Source of the DNA: Verrucomicrobia bacterium UBA6015
Lineage (GTDB): Bacteria; Verrucomicrobiota; Kiritimatiellia; UBA8416
Direction of reading: 5' to 3'
Assembly (NCBI GenBank): GCA_002428045.1
Contig: DIZZ01000207.1
Location: 1 to 56,566, forward strand
DNA: 56,566 bases
The notes beneath the pieces were generated by a model. That model had not been told where the DNA came from and made no database searches. It worked only from the letters and a program-made list of their open reading frames with translations. The position numbers and the translations under genes were made by a program. Positions 1-56,566 of this stretch are shown here, piece by piece. The number at the start of each line of letters is the position of its first letter. Within the stretch, counting starts at the first letter, position 1.

Positions 1-5
1 GGTTT

Positions 6-800
6 TCATGCCGCCGCCAACAAAAACTTGCGAATCAACGTCGCATCGTTGATTCGATACTCCCTGAATGATCCTGGTGTTAATGGATACGCCGTGTTTG
101 CGTAATGATGATAAAGCAAACCCGTTTCAAAGATCGTTTGTGGCTTAATGTGCTGAAAATGACCGTTACCCGCCATGTGAGATTTCTTTAGTTCGCCTGC
201 TTTTGCAACCACAACACCTGCATCCCTCATGTCTGCAATCGCCTTTTCAATGTCACCCGGTTGGAGATTTACCCCACGTACTCCATCACTCACAAGCGTT
301 ACGCCGAACCCAAGCTGCCTTGCATCCAGAGCCGTGAACTTCACACAGTAGTCTGTCGCGAGTCCAACAAGCACCACGTCCTTTACGCCATGCTGTTTCA
401 GATACACCTGAAGTCCCGTTTCTTTCTTATGGCCGTTGTCAAAAAAGCCGCTGTAGCTGTCGATGGCCGGATCGGTTCCTTTTGTGATCACGTGCCCAAT
501 CCGATGCACATCAAGTTCATCAACAAACGCAGCACCCGTTGAGCCAGCCACACAGTGATCGGGCCACACGACCTGATCCACTCCATTCAAGTCGACCACA
601 TCACCAACGACCTTCTCTGGATGCATGCTCACAAATGAACCATGGTTTGCCGGGTGCCAATCCTGCGTGGCCACCACCAAATCAACATGATCCATAAGTT
701 CATTTGCAACAGCAACCACCGCATTACCATCCGGTACGGCCAACGCACCTCCCGGCACAAAATCGTTCTGAATATCTATGAGAATCAATGCTGTTTTCAT
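6..800 (-). CDS. pncA: Nicotinamidase/pyrazinamidase (isochorismatase fold), 264 aa
   Basis: ORF 6..926(-) trimmed to the ATG at 798-800 (MKTALILIDIQNDF...). It has the PncA-type conserved Asp (IDIQNDF) and Cys (GLATDYCV). It starts 10 nt downstream of nrtR in a pncB-nrtR-pncA string. It carries a C-terminal tail of about 50-60 aa beyond the usual fold. Confidence 0.85.
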   Translation of the reverse strand: MKTALILIDIQNDFVPGGALAVPDGNAVVAVANELMDHVDLVVATQDWHPANHGSFVSMHPEKVVGDVVDLNGVDQVVWPDHCVAGSTGAAFVDELDVHRIGHVITKGTDPAIDSYSGFFDNGHKKETGLQVYLKQHGVKDVVLVGLATDYCVKFTALDARQLGFGVTLVSDGVRGVNLQPGDIEKAIADMRDAGVVVAKAGELKKSHMAGNGHFQHIKPQTIFETGLLYHHYANTAYPLTPGSFREYRINDATLIRKFLLAAA

Positions 801-810
801 CGGTCTCCCT

Positions 811-1500
811 CTATATTTCGAAGTTAAAGCCTTGCTTGACTTTCTGGTCGTATTTCTTCTTGTTGAATCGATAGAGCCGCGCTGCTCGATGCGACACGTC
901 GGTCTCGATCTCGTCACGCTCCTCAAGAATGCCCATGCCTAAAATCTTCTTCCGAAAGTTTCGCTTATCAACGGGCCTATCCAGAATCTTCTCATATACC
1001 CCTTGCAACATTCTTAGCGGAAACGTTGAGGGAAGAAGCTCAAAACCGATGGGCTGATATCTGATCTTTCCTCTCAGACGGGCATGTGCCGTTTTAAGGA
1101 TCTCTGCATGGTCGAACGCCAATGGCGGAACATCGTCAATGCAAAACCAAGCCGCGTTGCTCGCATCGGTTGCGGCCTGGACCTTATGCTCGGAGAGATT
1201 CACTAAAGCATAATAAGCCACCGTGACTACATGCTCACGGGGATCACGCTCGGGATTACTGAACGTGTAAAGTTGCTCTAGGAAGACATTTGTTAATCCG
1301 GTTTCTTCGCTTAGCTCTCGACGTGCCGTATCCTCCAGTGCCTCTCCCACCGTTGCAAAACCTCCCGGCAATGCCCATTGCTCCTTGAACGGCTCCTGAC
1401 CTCTCTGTATGAGAAGGATCTTGAGATCCTCATCATCAAGACCAAACACGACACAATCTGCCGTGAGTGCGGGTCGTGCATATATGTATGTATATGGCAT
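811..1500 (-). CDS. nrtR: NrtR-family Nudix-related transcriptional regulator of NAD metabolism (Nudix domain plus C-terminal winged helix)
   Basis: The Nudix box is intact ([23 protein letters not shown]). The C-terminal part ([35 protein letters not shown]) matches the NrtR wHTH signature. The gene lies between pncB and pncA. The ATG at 1500 (MPYTYIY...) is preferred over the TTG at 1530. Confidence 0.85.
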
Positions 1501-1529
1501 AACTAAGTCCCTCGTGTTATTCCGAGACA

Positions 1530-1558
1530 ACCTTAGTGTAATTATAACACTATGTCAA
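1530..1558 (-). promoter_or_regulatory. Sigma70-like promoter for nrtR-pncA, overlapping the operator
   Basis: On the minus strand, TTGACA (1558-1553) is followed by a 17-nt spacer and then TAAGGT (1535-1530). The palindrome fills the spacer. Confidence 0.35.
1534..1552. promoter_or_regulatory. Candidate NrtR operator, the palindrome TAGTGT-N7-ACACTA
   Basis: Perfect 6-bp arms with a 7-bp AT spacer (TAGTGTAATTATAACACTA) lie 34 nt upstream of the nrtR ATG. The site contains the GT-N7-AC core reported for NrtR sites. Confidence 0.5.
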
Positions 1559-1610
1559 GACATTAAGTGATAAATTTCAATTTTTGACATTGCGCCAAAA
1601 AGGCTTTACA

Positions 1611-3080
1611 TCAGGCATTTTCGCGAAGGGAAGAAATCATCGAGGACTTGAGGTGATGGAGATCCGCATCCAACCCGCATGGATACGTATGCGGGTTTGT
1701 GAACCTTCGAATGCTCCCGTGAAGACGGTTGCATTGCTCTGCAGCTCGATCTCGGATAGCAGGCAGCCCTTCTGCTTCGCAGGCACGATGCCCTGCACGG
1801 AGGACCGGGAGCAAGAGATCGGTGTGGTCCATATCGGCATTAATCGTTCGGTGATGTTCTGCGTTCAGTGGATCGACAATCGTCATGCTCCGGGGTTCGC
1901 CAGCGTCCTCGTTATAGATCATATCCGCAACAAACCCGTTGCCATCACTGAAACGCCGGACCTGCAGAATGCCTGGGGTTGAGGTCTTGATGCTTTGCTC
2001 GGAAAGCTTCACCCGGTATTGCCAGCCCTCCCCTGCGCGGCGAATTGCCGACAGCTTGTAGACCCCACCGAGCGAGGGCTGATCATAGGCAGTGACCAGC
2101 TTTGTGCCGACACCCCATACGGCAATCTTTGCGTCCTGCTGCTTGAGACTCTCAATGATGTGCTCATCAAGATCGTTGCTGGCGATAATCACAGCGTTTT
2201 CAAAACCTGCGGCGTCGAGCAGTTTTCTGGCTTCGATGCTCAGATATGCAAGATCGCCGGAATCCAAACGGACACCAACCATCTCATACCCTTTGCTACG
2301 GAGTGTCGTTCCCGCCGCGATAGCGTTCCTGACGCCTTCCAGCGTGTCGTATGTATCGATGAGAAAGACACAATTATTCGGCATGGCGTCTGCATATCGT
2401 TCAAACGCCTCCGCTTCTGAATCAAACGTCATGACCCAACTGTGAGCGTGCGTTCCCTTGACCGGAATACCCAGCAACTGGCCTGCCAGGACATTGGACG
2501 TCGCCGCACAACCACCGATGTAGGCAGCACGCGAAGCCGATATAGAGCCATCAACGCCCTGTGCCCTCCGCAATCCGAACTCCAGAACAGGTTCGCCTCT
2601 TGCCGCCTGGCACACGCGTGCGGCTTTCGTGGCAATCAACGTCTGGAAATTGATCATATTAAGCAACGCGGTTTCCAGCAGTTGACACTGAATCAGCGGG
2701 CCTTTGACACGAAGCAACGGTTCCTGCGGAAAGACAACCGTTCCTTCTGGCATAGCATCCACATCCACGGACAACGTCATATCCCCCAAAAACGACAGGA
2801 ATGCCTTTTCAAACAGCGGCTTGTCATCATTACCGGTCAGGGTGCCGAGGTATTCCTGATCCTCCCGGGTGAACGAGAAACGCTGTAGGTAATCGACGGC
2901 AAAACCGAGGCCAGCAGCCAACGTATAACCACTGCCAAAGGGAGGCTTCCGGAAGAACAGATGAAACACCGCTTCATCATTACCTCGCCCCTCCTTCCAG
3001 TATCCATACGCCATCGTCAGTTGATATAGATCGGTAAGCATGGCCAGCGATGGCTTGTATATATCGGTCAAACCATTCAT
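1611..3080 (-). CDS. pncB: Nicotinate phosphoribosyltransferase, 489 aa
   Basis: The full-length ORF has the typical PncB N-terminus ([14 protein letters not shown]) and conserved core (GTHAHSW...DTYDT). Confidence 0.9.
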
Positions 3081-3099
3081 GAGATCAATAATGTAGATA

Positions 3100-5280
3100 T
3101 CATACCAACATGGATGTCACACGGGGTACAATTCTGGGAGAATGATAATCGCATCTACGCTCCGTCCGATCGGTTGCCGCTGTGCCGAGCCACGGGGATC
3201 CTGCCCTTAAGCCGGGTAGCAGTTTCATCTGGCGCAGCAGGGCGTCAGGGTCGGGGCCGCGTCCGCGAAACGCCGTGAAGACGTCCATGGGGTGCAGGCT
3301 GCCGCCCGCCGCCAGGAGGGTGTCGCGGAAGCGCTGGCCGACCTTCCGCATGGCCTCCCGGTTATCCAGCCCAGCCTCGATAAACGCGCCAAAGGCATCG
3401 GCGGAAAGGACTTCCGCCCATTTGTAGCTATAGTATCCGGCAGCATAGCCGCCGGCAAAGATATGCGAGAAGCCGCACAACAGGCGATCCTCCGGCAACG
3501 GGGGCAGGATGGCAAAGTCGGCGGCGAGGGCTTCCTTGACCGCGTTGGGGCTGCGCGCGTCGCCAGGGGCGTAACGAGCATGCAGTTCCATGTCCACGGC
3601 ACCGAACAGGAGCTGCCGCAGGGACGCCGAGCCCGCCCGGAAATAGCGGGATTCGGTGATCCTGGCAATCATGTCGTCCGGCAGGCAGGCGCCGGTGGCG
3701 ATGTGGCGGGACATGCCGCTGAGGACAGGGGCGTGGAAGCACCAGTTTTCCATGAACTGGCTGGGCAGTTCGACGGCATCCCATTCGACATTGTGGATGC
3801 CCGAGGCTTCCGGGATGTCGACCGTGGTCAGCAGATGTTGCAGCGCATGACCGAATTCGTGGAAAAGGGTGGTTATTTCGTTCAGGGTCAACAGGGACGG
3901 CGTGTCGCCGACCGGTAGGGTCTGGTTGCAGACGAGATAGGCGACCGGATAGCTCAGGGTGTTGTCCGGCAATCGCTTGCGTGGTCTGACGCTATCCATC
4001 CAGGCCCCGCCGCGCTTGGTTTCCGGGCGGCTGTAAGGATCGAGGTAAAAGGCGGCGATCAGGGTGTTATCCGCGTTAAATACCTCGAAAAAACGGACAT
4101 CCGGATGCCAGGCCGGGGTTTTGCCATCGGCAGGGCGGATAGAAATAGAGAAGAGTTCCTGCGCGAGGGCGAACATGCCCGTAAGAACGTCGGGGAACTG
4201 GAAGTAGGGGCGCAGGTCTTCATCGTCGAAGCCGAAGCGCTGCTTGCGCATCTGTTCGCTCCAGAAGGCGATGTCCCAGTGTCGTAACGGCTCGGTCTGT
4301 CCCTGCTGCCGCGCAAAGGCGGAAAGGTCGGCATGTTCCTGCTCGGCGACCGGACGGGCGGCGTCGCGCACCCGGGCGGTCAGGCGATCGACGGCCTCGA
4401 CGGTGCCAGCCATGCGCTGTTGCAGGATCAGGTCGGCATAGGATGCACGATCGAGCAGCCAGGCCATTTCGCGGCGACCGGCGAGAATACGGTCGATCAG
4501 TGCCGTGTTGTCGAATTCGCCAGCGGCGGCACGGGTGACAAAAGCGCGATAGAGCGCTTCGCGATGATCGCGGCGTTCGCTGTACTGCATGAACGGCAGG
4601 AATAGCGGGGCTTCCAGTGTGATGTGCCAAGGGCCTTTCTCCGGCGAGCTTGCCTCCTTGCCCGCCCGGCGGGCGGCACCCGACGCCGCCGCCCGCAGCG
4701 AGGGCGGCAGGCCAACGATATCATTGGCGGCGGTAAGCTCCAGTGCAAAGGCCTTGGTGGCGTCCAGCAGGTGATTGGAGAACGCCGTCGAGGCGGCAGC
4801 CAGCTCATCACGCAGGGTGCCCATGCGTTCGCGCTTGGCGGTGGGGAGTCCGACACCGGCGGTACGCGCGGAACACATCGCGCTGGTGATTAGGCGGCGG
4901 TGCGCCTCGTCGAGCGGGGTCCAGGCCTCGCCATCGCGGAGGGTGCGCATGGCGCGGTAAATCGGTTCGCTCTGGCCTGTGCGGGTGGAGAATGCGACCA
5001 CCTGGGGCTGGAGTTTATCATGCACGCGGCGCCAGTCGGGCGTGTTCATGACGCTGTGCAGGTGCGAGACGATGCCCCAGGCGTAGTCCAGTGGTTCCAT
5101 CAGGGTGAATAGCGGCTCCATGCAGCCTTCCCAGGAGGGGGTGGCCTCGGCCTCCAGCCGGGCGAGTTGTGCCTCCGCTGTGGCAAGGATGCGGGGAATG
5201 GTCTCCTCGGCCAGTTCAGGCGTGATCCGATCAAAAGGCGGCAGGTCATGCTGGCACAGCAAAGGATTCAGGTCAGACAT
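3100..5280 (-). CDS. prlC: M3-family oligopeptidase A-like zinc metallopeptidase, 726 aa
   Basis: It has the HEFGHALQH zinc motif and M3 family-wide similarity (FHEFGH...EVLSADAF). A non-conserved C-terminal tail of about 45 aa is encoded by lower-GC DNA at 3100-3235. Confidence 0.9.
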
Positions 5281-5597
5281 CGAAGCTCCATCGTGACAGG
5301 GTTCGGGCGGTTATCGCATAGCGCCAAGAGACGAGTGATTAGCACGCACCGTCTATACCTGCTTTTGAGATCCCCTTGCAAGCGTTTTGTACATCGAGAT
5401 GGATGAAAAAGCAGGGGGGTTCGTTTTTCGTCACCTGCGATTGGGGCTTGATTGGTATCTTGATCCTGATAGTATATCTACACACATCTGCGGGGCGTTG
5501 CCCCGTTCAAGAGCAACTTGATGATCTACCGGACTAGTCCGTCCAGAAGAAGTTCAATAAAACACCTTGGAAATGGTCACTCGAGCGTTGGTGCGCC

Positions 5598-6701
5598 ATG
5601 GAAAGGAACAGAAACATGAAAAGCGATGCGAAGTCAAAGGGAACCTGGATTCACCGTTTTGCCATACGGCTGTTTACCCTCGTTCTTGCGATGCTGATAT
5701 TCTGGGTGCTTGGATTCTTTGTGGACGATATCCGGTCCATCTGCGGACCCGACTACGCCACCATCGAGCAGAAGCACTTGGACAAGGATCTTGTGGCAAA
5801 ACGGCTTGCTCTTGAGAAGCAGGTCGCGGATCTCACCCGGCAGATTGAGAACCAGACCGAGATACAGCGTGTCGTTGGGGACAGTTCCCGAAATCTGCAG
5901 CAGACCATCAACCAGCTTATTGAACTCCAGACACTTGGCATGCAGAAGAGTATCGCCTTTTCGGAAACCGAACAGGCGAACTTCACGAGCAGCCTGAGAC
6001 TTTTTCTGGACAACCAGAAGAAATATCAGGAACTGAGCCAGACTGTATCGGATATGCTTGAACGCAAGCAGGGGCTTGTTCGGGAGAAGGAACAAGCGGA
6101 GCAAGAGATTGAGGGGCAGCGTGGGCCAGCCAGGGATGAGTTCAACAACCTCAGCGAGAAACACCGTCTTAAACTCGCCTTTCTACAACTGGCGATCCTA
6201 TTGCCCGTTCTTATTGTCGCGGCTGCCGTCATCATCAAGAAACGTTCCAGCATCTACTTCCCGTTGTTCCTCGCCTTCGCCGCCGCAACACTGATTAAAG
6301 TCGCTCTTGTGATTCATGAGTATTTCCCCAGCAAATACTTCAAGTACATCCTCATTGGCGGTCTGTTGATCGTCGTGGCCCGGCTGTTGATCTATTTCAT
6401 CCGTACCATCGCGTTTCCAAAAACGCAATGGTTGGTCAAGCAATACCGGGAGGCATACGAGCGGTTTCTGTGCCCGGTGTGCGAGTATCCCATCAGAATT
6501 GGGCCGCGTCGCTTTCTGTTTTGGACCCGTCGGACGGTCAACAAGATCGTGGTGCCCGGCGATCACGGCGTTCTGGAAGAAAAGTATACTTGTCCATCGT
6601 GCGGCTGCAATCTTTTTGAGGAGTGCCCGTCTTGTCACAAGGTTAGACACGCGATGCTTCCAAACTGTTCGCACTGCGGAATCGAGAAGGAAATCAAATA
6701 G
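5598..6701 (+). CDS. Membrane protein with an N-terminal TM helix, a long coiled coil, three TM helices and a C-terminal double zinc ribbon (four CxxC); function unknown
   Basis: This is the only long ORF here with coherent composition. The CxxC motifs are CPVC, CPSC, CPSC and CSHC. Hydrophobic helices lie at about aa 20-45 and 195-275. Confidence 0.6.
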   Translation: MERNRNMKSDAKSKGTWIHRFAIRLFTLVLAMLIFWVLGFFVDDIRSICGPDYATIEQKHLDKDLVAKRLALEKQVADLTRQIENQTEIQRVVGDSSRNLQQTINQLIELQTLGMQKSIAFSETEQANFTSSLRLFLDNQKKYQELSQTVSDMLERKQGLVREKEQAEQEIEGQRGPARDEFNNLSEKHRLKLAFLQLAILLPVLIVAAAVIIKKRSSIYFPLFLAFAAATLIKVALVIHEYFPSKYFKYILIGGLLIVVARLLIYFIRTIAFPKTQWLVKQYREAYERFLCPVCEYPIRIGPRRFLFWTRRTVNKIVVPGDHGVLEEKYTCPSCGCNLFEECPSCHKVRHAMLPNCSHCGIEKEIK

Positions 6702-6814
6702 AGTTTCAACAGTGAACTGCGAGGTGAGGGGATGATGAAACTTGAGCGCGTTACCGAAGAGCGGAAACCGGGATATCCTTCGTTCAAAGACCATACCACA
6801 AAACGGGGGGCCTG

Positions 6815-6937
6815 ATGAAGACCGCCCTCGGTGGAATGCTGGCCATTCTGGCCGCCGGGTGCAATAAAGCCACCCGCTCCGCCGCCGCGATTGGGTGGCG
6901 TGCCCATGCCGCCCAAGGAGCCGGAGCGTCCGGATGA
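6815..6937 (+). CDS. Possible 40-aa lipoprotein micro-ORF (MKTALGGMLAILAAGC...)
   Basis: It has a signal-peptide-like N-terminus with the lipobox LAAGC. Its ATG overlaps the stop of a preceding 27-aa ORF (6732-6815, TGATG), which has a GAGGTGAGG SD. It is not in the ORF track because it is under 60 aa. Confidence 0.3.
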   Translation: MKTALGGMLAILAAGCNKATRSAAAIGWRAHAAQGAGASG

Positions 6938-7156
6938 GACAATGGGGAGAATGATGGTCCCCCGTGCCGTCCGCTGCCGCAGAAGAGAAGTAGACTGGGA
7001 GATTCTGCCATGAACGGATAAAGCGTAGCACCTTGTCGGGGGCTACCAAGGGGCAGGGTTTATGATCGTCAGGATGAAATGCGCCGAATCAGCAGCGTCT
7101 TTATCTTGTAAATCCTGCTATGGGTACATGTTGAGGGTACGTTGAAGGGTGGGGGC

Positions 7157-7232
7157 AGACCTCCGGGCACGCCGGGCGGGGCAAAGGGTGGTGGTTTGAC
7201 GGGCGCGGCTTGGCGAGGACGCCTGCGCCCTA
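7157..7232. repeat. GC-rich dispersed repeat, copy A (76 bp)
   Basis: A hand alignment to 56364-56439 is ungapped with 61/76 identities, and 33/35 in the 3' part. The 3' part folds as GGGCGCGG...C(T/C)GCGCCC. Confidence 0.7.
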
Positions 7233-7328
7233 CCCAATGGGGAAGCAAGTGCTCAAGGACGAGCCAAAATGTGTACAGGCTCTACTTAGGGATTGCCGAA
7301 ACGCCCAGGATTTGTATAGGCTTAAGAA

Positions 7329-8564
7329 ATGAAACAAACAACAGTGCTTGGAATATGGTGGTCAACGGCAGGGGCATTTCTGCTCCTGCTGCTTGGTGGT
7401 GTTGGTGTGCATGCCCAGGATATCACGATTGTCGGTGCAGGGACCGGAGACAAAATCTCGATTGCCACCGCTGGGGTGAATGTGGGTGCCAGCACGGCGG
7501 AGCGTCAGTTCCTGCAGATCCTGCAGACCGATCTGAAACGTTCCGGCTGGTTTACCCTTGGGGCGGCGGGGGCTTCGGTGATCGAACTTCAGGGCAATAC
7601 GCAGGTCAATGGAAGTACCCTTGAAGTCAAGTGCGAGGTGCTGAACCGGGCAACCCGTAAGTCCTATTTTGCGCGGGTTTTCCGGGAGGCGGCAGCGCAG
7701 CCGCAGCTTGTCGCGCATAAGCTGGCCGATGCCATTGTGGAGGCCGTCAAGGGCGTTCCCGGTATCGCTTCTACGCGCATCGCCCTGGTCGGTTCTCGCG
7801 AAGGAAAAAAAGATCTCTACCTGATCGGCAGTGATGGGGGCGGGTTGGTGCAGGCTACCCGTGATGGCGTGCCCTGCCTGTCGCCAGCTTGGTCTCCCGA
7901 CGCCCGCAATATATTCTACACGAGCTTTTTACGGAAATTTCCAGACGTGTACCGGATTGATCTTGGCAGCGGCAACCGCACGCGCGTGTCGGGGTATCCC
8001 GGCATCAATTCCGGGGCACAGGTGTCGCCTGACGGACGGCATCTAGCGCTGATCTTGTCAAAGGATGGCAATCCCGAAGTGTACACGCAGGATCTGGGGA
8101 GTGGCCGGGTGACGCGGATCACCCAGACGAAGCATGCCGCCGAGGCCAGCCCGGTTTGGTCCCCGGACGGACAGCAACTGGCGTATGTTTCGGATGTCAC
8201 CGGTGCCCCGCATATCTACATCATCAACCGGGCGGGGGGATCGCCGACCCGGATCACCCTTCAGGGCAGTGAGAACGTCTCGCCATCCTGGGCTCGCGAT
8301 GGCCGCCTGGCCTACAGCAGTCGGCGCGGTGGCCGCTACCAGATCTGCATCTACGATCCGAAGACACGGGCCGATCGGCAGGTTACCAAGGTATCGTCCG
8401 ATCACCAGACGCCATCCTGGGCACCGAATTCGCGTCATTTGGTTTATGCACGTACGGATAGTTACATTTCCTGCTTGTACATTCTTGACACGGAGGATGA
8501 TTCTCAGGTAAAGTTGACGACTTCTAAGGGTGATTGGTATTTTCCTGCCTGGTCTCCACGCTGA
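7329..8564 (+). CDS. tolB: Tol-Pal system beta-propeller protein TolB, 411 aa
   Basis: It has a signal peptide and repeated WSPDG/SPDG propeller motifs. It is followed by pal. Confidence 0.9.
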   Translation: MKQTTVLGIWWSTAGAFLLLLLGGVGVHAQDITIVGAGTGDKISIATAGVNVGASTAERQFLQILQTDLKRSGWFTLGAAGASVIELQGNTQVNGSTLEVKCEVLNRATRKSYFARVFREAAAQPQLVAHKLADAIVEAVKGVPGIASTRIALVGSREGKKDLYLIGSDGGGLVQATRDGVPCLSPAWSPDARNIFYTSFLRKFPDVYRIDLGSGNRTRVSGYPGINSGAQVSPDGRHLALILSKDGNPEVYTQDLGSGRVTRITQTKHAAEASPVWSPDGQQLAYVSDVTGAPHIYIINRAGGSPTRITLQGSENVSPSWARDGRLAYSSRRGGRYQICIYDPKTRADRQVTKVSSDHQTPSWAPNSRHLVYARTDSYISCLYILDTEDDSQVKLTTSKGDWYFPAWSPR

Positions 8565-8613
8565 TGCGTGAATCAACGGGCGGGCGGTTTAATAGGCATA
8601 GGAGAAAAAGGGT

Positions 8614-9147
8614 ATGAAAAGCGGCGTGATGCGGATCGTGATGAGTGCAGTGGTGGTGATGTTGGTGGTCGGAGCATCGGGGTGTAAAAAGAAGCCAAAA
8701 GCGGGTGTTACCGGGGGCGTTGGTTCAGATACGATTCCGCTTACCCCCTTGGGAGAGATAGGCTATGGTGAGGTGGCCGAGCGGGGAGAGTTCGGCGAGC
8801 CGATCACAGATGTATCATTTGAGAATGTGGCTTTTGCTTACGACAGCTTTACCCTCGCCAGCTCAGAGCACCCGAAAATCGAGGCCGTCGCGGATTACCT
8901 GCTGGCCAACGAAGGCACCACGGTGGTGGTTGACGGGCACTGCGATGAGCGAGGCAGCCGTGATTACAACCTTTCGCTTGGCGAACATCGGGCCATGGCG
9001 GTGCGGGCTTACATGATCTCGCTTGGCGTGGCCGAGGATCGCATCAATACGCGCAGTTTCGGGGCGGAACAGCCGTTGGATGCGGAACATAACGAAGCGG
9101 CGTGGGTAAAGAACCGCCGTGCCGAATTCTCGCTCTTCCGCAAGTAA
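8614..9147 (+). CDS. pal: Peptidoglycan-associated lipoprotein (OmpA-like domain)
   Basis: It has the lipobox GASGC and the OmpA-C motif (GHCDERGSRDYNLSLGEHRA...NRRAEF). Confidence 0.9.
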   Translation: MKSGVMRIVMSAVVVMLVVGASGCKKKPKAGVTGGVGSDTIPLTPLGEIGYGEVAERGEFGEPITDVSFENVAFAYDSFTLASSEHPKIEAVADYLLANEGTTVVVDGHCDERGSRDYNLSLGEHRAMAVRAYMISLGVAEDRINTRSFGAEQPLDAEHNEAAWVKNRRAEFSLFRK

Positions 9148-9174
9148 AGTTATCGTTCCCACAGGAAGATCACC

Positions 9175-9432
9175 ATGCTGCCCCTATCGTTTCTAGCCGG
9201 ATCGGCGGGACCGTTAGAGCTGCTGGTGATCTTTATTTTTGTATTGATCCTCTTCGGACCACGCCGCCTTCCAGAAATCGCACGCTCCCTCGGCCGTGCC
9301 CTGCATGCCTTGCGCAAGGCATCGGATGACTTCAAGTCGCAGGTCATGGCGATCGAAGGTTCCGTTACGAAGCCCGTTGATAATGCGGACGGACGGCAGG
9401 AAGGTAACCGGGATGACGGCGCGTTCGGATGA
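9175..9432 (+). CDS. tatA: Twin-arginine translocase subunit TatA/E
   Basis: It has a short TM helix plus the LFGPRRLPEIARSLG amphipathic motif. Confidence 0.85.
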   Translation: MLPLSFLAGSAGPLELLVIFIFVLILFGPRRLPEIARSLGRALHALRKASDDFKSQVMAIEGSVTKPVDNADGRQEGNRDDGAFG

Positions 9433-10168
9433 AAAACACGAGGGCATGCTCAAGCCCTTCGTGGAACACCTTGATGATCTTCGCAAAGCGCTGGTCTGGG
9501 CGATCGTGTCGCTGCTGATCGGCCTGATTGTAGCCATCCCGCTGGCACCCTCTATTTTCGCGCTGCTTAAGATCCCGTTTGACCGTGCGGGGTTGACGAT
9601 TCCCCTGCAGGTTAGCGAGGTGGGTAGCGGGTTCTCCATCCTGATGAAGGTTGTCTGGTGGTCCGGTTTGCTTTTCAGTCTGCCCTTTACGCTGGCCGCG
9701 GTGGGCGGGTTTGTCTTTCCGGGGCTGACCCGGCGCGAAAGAAACGCGATCTACGGCGGCGGAGCCGCCTCGCTGGGGTTGTTTGCGATCGGTGTCTGGA
9801 TGGCGTATTGCTGGACCGTCCCGGTGGCGTTGCAGATGATGGCGCAGATCGAATCATGGATGGGAACGCCATCGGCATTCTGGGAGACCTCCGGTTACGC
9901 CGCCTTTGCCCTCAAGATCCTGCTGGCCTTTGGTCTAGCTTTCCAAATTCCGTTGCTGGTGTATATCCTCGGGGCGCTCGGCATTATCAGTTCGCACCAG
10001 ATGCGCGATAAACGCCGACATGTCACGATCATCATGATGGTAATCGCGATGTTCCTGACGCCGCCCGACCCCTTTAGCATGATCCTTATGGCAGCCCCCC
10101 TGATCGCGCTTTACGAAGTCTGCATCTGGCTGGTACGCGCCAAGGAGAAAGCCGCCAGGATACCCTAA
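9413..10168 (+). CDS. tatC: Twin-arginine translocase subunit TatC
   Basis: ORF 9296..10168 trimmed to the ATG at 9413 (MTARSDEKHEGMLKPFVEHLDDLRK). It has a six-TM TatC-like profile. Confidence 0.88.
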   Translation: MTARSDEKHEGMLKPFVEHLDDLRKALVWAIVSLLIGLIVAIPLAPSIFALLKIPFDRAGLTIPLQVSEVGSGFSILMKVVWWSGLLFSLPFTLAAVGGFVFPGLTRRERNAIYGGGAASLGLFAIGVWMAYCWTVPVALQMMAQIESWMGTPSAFWETSGYAAFALKILLAFGLAFQIPLLVYILGALGIISSHQMRDKRRHVTIIMMVIAMFLTPPDPFSMILMAAPLIALYEVCIWLVRAKEKAARIP

Positions 10169-10186
10169 CGACACCAAGCACAAGGA

Positions 10187-12769
10187 ATGATGATGACGAC
10201 ACCAAGTTTGTCCAGGAAAACGTTGATTCTTTATGGGATGGTCTTTTTTTCCGGATTTGCCGGCCTGGTGTACCAGGTGCTGTGGATGAAGCAGCTCGGG
10301 TTGCTCTTCGGTAACACGTCGCAGGCCGCCGCCGCCACGTTTGCCGCCTTTTTTGCCGGGCTTGCCGCCGGAAGCTGGGGTTGGGGGCGAAATGCGGCGA
10401 GGATGAAGCACCCGCTGCGTCGCTATGGCTGGCTGGAAGTGGGCATTGCTCTGAGTGCGCTGCTTTATTTCGCCATTCTGGCGCTGTATTACCGCATTTA
10501 TCCCGAGTTTTACCAACGTGTGAATTCCGCGACCTTGCTGCTGGTGTTAAAGTTCGCCTTGGCACTGCTGCTGATCTTTCCCCCCGCATTTTTCATGGGT
10601 GGGACGATTCCCGTCATGGCGCAATACCTTATCCGCAACCGCTCCAGCTTCGGATCCGCCTCCGCGTTTTTATACGGCATCAATACGTTGGGCGCAGCCA
10701 TCGGGGTGTTCATGGCCGGGTTCTGGTTCCCGTTATGGCTAGGGTTCAGGCTCACCTATGGATTGGCGATGACGGTGACCTGCTCGATGGCGGTGGGTGC
10801 CTTTGTCTTATCCAGGCCAGCGGGGAGCTGGCAGCCGGACGATCAGCCCGCCGTGACACCCAATCCTGCGGGCGCAGGGTGGGGTAGGCTGCCGCTGCTG
10901 GTCATCTGCTTTCTCTCGGGGTTTGGTACGCTTGCCCTCGAGGTGCTCTGGACGCGCATGTTTGTGCAAGTGCTCGAGAATTCCGTCTACACCTTTGCCG
11001 CGATCCTGCTGGTCGTGCTGTTGTGCCTGGCGGGCGGTTCGTTTATCAGTTCGCGGTTGGCGCGGCTATCGGTCCGACCTTCAACAATGATCCCGATCCT
11101 GCTGCTGGCGGGGGGGCTCTCCATCGCGATAAGCCCCTTCGTGTTTATGGAGCTAACCGACTCGCTCCAGATCCTGGTTTCGCCAGGATCGTGGTTCAGC
11201 TATCTCGGGCTGATCTTCAAGAACGTGTTCCTCACCATTGCCGTGCCGACCCTGATTCTCGGGACGATATTCCCGTATCTCCTGAAGGCCGAGGAAACGT
11301 ATTCAACCGCCGTGGGCCGGAGCATCGGTATCCTCTCTTGTGTCAATACCATCGGGGCCATTCTCGGATCGCTCGTCTGCGGTTTCTGGTTCCTTGGCAA
11401 TCTGGGAATGTGGCGTACGATGCACCTGATGGCCTTGGTTTATCTGGTGGCTGTCCTGTTGTTTCCGAATGGCTGGAGGATCCCTTCGCTGATCGTAAGA
11501 GGTGCCGCCCTGTCGGCCATGGTGCTGCTATTCTGGGGGCTCGATCCGCGGGCGCTTCCCGTGCATAGCATCGACAAGTTAAGGCCTTCGGAAACGATTC
11601 TAGAGACGTGGGAAGGCCGCGATTGTATCGTGTCCGCCGCACGGACCCGGCATGGCATTTCGATCAAGATCAACTCCCACTACGGGCTCGGTTCGACCGA
11701 TGCCTATATGCAGGAACGGATGCAGTCAGATATTCCCCTGTATGCTTATCCAGAGACGCGGAACGTCTTCTTCCTTGGCATGGGGACTGGCATTACGGCA
11801 GGCGGAGCGCTCGATGCCGCCCGGTTTCCGAACATCAACCGTGTCGTGACCTGCGAGCTGGTGCCCGAAGTGATCCAAGCCGCCCGCCAATACATTACCG
11901 ATGTAGATGGATTTGATTGCACGGGCGGTCTATTCACCGACCCTCGAGCGACCCTCCTGGCGGAGGACGGACGGCATTATCTCATGGCCACTCGCGAAGC
12001 CTTCGATATGATCAACGCCGACCTGTTCGTACCCTTTCAGGCAGGTACCGGGAGCCTCTATAGCAAGGAGCATTTCGAGAGCGTGAAGCATCGATTGGCA
12101 CCCGGCGGCGTCTTTTTCCAATGGCTGCCGCTATATCAACTGACCGAGAATGAAGTGTACATCATCGCCAGAACGATGCTCGAAGTGTTTGATCAGGTGT
12201 CGCTGTGGCGCAATAATTTCCAGCCGGGTGATGAGGTCATTGCCTTTGCCGGTCACAAGCTGGCTGCGCCGTTACCGTCCAACAGGGTCGACAGTCATCC
12301 AGACCGGACCGCCGCCGTTGCGGGCAAGAATTGGCATGACCTGATGCGGCTTGCCCTGCCGTTCGATGCGTCAACCATCCTCTTCTTTTATGGAGGCAAC
12401 ATCACGGCGGCGAGGGAACTTTTCGAGGGATATCCGGTGAATACGGATGACAAGCCACTGATCGAGTACATGGCACCGCGTACGTACCGCGACCGCAAGG
12501 ACACCGCCATTCCATGGTTTGTCGGGCCACGCATCGCCAAGCTGGTCGACAATGTCCAGCGGCTTTGCCCTCCGGCTAGCGACCCCCTGCTTGCCGAGCG
12601 ATTGCCCGCCGAGCGGCGCCTGCCAGTGGCGGGATCGTATTTCCACTGGGCACGAATCTGGGACGTGATCGGTGACGAAGCCCAGTGCCACCAAGCCTGG
12701 ACAAACTTTATCCGCGAATGGACGGATGCCCCCAAAACCGCAGCCGATGATGAAAGGCCAAAGCCCTAA
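10187..12769 (+). CDS. Fused polytopic-membrane / spermidine-synthase-like (class I methyltransferase fold) protein, 860 aa
   Basis: The N-terminal half (about 450 aa) is multi-TM. The C-terminal part has an aminopropyltransferase-like core (FFLGMGTGITAGGALD...INADLF). Confidence 0.8.
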   Translation: MMMTTPSLSRKTLILYGMVFFSGFAGLVYQVLWMKQLGLLFGNTSQAAAATFAAFFAGLAAGSWGWGRNAARMKHPLRRYGWLEVGIALSALLYFAILALYYRIYPEFYQRVNSATLLLVLKFALALLLIFPPAFFMGGTIPVMAQYLIRNRSSFGSASAFLYGINTLGAAIGVFMAGFWFPLWLGFRLTYGLAMTVTCSMAVGAFVLSRPAGSWQPDDQPAVTPNPAGAGWGRLPLLVICFLSGFGTLALEVLWTRMFVQVLENSVYTFAAILLVVLLCLAGGSFISSRLARLSVRPSTMIPILLLAGGLSIAISPFVFMELTDSLQILVSPGSWFSYLGLIFKNVFLTIAVPTLILGTIFPYLLKAEETYSTAVGRSIGILSCVNTIGAILGSLVCGFWFLGNLGMWRTMHLMALVYLVAVLLFPNGWRIPSLIVRGAALSAMVLLFWGLDPRALPVHSIDKLRPSETILETWEGRDCIVSAARTRHGISIKINSHYGLGSTDAYMQERMQSDIPLYAYPETRNVFFLGMGTGITAGGALDAARFPNINRVVTCELVPEVIQAARQYITDVDGFDCTGGLFTDPRATLLAEDGRHYLMATREAFDMINADLFVPFQAGTGSLYSKEHFESVKHRLAPGGVFFQWLPLYQLTENEVYIIARTMLEVFDQVSLWRNNFQPGDEVIAFAGHKLAAPLPSNRVDSHPDRTAAVAGKNWHDLMRLALPFDASTILFFYGGNITAARELFEGYPVNTDDKPLIEYMAPRTYRDRKDTAIPWFVGPRIAKLVDNVQRLCPPASDPLLAERLPAERRLPVAGSYFHWARIWDVIGDEAQCHQAWTNFIREWTDAPKTAADDERPKP

Positions 12770-14049
12770 TAATGCGGCAGCACCTCGCCGAGCAGGAAGA
12801 TCGAGCCCGCCACGATCACGGGCATTCGGGCGTCCCGTGCCCAGGCTTCGGCCTCGCGCAGCGCTATGCCAACATCAGCTACCGCCTGTACATCCTCAAT
12901 GCCCGCCTGCCTGAAAAGGCCGGCTAACTCACTGGATGGCAGCGACCGCGGATTCGGGATCGGTACCGTCCATACCCGCCGGGCCACCCCCGAAAGCAGG
13001 CGCACAACGCCCATCACATCCTTGTCGGCACATACGCCCACCACCAGCCCGACCCGTTTCAGTCCCTGGCTCCGCAGCGCGGCCACCAGCGTTTCCGCGC
13101 CGGAGGGATTGTGCGCGGCATCGGCAATGACCACGGGATCTTCGCACAGCCGCTCGAAACGCCCCCGCCACCGCACCGACGCCAGCCCGTCTTTTACCGT
13201 TTTGAATGGCACCTCCACCCCGAGCGTTTCAAAGACCTGCTCCAAGGCCGCCAGTGCCGTCCCAAGGTTCTCAAGCTGGTGAGGGCCAATCAATGGCAGC
13301 CAGACCGTGCCCGCCCAGCCATTGCCGGTCTCGCACCTGACTTTTTGGCCTGCCAGGTCACCGCTGACCCGCTGGACCGAGGCCACCTCGCCCGAGGCCA
13401 CATAGACCGATCGGTTTTCCAGCGCCACCCGGCGCAATACAGCCTCGGCTTCGGGGTCCTGCGGACTGGCCACCACCGGACGGGCAGGCTTGATGATCCC
13501 CGCCTTCTCACTTGCCACAGCGGCCAGCGTGTTGCCGAGATAGACCTCATGGTCCATGGCGATGCGGGTGATCACGCTGACCTGCGGATCAACGACATTT
13601 GTCGCATCCAGCCGCCCTCCCATGCCCGTCTCCAGCACCGCCACCTCGACCCCGGCCTGCAGGAAGCACAAGAACGCCAGAACCGTCGTGATTTCAAAAA
13701 AGGTCACCTCGTACCCCTGTTCGCGGCCAACCTGATCAGCCGCCGCCTCGCAGGCAGCGAGCGCTTCAGCCAGTGCCGCATCGCTGATATCGACGCCATG
13801 GATCCGGATGCGCTCATTGAAACGGACCATATGGGGCGAGGTGTACAGCCCGGTGCGCAGTCCGGTTTGGCGCAGGACAGCCTCGATCATCGCGCTGACG
13901 GACCCTTTGCCGTTGGTTCCGGCAACATGCACCATAGCCATGCGCTGCTGGGGATTCCCCGTCAACTCACATAAACGCCGCACCGCCTCCAACCCCAGCT
14001 TGATCCCGAACTTCTGGCGACTGTAAAGCCGCTCCAACGCGGCTTTCAT
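12766..14049 (-). CDS. folC: Dihydrofolate synthase / folylpolyglutamate synthase
   Basis: It has the Mur-ligase P-loop (VHVAGTNGKGSV) and FolC-like length. Its start overlaps the wecB stop by 4 nt. Confidence 0.9.
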   Translation of the reverse strand: MKAALERLYSRQKFGIKLGLEAVRRLCELTGNPQQRMAMVHVAGTNGKGSVSAMIEAVLRQTGLRTGLYTSPHMVRFNERIRIHGVDISDAALAEALAACEAAADQVGREQGYEVTFFEITTVLAFLCFLQAGVEVAVLETGMGGRLDATNVVDPQVSVITRIAMDHEVYLGNTLAAVASEKAGIIKPARPVVASPQDPEAEAVLRRVALENRSVYVASGEVASVQRVSGDLAGQKVRCETGNGWAGTVWLPLIGPHQLENLGTALAALEQVFETLGVEVPFKTVKDGLASVRWRGRFERLCEDPVVIADAAHNPSGAETLVAALRSQGLKRVGLVVGVCADKDVMGVVRLLSGVARRVWTVPIPNPRSLPSSELAGLFRQAGIEDVQAVADVGIALREAEAWARDARMPVIVAGSIFLLGEVLPHY

Positions 14050-15206
14050 GATCGCGCTCCCAAGATCGCTGCGAGAATCCGGTCAGCGGTAAGGCCATCC
14101 CATAATTCCGGACGCTGCGGTCGGCGCCCCCCTTGCAGGGCGTTGCCAAACGCCGTCCGCAGGCGCTCGACATCGTTGCCAACCAGCACACTCGCCCCGC
14201 CGTTTTCGCTCAGAGTGATGGGGCGTTCGGTATTCCAGCGCAGCGTCATGCAAGGGGTGCCCAGGACACAGCACTCCTCCTGCAAGCCGCCGGAATCGGT
14301 CAGCATGATGGCGGCATCCATGTTCAACCGCAGCATGTCGTGGTAGCCCAGGGGATGCAGCAATATCAAGCTAGGGGTCTTGGATACCGGATCCAGAAGA
14401 CCGAACTGCTGCAACTGCTTAAGGGTTCGCGGATGAATCGGCCAGAGCAAAGGAAACCGGCCAGACGCCTCACGGAAGAAGTCTACCAGCGGTTTCAAGA
14501 CCTCTTGACGGTCGACATTCGAGGGGCGGTGGAGGGTCATCAGACCATACTCACGGCCAGCAATACGGGCCGGGACGGCAGCCCCGTCAACCAGGTTATT
14601 CCGGATGATGTTGTCGATATCCAGCCGGGCGGCGGCCTGGCGCTGCGCCTCAAGCGTATCGATCATGATATTGCCGACAAACACCATGCGGGATTCCGGC
14701 ACCCCTTCCCGACGCAGATTTTCGTTGGAAAGACGATCCGGAGTGAGCAGCAGATCTGACAGCCGGTCGGTGACCATGCGGTTGATCTCCTCGGGCATTC
14801 CAAGGTCGAACGAACGCAGGCCCGCCTCAATATGCGCCACCTTGATACCCTCTTTCTTGGCCGTGATTGAGCAGGCGCAGGTGGCATTCACATCCCCGAC
14901 GACCACCACCCAGTCCGGGCGATGCGCCTGCAGGACCTTCTCAAAGGCAATCATCGTGTTCCCGACCTGCTGGGCGTGGGAACCAGAGCCCACCTCCAGG
15001 TCGATATCGGGCGTGGGAATCCCGAGGGTCTCGAAAAAGGTCTGGGACATGCGTACGTCATAATGCTGGCCGGTATGGACCAGCAGATGCTCCAGCACCA
15101 CCGCTCCGGCCGACGCCTGGTAACGTTCGATGGCATGACAGAACGGCGCGATCTTCATGAAATTAGGGCGCGCCCCGACAACCGACATGATTTTCAACGT
15201 TTTCAT
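14046..15206 (-). CDS. wecB: UDP-N-acetylglucosamine 2-epimerase (non-hydrolysing)
   Basis: It has the typical N-terminus (VVGARPNFMK) and core (HTGQHYD...HIEAGLRS...DSGGLQEE). Confidence 0.9.
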   Translation of the reverse strand: MKTLKIMSVVGARPNFMKIAPFCHAIERYQASAGAVVLEHLLVHTGQHYDVRMSQTFFETLGIPTPDIDLEVGSGSHAQQVGNTMIAFEKVLQAHRPDWVVVVGDVNATCACSITAKKEGIKVAHIEAGLRSFDLGMPEEINRMVTDRLSDLLLTPDRLSNENLRREGVPESRMVFVGNIMIDTLEAQRQAAARLDIDNIIRNNLVDGAAVPARIAGREYGLMTLHRPSNVDRQEVLKPLVDFFREASGRFPLLWPIHPRTLKQLQQFGLLDPVSKTPSLILLHPLGYHDMLRLNMDAAIMLTDSGGLQEECCVLGTPCMTLRWNTERPITLSENGGASVLVGNDVERLRTAFGNALQGGRRPQRPELWDGLTADRILAAILGARS

Positions 15207-15213
15207 AGAGTGG

Positions 15214-15309
15214 TTACCAGCAAATGATCACTTCATCGCCTGCCATCGCCCGCTCGATAAGGTGCGAGAAATGCGTTTTCGCCTCGTAGATATTTTCTGT
15301 CATCGTCAT
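15214..15309 (-). pseudogene. Truncated Phd/YefM-type antitoxin stub (31 codons)
   Basis: The hand translation MTMTENIYEAKTHFSHLIERAMAGDEVIICW* matches the N-terminal third or so of prevent-host-death antitoxins. It stops 7 nt before the wecB ATG, and no cognate toxin is present. Confidence 0.5.
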
Positions 15310-15378
15310 GGCCGCATTGTTGCCCAGACCAGATAGGCTAGTCAACCGCTTTTTCATCGCTCGGGTAATGGGTCGGAC

Positions 15379-15627
15379 TTACTTCGTTTGTCGCCCGTAA
15401 TCGTTTTCCGAGACACCCAAATGGATTACACCGTCCTTGCTGTGCACCAGGTAATCGCGAAGGTCGCGGACGTCCACCTCATCAAACAGGACAATCATGG
15501 GCTCGGGTGCACACAGCGCCGCCCAGGTGGAAAGCTGGGTACTGAGCATTGAGCCGGGAGGCTCATCGTTGACTAGCGGGACAGGAACTTCGCCACGCTT
15601 CGCCCATTGCGCTATTGCCGAAAGCAT
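15379..15627 (-). CDS. Hypothetical 82-aa ORF, possibly a gene fragment
   Basis: An ORF is all the evidence there is. The IVLFDEVD stretch is vaguely Walker-B-like, and no family was recognised. Confidence 0.25.
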   Translation of the reverse strand: MLSAIAQWAKRGEVPVPLVNDEPPGSMLSTQLSTWAALCAPEPMIVLFDEVDVRDLRDYLVHSKDGVIHLGVSENDYGRQTK

Positions 15628-15680
15628 GTTCTGTCCCGATCTGATAAATAACTTGCAGGATTTTCTTAAACCACCTAAGA

Positions 15681-16541
15681 ATGGGATTAACCATGAATAC
15701 GAATGTCAGTACAGTGGGCGTTGCCCTCGGCGGCGGGGGGGTGCGGGGGCTGGGGCACATTCCTGTCCTTGAAGCCATCGATGCTTGCGGAATTATACCG
15801 ACAGCGATTGCCGGGACAAGCATGGGCGCAATTATTGGCGTCTTGTACGCCGCCGGTAGATCGGGCAAGGAAATCCGTAGTCTTGTCGAGGAGCATAGGG
15901 TCCGCCGGGACGACGGAATAAAGGATCTCTATGCCAAAAGAGCCTCTCTGCTGAAATGGTTGAAGGTCGTTCGCCTCTCATGGACAGGTTCGGGGTTGTT
16001 AAAGGCCGACCGGTTTCTGCGGTACCTCATCGAGCAGATGAATGTGACACGGTTCGAGGATCTGAAGATTCCTTTGCGTGTGGTCGCCACCGATTTCTAC
16101 ACGGGTAAGGCCATCATCTTCGACTCCGGTCCCCTGCTGCCGGCGCTGAAGGCCAGCATGTCGATTCCGGGAGTGTTCGTGCCGGTAGAACACAACGGCA
16201 AAATTCTTGTGGACGGAGGTGTGAGCAACAACCTTCCGTACGACATCCTCCCGGAATCCTGTGATCTGACCATTGCCGTCGATGTTTCACCGACGCGCGA
16301 AATAAGAGACGCTGATCCGCCCAGCATGATTGACGCCACGTTGGGTATGTTCGACATGTTGATCGAAAGGGTTACCCAGGCGATGATCGACAAGCGACCT
16401 CCCGATATCTATTTCCACCCACGCCTGGTCGGCATCCGCATCTTGGATTTCGATAAGGCGGAGGATGTGTTCACCCAAGTACAGGCCGCCATACCCGCGC
16501 TGACGGAAAGACTCAACGACATCCGTCAACATTCCCTTTAA
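15681..16541 (+). CDS. Patatin-like phospholipase, 286 aa
   Basis: It has the oxyanion GGGGVRG, the nucleophile elbow GTSMG, and the catalytic Asp in VDGG. Confidence 0.9.
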   Translation: MGLTMNTNVSTVGVALGGGGVRGLGHIPVLEAIDACGIIPTAIAGTSMGAIIGVLYAAGRSGKEIRSLVEEHRVRRDDGIKDLYAKRASLLKWLKVVRLSWTGSGLLKADRFLRYLIEQMNVTRFEDLKIPLRVVATDFYTGKAIIFDSGPLLPALKASMSIPGVFVPVEHNGKILVDGGVSNNLPYDILPESCDLTIAVDVSPTREIRDADPPSMIDATLGMFDMLIERVTQAMIDKRPPDIYFHPRLVGIRILDFDKAEDVFTQVQAAIPALTERLNDIRQHSL

Positions 16542-16626
16542 GGCCAGATGCTTCACAGGAATTCATTGCTGCGGTTAGGTTAGGTTTGATTTCGTGTTGG
16601 GTTTGCTTTCGGTGACTTGATGTGTC

Positions 16627-19491
16627 ATGCTCCCGATTATGGCTGCAATCCAAGAACCCATTGAAGCACCGCTAGGGCAGGCGGTGCGCGAGCGTATCTG
16701 CACACGTTTGTCGCCACCCGGCGAGAAAATAGACTTGTTCAGGTCACTTTTTCGGGGGCGGGAGGATGTCTATCCGAGGCGGTTCGAGAATCCCAAGACC
16801 GGCAAGAGCGGATACAGCCCGGCTTGCGCGAATGAATGGATCCGGGATGTCTGCGACAAGCGCAAAGTCCGTTGTGTGGAATGTCTTGGACGGCAGTTCC
16901 TGCCCGTGACCGAGGAGGTTATCCGCTGGCATCTCTCGGGGACTGATGATCAAGGTCGCGACTTCGTGGCAGGCGTTTATCCCATGCTTCTTGATGAAAC
17001 GTGTTTTTTCCTGGCGGCGGACTTTGACAAGGCCCGCTGGCAGGATGATATCCAGGCTGTGCGCGAGACATGCACGGCATTGGAGATTCCGTATGTCGTC
17101 GAACGTTCACGCTCCGGCCATGGCGCGCACCTCTGGATCTTTTTCGAGACCGCCATCCCGGCCGTCCTGGCGAGGAAGCTGGGTGCCTATATCCTGACGA
17201 TGACGATGCAGCGTCGTCCCGATATTGGCCTGGATTCGTATGACCGTTTCTTTCCGAACCAGGATACGCTGCCGAAGGGCGGACTGGGAAACCTGATTGC
17301 CCTGCCGATGCAGAAGCAGGCGAGGGCCAACGGGCATACGGAATTCCTGGATGAGCACCTCAACCCGTGGCCGGATCCATGGGCCTTCATGGCCGGTGTG
17401 AAAAAGCTGGCACCGTCATGGGTCGAGACCTTAATCCACCATGCCGAACGCAAGGGTCATGTTGTGGGGGTGCGAATGGTTGCCGAGGACGACAATGCCG
17501 AATCGCCATGGCTGGCGCTCCCATCAAGGGCACCGCGTATCCCGTCTGGCGCATTCCCACAAACCCTGCAACTTGTGCTCGGTAATCAGGTTTATATCCC
17601 AAAAGCGGCGCTTTCGCCATCCCTGCGGAATGGACTGTTGCGGTTGGCCGCATTCCAGAACCCTGAGTTCTACAAGGCTCAGGCCCTGCGCTTGCCAACG
17701 TTTGACAAGCCTCGCATCATCGCCTGCGCCGAGGATTATCCTGAGCATCTGGCCTTGCCAAGGGGCTGTCTTGACGAGGCTACCGAGCTTCTGGCCGCGC
17801 AAGGGCTCACGGTTGCCGTCCAGGACGAACGGTTTTCCGGCACACCCATCGACGTCGCCTTCTCGGGACTGTTGCGCCCGGACCAGGAGGCGGCGGCCGC
17901 CGCCCTGGTCGCCCATGATACGGGGGTGCTTTCCGCAACGACGGCATTCGGAAAAACCGTGCTGGCCGCCTGGTTGATCGCGCAGCGGGGCGTGAATACA
18001 CTGGTCCTCGTTCATCGCCGCCAGCTCCTCGAACAATGGGTTGAGCGGCTTTCCTCATTTCTGGGGATTCCTTCATCGCAGATCGGACGTATTGGCGGCG
18101 GTTCAAGGAAGGTGACCGGAACGATTGATGTGGCCCTGCTTCAAACCCTTTTCCGGAAAGGGGTGGTGCAGGATCTTGTCGGCACGTATGGCCATCTCGT
18201 TTTCGATGAGTGCCATCATCTGCCCGCCTTCAGCGTTGAACAGGTTGCCCGCCGAGCAAAGGCCAGGTATATACTCGGCCTGTCGGCCACGATAACGCGC
18301 AAGGATGGGCACCATCCCATCATTTTCATGCAATGCGGCCCGGTCAGGCACCGCGTGCATGCCAGGCAGCAGGCTGCGGAACGTCCCTTCACGCACAGTG
18401 TCTACGTCCGCCCCACCGCATTCCGGCAGGAGGAACCGGCGAGTGACGATGCACGGATGCAGTTCCAGATGCTTTACCAGGGACTGATTCATGACACGCC
18501 GCGCAACCGACTGATCATCGAGGATGTCGTGGCGGCGGTACGCGACAGGCGCAAGCCCGTGGTGTTGACCGAACGACGTGAGCATCTGGACATCCTGCTT
18601 GCCGCCTTATCCCCTGTGGTCACAAATCTCATTGTTCTCAGCGGCGGCATGACGCGGAAAGCCATCGATACCGCCATGGCGCAGCTCGCCTCGATCCCCG
18701 AGGATGCGGATCGCGTGATACTGGCAACCGGCCATTATTTGGGGGAGGGGTTTGATGATGCCAGGCTGGACACGCTGTTCCTGACACTGCCGATATCCTG
18801 GCGCGGCACCATCGCTCAGTACGTGGGCCGCCTGCACCGGCGGCATGACAACAAGCGCGAGGTTCGCGTCTACGATTATGCCGACCTGAATGTGCCGATG
18901 CTGGCGCGGATGTTCGATCGGCGCTGCAAGGGATATGAGGCCGTTGGGTACACGATCCTCCTGCCTGCAAGTGCCGTTCCGGGCTGGCCTCCTGAGGTGC
19001 CCTTGCCCGTTGATCCCGAATGGAAACGCGATTATGCGGCCAGCGTACAGCGGCTGATCCGGGATGGCGTCGATTCCCCGCTTGGCAATCTCTTCGTGCA
19101 TGCAGCCCGTGTCGCACCATCCACCGGGGAGGCGTGCGCCCGCAGCGCCTCGGAGGCTTTCCTTTACAGGCGACTCGAAACCTTGCCCGCCACTGCGGGG
19201 CGTTTTCAACTAAATGCCCGGTTGCCGATCCCGTTCGATCAGCGGGGCCACATGGAAGTGGATTTCCTATGTCCCGAAGCCCGGCTCGCGGTAGAGCTGG
19301 ATGGACCGCAGCATCTATCCGATGCCGATGCCTATCGGCGTGACCGGCACAAGGATGCGCTCCTGCAGGAGCACGGCTATTTTGTCCTTCGCTTTCTCGC
19401 GGAGGATATCGGCAAGGCGCTTGGAAAAACCCTTGATACCATTTATCGGACCCTGACCCTTTGCCTGCGCGAACGCGCCGGACGCCCATGA
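16627..19491 (+). CDS. AEP/PrimPol domain + SF2 (DECH) helicase + C-terminal DUF559/Vsr-like nuclease fusion protein, 954 aa
   Basis: AEP motifs are LAADFD (aa 129-134), SRSGHGAHLW (161-170) and DRFFP (206-210). Helicase motifs are TAFGKT (439-444), DECH (527-530), SAT (553-555) and QYVGRLHRR (731-739). The DUF559-like tail is EVDFLCPEARLAVELDGPQH...GYFVLRF (aa about 843-930). Confidence 0.85.
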   Translation: MLPIMAAIQEPIEAPLGQAVRERICTRLSPPGEKIDLFRSLFRGREDVYPRRFENPKTGKSGYSPACANEWIRDVCDKRKVRCVECLGRQFLPVTEEVIRWHLSGTDDQGRDFVAGVYPMLLDETCFFLAADFDKARWQDDIQAVRETCTALEIPYVVERSRSGHGAHLWIFFETAIPAVLARKLGAYILTMTMQRRPDIGLDSYDRFFPNQDTLPKGGLGNLIALPMQKQARANGHTEFLDEHLNPWPDPWAFMAGVKKLAPSWVETLIHHAERKGHVVGVRMVAEDDNAESPWLALPSRAPRIPSGAFPQTLQLVLGNQVYIPKAALSPSLRNGLLRLAAFQNPEFYKAQALRLPTFDKPRIIACAEDYPEHLALPRGCLDEATELLAAQGLTVAVQDERFSGTPIDVAFSGLLRPDQEAAAAALVAHDTGVLSATTAFGKTVLAAWLIAQRGVNTLVLVHRRQLLEQWVERLSSFLGIPSSQIGRIGGGSRKVTGTIDVALLQTLFRKGVVQDLVGTYGHLVFDECHHLPAFSVEQVARRAKARYILGLSATITRKDGHHPIIFMQCGPVRHRVHARQQAAERPFTHSVYVRPTAFRQEEPASDDARMQFQMLYQGLIHDTPRNRLIIEDVVAAVRDRRKPVVLTERREHLDILLAALSPVVTNLIVLSGGMTRKAIDTAMAQLASIPEDADRVILATGHYLGEGFDDARLDTLFLTLPISWRGTIAQYVGRLHRRHDNKREVRVYDYADLNVPMLARMFDRRCKGYEAVGYTILLPASAVPGWPPEVPLPVDPEWKRDYAASVQRLIRDGVDSPLGNLFVHAARVAPSTGEACARSASEAFLYRRLETLPATAGRFQLNARLPIPFDQRGHMEVDFLCPEARLAVELDGPQHLSDADAYRRDRHKDALLQEHGYFVLRFLAEDIGKALGKTLDTIYRTLTLCLRERAGRP

Positions 19492-19520
19492 TTGACCTAA
19501 AAACCTGTCCCTCAGCAATC

Positions 19521-19929
19521 TCAGTGGATGACCGTCCCTTTGATCACCTCTGCTGATTTGCTTTTCTTAAGGCTACGGCTGACGTCCTGCGATAGGGCGA
19601 TCAGTGCTGCCGGAAGGAACGGCTTGGCTGTTGCCGGGACGACGAGGGCTTGACGTTTCATTTGTCCGGCTAGATAGGGAATATCCATTTCATCCCATCC
19701 AATCGCTTGAAAGATGGACTGGAGATCATCAATGTCCTTTGGGCGCGGCCTGCCTGCCATCAATGCATAAAGTTTGGAAAGGATGATATCCTCAACGGTA
19801 AGGACAGGCACTAGCCCGAATCCGAAATCAACCTGGTTATCCTGCGCCCGCAACTTCAGATTCGGTCAGGTTGACAAGGTCAATATCCATCGTCAATCGA
19901 GGTTCCTGGCGGTATAAGGAGGCCGCCAT
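19521..19929 (-). pseudogene. Frameshifted nucleotidyltransferase-fold gene remnant (AbiEii/MNT/DUF6036-like)
   Basis: One frame reads MAASLYRQEPRLTMDIDLVNLTESEVAGAG* (an NTase xDxD-type motif, stop at 19837). The C-terminal part continues in another frame (ORF 19521..19853: ...VPVLTVEDIILSKLYALMAGRPRPKDIDDL). Confidence 0.4.
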
Positions 19930-20009
19930 CCATGCCAGCGGGTGCTGGCTGATGCAGCAACGCTGTCCGGGCGGATGACGACAACAACATTCCTAAGCTG
20001 TTCATCTCT

Positions 20010-20033
20010 GAGGCACTTGCATGCAAGTGCCTC
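20010..20033. repeat. 24-bp perfect palindrome GAGGCACTTGCA|TGCAAGTGCCTC, a candidate terminator or protein-binding site
   Basis: Read directly from the sequence. It lies 57 nt downstream of the rnhC stop, next to the AT palindrome TAATTAATTA (20041-20050). Confidence 0.6.
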
Positions 20034-20090
20034 CTCTGTATAATTAATTAGACAGCAATCAATGTCAACGAACATTCCATCGGTTTCACT

Positions 20091-21083
20091 TCACGCGGAT
20101 TTTTCAGGGCGGGTGTACGGTTTGGAGACGATCTGGCCCTCGGGCGGCAGGTTTCCTCGTGTGAGGCCTAGGTCTGCCAGCACGGCATCGGTGGTCTTGA
20201 AGTGGCACTTGACGGTGTTGAGCAGCGTTTCTGGTGTGGTGCGGCGTACAAGCGAGACCGCCGCTGTGCGTACCGCCGCCGAAGCGCCCTTGGGAATCTC
20301 CGCGCTGTACTGTTCGCGCATTTTCTGCAAGGCACAAAGGAAACTTTCACGTGCCAGGATGGATGCGGCGGCGACCGCCATGTCGGACTCCGCCTTGTGG
20401 CGCTGGATCAGTTCGATGCCGCGTCCCGCCTTCATCAGTGCCCGTTCGACGCTCTCCTTGCTGCCGAACTGGTCGGAAATCGCGGTCGGGCAGTCCGGAA
20501 CGGCCTGCAGCAGGTTTTCGATGGCACGGGCATGTCCCCAGGCCAGGATGCGGTTGACACTGCGCATTTTGGCGTAAAGACGATTGTAGGCGGCGGGTCC
20601 GATCGATACCAAGGCGAAGCGGTTACCCAGCAGTTTGCGCAGTGCAGCGCCGATCTCCATCGCCTTCTTGTCGCTGCTGATCGCCTTGCTGTCCTTGACA
20701 TCAAGCTTACGCATCGTCTCGAACAGCGTTTCATCAACATAGGCGGCGGCGATCACCAGCGGGCCGAAGAAATCCCCCTTGCCGCTCTCGTCCACCCCCA
20801 TGTGCGGGGCGGTCAATTCCGGATTCAGTGCCTGTTCATAGCCGACTGTGGCGCTCCCCAGTACGCAGGGTTCCAGCACGAATTCAACAAATGTTTTTGC
20901 GCCCTTTCCCTGGACCAACAACTTACCGCTGGTGTACAGGTTGATCGAACAATCCTCCGCCTTGACGGCAATCAGGGTATAAGGCACCTCGGCGGGACGA
21001 TAATTCCCTTGGCGCAGCAGGTCGATCAAGGTTTTCTGTTGATCGGATGACAGCTTGTACGAAAAAGAATGGGTTTCAGACAT
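20091..21083 (-). CDS. rnhC: Ribonuclease HIII
   Basis: An N-terminal TBP-like domain of about 90 aa is followed by an RNase HII-fold core (GVDESGKGDFFGPLVIAA). The ATG at 21083 (MSETHSF) is preferred. Confidence 0.85.
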   Translation of the reverse strand: MSETHSFSYKLSSDQQKTLIDLLRQGNYRPAEVPYTLIAVKAEDCSINLYTSGKLLVQGKGAKTFVEFVLEPCVLGSATVGYEQALNPELTAPHMGVDESGKGDFFGPLVIAAAYVDETLFETMRKLDVKDSKAISSDKKAMEIGAALRKLLGNRFALVSIGPAAYNRLYAKMRSVNRILAWGHARAIENLLQAVPDCPTAISDQFGSKESVERALMKAGRGIELIQRHKAESDMAVAAASILARESFLCALQKMREQYSAEIPKGASAAVRTAAVSLVRRTTPETLLNTVKCHFKTTDAVLADLGLTRGNLPPEGQIVSKPYTRPEKSA

Positions 21084-21160
21084 AAGTACCGTTCTATACC
21101 TTTGCGCCGTCGGATTCAATCACGAATTTTCACCCCATCACAAAAATAATCAAAAGATGA

Positions 21161-21189
21161 TTGACAGATAATCGATAGGCGAGTAGATT
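21161..21189 (+). promoter_or_regulatory. Sigma70-type promoter for tRNA-Thr/tuf
   Basis: TTGACA (21161-21166) is followed by a 17-nt spacer and then TAGATT (21184-21189). Confidence 0.5.
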
Positions 21190-21313
21190 CAAGGTCGCAT
21201 TTTTAATAGTTGGGACAGATTTGGGACGGGGATCGGACAAGAGAACGGAACGTTGCCGGAAATACGGACGCGTTGCGGTCTTGTGTTTTGGCAGCGGGGA
21301 GCACTAAGGCGAG

Positions 21314-21389
21314 GCCCATGTAGCTCAGTTGGTAGAGCACGTCCTTGGTAAGGACGAGGTCAGCGGTTCAATCCCGCTCATGGGCTCCA
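21314..21389 (+). tRNA. tRNA-Thr (anticodon GGU), CCA encoded
   Basis: Cloverleaf folded by hand. The acceptor stem is GCCCATG/CATGGGC, the anticodon stem is CGTCC/GGACG with loop TTGGTAA, and the T arm is AGCGG-TTCAATC-CCGCT. Confidence 0.95.
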
Positions 21390-21469
21390 GAGCGCAGGTT
21401 GTAGAGTACAAAAAGGTGCAGCGTTAAGCGTGCAAACGGGAAAAAGAGAAGGATAACGGAGGATACATC

Positions 21470-22678
21470 ATGGCAAAAGAGAAATTCGAAAGAACGAAGC
21501 CGCACGTAAATGTAGGTACGATCGGCCACGTTGACCACGGCAAGACGACGCTGACGGCTGCATTGACGAAGGTGCAGGCGCTCAAGGGACTGAGTAAGTT
21601 CATCGCCTACGATGAAGTCGCCAAGGCATCTGAGTCACAGGGCCGTCGTGACCCTACCAAGATTTTGACGATCGCCACCTCTCATGTGGAATATGCCAGC
21701 GAGAAGCGGCACTATGCACATGTTGACTGCCCCGGCCATGCCGACTATGTCAAAAACATGATCACCGGTGCGGCGCAAATGGACGGCGCGATCGTGGTCT
21801 GCAGCGCCGCCGATGGTCCGATGCCCCAGACCCGTGAGCACATCCTGTTGGCTCGCCAGGTCGGTGTGCCGGCGATTGTTGTGTTCCTGAACAAGGTCGA
21901 CTTGGTCGATGACGAGGAGCTGCTGGAACTTGTGGAGCTCGAACTCCGCGAGCTGCTCTCCAAGTACGACTTCCCGGGCGATGATATTCCGATCGTGCGC
22001 GGCGATGCGCTCTCGGCCACGCATGCCAATTCGGCGGATGACCCGGCGTGCCAGTGCATCACTAACCTGATCAATGCCCTCGATACCTACATTCCGGAGC
22101 CGGTGCGTGCGATCGACCTGCCCTTCCTGATGCCTATCGAAGACGTGTTCTCGATCGACGGACGTGGAACGGTGGTCACAGGACGTATCGAGCGCGGTGT
22201 GGTCAAGGTTGGCGAGGAAGTTGAGATCATCGGTATCCGTCCGACCGTCAAGACGGTTGCCACGGGCATTGAAATGTTCCGCAAGCTGCTTGATCAGGGT
22301 GAGGCCGGTGACAATGTCGGCGTCCTACTGCGCAGCACCAAGAAGGATGACGTGGAGCGCGGTCAGGTGTTGGCGAAGCCCAACTCGATTACCCCGCACA
22401 CGATATTCGAGGCGGAAGTGTACATCCTGAGCAAGGATGAAGGCGGCCGTCACACGCCGTTCTTCAAGGGGTACCGTCCTCAGTTCTACATCCGCACAAC
22501 GGACGTGACGGGCGATATCACCTTGGATGAGGGCGTGGAAATGGTCATGCCTGGCGACAATGTGCACATGAATGTCACGCTGATCCAGCCGGTGGCGCTG
22601 GAAGAAAAGATGCGTTTCGCTATTCGTGAAGGTGGCCGCACGGTCGGTGCCGGAACGGTTGCGAAGATCCTGAAATAA
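21470..22678 (+). CDS. tuf: Elongation factor Tu
   Basis: It has the [14 protein letters not shown] and NKVD motifs and full-length conservation. Confidence 0.98.
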
Positions 22679-22702
22679 TAACAGCTAGGCTTGATGATAG
22701 CG

Positions 22703-22731
22703 ACCCCGTCGCGTTAAATTCGCGGCGGGGT
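22703..22731 (+). terminator. Hairpin after tuf (11-bp stem, weak U tract), a possible attenuator or partial terminator
   Basis: ACCCCGTCGCG-ttaaatt-CGCGGCGGGGT, with one G-U pair. Confidence 0.35.
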
Positions 22732-22759
22732 TGTATCGTCAGTATTTGGATGGTGTCCG

Positions 22760-22912
22760 ATGTCGAGAGAACTTATTACGCTGGCCTGTACGGAATGTAA
22801 GCGGCGGAACTACACAACGACCAAGAACAAGACCAATACGCCGGGGCGTTTGGAAATCCTGAAATTCTGCCGTTTTGACAAGAAGCGTACGCTTCATCGC
22901 GAGATTAAGTAG
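22760..22912 (+). CDS. rpmG: 50S ribosomal protein L33 (50 aa)
   Basis: The hand translation is [50 protein letters not shown]. It is under 60 aa and so absent from the ORF track. Confidence 0.9.
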
Positions 22913-22941
22913 AACGTATTGGTTTTTCGAGGGCTGATCAC

Positions 22942-23017
22942 AGGCCAGTAGCTCAATTGGCAGAGCACCGGTCTCCAAAACCGGGGGTTGTGGGTTCGAT
23001 TCCCCCCTGGCCTGCCA
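22942..23017 (+). tRNA. tRNA-Trp (anticodon CCA), CCA encoded
   Basis: The acceptor stem is AGGCCAG/CTGGCCT, the anticodon stem is CCGGT/ACCGG, and the loop is CTCCAAA. There is one U-C mismatch in the T stem. It sits in the canonical position before secE-nusG. Confidence 0.9.
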
Positions 23018-23055
23018 GGCGCTCGAAAGACCGATGCGTATTACGATAAGGGTAG

Positions 23056-23283
23056 GTGATTTTGAAAAACGAAACAACGCAACAGGCTCCGCTGCTGAAG
23101 CGAGTGAAACGGTTCTGCGAGGAAACGGTTCTGGAAGTAAAGCGATCAACGTGGCCTGACCGGAAAACCCTGATCATGCATACGGTGATTGTGATTGTCG
23201 GGGTTTTCGCGCTGGGTATTTTTGTTGGTCTCAGTGATAAGATTGTCGCCGTCTGTTTGCGGATGCTAGTACCGCAGGGTTAA
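23056..23283 (+). CDS. secE: Preprotein translocase subunit SecE
   Basis: It has the C-terminal TM helix and the EVKRSTWPDRK motif, with a GTG start. It lies upstream of nusG. Confidence 0.85.
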   Translation: MILKNETTQQAPLLKRVKRFCEETVLEVKRSTWPDRKTLIMHTVIVIVGVFALGIFVGLSDKIVAVCLRMLVPQG

Positions 23284-23296
23284 GTAAGAGGCTAAC

Positions 23297-23845
23297 ATGA
23301 ATAAGCAGTGGTTTGTAATTCATACGCTGACAGGACAGGAAGGTAAAGTGCGCGAGAGCATCATGCGCCGCCTTCAGCTTGAGGAAATGGGCGACCTGAT
23401 CGGCGAGGTGATCATACCTACCGAGAAGGTGTCGGAAGTCCGCCGCGGGGTGAAGACAACGACGACTCGCAAGTTTTTCCCAGGATATGTGCTGGTGAAT
23501 GTAGCCTTGTATGGTGAAGATCGTACACTGGTTGAACGGACGTGGCATTTTATCAAGGAAACCACCGGGGTCATTGGTTTTGTGGGTGGGGAGCGCCCGG
23601 TCCCGTTGCTGCCTGATGAAGTTAATGTGATCCTGAATCAGGTGGAGGAGAAGAAGGAAAAGGTCGCTCCCAAGGTTGCTTTCGAGGCGGGGGAGACGAT
23701 CAAGATTACCGATGGTCCGTTCCTTAATTTCAACGGGGTTGTGGAAGAGATTGATCCAGGCCGTGGAAAGTTGAAAGTGTCGGTCGCGATCTTCGGTCGG
23801 TCAGCCCCCGTTGAGCTTGAATATTGGCAGGTAGAGCACGTATAG
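23297..23845 (+). CDS. nusG: Transcription termination/antitermination factor NusG
   Basis: It has the NGN domain (WFVIHTLTGQE) and a KOW domain. Confidence 0.95.
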   Translation: MNKQWFVIHTLTGQEGKVRESIMRRLQLEEMGDLIGEVIIPTEKVSEVRRGVKTTTTRKFFPGYVLVNVALYGEDRTLVERTWHFIKETTGVIGFVGGERPVPLLPDEVNVILNQVEEKKEKVAPKVAFEAGETIKITDGPFLNFNGVVEEIDPGRGKLKVSVAIFGRSAPVELEYWQVEHV

Positions 23846-23899
23846 GCACCAGACTCCGGTGCATTCATTTTATAACGAAAACAGAGAGCGAGGAGAGAG

Positions 23900-24325
23900 A
23901 TGGCAAAGAAAGTCGTCGGACAGATTAAGTTGCAGATTCCGGCGGGAGCGGCGAATCCGGCACCCCCCGTGGGCCCTGCGCTTGGTCAGCATGGTGTCAA
24001 CATCATGGAATTTTGCAAAACGTTCAATGCGCGTACCGCCGATAAGGCTGGCTTGATCGTTCCCGTTGTCATCTCGGTTTACGCTGATCGCTCCTTCACC
24101 TTTATCACCAAGAGCCCACCGGCAGCCTCGCTGCTGAAGCGGGCGGCGGGCCTGGCCAAGGGGTCGGCGGTGCCGCATCGCGACAAGGTCGGATCCGTGA
24201 CGCGTGAACAGGTTCGCGAGATCGTCAAGACCAAGCTGGATGATATGAATGCCAATGATGTGGAAGCAGGCATGCGGACCGTCGAAGGGACGGCGCGTAG
24301 CATGGGCATTGAGATCAAGGATTAG
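23900..24325 (+). CDS. rplK: 50S ribosomal protein L11
   Basis: The N-terminus is [34 protein letters not shown]. Confidence 0.97.
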
Positions 24326-24436
24326 TGATTTCTGAACGGGAGTCTGCCCGCCGGGCTGTGAGTGCAGCCTTTAGTGAGGTAGACGTTGACCGGGGGTTGC
24401 ACTCGTGTCGCGCCTCTAAATACAGGAAGGAAGAAC

Positions 24437-25120
24437 ATGCCAAAGCATGGAAAGAAGTACACCGCAATAAAGGCCAAGGCGCCGAAGACGGCGGTGGAAC
24501 TGGCGGAAGGAATCGCATTTTTAAAGGCAAATCCGGCGGCGTCGTTTGACGAGACGGTGGAGCTTTGTTTCCGGATGGGGATAGATCCCCGCAAATCTGA
24601 AAACGCCGTTCGCAGTACTTGCGCATTGCCGCATGGTACGGGTAAGAGTGTCCGGGTGCTCGTGTTCGCAGGAGGTGCTGCCGCTGATGCTGCGCGTGCC
24701 GCCGGTGCAGATTATGTCGGCAACGAGGACATGATCGAGAAGGTCAAGAACGGCTTCACGGACTTCGATGTGGCGATCGCCACTCCCGAGGCCATGCTTG
24801 AAGTTCGTAAGCTCGGTCGCGTACTGGGTCCCCGCGGTTTGATGCCCAATCCGAAGACTGGCACGGTCAGCGATGACACGGCTGCGGCCGTGACTGCGGC
24901 CAAGGGTGGTCGTGTGGAATTCCGCATGGATAAGAACGGAAATATCAACGTCGCGGCAGGTAAACTGTCGTTCGATGTAGCGAAGATCGATGATAACATC
25001 AAATGTATCGTCGGTGCGGTCAAGGCAGCGAAGCCTGCCGGAGCCAAGGGGATTTATATCCGCAATGTCACGATCTCCTCTACAATGGGTGTCGGCCTGC
25101 GGGTGAATGTCAGAGATTAA
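24437..25120 (+). CDS. rplA: 50S ribosomal protein L1
   Basis: Trimmed to MPKHGKKY, with a GGAAGGA SD upstream. Confidence 0.95.
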   Translation: MPKHGKKYTAIKAKAPKTAVELAEGIAFLKANPAASFDETVELCFRMGIDPRKSENAVRSTCALPHGTGKSVRVLVFAGGAAADAARAAGADYVGNEDMIEKVKNGFTDFDVAIATPEAMLEVRKLGRVLGPRGLMPNPKTGTVSDDTAAAVTAAKGGRVEFRMDKNGNINVAAGKLSFDVAKIDDNIKCIVGAVKAAKPAGAKGIYIRNVTISSTMGVGLRVNVRD

Positions 25121-25134
25121 GGCGGTATAAAAAA

Positions 25135-25656
25135 ATGAGACCGGAAAAAGAATCAATTGTAAGGGAGATCGCGGCAGCGGTCTCGGGGTCTGAGTATGTG
25201 CTGCTGTCGGATTTCAGCGGTATGAAGGTAAGCCATTTCACGGCGCTGCGCGGTAAGCTGGCGGAAGTGAAAGCAGAGCTGCTGGTCGTGAAGAATACGT
25301 ACCTTGGTGTGGTCTTGGGAGAAGAGCGTAAACAGAAGCTCAGCAAGGTCTTGACCGGGAAAACCGCGATGGTGACAGGCAAGGGCGATGTCACTGCTGT
25401 GGCCAAGGTGCTCTCGACCTTCGTCAAGGAAAACAAGTTGTTGGTATTGAAGGGTGGATGCCTCAACACCCAGATGCTGAGTGCAAGTGATATTGATGCG
25501 ATGGCGACCATGCCGTCGCGTGATGTGTTACTTGGTCAGTTGGTCGGTACGGTTCAGGCACCGATGACGCAATTGGTTGGCGTCATGAACGCAAAGGTGT
25601 CGAGCCTGTTGTATGTGTTAACAGCCATCGAAGAGAAGAAGAAAAACGCTGCGTAA
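25135..25656 (+). CDS. rplJ: 50S ribosomal protein L10
   Basis: Trimmed to MRPEKESIV. It is placed between rplA and rplL. Confidence 0.93.
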   Translation: MRPEKESIVREIAAAVSGSEYVLLSDFSGMKVSHFTALRGKLAEVKAELLVVKNTYLGVVLGEERKQKLSKVLTGKTAMVTGKGDVTAVAKVLSTFVKENKLLVLKGGCLNTQMLSASDIDAMATMPSRDVLLGQLVGTVQAPMTQLVGVMNAKVSSLLYVLTAIEEKKKNAA

Positions 25657-25684
25657 GGTTACGCGGATATAAAAGGAGAAGATC

Positions 25685-26083
25685 ATGTCAGATGAAGTCG
25701 TAGTTGAAGGCAAGATGGCGGAATTCATTAGTTGGATCGAGGGCATCAGCGTGCTGGAGCTTTCGAAGCTGGTCAAGGCACTCGAGCAGCGTTTGGGCGT
25801 GACGGCAGCGGCGCCGATGGCGATGATGGCGGCAGCAGGTCCGGCAGCACCGGCGGCTGAAGTCGAGGAGAAAACGGAGTTCGACGTCATCCTGAAGGAT
25901 TCCGGCGAAAAGAAGATTAACGTCATCAAGGAAATCCGTGCCATCACCGGTCTGGGATTGAAAGATTCCAAGGATATGGTTGAGGGTGCGCCGAAGACCG
26001 TTAAAGAGGGTGTGTCGAAGAAAGATGCTGAAGCCATGAAGGCTCAGCTCGAAGCTGCTGGCGCCGTTGTCGAGATCAAGTAA
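25685..26083 (+). CDS. rplL: 50S ribosomal protein L7/L12
   Basis: It has the Ala-rich hinge and the conserved C-terminal domain ([21 protein letters not shown]). Confidence 0.97.
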
Positions 26084-26150
26084 CGACGTGCAGCTTCATC
26101 ATCGGTTCCCCCCGCTTCGATAGACTTTGAATAAACAACGAGGTGCCTTT

Positions 26151-29100
26151 GTGGTTGATAGAACAAACTTTGGAAAACTGCGGGAAATAATTGATCCACC
26201 GAACCTGATCGAGGTGCAGACCCGGTCATATCGGGAGTTTCTGCAACGTGATGTTGCCGATGCGGATCGCAAAGCGCAGGGGCTGCAGGGTATATTCAAG
26301 GAAGTGTTTCCGATCGAGAGCTATGACGGTCGTTATGTGCTCGATTTTGTGAAGTACGAACTGTCGGAGCCGAAGCTGGATCCAGTGGAGTGCGTGTACG
26401 AGGGGCAGACGTATGCTGCCCCTCTACACGTCACTTTCCGTCTCAAGGACGGAGACTCGATGGTGGACGACGTGGTCTTCATGGGGGATATTCCCCTGAT
26501 GACCGAGACCGGGGCATTCGTGGTCAACGGCGCTGAGCGGGTGGTTGTCAGTCAGTTGCATCGTTCGCCAGGTATTTGTAGTGAGCGGTCGGTACATGCC
26601 AATGGGGCGATGCTCTACTCCATTCGGATTATCCCTGATCGCGGTTCCTGGATCGAGGTACAGTTCGATACCTCGGATCTGATCTGGATTTATATGGATC
26701 GTAAACGCCGTCGCCGCAAGTTTCTGGCGACCACGTTCCTGCGTGCGCTTGGGTATGGAACAGATGAGGAAATCCTCGGGCTTTATTACGATTTCACGGA
26801 TGTCAACCTGATTCATGTGACACCGGAAATGCTTTCCAATAAAGTATTTAAAGACGATATTATCGATTTGGATTCAAAGACGGTGCTGGCTCGCAAATAT
26901 GAGCCGTTGACCGATGCCGCGATCAAGCAGATACGGAACGCGGGCATCAATTCGGTTACCGTGGTGGATGTGTCCTGGGACGAGGGCTTGCTGCTGAAGA
27001 GCTTGAAGGCTGACCCTATGCACACGGCGGATGATGCCCTGAAGGATATTTATCATAAGCTGCGTCCCGGTGATCCGGCGACCCCATCCAATGCACGTCA
27101 GTTATTGCGGCGACTGTTCTTTGATCCGCGCCGTTATGACCTTGGCCGTGTTGGTCGCTACAAGATCAACCAGAAGCTGGGGCTTGAGGCCGAGATCGAC
27201 AATGACATGCGGGTTCTGGACGAGCGCGATGTGATCGAGGCTCTGCGGCATCTGATCAATGTGCGCCGTGGTTCCGAGAACGTCGATGACATTGATCATC
27301 TGGGGAGTCGGCGCGTCCGCACAGTGGGTGAACTCATGGAGAACCAGTGCCGTATGGGCCTGGCCCGTACCGAACGCTTGATCCGCGAACGGATGACGTT
27401 ATTTGATCCGACCACAGGAACGCTTGCGCCGCAGCGGCTGGTGAATTCCAAGTCGTTGTCGGCGGTTGTCCAGGACTTCTTCGGGCGCAGCCAGTTGAGC
27501 CAGTTCATGGATCAGACCAACCCGCTCTCTGAGTTGGCGCACAAGCGGCGCTTGAGTGCCTTGGGACCAGGCGGCCTGAGCCGTGAGCGTGCAGGCTTTG
27601 AAGTGCGCGACGTGCATAGCAGCCATTATGGACGCATCTGTCCGATCGAGACTCCGGAAGGTCCGAACATCGGTCTGATTTCCTCGCTGAGTATTTATGC
27701 CCGCGTCAATGATTTCGGGTTTATCGAGAGCCCGTACCGCAAGGTTGAGAACGGACGTGTGACCGACCATGTAGAGTTCCTCTCTGCCGATAAGGAAGAG
27801 CGGTATGTGATCGCTCAGGCCAATGCCCCGCTGGAAGCGGATGGCATGTTCAAGAATCCCCTCGTATCGGTTCGTCATCGGGGTGACTTCCTTGAGGTGC
27901 CAGGAACCGAGATCGACTACATGGACGTATCGCCCAAGCAGGTGATCAGTATTGCGGCAGGCCTCATCCCGTTCCTAGAACATGACGATGCCAACCGTGC
28001 CCTGATGGGCGCGAACATGATGCGCCAGGCCGTTCCGCTGCTTCGGGTGGAACGTCCGTATGTGGCCACCGGCTTGGAAGAGCGGGCGGCTCGTGATTCG
28101 CATGTGATGGTGCTCGCCGAGAAAGCTGGCACGATTGCCTATGTGTCCGCGACTCGGATTGTGGTCTCGGAAGATGGCAGTATGCCGACGAAGCGTACGC
28201 CAGCCTCGAGCTATCGTGAATACAAGCTTCAAAAGTTCCGTCGCTCGAACGCGGGGACCTGTATCAATCAAAAACCTCTGGTGCGGATCGGGCAACGTGT
28301 TGAAGCAGGGGAAACCTTGGCAGACGGTCCCGCCACGGACAAGGGCGAGCTGGCGCTAGGCAAGAACCTGCTGGTGGCGTTCATGCCGTGGTGCGGCTAT
28401 AACTTCGAGGATGCTATTCTGATCGGCGAGCGTCTGGTTCGCGAGGATACGTTCACATCGATCCAGATCCAGGAATTCGAGGTGGGTGCCCGCGACACAA
28501 AGCTTGGACCGGAGGAAATCACCCGCGATATTCCGAATGTAGGCGAGGAAGCCTTGCGTAACCTCGGTCCTGACGGGGTGATCCGTCCTGGCGCGGAAGT
28601 ACGGCCAGGAGATATCCTAGTCGGAAAGATTACGCCAAAGAGTGAGACGGAACTGGCTCCGGAAGAGCGTTTGTTGCGTGCCATCTTCGGTGAGAAGGCG
28701 GCTGAGGTCCGGGATACGTCGCTGACCGTTCCCAGCGGAACCTACGGTATCGTAATGGATGTCAAGGTCACTGCGCACAAGGAAAACAAGACGACCGATA
28801 GTTCGCCGACCGAACGGAAGCGGCAACGCAAGTCGATCGAGGATGAACACAAGGCCAAACGTGCCGAGTTGCAGGATGAATTGACCGAGCGGCTTAGCAA
28901 CGTGCTACTTGGCGAGAAGATTCCTCTGGATGTGATTGACCAGGAGGCTGGCGAAGTGGTGATCCCGGCGAATCGCAAGATCACCAAGACGCTGCTGCGC
29001 AAGCTGGCATCTGTCAGTGAGCACATCCAGATCGAGAGTAGTCCGATCCAGATCAAGATCGATGACATCATCAATGAGTACAAACCCAAGTTTGCCGAGC

Positions 29101-29912
29101 TGGACGAGGAAAGCCAGCATTCGCTGGAACGTCTGGAGAGTGGCGATGACCTGGATGCCGGGATCATCAAGCAGGTCAAGGTGTACATCGCGGCCAAGAA
29201 AAAACTATCCGTGGGTGACAAGCTGGCTGGTCGGCATGGTAACAAGGGTGTTGTGGCTCGCATTGTCCCCGATGCGGATATGCCGTTCTTGCCGGATGGA
29301 ACCCCGGTTGAAGTGGTGCTGAATCCGCTTGGCGTGCCTTCCCGCATGAACCTTGGACAGGTGTTCGAAACGCATCTGGGTGCGGCCTGTAAGCTGCTCG
29401 GCATGCATGCGGCAACACCGGTGTTTGACGGAATCAAGGAAAGTTCGATTGACGACCTTCTCGAGAAGTCAGGGCTCCCGCGTGACGGCAAGAGCGTGCT
29501 GTACGATGGTCGTACAGGGGAGCCGTTTGATCAGCGCGTGGTGGTCGGGCAGATTTATATCCTGAAACTGCATCACTTGGTGACCGACAAGATCCATGCC
29601 CGTGCCGTTGGACCTTACTCGCTGGTGACGCAGCAACCGCTCGGCGGCAAGGCGCAGTACGGTGGACAACGTCTCGGTGAAATGGAAGTGTGGGCGCTGG
29701 AGGCCTATGGTGTGGCCTATGCGCTGCAGGAACTGTTGACGGTCAAGAGTGACGATGTCAGCGGTCGTACGCGTATCTACGAGTCGATTGTCAAGGGAAC
29801 TAACACGCTGGATGCGGGGATGCCGGAATCCTTTAGTGTTCTGATTAACGAACTGCGTGGCCTTTGCCTGGATATTCAGGTTCAGGGCCAGAAACGCAAC
29901 CGTCTGTTATAA
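26151..29912 (+). CDS. rpoB: DNA-directed RNA polymerase subunit beta
   Basis: Conserved throughout. The GTG at 26151 has a GAGG SD 7 nt upstream, and the ORF track's TTG at 26127 is an in-frame alternative. Confidence 0.97.
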
Positions 29913-29941
29913 ATTCGAGCTTAAGCCGGGAGGCACATACA

Positions 29942-34126
<4,185 letters not shown>

Positions 34127-34192
34127 CTTGTAATTGTCCTAAAGGTTCTGGTAATGTGTGCGCTCGTTTGCGAATAGTAGAGGAAACAAAGT

Positions 34193-34570
34193 ATGCCGAC
34201 GATTAATCAGTTAGTACGTAAGGGGCGGCAGCAGCCCAAAACAAAGAGCAAGTCACGTGCGTTGTCGGCTTGTCCGCAACGGCGTGGGGTGTGTCTTCAG
34301 GTCAAGACGATGACACCGAAGAAGCCGAACTCCGCGTTGCGAAAAGTGGCACGTGTGCGGTTGACGACAGGGTTTGAGGTCAGTGCCTACATCGGTGGTG
34401 AAGGGCACAATCTTCAGGAGCACAGTGTGGTGCTGGTTCGGGGCGGTCGTGTGAAGGACTTGCCGGGTGTTCGTTACCATGTGGTTCGCGGAACGTTGGA
34501 CAGCCTGGGTGTTGCCAAGCGCAACCGGGGTCGTTCGAAGTATGGTGTAAAGCGTAAGAAGGCGAGCTGA
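34193..34570 (+). CDS. rpsL: 30S ribosomal protein S12
   Basis: The N-terminus is [12 protein letters not shown]...[10 protein letters not shown]. Confidence 0.98.
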
Positions 34571-34590
34571 CGCTCGCGGGTGAGGTTCGT

Positions 34591-35061
34591 ATGGCACGGA
34601 GAAGAAGAGCTGAACGGCGTGTGGTGCTTCCAGACCCAAAGTATAATAGCGAGCTTGTGGCTCGGGTTATCAACTATGTTATGCTGGCGGGCAAGAAGTC
34701 GACGGCCGAGAAGATTATTTACGGAGCAATGGGGCGGATCGAAGAGAAAGCCGCGCAGGATCCTCTTGGGGTTCTGATCAAGGCGATCGACAACATCAAG
34801 CCGCGAGTTGAAGTCAAGTCTCGCCGCGTCGGTGGTGCGACGTATCAGGTCCCGGTGGAAATCAGCCCGCGTCGGCAGTTGGCCTTGGCGTTGCGCTGGT
34901 TGGTACAGTATTCGTCGGCTCGGCGAGGTATGCCGATGGAGCAGGCGATCGCGCTTGAGTTGCAGGATGCCTTCAATAATCAAGGTGTTTGCATCAAGAA
35001 GCGTGAAGATACGCATAAGATGGCGCAGGCGAATAAAGCCTTTGCGCATTATGCGTGGTAA
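34591..35061 (+). CDS. rpsG: 30S ribosomal protein S7
   Basis: It has MARRRRAERR...VEVKSRRVGGATYQVP. Confidence 0.98.
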   Translation: MARRRRAERRVVLPDPKYNSELVARVINYVMLAGKKSTAEKIIYGAMGRIEEKAAQDPLGVLIKAIDNIKPRVEVKSRRVGGATYQVPVEISPRRQLALALRWLVQYSSARRGMPMEQAIALELQDAFNNQGVCIKKREDTHKMAQANKAFAHYAW

Positions 35062-35107
35062 TTGATTTTTTGTTCTTTGACATCGAGAAACAAGTACAGG
35101 TGCCGTC

Positions 35108-37228
35108 TTGGACAGTAAGCAGAAATCCAAGGGTTCCGGAGAAAACCGCGTTGAGGCGGTTGGCCGGGATCGACTGCTGTCCAATGTACGGAATATCGGT
35201 ATTATCGCGCATATTGACGCAGGCAAGACGACAACCAGTGAGCGTATCCTGTTTTATGCCGGTCGTGTACATAAGCTTGGCGAAGTGCATGACGGCAATA
35301 CAGTGATGGATTGGATGATCCAGGAGAAGGAACGAGGGATCACAATCACCAGCGCAGCGACAACATGTTATTGGAAGGAACATCAGATCAATCTGATTGA
35401 CACCCCTGGACATGTTGACTTCACTGCGGAAGTGGAACGGTCGCTACGCGTACTGGATGGAGCGGTGGGCGTGTTTTGCGGGGTTGGTGGTGTCCAACCC
35501 CAGTCCGAAACCGTCTGGCGCCAAGCGTCGCGTTACCGCGTTCCCCGAATTGCGTTCATCAATAAGATGGATCGTATGGGTGCGGATTTCTGGCGGGTAA
35601 TTACCGAGATGAGGGAAAGGCTAGGTGCTAATGCCGTTCCCCTTCAGATACCTTGGGGCGCTGAAGAGGCGTTGCAAGGTGTCATTGATCTGGTCAACAT
35701 GGAGGCTGTCACGTTTGATGAGCAAACGCAAGGCACGGAAATGAACCGGGTTGCTATACCTGATGAAATGCGAGCAGCCGCTGAGGCAGCTCGTGCTGAA
35801 CTTGTTGAAAAGGTTGCTGAAAAAGACGAAACGGTCTTGGAAACCTATCTCGAGCAGGGCGACTTGTCTGCAGACGTCCTTAAAGCAGGCATCAGACGAG
35901 TTGTCATTGCGAATGAGATAACTCCCGTACTTTGCGGGTCCTCCTTGAAAAACAAAGGGGTACAACCGCTACTGGATGCAATCGCCGACTTTCTTCCGTC
36001 ACCGCTGGATGTACCTCCAACTGAGGGGCATCATCCAAAGACAGGCGCTGTAGTCAACCGTAAAGCTGATGACGCGGCACCGCTTAGTGCGCTGGTCTTC
36101 AAGTTAATGACGGACCCGTATGTAGGGCGAATCGCCTATTTACGGATCTATAGTGGGGTGCTGAAGAAAGGCCACAATGTATTCAATCCTCGATCACGTC
36201 AGCGTGATCGCATCATGGGGTTGATGCGGGTGCATGCCGATTCGCGCGAAGACATCGAATGCCTCTATTCAGGCGAGATTGGAGCCATTAGCGGAATCAA
36301 GGGAGTGACCACAGGTGATACGTTATGTGCAGAGAATGATCCAGTGGAGCTGATGCGCATCCGTTTCCCAGAGCCGGTCATGTTCATGGCTGTTGAGCCG
36401 AAGACGCGGGCAGACAAGGAAAAGCTGACCACAGCCTTACAGTCCATGGCGGATGAGGATCCGACCTGTATTGTCAAGCTGGATTCCGAAACCGGACAGA
36501 CGGTTATCAGCGGGATGGGTGAGTTGCATCTGGAGATTCTGAAAGACCGGATGTTCCGAGAATTCAAGGTAGCCGCCAATACGGGACGTCCAATGGTCGC
36601 CTATCAGGAATCTGTAACCGAAATGGGCAAGGGGACGCATTTGTTTGACAGGGATCTTGGCGGACAGCGACATGTGGCTGGAATCACGGTGACGGTTTCT
36701 CCGTTAAAGCGGGGTACAGGGAATGAGATCAAGCTTGATGTTACGACCAGGGGGCTTCCTGAACCCTACCGGGCCAGTGTGGAAAGTGGTCTGCGAGATG
36801 GCTTGATGACGGGAGTTCTCTCACCGTATGCGGTGACAGATACGCTGATCCGTGTGACGGACGTGGTTTTGGATGAAGAGTTTTCTACAGAGGTAGCGTT
36901 TCGTACAGCGGCGACGATGGCATTGCGGGAGGCTGTTATGGCAGCTAAACCAGTGATGCTCGAGCCGATAATGGCCTTGGAGATCGTCACTCCAGCCGAG
37001 TATATGGGGGAAGTTTTAGGGGATGTGAGCAGCCGACGCGGAAAGGTCAATGACATGACCGCGAAGGGAGACTTACAAGCGGTACACGCAACCGTACCGC
37101 TGGCGGCGTTGTTCGGGTACTCGACTGCGATACGGTCACTGACTCGCGGGCGGGCAAGTTACACAATGGAGCCGGTGCAATTTGATATTGTGCCGGAGAC
37201 ATTGCAAAAAGAGTTATTGAACAGGTGA
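35108..37228 (+). CDS. fusA: Elongation factor G
   Basis: It has the AHIDAGKTT and DTPGHVDF motifs. The TTG start has an AGGTG SD, and the N-terminus is about 20 aa longer than in E. coli. Confidence 0.95.
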
Positions 37229-37235
37229 GATTGGC

Positions 37236-37544
37236 ATGGATGGTCAACGCATAAGAATTCGTTTACAGGCTTATGATCACAGTGTACTGGATCAGGCGGT
37301 CACAGATATTATTGACACGGCAAGGGGTACCGGCGCGCAAGTGGCGGGGCCGACTCCGTTACCGACGCGGATTGAACGGTTCACGGTGAACCGCAGCCCG
37401 CATGTGAATAAGAAATCGATGGAGCAGTTCGAGATGCGTACGCATAAACGGCTGCTGGACATCATAGAGCCGACGGCAAAGACGGTTGACGAGCTCAAGA
37501 AGCTCAATTTGCCGGCGGGGGTGGATATAACGATTAAGCTTTGA
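37236..37544 (+). CDS. rpsJ: 30S ribosomal protein S10
   Basis: Conserved sequence, and the first gene of the S10 block. Confidence 0.97.
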
Positions 37545-37555
37545 GTGAAGGTATC

Positions 37556-38194
37556 ATGAACGGACTGATTGGAAAAAAGCTGGGGATGACGCAGATATTC
37601 GATGCGGAGGGCCGTCGCGTGGCGGTGACCGTCATCGCTGCGGGTCCGTGTGTCGTTGTGCAGCGTAAGACACAGGCGAGTGACGGCTATGACGCCGTGC
37701 AGCTTGGCTATGGGACGCAGAAGGCGTCTCGGATGACCAAGGCTGAGATCGGCGTGTGCACCAAGGCCGGTGTTGAGCCGCAGCGCGTGCTTCGTGAATT
37801 TTCATGCAGCAGCACGGATGAGGTTGCGGTGGGGGCGCTGGTAACGGCATCCGTGTTCGACGGCGTGAAGTATGTGGATGTGATCGGCACCACTAAGGGA
37901 CGCGGTTTCGCGGGGGTGATGAAGAAGCACGATATGGGCGGCGGGCGCATGACGCACGGTGGTCATTCGAAGCGTCGCGTCGGTTCCATCGGACAATGTT
38001 CCTATCCCGCTCGTGTCGCCAAGGGACAGCGCATGCCAGGGCACATGGGTAATGTGCGGGTGACACAGCAGAGCTTGAAGCTGCTGGATGTGCGTGGCGC
38101 GGAGAACCTGCTGTTGGTGCAGGGGGCTGTGCCGGGTGCCAACGGCGGTCTGGTGATCGTTAAAAAGGCGTTGAAGAAGGCAGGGGCGGCATGA
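37556..38194 (+). CDS. rplC: 50S ribosomal protein L3
   Basis: Trimmed to [15 protein letters not shown]. Confidence 0.95.
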
Positions 38195-38817
38195 GTATGG
38201 TGAAGAAATATAATGCGGCTGGTGCGGCGACGGGGGAAGTCGAGATTCCCGCAGGGCTGCTGGAAATGGAAAAAGGCTCACAAGCAGTGCATGATGTCGT
38301 TGTCGCGCTGACGAATGCTCGTCGCGCCGGGACGGCTTGTACGCTGACGAAGGGTGAGGTCAATGGTACCGGTGCCAAGCCGTGGAAGCAAAAAGGAACG
38401 GGCCGTGCTCGGGCGGGCTACAGGCAGTCGACGATCTGGCGTGGTGGGGCGACGACGTTCGGTCCACGCCCTCGCGATTACAGTGTCAAAGTCAACCGAA
38501 AAGTCATGAAACTGGCCTTCCGACGGGCACTCAGCGAAAAGCTGGAATCGGGTGCCGTGCGGGTGGTTGAACCGTTGATGGTGGATATTCCGAAGACCAA
38601 GGCGTTCGCGGCACTGCTCAAGGCGCAGCAGATCACTGGGGCGGCGCTGGTGATTGTCGACACGGTAGGGATGGCGCTGGCGATGGCTGTGCGCAACCTG
38701 CCCAAGGTAGAGTTGGTCAAGGCGGCCGATGTCAATGTTTATCAATTGCTGCGGTATCCGGTCGTGCTGGTCAACGGCGCTGGTCTGGAACAGCTCATGG
38801 CGCGTTTAGCGAAGTAA
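38191..38817 (+). CDS. rplD: 50S ribosomal protein L4
   Basis: It has an ATGA overlap with rplC and the KPWKQKGTGRAR motif. Confidence 0.95.
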   Translation: MSMVKKYNAAGAATGEVEIPAGLLEMEKGSQAVHDVVVALTNARRAGTACTLTKGEVNGTGAKPWKQKGTGRARAGYRQSTIWRGGATTFGPRPRDYSVKVNRKVMKLAFRRALSEKLESGAVRVVEPLMVDIPKTKAFAALLKAQQITGAALVIVDTVGMALAMAVRNLPKVELVKAADVNVYQLLRYPVVLVNGAGLEQLMARLAK

Positions 38818-38823
38818 GGCGGG

Positions 38824-39108
38824 GTGATGAAGGATTCACGTTCGATCATCAAGAAGATGCAGGTGACGGAAAAGGGCGCGCTTCTGGGCGAAGCGAATAA
38901 GTACCTTTTCGAGGTGGCTTCGGATTCTAATAAAGTGGAGATCAAGCGGGCGGTAGAGTCGTTGTTCGACGTTACCGTGACCAAGGTCAACACGATGAAT
39001 TACGAAGGTAAAAAGAAACGGCAGCGGACGGCGAAATTCGGAAAACGGCCGGACTGGAAACGGGCGGTTGTGACGCTGGCGGCTGATAATAAAATTGATT
39101 TGGCCTAG
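38824..39108 (+). CDS. rplW: 50S ribosomal protein L23
   Basis: Assigned from conserved order and sequence. Confidence 0.93.
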   Translation: MMKDSRSIIKKMQVTEKGALLGEANKYLFEVASDSNKVEIKRAVESLFDVTVTKVNTMNYEGKKKRQRTAKFGKRPDWKRAVVTLAADNKIDLA

Positions 39109-39140
39109 TGCGATAAGACGTGTGACGGGGAAGAGGAACC

Positions 39141-39965
<825 letters not shown>

Positions 39966-39968
39966 ACT

Positions 39969-40253
39969 ATGGCACGCTCCATTAAAAAGGGTCCTTATGT
40001 GGATCCGAAACTGATGCGTAAGATAGAACGGATGAACCGCGCAGGGGATCGCCGTCCGATGAAGACGTGGTCGCGGCGCTCAATGATCATGCCTGAGTTT
40101 GTAGGGCATACAATGGGCATCCATAATGGTAAACAACATATTTCGGTGTTTATAACCGAGAACATGGTGGGACATCGTCTGGGCGAGTTTTCGCCGACAC
40201 GGACGTTCCGCCGTCATGGCTCGCACACTGATAAGACGGTCAGCCTGAAGTAG
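39969..40253 (+). CDS. rpsS: 30S ribosomal protein S19
   Basis: It has [12 protein letters not shown]...[10 protein letters not shown]. Confidence 0.98.
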
Positions 40254-40273
40254 GGGCGGAGAGGCGAAATAGC

Positions 40274-40609
40274 ATGGAAGTACAAGCAATCAGTAAGTTT
40301 GTAAGGATGTCGCCGTCAAAGGCGCGTGATCTGGCTCGCCGCCTGACGGGGATGCGTGTGGCGGAGGCGCTGCGTGTGACCACGGTAGGCGAGCGCAAGG
40401 CGGCGTGCAAGATTGGTAAGACGCTGAAGTCTGCGATTGCCAATGCGGAGAACAATGCGGATCTTTCAGCGGATACGCTTCGCGTCAAGCAGGCTGTTAT
40501 TGACGAGGGGCCGCGGATGAAGCGCTTCTGGCCGCGGGCGCGCGGGATGGTCAGCCACATCGAGAAAAAGATGTGTCATGTGAAGATTGTTTTGACGGAT
40601 GGTAAATAA
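40274..40609 (+). CDS. rplV: 50S ribosomal protein L22
   Basis: Assigned from conserved order and sequence. Confidence 0.95.
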   Translation: MEVQAISKFVRMSPSKARDLARRLTGMRVAEALRVTTVGERKAACKIGKTLKSAIANAENNADLSADTLRVKQAVIDEGPRMKRFWPRARGMVSHIEKKMCHVKIVLTDGK

Positions 40610-40659
40610 TTCAGTACAAATGCGGGCTTTTGGCGCTGCGGCTTAAGGAGGATGGCGTT

Positions 40660-41331
40660 TTGGGACAAAAAATTAATCCAATCGGGCTCAGGGTGACCGT
40701 CGATAAAGACTGGCGGTCGCGTTGGTTCTCGGGTAAGAAGGGGTTCGGCGATATGCTGAACGAGGATCTCAAGATCCGCGATATCGTCAAGGACCGTCTG
40801 GAGAGTGCGTCGGTGGCGCGTGTCGACATTGAGCGGTATGCGAATCGTGTACGAATCAGTATCCACACGGCGCGTCCGGGCATCGTCGTCGGTCGCAAAG
40901 GGCAGGAGCTTGAGAAAGTCCGCATGCAGATTGCCAAGATGTCCGGCAAGGAGATTTACATTGAGATCCAAGAGATACGTGATCCGGATTGCAATGCACA
41001 GTTGATTTCCGAGAACATCGCCATGCAGATGGAGCGCCGGGTCTCGTTCCGCAGGGCGATGAAACGGGCGATGAAACTGGCCATGGACCTCGGGGCGGAG
41101 GGGATCAAGATCCGCGCTGCCGGTCGGCTTGGTGGTAGTGAACTCGCAAGGATTGAATGGTATAAAGAGGGGCGCATCCCGCTGCATACATTGCGGGCCA
41201 ACATTGAGTACGGATTCGCCGAGGCGGCTACGACGGCGGGGCGTATCGGAGTCAAGGTCTGGGTATGCAAGAAACGCGAGGAAGCGCTGAAGGGTAAGAG
41301 AGGAGCTGTACGCAATGCCACTTATGCCTAA
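40660..41331 (+). CDS. rpsC: 30S ribosomal protein S3
   Basis: The TTG at 40660 gives (M)[11 protein letters not shown] and lies 8 nt after an AAGGAGG SD. The ORF-track start at 40630 is upstream of the SD. Confidence 0.93.
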
Positions 41332-41731
41332 ACGGACGAAGCACCGCAAGGTGCAGAAGGGTAATCGCGGCGGGTTTTCAAAGGCAGGAAACACAGTTGC
41401 CTTTGGCGATTACGGATTGAAGTGCATGAGCCGCGGCTGGCTCAAGGCGACGCAGATCGAGGCGTGTCGCGTGGCGATCAATCGCCACATGAAGCGCAAG
41501 GGTAAATTGTGGATTCGCGTGTTCCCGGATAAGCCGGTAACCCAGAAGCCGATCGAGGTTCGCATGGGTAAGGGCAAGGGTAATCCCGAGTTCTGGGTGG
41601 CGGTGGTTCGGCCCGGTCGTGTATTGTTTGAAATCGGCGGGGTGACCGAGGAGATTGCCGTGTCGGCACTACGGCTGGCGGACGCAAAACTGGGTTTGCG
41701 TACACGGCTGGTTCGCCGTGGCGAGAGTTGA
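41315..41731 (+). CDS. rplP: 50S ribosomal protein L16
   Basis: The N-terminus is [12 protein letters not shown]. Confidence 0.96.
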
Positions 41732-41759
41732 TTAACGGATGTCAAGGATAGAGTAAGCG

Positions 41760-41975
41760 ATGATGAAAGCAGCCGAACTTAGGGATCGCAGTGCGGAAGA
41801 ACTGCGTGGAATGTATGAGGAGACACGGCAGGAGCTGTTCATGCTGAATGTCCGCAAGGATGTGGCAGATGCGGCGGCCAACCCGCTCAAGGTCAGAGCG
41901 CTGCGCCGTACGATTGCGCGGATTAAAACATTGATGCGAGAGCAGGAACTGGAAGGTGTAAAGCGCCATGGATGA
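41760..41975 (+). CDS. rpmC: 50S ribosomal protein L29
   Basis: Assigned from conserved order and sequence. Confidence 0.93.
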   Translation: MMKAAELRDRSAEELRGMYEETRQELFMLNVRKDVADAAANPLKVRALRRTIARIKTLMREQELEGVKRHG

Positions 41976-42240
41976 ACAGAAGAGCAACGAGCGCGGCGTA
42001 CGCAAGACCATGAACGGTGTGGTTGTAAGTCGTAGTGGGGATAAGACCGTGGTTGTCCAGACGGAGACGCGCATAGCGCATTCGGTGTACGGCAAGATTG
42101 TGCGCCGCAAGAGTAAGTTTCATGCGCATGACGAGAAAAATGAGGCGGCGGTTGGGGATCAGGTAGTTATTGCCGAAGCCCGTCCGATGAGTCGCATGAA
42201 GCGCTGGCGCCTGATCGAGGTAACAGTTAAAAACGCCTAA
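41968..42240 (+). CDS. rpsQ: 30S ribosomal protein S17
   Basis: Assigned from conserved order and sequence. It overlaps the end of rpmC. Confidence 0.93.
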   Translation: MDEQKSNERGVRKTMNGVVVSRSGDKTVVVQTETRIAHSVYGKIVRRKSKFHAHDEKNEAAVGDQVVIAEARPMSRMKRWRLIEVTVKNA

Positions 42241-42264
42241 CGACGATGGCGGGGGATGGGTTAT

Positions 42265-42630
42265 ATGATACAGGAAGAAACAATGCTAGTGGTTGCGGAT
42301 AACTCCGGTGCGCGCAGTGCACGTTGTTTCCGAGTCCTCGGGCAGCGCAAGCGCTATGCCTATGTAGGCGATATCATCAAGGTGGCCGTGCAGGAAGTGA
42401 CCCCCAACGGGGCGATCAAGAAGGGGCAGGTTTGCACTGCGTTGGTTGTTCGTACGAAACACCCGGTCAAGCGTGTCGACGGTAGCGAGCTGCGGTTTGA
42501 TAACAATGCCGTGGTCTTAATCGACGGCAACAAGAACCCGATCGGTTCGCGGATTTTCGGGCCGGTGGCTCGTGAGTTACGCGAGAAGAATTACATGAAG
42601 GTGGTATCGCTGGCACCAGAGGTGCTGTAG
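42265..42630 (+). CDS. rplN: 50S ribosomal protein L14
   Basis: Trimmed to [17 protein letters not shown]. Confidence 0.97.
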
Positions 42631-42655
42631 GCGCAAACGCGGATGAGGGGGCCAC

Positions 42656-42973
42656 GTGAGTATCAGTAGAATAAAAAAAGGTGATGAGGTCGTTGCCATC
42701 GCGGGTGTGGCTGCAGGGAAGACCGGCAAGGTAATCCGGGTCGACTTGGATAAGCATCGTGCATACGTAGAGGGGTTGAATGTCCGTCGCGGCACGATCA
42801 AGCGGTCGGAAAAGAATCCGCGTGGCGGTCTGGTGGATCGTGAGGCGGGAATCGCGTTGTCGAACCTGATGCCGTTTGACCCGGTGGCCAAGAAGGGTGT
42901 GCGGGTCAGCATGGTGATGGATGGCGATAAGCGTGTTCGTAAAAGCAAGGCTTCAAGCCACATATTTGACTGA
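42656..42973 (+). CDS. rplX: 50S ribosomal protein L24
   Basis: It has a GTG start and the KOW motif ([12 protein letters not shown]). Confidence 0.93.
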
Positions 42974-42987
42974 AGAGTAAGGGCGTT

Positions 42988-43521
42988 ATGGCAACAATTA
43001 AAGAAAAATACAATAGCGTGGTTGTCCCGGCGTTGAAGACGAAATTCGGGCTGAGCAACCGGATGATGGTTCCCCGTGTGACCAAGGTGGTCATCAACAT
43101 GGGCATGGGCTGTGCGGACAAGGATCGCATTAAGACGGCAACCGAGCATCTGGCGGCGCTGAGCGGCCAGAAGGCGATGGTGGCCAAGGCTCGCAAGAGC
43201 ATTTCGAACTTCAAGTTGCGCGAGGGGATGACGATCGGCGCGAAGGTAACGTTGCGGCAGGCTCGCATGTACGATTTCCTGGATCGTCTGTTCAATGTGG
43301 CATTGCCCCGTATTCGTGACTTCCGTGGCGTTCCGGCGCGCGGTTTCGATGGGCGTGGCAGTTATACGCTGGGCCTGAAGGAGCAGACGATTTTCCCTGA
43401 GATAGATCCGAACCACAGTGGTGCGGTGCAGGGGATGAACATCACGATTGTTACGACGGCCAAGACCGACGGCGAGGCGCGCGAGCTGCTGTCGCTGCTG
43501 GGTATGCCGTTTGCGTCATAG
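42988..43521 (+). CDS. rplE: 50S ribosomal protein L5
   Basis: Assigned from conserved order and sequence. Confidence 0.96.
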
Positions 43522-43540
43522 TTAGTAACGGAGGAATACG

Positions 43541-43726
43541 TTGGCAAAGACATCATTGATTGTGAAGGCAGGGCGCGAGCCCAAGTTCAAGACGCGCGGA
43601 TATACCCGCTGCGAGCGCTGCGGTCGTCCGCGGGCGTACATGCGTAAATTTCATCTTTGCCGAATCTGTTTTCGGGAACTTGCGTCATCAGGGCAGATTC
43701 CTGGCGTGATCAAGGCCAGTTGGTAA
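43541..43726 (+). CDS. rpsN: 30S ribosomal protein S14, short zinc-binding type Z (61 aa)
   Basis: It has CERCGRP...CRIC, with a TTG start. Confidence 0.93.
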
Positions 43727-43738
43727 CGAGGAGCGGAT

Positions 43739-44134
43739 ATGAGTGTTGGTGATCCATTGTCGGATATGTTGACGCGCATCAGGAATGCGGTGGCAACGGG
43801 ACGTGAGCAGGTATCGATGCCCGGGTCGAAGATGACTGCCGAGGTCGCCCGTGTGATGAAATCGGAAGGCTTCATCAGGGACTACCTGCTGACTGGCGAT
43901 TTGAAAAAGACGTTGACGCTGACGCTGCGTTATGATGATTCGCTGGAGCCGGCGATTCGCGGGCTGAAGCGGGTCAGTAAGTCAGGTCTGCGGCGGTATT
44001 GCAGTGTAGAAGGGCTTCCGCGCGTACTGGGGGGGTTGGGTATCGCCATCCTGAGTACGTCGGCTGGCGTGATGTCGGATAAAGAAGCAAAGGCAAAGCA
44101 TACGGGCGGAGAGATTCTCTGCACGATTTGGTGA
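43739..44134 (+). CDS. rpsH: 30S ribosomal protein S8
   Basis: It has the DPLSDMLTRIRNA motif. Confidence 0.97.
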   Translation: MSVGDPLSDMLTRIRNAVATGREQVSMPGSKMTAEVARVMKSEGFIRDYLLTGDLKKTLTLTLRYDDSLEPAIRGLKRVSKSGLRRYCSVEGLPRVLGGLGIAILSTSAGVMSDKEAKAKHTGGEILCTIW

Positions 44135-44151
44135 TTTCGGGGGACTAAGTC

Positions 44152-44682
44152 ATGTCAAGAATTGGAAAGAAGCCAGTGGCGATTCCGTCGGGGATATCCG
44201 TGGCGATTAGCGGTGCGCAGGTTGAGACGAGCGGGCCGAAGGGGAAGCTCGCAATCAAGCTGCCGGCAGGTATTTCAGTGCAGCAGTCTGGAAGCGAGCT
44301 GGTGATCGTCCGTGTCGATGATACCAAGAAGGCGTTTCATGGTCTTGTACGCAGCCTGCTGCAGAATATGATCATCGGTGTCCAGACTGGGTACACGAAG
44401 GAACTCGATATTCAGGGCGTCGGTTTTCGCGCGGCCATCAGTGGTCGGAAGTTGAGCTTGTCCTTAGGATTTGCGTCTCCGATCGAGTACAGCGTGCCGG
44501 AGACCGTGCAGGTTACGGTAACCAACAGCACCGCTGTGGTGGTGACGGGTGCCGACAAGCAGCAGGTTGGTGAGGTGGCGGCGCGCATCCGTGCATTCTA
44601 TCCGGCAGAACCTTACAAGGGAAAAGGTGTGCGGTACAAGAATGAGAAGGTTCGTCGTAAGGTTGGTAAGACCGTTTCCTAG
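44152..44682 (+). CDS. rplF: 50S ribosomal protein L6
   Basis: The N-terminus is MSRIGKKPVAIPSG. Confidence 0.97.
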   Translation: MSRIGKKPVAIPSGISVAISGAQVETSGPKGKLAIKLPAGISVQQSGSELVIVRVDDTKKAFHGLVRSLLQNMIIGVQTGYTKELDIQGVGFRAAISGRKLSLSLGFASPIEYSVPETVQVTVTNSTAVVVTGADKQQVGEVAARIRAFYPAEPYKGKGVRYKNEKVRRKVGKTVS

Positions 44683-44704
44683 TGATGGAAGGTAAGGATT
44701 GAGC

Positions 44705-45064
44705 ATGAATGTGAAGACACGTAAAGACTCACGGGCGATGCGGCATACGCGTGTCCGTGCAAAAATCAGTGGCAGTGCCGTTTGTCCGCGGCTGTCCATC
44801 ATGATATCGAACCGGCACATGTATGTGCAGTTGATAGATGATGCGGCGGCGGTGACGCTGGCTTCGGCGCAGAGTTTGACTGAGGGGAATCCGACCGTTG
44901 CGACCGCGCAGGGCGTGGGGCGTCAGTTGGGCGAGAAGGCCAAGGCCAAGGGATTGACCCGTTTCGTGGTTGATCGTGGCGGGTACCGCTTCCACGGCCG
45001 CGTGAAGGCGATTGTGGATGGCGTCCTGGAAATGGGGCTGACGAATCTGAAGGAGGCGAAGTGA
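44705..45064 (+). CDS. rplR: 50S ribosomal protein L18
   Basis: The ATG at 44705 is preferred. Assigned from conserved order and sequence. Confidence 0.93.
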
Positions 45065-45552
45065 GCAGAGCGGAGAGCAAGGACAATGCGCAGAGCAACT
45101 TGGAAGAGCGCGTAGTATTCGTCAATCGGTGTTCGAAGGTCGTAAAGGGTGGCCGTCGGTTCAGTTTCAGCGCGATTGTGGTCGTCGGCGACCGTGAGGG
45201 GCGGATCGGCTACGGTTTTGGCAAGGCCAACGAAGTGGCTGACGCCATTACCAAAGGTGGCGAGATTGCCCGCAAGTCAATGTTCGCGGTAACGATGCGC
45301 GAAAAGACAATACCACATGAAGTGATCGGCGAGTTTGACGGTGGTCGTGTGTTATTGCGTCCGGCGGCTCCCGGTACTGGGGTTATCGCCGGGGGTGGTG
45401 CCCGTGCAGTGCTTGAAGTGGCGGGGTATCGTGATATCCTGGCCAAATCGCTGGGTAGCAACAACAAGGTGAATGTGGTGAAGGCCACGGTGGCTGCACT
45501 GGATCAATTGCGGTCGAGGAATGAAATTTCGCGAGTACGCGGTTTGGCGTAA
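45061..45552 (+). CDS. rpsE: 30S ribosomal protein S5
   Basis: Its GTG start overlaps the rplR stop. It has the [10 protein letters not shown] motif. Confidence 0.95.
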
Positions 45553-45585
45553 GCATGGATTGCCCGTTGGGCGGAGGAATTGAAA

Positions 45586-46026
45586 ATGGATTTGCATTCA
45601 CTGACGAATACACCGGGGGCGCGTCACCGTCGCAAGCGGCTTGGGCGCGGTATGGCATCCGGCAAGGGTAAGACAAGTGGTAAAGGTCACAAGGGTCAGA
45701 TGGCTCGTAAGGGCCATAAACATAAGCTGGCCTTTGAAGGTGGCCAGATGCCGCTGATCCGGCGTCTGCCGAAGCGTGGTTTCAAGAACCCGGCACGTGT
45801 CGAGTATATCGGCGTCAACCTCACGGGGTTGGATCGCTTTGAAGACGGTGCAACGGTCGATCCGGTGGCACTTCGCAAAGCGGGCTTGGCTAATGGGGCG
45901 AGCGATGGCATCAAGATTCTTGGTCGCGGTGAGATCACTAAGAAATTGACGGTCAAGGCGAATGCGTTCAGCGAAAGCGCCAAGTCCAAGATTGAGGCGG
46001 CGGGTGGTGTTTGCGAGGTGGTGTAG
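45586..46026 (+). CDS. rplO: 50S ribosomal protein L15
   Basis: The ATG lies 8 nt after a GGAGG SD. It follows rpsE directly, with no L30 gene between them. Confidence 0.93.
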   Translation: MDLHSLTNTPGARHRRKRLGRGMASGKGKTSGKGHKGQMARKGHKHKLAFEGGQMPLIRRLPKRGFKNPARVEYIGVNLTGLDRFEDGATVDPVALRKAGLANGASDGIKILGRGEITKKLTVKANAFSESAKSKIEAAGGVCEVV

Positions 46027-46030
46027 TCCC

Positions 46031-47380
46031 ATGTTCAAAGCGATAATCAACGCCTTCAAGATTCCTGAGCTGCGCCAGCGTATTCTATTTACGTTGGGGT
46101 TGATCTTCGTGACCCGCCTGATTGCCCTCGTTCCCTCGCCAGGGGTGAATGCGGTAGCGCTGCAACAGGTGATCGATAGTATTGCTGCGCAGGCAGGGGG
46201 AGGCATCATGGGGATGATCGACCTCTTCAGCGGTGGTGCGCTTGGGCGGTGCGCCGTTGGTGCGCTAGGTATCATGCCCTATATCAGTGCTTCAATCATT
46301 ATCCAGCTGATGACGGCCGTGATTCCACAGCTTGAACGGTTAGCCCGAGAAGGCGACACAGGACGAGCCAAGATCACGCAATACACGCGCTATCTGACGC
46401 TGATCATTTGTGTTGTGCAAGGGTTCCTGCTAGCACTGACGTTGGAACAGGGGTTTGGCGGGGTTCCAGGCGGCGACCAGATTGTCTCCAAGGAAATGAG
46501 CGGGATGGGATTCCGTCTGCTTACGGTACTGACCACCACCACGGGAACGATGCTGCTGATGTGGTTGGGCGAGCAGATTACAGAGCGCGGCATCGGCAAC
46601 GGTATATCCATCGTGATTACCGTGAACATTCTCAGTGGCCTCCCGACGGCGGTCAGTGCTGCGGTAGCGTTGTTCAGCCAGGTCGGTGGACAGGCTCTAT
46701 TCGGGCCGTTTGAAGCCATCGGGCTCGTGGCGATGATGTTCCTTGTCACGGCCGGTACGGTGGCGCTCACCGAGGCCCTTCGCAAGATTCCAATCCATAC
46801 CACCCGGCGTGTGGTTGGGAATAAGGTGTACGGCGGTCAGAATACATACATGCCGCTCCGGATCAACTATTCCGGTGTGATGCCGATCATCTTTGCCTCG
46901 GCGATCCTCGTCTTCCCTGCGGCGATCCTCATGAAGATTTCCTCGACGCGGCACATTGGTATGATGTTGCAGAATGGGTCTCCTTTGTATCTGACGGTGT
47001 ATTCGCTGATGGTGCTGTTTTTCTCGTATTTCTGGGTGGCGACACAATTCAACCCGCTCCAGATTGCCGACGACCTCAAGAAGAGTGGCGGTTATATTCC
47101 AGGGATTCGTCCGGGACGCCCGACGGCTGATTTCCTGGATATGACGATGACCCGGCTGACGCTCGTGGGTGCACTTTTCCTGACAGCGATTGCGGTGTTG
47201 CCGTCGGTGTTATCGCAATATTTTGACGTACCCCCCGTGGTGTCTGATTTCATGGGTGGCACGAGCTTGTTGATTATCGTGGGTGTGTCATTGGATACGG
47301 TACGCCAGATTGAATCTCATCTGGTTATGCGCAATTACGACGGGTTCCTGCGTCATGGCCGGATTCGTGGCCGGGCATAG
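46031..47380 (+). CDS. secY: Preprotein translocase subunit SecY
   Basis: Trimmed to MFKAIINAFKIPELRQRILFTL. Confidence 0.96.
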   Translation: MFKAIINAFKIPELRQRILFTLGLIFVTRLIALVPSPGVNAVALQQVIDSIAAQAGGGIMGMIDLFSGGALGRCAVGALGIMPYISASIIIQLMTAVIPQLERLAREGDTGRAKITQYTRYLTLIICVVQGFLLALTLEQGFGGVPGGDQIVSKEMSGMGFRLLTVLTTTTGTMLLMWLGEQITERGIGNGISIVITVNILSGLPTAVSAAVALFSQVGGQALFGPFEAIGLVAMMFLVTAGTVALTEALRKIPIHTTRRVVGNKVYGGQNTYMPLRINYSGVMPIIFASAILVFPAAILMKISSTRHIGMMLQNGSPLYLTVYSLMVLFFSYFWVATQFNPLQIADDLKKSGGYIPGIRPGRPTADFLDMTMTRLTLVGALFLTAIAVLPSVLSQYFDVPPVVSDFMGGTSLLIIVGVSLDTVRQIESHLVMRNYDGFLRHGRIRGRA

Positions 47381-47413
47381 GATGAGCAACGGTAGTGGGG
47401 ACTGGTTTCGGGA

Positions 47414-48157
47414 ATGATCGTAATCAAGACCCATGACGATTTAGAGCGGATGCGCGTTAGTAACCGGGTAGCGGCCAAGGTTCGGGATCAAGTGGCGGCG
47501 TGGCTGAGGCCGGGGTTGACAACCGGTGAGATCAGTGGCTATGCAGGGGATCTGATTCGGCAAGCAGGTGGGGAATGTGCGTTTCTTGGGTATCGAGGAT
47601 TTCCAGGCGAAATTTGCGTATCGGTCAACGATGAAGTGGTTCATGGAATCCCTGGGGATCGGCGTGTCGAGATCGGGGATCTGGTCAGCTTGGATATCGG
47701 GGTCTTGATCGACGGTTTTTTCGGCGATACGGCGACTACGGTAATGGTTGGTGTTACGAATCCGGAGTGGATCCGGTTGGTGAGGGTAACGGAGCAGGCG
47801 CTGAAGGCAGGGATCGCAGAGGCGATGTGTGGAAATCGGCTCTCGGATATCTCGTATGCGGTACAGCGGGTGGTACAGTTTGCTGGGTTTTCGGTGGTGA
47901 AGGACTATGTTGGGCACGGCATCGGTCGTGCGTTGCATGAGGATCCGCAGGTTCCCAATTTCGGGCGACCTGGCAAGGGGGTTGTCTTGCGCTCGGGGAT
48001 GACGTTGGCCATTGAGCCGATGGTGAACCTAGGCAAGGCGGCGGTGAAGGTGATGGATGATGGATGGACGGTGCGGACGCGTGATCATTTGCCGTCGGCT
48101 CATTTCGAGCATACGGTAGCGATTCACCCGGATGGACCGGAAATACTGACGATATAG
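47414..48157 (+). CDS. map: Type I methionine aminopeptidase
   Basis: It has metal-ligand motifs (VVHGIP, DIGV..DGFFGD, HGIG, EPM). Confidence 0.95.
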   Translation: MIVIKTHDDLERMRVSNRVAAKVRDQVAAWLRPGLTTGEISGYAGDLIRQAGGECAFLGYRGFPGEICVSVNDEVVHGIPGDRRVEIGDLVSLDIGVLIDGFFGDTATTVMVGVTNPEWIRLVRVTEQALKAGIAEAMCGNRLSDISYAVQRVVQFAGFSVVKDYVGHGIGRALHEDPQVPNFGRPGKGVVLRSGMTLAIEPMVNLGKAAVKVMDDGWTVRTRDHLPSAHFEHTVAIHPDGPEILTI

Positions 48158-48223
48158 TTTTTAGTGGACTTATCGTTGATTTGTGTGTAGGTTGTGAAGC
48201 TTTAAAAATTTTGAGGGTGTGCG

Positions 48224-48337
48224 ATGAAGGTCAGAGCATCAGTTAGACGGATGTGTGAGCAGTGCCGGGTTATCCGGCGCAAGGGCGTCGTGCGGGTGAT
48301 CTGCACAAATCCGCGGCATAAGCAGCGGCAGGGGTAG
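48224..48337 (+). CDS. rpmJ: 50S ribosomal protein L36 (37 aa)
   Basis: The hand translation is [37 protein letters not shown]. It is not in the ORF track. Confidence 0.92.
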
Positions 48338-48409
48338 TTTAGGATTGGAATCTGCCGTGTCACCGGCTGGAATGCCGTGGCGAAAGGCGAATGTTTAAGG
48401 AGATTCGGA

Positions 48410-48805
48410 ATGCCGAGAGTATTGGGTGTGGATATACCGGGGCGCAAACGCATAGAGTATGCACTGCGTTACATTTATGGGATTGGGCCGACAACGTCTG
48501 CTGAGATTCTGGCGAAAGCCAAAGTGGATCCGGCCAAGAAGGCGGATGACTTGACGTCGGATGAATTGCGTGTATTGATAGAGGTTATCCAAGGGGGGTA
48601 CCGGGTCGAAGGCGACCTTCGTCGTGAGGTGACCTCCAATATCCGCCGTTTGATCAGCGTGGGCAGCTATCGGGGGATCCGTCATCGTCGTGGGTTGCCA
48701 GTGCGTGGCCAGCGGACGAGTACGAATGCGAGGACACGCAAGGGGCCGCGTCGTACGGTGGGTGCGGTCAGGGGCAAAGAGGCTCGTGCGGCCGTCAAGA
48801 AATAA
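48410..48805 (+). CDS. rpsM: 30S ribosomal protein S13
   Basis: Trimmed to [10 protein letters not shown], with an AAGGAG SD upstream. Confidence 0.96.
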
Positions 48806-48848
48806 GCAGGTTTTGCAGTAGGATGCGGGTGTTTTAAGGAGAGATGGT

Positions 48849-49334
48849 ATGGCCGAAGATACGGATAAGAAAAAAGCGGCGGTTGCTGAGCCGACCGAGG
48901 TCAAGGCGGGGGTGACGGCTGCTGATATCCTTGGGGATGAACCGGTAGCAGCACCAGTCGTCCATAAGAAGGTTCGCGGAGCTCGTAGTATTCCGGTAGG
49001 CGTGGCGCACATCAACGCAAGCTTCAATAACACGCAGGTGGCGATCACCGACCCTAAGGGTGGCGTGATTGCGTGGAGCAGTGCAGGGCGGGCCGGATTC
49101 AAGGGATCTCGCAAGAGCACGGCGTTTGCGGCAACCATGGTTGCGCAGGAAGCTGGGCGGACGGCGGCATCCAAGGGGATGCATGAGGTCGAGGTGCGTT
49201 TGCAGGGTGCAGGCGCAGGGCGTGAGTCGGCGGTGCGAGGATTGCAGTCGGCGGGGTTGAGTGTGTCGCTTATCCAGGACGTGACACCGGTTGCCCACAA
49301 TGGCTGCCGCGCTCGCAAGCGCCGTCGTGTTTGA
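48849..49334 (+). CDS. rpsK: 30S ribosomal protein S11 (with an N-terminal extension of about 30 aa)
   Basis: It has the conserved core (GVAHINASFNNT...). Confidence 0.94.
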   Translation: MAEDTDKKKAAVAEPTEVKAGVTAADILGDEPVAAPVVHKKVRGARSIPVGVAHINASFNNTQVAITDPKGGVIAWSSAGRAGFKGSRKSTAFAATMVAQEAGRTAASKGMHEVEVRLQGAGAGRESAVRGLQSAGLSVSLIQDVTPVAHNGCRARKRRRV

Positions 49335-49416
49335 TGGGGTGTTGCCTGTATAGGCGCAACCACGCAAGGCATCAGGCGTTTCTAAGATCGTTTAACAAGT
49401 AAGAGGATATAACGAT

Positions 49417-50406
49417 ATGCCCATAAGAGTAAGCAGGTTTGAAAAACCCAAGCGGGTGGTCAAGGAAGAGAAAACAGCGACGGCTACGTATGCCCAGTTT
49501 GTTGCTGAACCGTTTGAGGTCGGGTACGCACGTACAATCGGCAATTCGTTGCGCCGTGTGATGCTTTCCTCGATTGAGGGAGCGGCAATCACGGCGGTCA
49601 GCATCGGTGGGGCTGCGCATGAGTTCTGTGCGATCGAGGGGGTTGTCGAGGATGTGACCGACATCATCTTGAATCTCAAGCAGGTTTTGGTGAAGACCGA
49701 GGTTCGTGAGCCGCGCGTGGTCCAGATCGGCATCAAGGGCCCGTGCGAGGTCAAGGCGGGGGATCTGGATTTGGGGGATTATGGACAGATCCTGAATCCG
49801 GATCTGCACATTGCAACGATTTCCGATGCGATCACCCTAAAGATGACGCTTGAATTCGAGATGGGGCGTGGGTATCGTCCGGCAGAGCTGGACAAGGCTC
49901 CGCAGCAGGTCATCGGGCGTATTCCGATCGATGCGGCTTTTTCGCCAGTGCGCCGTGTCAACTTCACCACCGGGAATACCCGCGTGGGGCAACGTACCGA
50001 CTACGACAAGCTTATCCTGGATGTATGGACGGATGGACGGGTCTCGCCAGACGAAGCGCTCAAGCTCTCGGCAGCGGTCTTGAATCATCACTTGGATGTG
50101 TTCTTCAACTACGACCGGCAGGTGATTGAGTTTGAGGAGAATGCAAGGGAAGAGAACTCGCAGCGCGAGGAATTGCGGCAGAAACTGGCGATGAGCGTCA
50201 ATGAGATTGAGCTCAGCGTGCGTGCCGCCAATTGCCTGAACAATGCGAATATCACAACCGTCGGCGAATTGGCGATGAAGACCGAGGCGGATATGCTTAA
50301 GTACCGAAACTTCGGCAAGAAGTCGCTGAACGAGATCAAGGCTAAACTCGAAGAGCTCGGATTGGGCCTTGGGGTTGCGATTGACACTGATTTACTGAAA
50401 CACTAA
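49417..50406 (+). CDS. rpoA: DNA-directed RNA polymerase subunit alpha
   Basis: It has the conserved NTD and CTD (LSVRAANCL). It follows rpsK directly, with no rpsD between them. Confidence 0.97.
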   Translation: MPIRVSRFEKPKRVVKEEKTATATYAQFVAEPFEVGYARTIGNSLRRVMLSSIEGAAITAVSIGGAAHEFCAIEGVVEDVTDIILNLKQVLVKTEVREPRVVQIGIKGPCEVKAGDLDLGDYGQILNPDLHIATISDAITLKMTLEFEMGRGYRPAELDKAPQQVIGRIPIDAAFSPVRRVNFTTGNTRVGQRTDYDKLILDVWTDGRVSPDEALKLSAAVLNHHLDVFFNYDRQVIEFEENAREENSQREELRQKLAMSVNEIELSVRAANCLNNANITTVGELAMKTEADMLKYRNFGKKSLNEIKAKLEELGLGLGVAIDTDLLKH

Positions 50407-50426
50407 TTGTAGGATGGGGGCGGGCT

Positions 50427-50804
50427 ATGCGGCATCGCGCGGTAAGAAAGAAGCTGGGACGGAGTTCATCACATCGCCAAGCGCTTGTGACGGGATTGGT
50501 ATGTAATTTAATCAAGGAACGGCGCATTACGACAACGGTACAGAAGGCAAAGATAGCGCGTTCGCTGGCGGAGAAGATGGTCACGATGGCGCGTCCGGGG
50601 ACATTGAGCGCCCGGCGCCACGCGATTTCCCTTCTTCATCAGGTGGATGTGGTCGAAACGTTGTTTGCAGAGATCGTCCCGATCTGTGAGGGGCGTGCGG
50701 GAGGATATACCCGTGTGCTCAAGCTGGGGCGGCGTGGCAGCGATGGGTCCGAAATGGCACTTCTCGAGTGGGTTGGACGCAAGACCGAGGTGGCGACGGC
50801 GTAA
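50427..50804 (+). CDS. rplQ: 50S ribosomal protein L17
   Basis: The N-terminus is MRHRAVRKKLGRSSSHR. Confidence 0.97.
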   Translation: MRHRAVRKKLGRSSSHRQALVTGLVCNLIKERRITTTVQKAKIARSLAEKMVTMARPGTLSARRHAISLLHQVDVVETLFAEIVPICEGRAGGYTRVLKLGRRGSDGSEMALLEWVGRKTEVATA

Positions 50805-50854
50805 ATCACACTGGCAGGACTGAATCTAGTCAAGTAAATGTTGATATCGAAGAG

Positions 50855-50892
50855 ACGGGCGATGCTTAATCCGAGCATGGCCCGTTTTTTTT
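50855..50892 (+). terminator. Rho-independent terminator of the alpha operon
   Basis: ACGGGCGATGCT-taatccg-AGCATGGCCCGT (6+5 bp with one mismatch) is followed by T8. Confidence 0.8.
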
Positions 50893-50894
50893 AT

Positions 50895-50903
50895 TGTTAT
50901 AAT
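50895..50903 (+). promoter_or_regulatory. Extended -10 element (TGtTATAAT) upstream of gspF
   Basis: Read directly from the sequence. It lies 42 nt upstream of the gspF ATG, and no clear -35 was found. Confidence 0.35.
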
Positions 50904-50944
50904 CTTGGAATGGCGTAGAATACCATAAAACTGGGGAGGGATTT

Positions 50945-52228
50945 ATGGCTAGGTTTCGCTACATCGCGATGGATGGCAAAGGGGCTGAAGTAGAAGGCGT
51001 CATCGAGGCCGGCAGCCAGAACCAGGCCGTTAGTGCGATTCGTACCCAGGGACTGTTCCCTACGCGTGTGGCCGAGGTTGGCGGGGCGGCCAAGTCAGGT
51101 AAGCCTGCGGCGGGGGGGGCTCGGAAGGCGACTCCTGCACCGAAGTCCAATAAAGGCTTGGCGTTGCCTGCGTTTCTCAAGCCCCGTGTCAAGCAGAAGC
51201 AGTTGATGGTGTTCACCCGCCAGTTGGCGACGCTGATCGAGGCTGGGTTGCCGCTGCTGCGCGGTTTGCGGATCCTGCTCAAGCAAGAAAAAACACCGGG
51301 CTTGCGCGAGGCCTTGGTCGGCATGGGCGAGGCGGTCGAGAGCGGGGGGACGTTTTCCGAAGCGCTGGCGGCCTATCCGCGAACGTTTGACAAGCTATAT
51401 ATCAACATGGTCAAGGCGGGCGAAGCGGGCGGGTTGCTCGACACCGTGCTGGTGCGTCTGGCAGAGTTCATGGAGAAATCCGAGCGCATCAAGGGTAAGG
51501 TCAAGAGTGCCATGACCTACCCTATTGTTGTGCTTGTTGCAGCCATGGGTATCTTGGGCTTCTTGATGGTTTTCATCATCCCCAAATTCGCTGAGATCTT
51601 CCAAGGGTTGAGCGGCGGCAAGGGGTTACCGCCGTTGACCCAGTTTGTGATCAATATCAGTGATACCGTTGCCCAGCGCTGGTGGCTGATCCTCGGTCTA
51701 GGCTTTGGTGCTGTGGCGCTTTTCAAGGCGTTGAAGAAAACTCCGCGCGGTGCCTTGTTGTTGGATCGGGTCTCGCTGAAGGCTCCGATGTTCGGTTCGT
51801 TGTTCCGTAAGACGGCGGTGGCCCGGTTTGCCCGTACGCTGGGCACGTTGATGTCATCCGGTGTGCCCATTCTGCAGGCGCTGATGATCGTGCGCGATAC
51901 CGCTGGCAACCAGGTCATTTCCAATGCGATCCAGAGCATCCATGACAGCGTCAAGGAAGGGGAATCGGTGGCGATGCCGATGGAGGCTTCGGGGGTGTTC
52001 CCGGGCATGGTGGTCAGTATGGTGGACGTGGGCGAGGAGACTGGTGCGCTGCCGGAAATGCTGGTCCGGGTGGCGAACGGTTACGATGAGGAAGTCGACA
52101 TGGCGGTAGAGGGGCTGACCTCGATCATCGAGCCCATCATGATCGTCGTCCTGGCGCTGATCATCGGTACGATCGTCATCGCCATGTTTGTTCCGCTGAT
52201 CTCGATCATCAGCGAAATGTCGGGATAG
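50945..52228 (+). CDS. gspF: Type II secretion / type IV pilus platform protein (GspF/PilC family)
   Basis: It has two GspF repeats, three TM segments, and the typical N-terminus (FRYIAMDGKG...). Confidence 0.92.
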   Translation: MARFRYIAMDGKGAEVEGVIEAGSQNQAVSAIRTQGLFPTRVAEVGGAAKSGKPAAGGARKATPAPKSNKGLALPAFLKPRVKQKQLMVFTRQLATLIEAGLPLLRGLRILLKQEKTPGLREALVGMGEAVESGGTFSEALAAYPRTFDKLYINMVKAGEAGGLLDTVLVRLAEFMEKSERIKGKVKSAMTYPIVVLVAAMGILGFLMVFIIPKFAEIFQGLSGGKGLPPLTQFVINISDTVAQRWWLILGLGFGAVALFKALKKTPRGALLLDRVSLKAPMFGSLFRKTAVARFARTLGTLMSSGVPILQALMIVRDTAGNQVISNAIQSIHDSVKEGESVAMPMEASGVFPGMVVSMVDVGEETGALPEMLVRVANGYDEEVDMAVEGLTSIIEPIMIVVLALIIGTIVIAMFVPLISIISEMSG

Positions 52229-52244
52229 GGACGAGGGGCGAGGG

Positions 52245-52265
52245 ATTAGGCATTAGGCACTAAGG
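52245..52265. repeat. Heptamer tandem ATTAGGC x2 plus one degenerate unit
   Basis: Read directly from the sequence. It lies in the gspF-pseudopilin spacer. Confidence 0.6.
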
Positions 52266-52334
52266 AGGGACGGGTTCCACCCCGTCTGCAGTATTGTAGG
52301 CGGTGCGTTTCCGCAGGTTCGGTTCGAGTAAGCG

Positions 52335-53003
52335 ATGAGAGGACAAGGCATGAAAACAAGAAACGGTAGAAAAGGAGGCTTCACTCTAATTGAAGTCATG
52401 GTGGTCATCCTTGTGATCCTGGTGCTTTCGGGCATGCTGTTGAAATTGAGCGCGATCATCAGGGATCGTTCCGAGACGGCGAAAGCCACGGCAAATCTTC
52501 AGAACATCCAGCACGCGCTCAACGAGTATTATGCCGAATACGGAATTTATCCGCCGGTGCAGAGTACGGCCTATGTGTACGAGGATGCCAGCAGGCAACC
52601 ACCGTCAATGCGGAACCCGAATGCACCTATCACGGCGGATCAGATCGGTTACGCCTACGGGTTGTATGCGCATCTTTATCCACGTGCCCAGGGCGGTTCG
52701 TTTATAGACGGTCAGGGCAATTCGGTGCCGACGCAGCGGCTTCCCTATAATGAAGACACCGAGCGCGATAAACGAGCCAAGGATCGTTGGGCTCACTATC
52801 TGGCGGATGTAGGCACACAGGGAGGTTCTCAGGGAGCTGAGTTACCCGGTATGCATCAGACTTACACGAATGCCTCTATCACCATTTCGGATCCGTGGGG
52901 CTCCGAGTTCAAATATCAATCGCCTTCTCCACATCAGGAGTACACACTGTGGTCGTGCGGCCCGGATGGAACATCCGGAACGGCGGACGATATCACGAAC
53001 TGA
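52335..53003 (+). CDS. gspG: Prepilin-type pseudopilin, GspG-like
   Basis: It has the G|FTLIEVMVV cleavage/methylation motif and a C-terminal DPWG...CGPDG..GTADDI signature. An alternative start lies at 52350. Confidence 0.75.
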   Translation: MRGQGMKTRNGRKGGFTLIEVMVVILVILVLSGMLLKLSAIIRDRSETAKATANLQNIQHALNEYYAEYGIYPPVQSTAYVYEDASRQPPSMRNPNAPITADQIGYAYGLYAHLYPRAQGGSFIDGQGNSVPTQRLPYNEDTERDKRAKDRWAHYLADVGTQGGSQGAELPGMHQTYTNASITISDPWGSEFKYQSPSPHQEYTLWSCGPDGTSGTADDITN

Positions 53004-53021
53004 GGCATCAAGGGAGGTTTA

Positions 53022-53558
53022 ATGACGGCGAGAGGATATGGGAACGTCCGGTCACGGAGCAGAGGATTTACCCTGATCGAGATGATGGTGGTGATTGCCA
53101 TCATCGGGTTGCTGGCGGGGCTGATCATGGCTGGTTTGAATGTGGCCAGACGGCAGTCAGCCAATGTGAAGGCCCGGGACGGGGTGGAGCAGCTCGAAAC
53201 CGCTTGGAACGCGTACTACGTTGATTACGGCAGCTTTCCTACGATAGCGGCTGACTCCGTGTCGCCTGGTGGTGGTACCCATTATGAAACGGGCAGGGCT
53301 GTCATCCAGATTCTGCGTGGGCGAGAGAACCATAACGGACAAAATGCTAAGAAAATATCATACATGGATTTCAATCTGAATGCGACGGAATTCCGAGATC
53401 CCTGGGGAAATCGCTACCGCATTGCACTGGACACCGATTATGACGGAAAAGTCACTGCGATGAGCGAGAACCTGAGATTGAGCGTGGCCGTTTGGTCAGC
53501 CGGAGCCGATGGCACGGATGACACGGATGACGATGTGACAAGCTGGCGGAAACAGTAG
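53022..53558 (+). CDS. Prepilin-type pseudopilin, second GspG-like paralog
   Basis: It has G|FTLIEMMVV and DPWGNRY...SAGADGTDDTDDD. Confidence 0.8.
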   Translation: MTARGYGNVRSRSRGFTLIEMMVVIAIIGLLAGLIMAGLNVARRQSANVKARDGVEQLETAWNAYYVDYGSFPTIAADSVSPGGGTHYETGRAVIQILRGRENHNGQNAKKISYMDFNLNATEFRDPWGNRYRIALDTDYDGKVTAMSENLRLSVAVWSAGADGTDDTDDDVTSWRKQ

Positions 53559-53576
53559 GAAAGCGGGAACATCGAA

Positions 53577-54050
53577 ATGAAAATCAAGAGTATCAGGAAA
53601 AAGTCTTCAGTCTTCAGTCTTCGGTCTTGGGGCTGCCGTCTGCGATCCTCCCTCGGCTTCACCCTGCTGGAGCTGCTCATCGTCATCTCGGTGATCATGG
53701 TCCTGGCGGGGTTGCTTCTGTCAGCCTTCTTCAAGGTCAAGAACGCAGCCAAGGATAAGCAAGTACAGATTGAGAGAAAAGTGATCGAGGCAGCCATTCA
53801 AGCCTATAAAATGCAGGAGCGGAAAATGCCCGCAGAGGACGTCGATTTGCGGAGCGGGGTTGATAAAACCTACGGGGATGATGATGATAACAATCCGGTG
53901 ATGAGGTTTTTAACCAACAGTATCCCACCGGTTCTGGATACCAACAAGCTGCGCTGGGACGAGCATGGAAATGTGCTGAATCCGGATGGTGAAAAGTACA
54001 AAATCACACTGGACCTGAATAACGACAACAGCGGCACGAATGTGGAATAA
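53577..54050 (+). CDS. Prepilin-type pseudopilin with a 27-aa leader
   Basis: It has LG|FTLLELLIVISV. The leader contains heptamer array H1. Confidence 0.75.
   Translation: MKIKSIRKKSSVFSLRSWGCRLRSSLGFTLLELLIVISVIMVLAGLLLSAFFKVKNAAKDKQVQIERKVIEAAIQAYKMQERKMPAEDVDLRSGVDKTYGDDDDNNPVMRFLTNSIPPVLDTNKLRWDEHGNVLNPDGEKYKITLDLNNDNSGTNVE
53602..53629. repeat. Heptamer tandem array H1: AGTCTTC x3 plus GGTCTTG
   Basis: Read directly from the sequence. It lies inside the leader-peptide codons of the 53577 gene. Confidence 0.85.
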
Positions 54051-54091
54051 AAGACGCCGCCTGCAAACGGCAAAGGAAAGCGACCTTCGCA

Positions 54092-54640
54092 ATGAAAAAC
54101 CAGCGAGTCAGCCAAACGTCGACAGCCAAAGGCCTGCAGTCTGCAGTTTGCAGACTGCAGTCTTCTTCCCACCGCCGCCGGACGGCAGGCTTTACCCTGC
54201 TGGAGTTGATGACCGTCATGCTCATCATGTTCATCATGATGGGGGTTGCCTCGGTCTCGTTGCGCGGTGTGGTGCGGGGCGCGGGCGTTAGCGGGGCGGT
54301 ATCCAATGTGCGAGCAGTACTGACCCAGGCTCGACAGAATGCCATTATCAAACAGCAGGAGACCTATGTGAAGTTCCGAAGTGGAGCCACCAATGACATG
54401 CAGATCAGCGTGCGGCTCAAGGACTGGGAAACCGGAAGCATCACCACCAATTATGCCGGTCCTTTTCGATCCTTGCCGGAGGGAATCGAGTTTGGTTCAT
54501 CGGCAGAGGTGGCATTCAAGCCCGACGGATCGGCTAAAGTGCCATTGAACAACCTCCAGATGCGTCAACGGAATGCTCCGCTTGGTGCGGCTGCCTTTAC
54601 CATTCAGGTAACACAGGCGGGAAAGATCTCGATCAACTAG
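54092..54640 (+). CDS. Prepilin-type pseudopilin (GspH-like by position) with a 33-aa leader
   Basis: It has AG|FTLLELMTVML. The leader contains array H2. Confidence 0.75.
   Translation: MKNQRVSQTSTAKGLQSAVCRLQSSSHRRRTAGFTLLELMTVMLIMFIMMGVASVSLRGVVRGAGVSGAVSNVRAVLTQARQNAIIKQQETYVKFRSGATNDMQISVRLKDWETGSITTNYAGPFRSLPEGIEFGSSAEVAFKPDGSAKVPLNNLQMRQRNAPLGAAAFTIQVTQAGKISIN
54134..54165. repeat. Heptamer array H2 (CTGCAGT CTGCAGT TTGCAGA CTGCAGT; in the other register AGTCTGC AGTTTGC AGACTGC AGTCTTC). It forms a 12-bp perfect hairpin.
   Basis: The arms 54134-54145 and 54149-54160 are exact reverse complements with a GTT loop. TCTTCTT follows the hairpin. Confidence 0.9.
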
Positions 54641-54654
54641 CAAGGGAGCCGAGG

Positions 54655-55137
54655 ATGACAGTACAAGCGCAAAAACGCGGATTCAGTCTGATCGAGATCA
54701 ATCTGGCGATCTTCCTGGTCGCCATGGGGATGCTGACCTTGTTCAGTCTCTTCCCCAGCGGCATGAAACAGATCGAGACGGCGCATGAAAGCACCCAGGA
54801 GGCACTTTTTGGCGATTATGTTCTCAATACCATGCGGGCCGAGGCGCTGCAAATCCAGGACGGCACGGTGTGGACGAATTTGACGGAGTTCCAAGCGGCA
54901 GTGGTGGTTGGGTTGACGAATGTTGTGGTTCAAAGCAGTGTTTCCGATCCCTTGCAATTTCCCGATGGGTCTGGGCTTCATATGCGGTACATCTTGAATG
55001 TGAGTGATGCAGGCAGTGGCTTACGTTCCGCGACGCTCTGGTGCCGCAGCGGGCAGTACGGGGACAACGATCCAAACGCGTTCAAGGCCAGTGCTGCGAA
55101 ATTCTATACGGAGTTCTTTTATTCGGGGATGCCGTAG
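54655..55137 (+). CDS. Prepilin-type pseudopilin (GspI-like by position)
   Basis: It has RG|FSLIEINLAIFLV and a 9-aa leader. Confidence 0.75.
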   Translation: MTVQAQKRGFSLIEINLAIFLVAMGMLTLFSLFPSGMKQIETAHESTQEALFGDYVLNTMRAEALQIQDGTVWTNLTEFQAAVVVGLTNVVVQSSVSDPLQFPDGSGLHMRYILNVSDAGSGLRSATLWCRSGQYGDNDPNAFKASAAKFYTEFFYSGMP

Positions 55138-55150
55138 GGGGGAAGGGGAA

Positions 55151-55181
55151 GACTGCAGACTGCAGACTACAGACTGGAGAC
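55151..55181. repeat. Heptamer array H3 (GACTGCA x2, GACTACA, GACTGGA), the reverse-complement orientation of H4
   Basis: Read directly from the sequence. It is intergenic, 14 nt after the stop of the 54655 gene. Confidence 0.9.
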
Positions 55182-55202
55182 GTGACACTTAGGGGGCGGA
55201 GG

Positions 55203-55835
55203 ATGGAAATTAAAAAACAGAGCATAAGCAAAAAGTCTACAGTCTGCAGTCTGCAGTCTGCAGTCTGTCTCACCCCCAGGGCAGTCTGTCTCGCCCGCAG
55301 GGCGGGCGGCTTCACACTGATCGAGCTGCTGGTGGCGATGGGCATCCTGATGATCATTGTGCTGATGCTGGCCAACATTTTTCAAGTGAGTGCCCGGAGC
55401 TGGGAGGTGGGTATGCGCCAAGCGGATGTTGGCCTGGAGGCCCGGGCCGCGATCAACCTGCTACAGCAGGATCTGGCGCGCGCCGTTGCCTCGAGCAATG
55501 CCTTGCAGCAGTTCACGATATCGGGATCGAGTTTATCCTTCGCGATGTTTGCCGATGAGGGCTCCACCAACAGTGCCGCGATCGAAAGGGTCAGCTACTC
55601 AGGATCGGGTGGCTTGACGCGGACCTTGGATGGAGCGTCCAGCGTATTATGCGAAGGCGGCGACTTCACGTTTGTCGCGATTCCAGCTTCGGCGGGAGCT
55701 TCAGGGCTGCCGGGGGCGGTCGAAGTATCGCTGAAGATGACCTCGGACAAGCCGTTCGCGTCAAAGGTACGCGTGTATGCAGAAGATCATGAATACGACC
55801 CGGACAACACGGAGTGGGCGGATACCCATCGATGA
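55203..55835 (+). CDS. Prepilin-type pseudopilin (GspJ-like by position) with a 36-aa leader
   Basis: Trimmed to MEIKKQSI, with GG|FTLIELLVAMG. The leader contains array H4 and a 21-bp duplication. Confidence 0.75.
   Translation: MEIKKQSISKKSTVCSLQSAVCLTPRAVCLARRAGGFTLIELLVAMGILMIIVLMLANIFQVSARSWEVGMRQADVGLEARAAINLLQQDLARAVASSNALQQFTISGSSLSFAMFADEGSTNSAAIERVSYSGSGGLTRTLDGASSVLCEGGDFTFVAIPASAGASGLPGAVEVSLKMTSDKPFASKVRVYAEDHEYDPDNTEWADTHR
55234..55268. repeat. Heptamer array H4: AGTCTAC, AGTCTGC x3, AGTCTGT
   Basis: Read directly from the sequence. It covers codons 11-22 of the 55203 gene. Confidence 0.9.
55260..55301. repeat. 21-bp in-frame tandem duplication (GCAGTCTGTCTCaCCCcCAGG / GCAGTCTGTCTCgCCCgCAGG)
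   Basis: The two units match at 19/21 positions and encode AVCLTPR/AVCLARR. Confidence 0.8.
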
Positions 55836-55841
55836 AAGGTA

Positions 55842-55863
55842 GAACAGGCATCCTTGCCTGTTC
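55842..55863 (+). other. Intercistronic hairpin GAACAGGCA-tcct-TGCCTGTTC (9-bp perfect stem, no U tract)
   Basis: Read directly from the sequence. It lies between the 55203 and 55896 genes. Confidence 0.6.
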
Positions 55864-55895
55864 ACGTGGCAAAAGCTGAGCAAAAGGAACGCTCA

Positions 55896-56324
55896 ATGAT
55901 GAAATCTAAAAAAGCCTTCACGCTGATGGAGATGCTGGTGGTGCTGGTGGTGGTTGGGATTCTCTCGGCGCTGCTCTTCCCTGCCCTGATGCGGGCACGC
56001 GAGCGGGCCAGGGTTACTCGGGCACGCGACGAGGTCGAAGCCCTGCAGCAGGCCTGGATAGCCTATTGGAATACCTATACCAATTTCCCTGCCGTCAGCG
56101 AGATGGATGCGGCTGCCGTGGCGATTCTGGGGGGGGATGACGCGACGGCGAACCGCTTCAAGATCGTGTTCATGGAGTTCGATAATGTGCATTACGCCGA
56201 GGGGTTCAAGGATCCGTGGGGAGTAAATTGCTATAAGTTAGACTTTGCGGAGGGGACGACAACCAACCAATGGACTTACACCACGCGGGCGCATTGCGTG
56301 AACACGGCACGGAACAATTACTGA
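55896..56324 (+). CDS. Prepilin-type pseudopilin, GspG-like C-terminus, with Ala at position -1
   Basis: Trimmed to MMKSKKA|FTLMEMLVVLVVVG. It has a DPWGVNCY motif. Confidence 0.75.
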   Translation: MMKSKKAFTLMEMLVVLVVVGILSALLFPALMRARERARVTRARDEVEALQQAWIAYWNTYTNFPAVSEMDAAAVAILGGDDATANRFKIVFMEFDNVHYAEGFKDPWGVNCYKLDFAEGTTTNQWTYTTRAHCVNTARNNY

Positions 56325-56363
56325 GGGAAGCCGAGGGGAATGGGATTTGAAGAGGTAGGGCAA

Positions 56364-56439
56364 AGACCTCCGTGCGAGCCGCTCGTGGCGGAGGCGGTGG
56401 GTTAGACGGGCGCGGCTTGGCGGGGACGCCCGCGCCCTA
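56364..56439. repeat. GC-rich dispersed repeat, copy B (76 bp)
   Basis: It matches copy A (7157-7232) at 61/76 positions. It lies 44 nt upstream of the gspK-like ATG. Confidence 0.7.
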
Positions 56440-56482
56440 TCTTTTGGGATACGAGCATCGGTGGATTTTGTGGGGAAAACGT

Positions 56483-56566
56483 ATGGAAAAAAATAACAAA
56501 AATGGCGTGGCGGTAATCATCGTGCTGGGGCTGCTGGCACTGCTGATGGTGCTTGGCGTCACGTTC
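56483..56566 (+). CDS. GspK-like minor pseudopilin, 5' partial (runs off the window)
   Basis: The N-terminus is MEKNNKNGVAVIIVLGLLALLMVLGVTF..., which is GspK-type (no Phe/Glu prepilin motif, hydrophobic helix). Confidence 0.5.
   Translation, partial: MEKNNKNGVAVIIVLGLLALLMVLGVTF

Follow-up and report, generated by a model that had tools for sequence, protein, structure and literature searches.

A single gene of the Kiritimatiellia contig DIZZ01000207.1 encodes, in one polypeptide of 954 residues, what are predicted to be three apparently active modules: a Prim-Pol-type archaeo-eukaryotic primase (AEP), an XPB-like SF2 DNA translocase and a Vsr-type PD-(D/E)xK nuclease. The gene is a member of the AEP-TOTE family, which has already been named and catalogued computationally, and is not the founder of a new one; for the window (the whole stretch of 56,566 nucleotides that was analysed) the result is an ordinary one, another copy of a catalogued family at a strain-variable spot. 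We consider it somewhat probable that the product is a stand-alone, self-contained and horizontally acquired defence or conflict enzyme of the AEP-TOTE effector family, the defence role being one that we infer from context.

The complete coding sequence (16627..19491, + strand) begins with ATG and translates without a stop, and the JGI annotation of the source contig calls the identical gene. A preliminary description of this DNA had read the frame as a fusion of primase, helicase and nuclease domains; the list of open reading frames, the translation and Pfam all agree with it, every motif it named lies where it had placed it, and its three assignments proved right when Pfam, PDB sequence searches and Foldseek recovered the AEP, the XPB-like helicase and DUF559. 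The AEP-TOTE primase-polymerase domain (residues 33-267; 16723..17427, + strand) matches positions 1-228 of the 230 in Pfam model PF22548 with 312.3 bits (cut-off 27; E 2.6e-93), as a full-length, high-scoring member of that family. Its predicted catalytic residues are D132 and D134 of motif I, within LAADFD (residues 129-134, nt 17011-17028), H168 of motif II, within SRSGHGAHLW (residues 161-170), and D206 of motif III, which opens DRFFP (residues 206-210). The SF2 helicase or translocase core (residues 416-760; 17872..18906, + strand) is recognised by Foldseek and by the Pfam models ResIII (E 2.5e-19) and DEAD (E 1.4e-9), which match residues 416-558; its motifs are GKT (I, residues 442-444, in TAFGKT at residues 439-444, nt 17941-17958), DECH (II, residues 527-530, nt 18205-18216), SAT (III, residues 553-555) and QxxGRxxR (VI, residues 731-738, in QYVGRLHRR at residues 731-739). 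The DUF559/Vsr-like PD-(D/E)xK nuclease (residues ~836-945; 19132..19461, + strand) includes EVDFLCPEARLAVELDGPQH at residues 877-896 and is matched by PF04480 over residues 875-943 (nt 19249-19455; E 7.5e-13, 48.7 bits against a cut-off of 20.6). As predictions from sequence, these Pfam calls lie far beyond chance.

Alignment of 30 sequences showed the presumptive active sites to be invariant throughout: D132, D134, H168 and D206 in the AEP part; G442-K443-T444, D527-E528-C529-H530, the SAT of motif III, Q731, R735 and R738 in the helicase; and D879, E890, D892 and H896 in the nuclease. The identity of the domains and their intact active sites count in favour of defence. Equally invariant are the four cysteines of a cluster inside the AEP domain, C67-x8-C76-x6-C83-x2-C86 (16825..16884, + strand), identified by motif and alignment, modelled with low confidence (pLDDT below 50) and, judged from spacing only, a presumed zinc site. 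Two further conserved segments separate the domains, and neither matched Pfam when scanned alone. The first, an alpha/beta module ahead of the helicase (residues ~310-415; 17554..17871, + strand) whose secondary structure is predicted confidently, appears in the model to sit where XPB has its N-terminal damage-recognition domain, and may have an equivalent role; the Foldseek alignments to XPB extend over ~480 columns against a 440-residue target. The second is a strongly conserved linker (residues 761-835; 18907..19131, + strand), in which W787, P788, V791-P794 and W799 are invariant in the alignment; it is modelled with very low confidence.

Among solved structures, Foldseek ranks the CAPP Prim-Pol domain 7NQD first for the AEP part (target-normalised TM-score 0.70, E 8e-8), ahead of the repair polymerases Prim-PolC and LigD-Pol, with E5 and RepB' as weak fold matches. 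CAPP (7NQD/7NQF/7P9J) is the closest relative of this domain in sequence as well as in solved structure (phmmer against PDB sequences, 6e-6), although the protein falls below the CAPP equivalog of NCBIfam (59.8 bits against a cut-off of 200) and carries a helicase and a nuclease, in place of Cas or RT modules, on the same chain as its AEP. PADLOC's cas-associated "PrimPol" model, PDLC01465, matches the AEP at 8e-88; the CRISPR linkage that this model raised was rejected for this locus, as the window holds no cas genes and no repeat arrays. The helicase finds XPB-II by PDB sequence search (3e-16) and, by Foldseek, archaeal XPB, TFIIH XPB, T4 UvsW and SauUSI as its best matches, with XPB-Bax1 repair complexes among its best structural relatives. 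It displays the Walker A, DExH, motif III and motif VI arginine finger of the SF2 XPB/ResIII type, and the motor is classed, on sequence and model, with those of repair and restriction machines and not as a hexameric SF3/SF4 replicative helicase, a point in favour of defence. For the nuclease, the PDB sequence match is 3HRL (E 1.4e-3). PADLOC models of validated systems gave only generic domain matches to the protein, which counts against defence, and no Hhe model was among its PADLOC matches at E up to 1.

Such relatives also suit a quite different function in host DNA repair or damage tolerance, by which one protein would nick, unwind and resynthesise a patch, or restart forks, much as archaeal XPB-Bax1 might with a Prim-Pol. 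In structure the motor comes closest to XPB, XPB-Bax1 and T4 UvsW, the AEP resembles repair polymerases after CAPP, and Vsr is itself a repair nickase. With XPB/Rad25 and XPB-Bax1 the protein shares a logic in which an SF2 translocase that opens DNA is paired with a structure-specific nuclease, although here the nuclease is of Vsr type and covalently fused, and an AEP domain is added. An E. coli PrimPol-RT defence protein also aids the oxidative-damage response, according to PMC12439943. Mean column identity in the 30-sequence alignment is 72% across phyla, a conservation that is in keeping with repair; it is unusually high for an immune gene and counts against defence. We nevertheless judge a repair function decidedly unlikely: the gene is patchily distributed, with obvious transfer between phyla, has no copy at the syntenic position among the host's close relatives, recurs beside Abi, toxin-antitoxin and recombinase genes, and in other branches has its nuclease replaced by a PLD domain. 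The protein moreover scores only 57.7 bits with the XPB equivalog NF045503 of NCBIfam, where the cut-off is 610, and so is not an XPB orthologue.

Both PF22548 and the NCBI product names refer to a "TOTE conflict system" primase, and homologues with the same three domains (for example P0064 and P0112) are entered at NCBI as [quoted passage not shown]. These names bear out the statement, in the preliminary description, that fusions of this kind had been catalogued only computationally as parts of conflict systems, and the searchable literature yielded no experimental paper on family members. The gene is less new than that description implied, since its family has a name already and is huge; the existing conflict-system classification counts in favour of defence. 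The architecture is common to more than 8000 clusters at 90% identity, and copies at 60-75% identity occur in at least 591 species genomes, distributed over Planctomycetota, Verrucomicrobiota, Acidobacteriota, Pseudomonadota, Lentisphaerota, Myxococcota, Riflebacteria and other phyla. Copies so similar in so many phyla imply frequent horizontal transfer, and the gene moves between phyla as a single gene. Four homologues (P0135, P0151, P0152 and P0184) carry a PLD domain in place of the C-terminal nuclease and two (P0129 and P0243) lack it, so that this position is, from sequence comparison, swappable among Vsr, PLD or nothing. Swaps of this kind are typical of defence effectors, and the modular nuclease counts in favour of such a role.

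At the locus itself, a truncated AbiEii gene lies convergent with the 954-residue coding sequence, 30 nt past its stop. This remnant of a toxin/nucleotidyltransferase (19521..19853, - strand; 110 residues, covering model positions 132-210 of 238) is context and not a working part; it has no BLAST-level similarity to the AbiEii genes found beside homologues, which indicates that the associations arose independently. Synteny with close relatives of the host ends precisely at the stop codon of the RNase HIII gene, position 20095, and the 954-residue gene lies in the segment that they are missing. The accessory islet that had been proposed here, with decayed toxin-antitoxin and nucleotidyltransferase genes, is partly upheld, by the truncated AbiEii and the loss of synteny; the small upstream ORFs gave no toxin-antitoxin match. 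A segment absent from the host's relatives and adjoined by a decayed AbiEii counts in favour of defence. The tRNA-Thr gene was considered as an integration site and found no support, the sole repeat at its 3' end (D3) being 19 nt long with a 79% match, which we judged to be at chance level. Nor did a conserved non-coding RNA or leader emerge, Rfam finding tRNA only.

To see the gene in other settings we compared the neighbourhoods of 160 related loci, made up of two independent sets of 80, the second of which comprised divergent family members in metagenomes and was sampled to find canonical TOTE operons. No conserved partner gene was found in the 160 loci; the patatin gene that lies 85 nt upstream in the window, a candidate for this role, recurs in none of them. 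TOTE stands for TPR, OB, TBP and Effector, a definition that PMC12458937 credits to Aravind, Iyer and Burroughs 2022, and the protein could belong, as effector, to a multi-gene TOTE system with its TPR-OB and TBP sensor genes elsewhere in the genome, in which case it would not be autonomous. Its AEP matches the TOTE-named Pfam model almost end to end (312 bits), and with AEP, helicase and Vsr nuclease it corresponds to the "effector with nucleic-acid-targeting enzymatic domains" of a TOTE operon. Defence partners are usually adjacent, however, and the 10 kb around the gene contain no TPR, cold-shock/OB or TBP gene, nor do any of these figure among the recurrent neighbours in the 160 loci; the clade behaves as a single-gene unit, and we regard membership of a dispersed system as very unlikely. 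Nearby, a TBP-like fold occurs only in the RNase HIII, as its N-terminal DUF3378 domain. This protein was tried as the TBP component and rejected: it is a bona fide rnhC (equivalog score 234 bits against a cut-off of 161), its gene is kept next to EF-Tu in relatives without the AEP gene, and its TBP-like module does not recur in related loci.

The neighbours of family members are heterogeneous. Those that recur are AbiEi/AbiEii, of which intact pairs are the commonest neighbours, Schlafen-AlbA_2/HATPase_c_4, AAA_14-DUF4143 (the PADLOC candidate PDC-S01) and PIN and ParE toxins; BrxA, JetD and a type II restriction enzyme each appear as single cases. Such neighbours, and the recombinases near some copies, count in favour of defence. 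A defence, toxin-antitoxin or recombinase gene is next door in only about one third of the loci, however, and the association, as a raw count, is modest. Copies that sit singly among housekeeping genes are numerous, which counts against defence and is compatible with repair. A self-mobile single-gene element was also considered and rejected: the 300-nt flanks (73 upstream and 70 downstream regions) held no conserved DNA, and a repeat brackets the gene in 1 of 147 loci (L067).

If the protein is a defence enzyme, the XPB-like motor would load on foreign or aberrantly replicating DNA and, with ATP, translocate and open the duplex. The AEP, whose contribution is one that we purely infer, would take the exposed single strand as template for short primers or for extension of a 3' end, a synthesis that would mark and hold the enzyme at the primer-template junction and interfere with the invader's replication. 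Carried along by the motor, the Vsr-like nuclease would then nick or cut, and phage or plasmid DNA would be destroyed or its replication arrested. In such a scheme the AEP-helicase pair would be the conserved core and the nuclease an exchangeable "warhead", Vsr here and PLD in other branches. A more specific form, which we hold to be doubtful, is an autonomous "prime-and-cut" restriction by a single polypeptide that dispenses with sensor genes and with a modification partner. Once the motor had opened replicating foreign DNA, the AEP would recognise, mark or jam it by making primers de novo, and the fused Vsr domain would be licensed to cut there.

For a helicase and a Vsr nuclease in one gene there is precedent in hhe, which, according to bioRxiv 10.1101/2022.06.16.496414, is active against lambda, T3, T7 and PhiV-1 and loses all protection upon mutation of its nuclease site. 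Hhe (Gao et al. 2020, as presented in that preprint) is likewise a single large polypeptide with a helicase and a C-terminal Vsr-type nuclease, but it is about twice as long and has no AEP domain, so that the domain logic alone is common to the two. Vsr-type nucleases are also fused to YprA helicases in ARMADA (PMC12458937). Should the AEP-TOTE protein prove to be a defence enzyme, its family would rank among the most widespread single-gene systems, its thousands of clusters being spread over at least ten phyla, for the most part in poorly studied environmental bacteria, and would provide the first example of one chain in which a primase-polymerase acts jointly with a translocase and a nuclease. 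Being unusually well conserved and portable as a single gene, the family lends itself easily to heterologous work.

Fusions of an AEP to a helicase are also the classic initiators of replicons, and the protein might instead be the primase-helicase of a mobile element, serving plasmid or ICE replication, complementary-strand synthesis after conjugation, or replicative transposition, with the nuclease making the initiating nick. Relatives occur in 235 plasmid records, 99 of them on conjugative plasmids, and a tyrosine or serine recombinase lies within 1.5 kb in about 18 of the 160 chromosomal or metagenomic loci. We think this unlikely for the three-domain form. It shares with pRN1 ORF904, poxvirus D5/E5 and RepB' an N-terminal AEP followed by an NTP-driven motor, but those are hexameric SF3 helicases in replicons, whereas the motor here is predicted to be of monomeric XPB/ResIII SF2 type, not SF3, DnaB or MCM, and a nuclease follows it. 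The lack of replicon context noted at the outset persisted when the search was widened: in the window, the 10 kb around the gene hold neither an integrase nor a rep or par gene, the 160 related loci show no replicon context, and many copies stand alone between housekeeping genes. Among 72,556 plasmid records none carries all three domains; the best coverage is 81%, without DUF559, and the matches listed end at query residues ~777-788, short of that domain. The same is true of 50,697 phage records, in which the helicase part alone matches and no match reaches 80% coverage, and only 1 of 2.9 million viral contigs in IMG/VR has the three-domain form. The 80 loci of the three-domain clade have no Tni genes, no conserved ends or inverted repeats and no conserved partner.

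Conjugative plasmids carry nuclease-less relatives of ~800 residues and ~56% identity, and their surroundings give hints of a mobile-element function for at least this branch. On the plasmids examined this form directly follows TniQ, and in Sphingobium pTB1 an overlapping TniA-like/TniB/TniQ operon ends with it; it also adjoins a trio of tyrosine recombinases, and in Yoonia pSMR4r-1 the block appears to interrupt a strawberry-notch gene. These settings beside TniA/B/Q and three-recombinase elements count against a defence role, and suggest that the AEP-helicase core is used by mobile elements too, which, if true, would link the machineries of defence and transposition.

The ORF at 16627-19491 on the plus strand begins with ATG and runs through 954 codons with zero internal stops on translation; the source metagenome contig carries the identical call in its JGI annotation, and on both counts we consider the ORF genuine. 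All motifs reported in the preliminary description were located at their claimed residue and nucleotide positions, and its assignment of the N-terminus to the archaeo-eukaryotic primases (AEP) is borne out by a match of aa 33-267 to Pfam PF22548, [quoted passage not shown] (E 2.6e-93, 312 bits, 228 of 230 model positions). Profile searches placed ResIII/DEAD at aa 416-558 (E 2.5e-19) and DUF559 at aa 875-943 (E 7.5e-13). The PADLOC cas-associated "PrimPol" model also matched the protein (8e-88), its other PADLOC matches being to generic helicase and nuclease models only, and NCBIfam returned weak, sub-threshold likeness to CRISPR-associated Prim-Pol (CAPP) and XPB. The nearest solved structures were the Marinitoga CAPP Prim-Pol domain for the AEP part (sequence search, 6e-6), archaeal XPB-II for the helicase part (sequence search, 3e-16) and 3HRL, a DUF559 structure, for the C-terminus.

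In an alignment of 30 homologues with 65-75% identity to the query, AEP residues D132, D134, H168 and D206, helicase motifs I, II and VI, and nuclease residues D879, E890, D892 and H896 are invariant, as are all four cysteines C67, C76, C83 and C86. Given this invariance of the catalytic residues, the AEP, helicase and nuclease modules all look functional, judged from sequence. A full-length AlphaFold model of moderate quality (pLDDT 67) gave XPB (archaeal XPB-Bax1 complexes, TFIIH), T4 UvsW and the restriction enzyme SauUSI as its top PDB matches, and aa 1-425, modelled separately, best matched the CAPP Prim-Pol domain (target-normalised TM-score 0.70, E 8e-8), followed by Prim-PolC, LigD-Pol and cyanophage PrimPol. 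Two further regions are conserved and received no family assignment in profile scans. One, aa ~310-415, is modelled as a folded alpha/beta module placed where XPB has its N-terminal domain; the other, the helicase-nuclease linker at aa 761-835 (window 18907-19131), is near-invariant across phyla, including W787, P788, V791-P794 and W799, and has no Pfam match. The structure model gives this linker a pLDDT around 30-36 despite its near-invariant sequence; it may serve in interaction or regulation.

Relatives of this protein are numerous and widely dispersed. A word-index search yielded at least 8000 scored candidates, all significant, of which the best 120 have the identical four Pfam matches at lengths of 857-982 aa, some bearing the NCBI name [quoted passage not shown]. 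When one genome per species was scanned, at least 591 species carried a relative; those in the best 80 species are 61-70% identical to the query and derive from Planctomycetota, Verrucomicrobiota, Lentisphaerota, Acidobacteriota, Alpha-, Beta-, Gamma- and Deltaproteobacteria, Myxococcota, Riflebacteria and Neomarinimicrobiota, with one from a Saccharimonadales bin. The AEP domain alone, used as query, retrieved 1412 representatives of 50%-identity clusters (E up to 1e-30). Such high identity across phyla, combined with a patchy distribution, means that the family is often transferred horizontally. The C-terminal module differs between divergent representatives: it is a PLD nuclease in four and missing in several, and thus the conserved core comprises the AEP and the SF2 motor, with an exchangeable nuclease. 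One AEP-TOTE representative of 905 aa (P0142) carries a TraG-like P-loop domain where the SF2 helicase is expected, a further hint of links to conjugative machinery.

The core also occurs on plasmids. Plasmid records gave 235 matches, the best of which, about 56% identical, cover no more than aa ~4-788 and so represent AEP plus helicase without the nuclease; these nuclease-less relatives on alphaproteobacterial plasmids are about 800 aa long. TniQ lies directly upstream in two of six plasmid contexts examined, in one of which the AEP-helicase gene is the final gene of an overlapping TniA-like/TniB/TniQ operon, while a tyrosine-recombinase trio adjoins the gene in three others and the sixth places it amid IS elements and a hipA module. 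These AEP-helicase genes with their Tni operons or recombinase trios lie at 688-8280 of L194, at 6634-10271 of L082 and around 5800-14300 of the plasmid loci L081, L192 and L193; in Yoonia pSMR4r-1 the block of AEP-helicase gene and recombinase trio seems to split a strawberry-notch gene. These arrangements suggest that transposon-like elements, too, contain the AEP-helicase core, as a component or as cargo. A role as primase-helicase of a mobile element has a much stronger case for this nuclease-less plasmid branch; for the three-domain protein we judge it unlikely. Matches in phage genomes are confined to the helicase domain, and among 2.9 million viral contigs AEP-helicase relatives turned up on only about eight, one with the full architecture. 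Homologues of the three-domain form do not lie within replication modules of plasmids or prophages, which favours the reading given in the preliminary description.

ORFs were called in 8 kb on each side of the gene in 80 genome loci and the window, and clustered all against all. No neighbour is conserved: with artefactual overlapping frames within the gene excluded, the largest neighbour cluster occurs in five of the 81 loci. The 138 directly flanking ORFs, scanned with Pfam and PADLOC, were heterogeneous in content, with AbiEii (five), PIN and ParE (three each), AAA_14-DUF4143 (PADLOC candidate PDC-S01) and Schlafen-AlbA_2 (two each), BrxA, JetD and a type II restriction enzyme (one each), and numerous housekeeping genes. 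The picture was the same in a second, independent set, 80 metagenome loci for which divergent family members, PLD-bearing ones among them, served as seeds. Iterated HMM searches of all 160 loci, limited to 1.5 kb from the gene, found AbiEi/AbiEii in about nine (by the models used), Schlafen-AlbA_2/HATPase_c_4 in eight, AAA_14-DUF4143 in seven, tyrosine recombinases in 11 and serine recombinases in seven. As the neighbouring AbiEii genes belong to different subfamilies, the AbiE pairing is recurrent and was independently acquired; it could be functional, or an addiction-type stabilisation. An intact AbiEi/AbiEii pair stands immediately upstream on the same strand in three loci (L110 5578-7028, L145 1611-3202, L175 1118-2616), the end of the AbiEii ORF overlapping the longest-ORF start of the family gene by 7-22 nt, and in loci L084-L088 such a pair lies just upstream on the same strand across a gap of about 110 nt. 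The annotated surroundings of two close homologues agree: P0044 is encoded downstream of an AbiEi/AbiEii pair, with a block containing an integrase, DNA methylases and a PemK toxin ~3 kb further on, and P0002 at the border of an island that has an integrase together with MazE/PIN and HEPN/nucleotidyltransferase toxin-antitoxin pairs. No conserved flanking DNA or terminal repeats were found, 147 loci being tested for bracketing repeats, with the sole exception of L067, in which a 63-nt direct repeat (3568-3630 and 6601-6663, 97% identical) brackets exactly the AEP-helicase-DUF559 gene as a 3033-nt unit on a contig that has no tRNA.

By its domain the protein clearly belongs to AEP-TOTE, yet the two name-giving features of the TOTE system, a TPR-OB gene and a TBP gene, are missing here, and TPR, cold-shock/OB and TBP genes are not recurrent among neighbours in the 160 loci; dependence on distant TOTE partners is, in our estimate, very improbable. 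On balance we lean towards a stand-alone conflict or defence enzyme. Portability as a single gene, a patchy distribution across phyla, the exchangeable nuclease, a motor of XPB/ResIII rather than replicative type, recurrent Abi, toxin-antitoxin, candidate-defence and recombinase neighbours, and the Pfam and NCBI classification already in place all favour this reading, as does the precedent of helicase-Vsr defence proteins: hhe, presented as such in a preprint (bioRxiv 10.1101/2022.06.16.496414), and YprA-Vsr fusions in ARMADA (PMC12458937). A role in host repair or tolerance seems to us quite unlikely. By analogy with the biochemistry of its domains, the proposed defence enzyme would open DNA with its motor, prime on the strand thereby exposed through the AEP, and cut with its nuclease. 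It resembles XPB-Bax1-type helicase-nucleases in logic, with a Prim-Pol added, and Hhe as a one-gene helicase-Vsr unit, but is a family member of neither. Since its architecture is already present in a Pfam family, in NCBI product names and in JGI annotations ([quoted passage not shown]), the copy in the window belongs to a known, computationally defined kind. The window locus itself is not unusual; the interest lies in the family, which is of great size, portable, highly conserved and as yet untouched by experiment.

Within the window, a patatin-like phospholipase gene (15681-16541, plus strand) lies 85 nt upstream of the AEP gene, with no terminator predicted in the gap. Its top NCBIfam match, RssA-like, falls below cut-off, its matches to CBASS and anti-phage lipase models are weak, and it stands beside none of the 160 homologues. 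Just before the AEP-gene start codon this intergenic region holds 1.9 copies of a 17-nt unit, GTTAGGTTTGATTTCGT (16579-16611), which is not conserved in other loci. Downstream, 19521-19853 (minus strand) encodes what is left of an AbiEii toxin, 110 aa of its C-terminal part that match model positions 132-210 of 238. There is too little room in the 240 nt up to the RNase HIII stop for the AbiEii 5' half and an antitoxin gene, so a deletion removed both. Beyond it follow a genuine RNase HIII gene, tRNA-Thr, EF-Tu and the ribosomal/rpoBC cluster; the relatives of this RNase HIII, with Verrucomicrobia, Lentisphaerae and Kiritimatiellae names, put the host in the PVC group. None of the window gene's neighbours recurs beside homologues. 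Three contigs of close relatives (86-89% DNA identity; one comes from the same sample) share the window's order of EF-Tu, where the contig has it, tRNA-Thr and RNase HIII; the match breaks off precisely at the stop codon of RNase HIII, position 20095. In two of them an annotated peroxidase gene directly follows RNase HIII. The AEP gene therefore belongs to a segment that varies between strains and has its right boundary at 20095. Within 10 kb of it there are no cas genes, repeat arrays or integrase, rep or par genes, so that the lack of integrase and replicon context noted initially holds, and an Rfam scan detected tRNA only. Elsewhere in the window are a 726-aa ORF (3100-5280, minus strand) and, downstream of tatA/tatC, an 860-aa fused MFS/spermidine-synthase-type protein (10187-12769, plus strand; NCBIfam MFS_SpdSyn, 8e-40).
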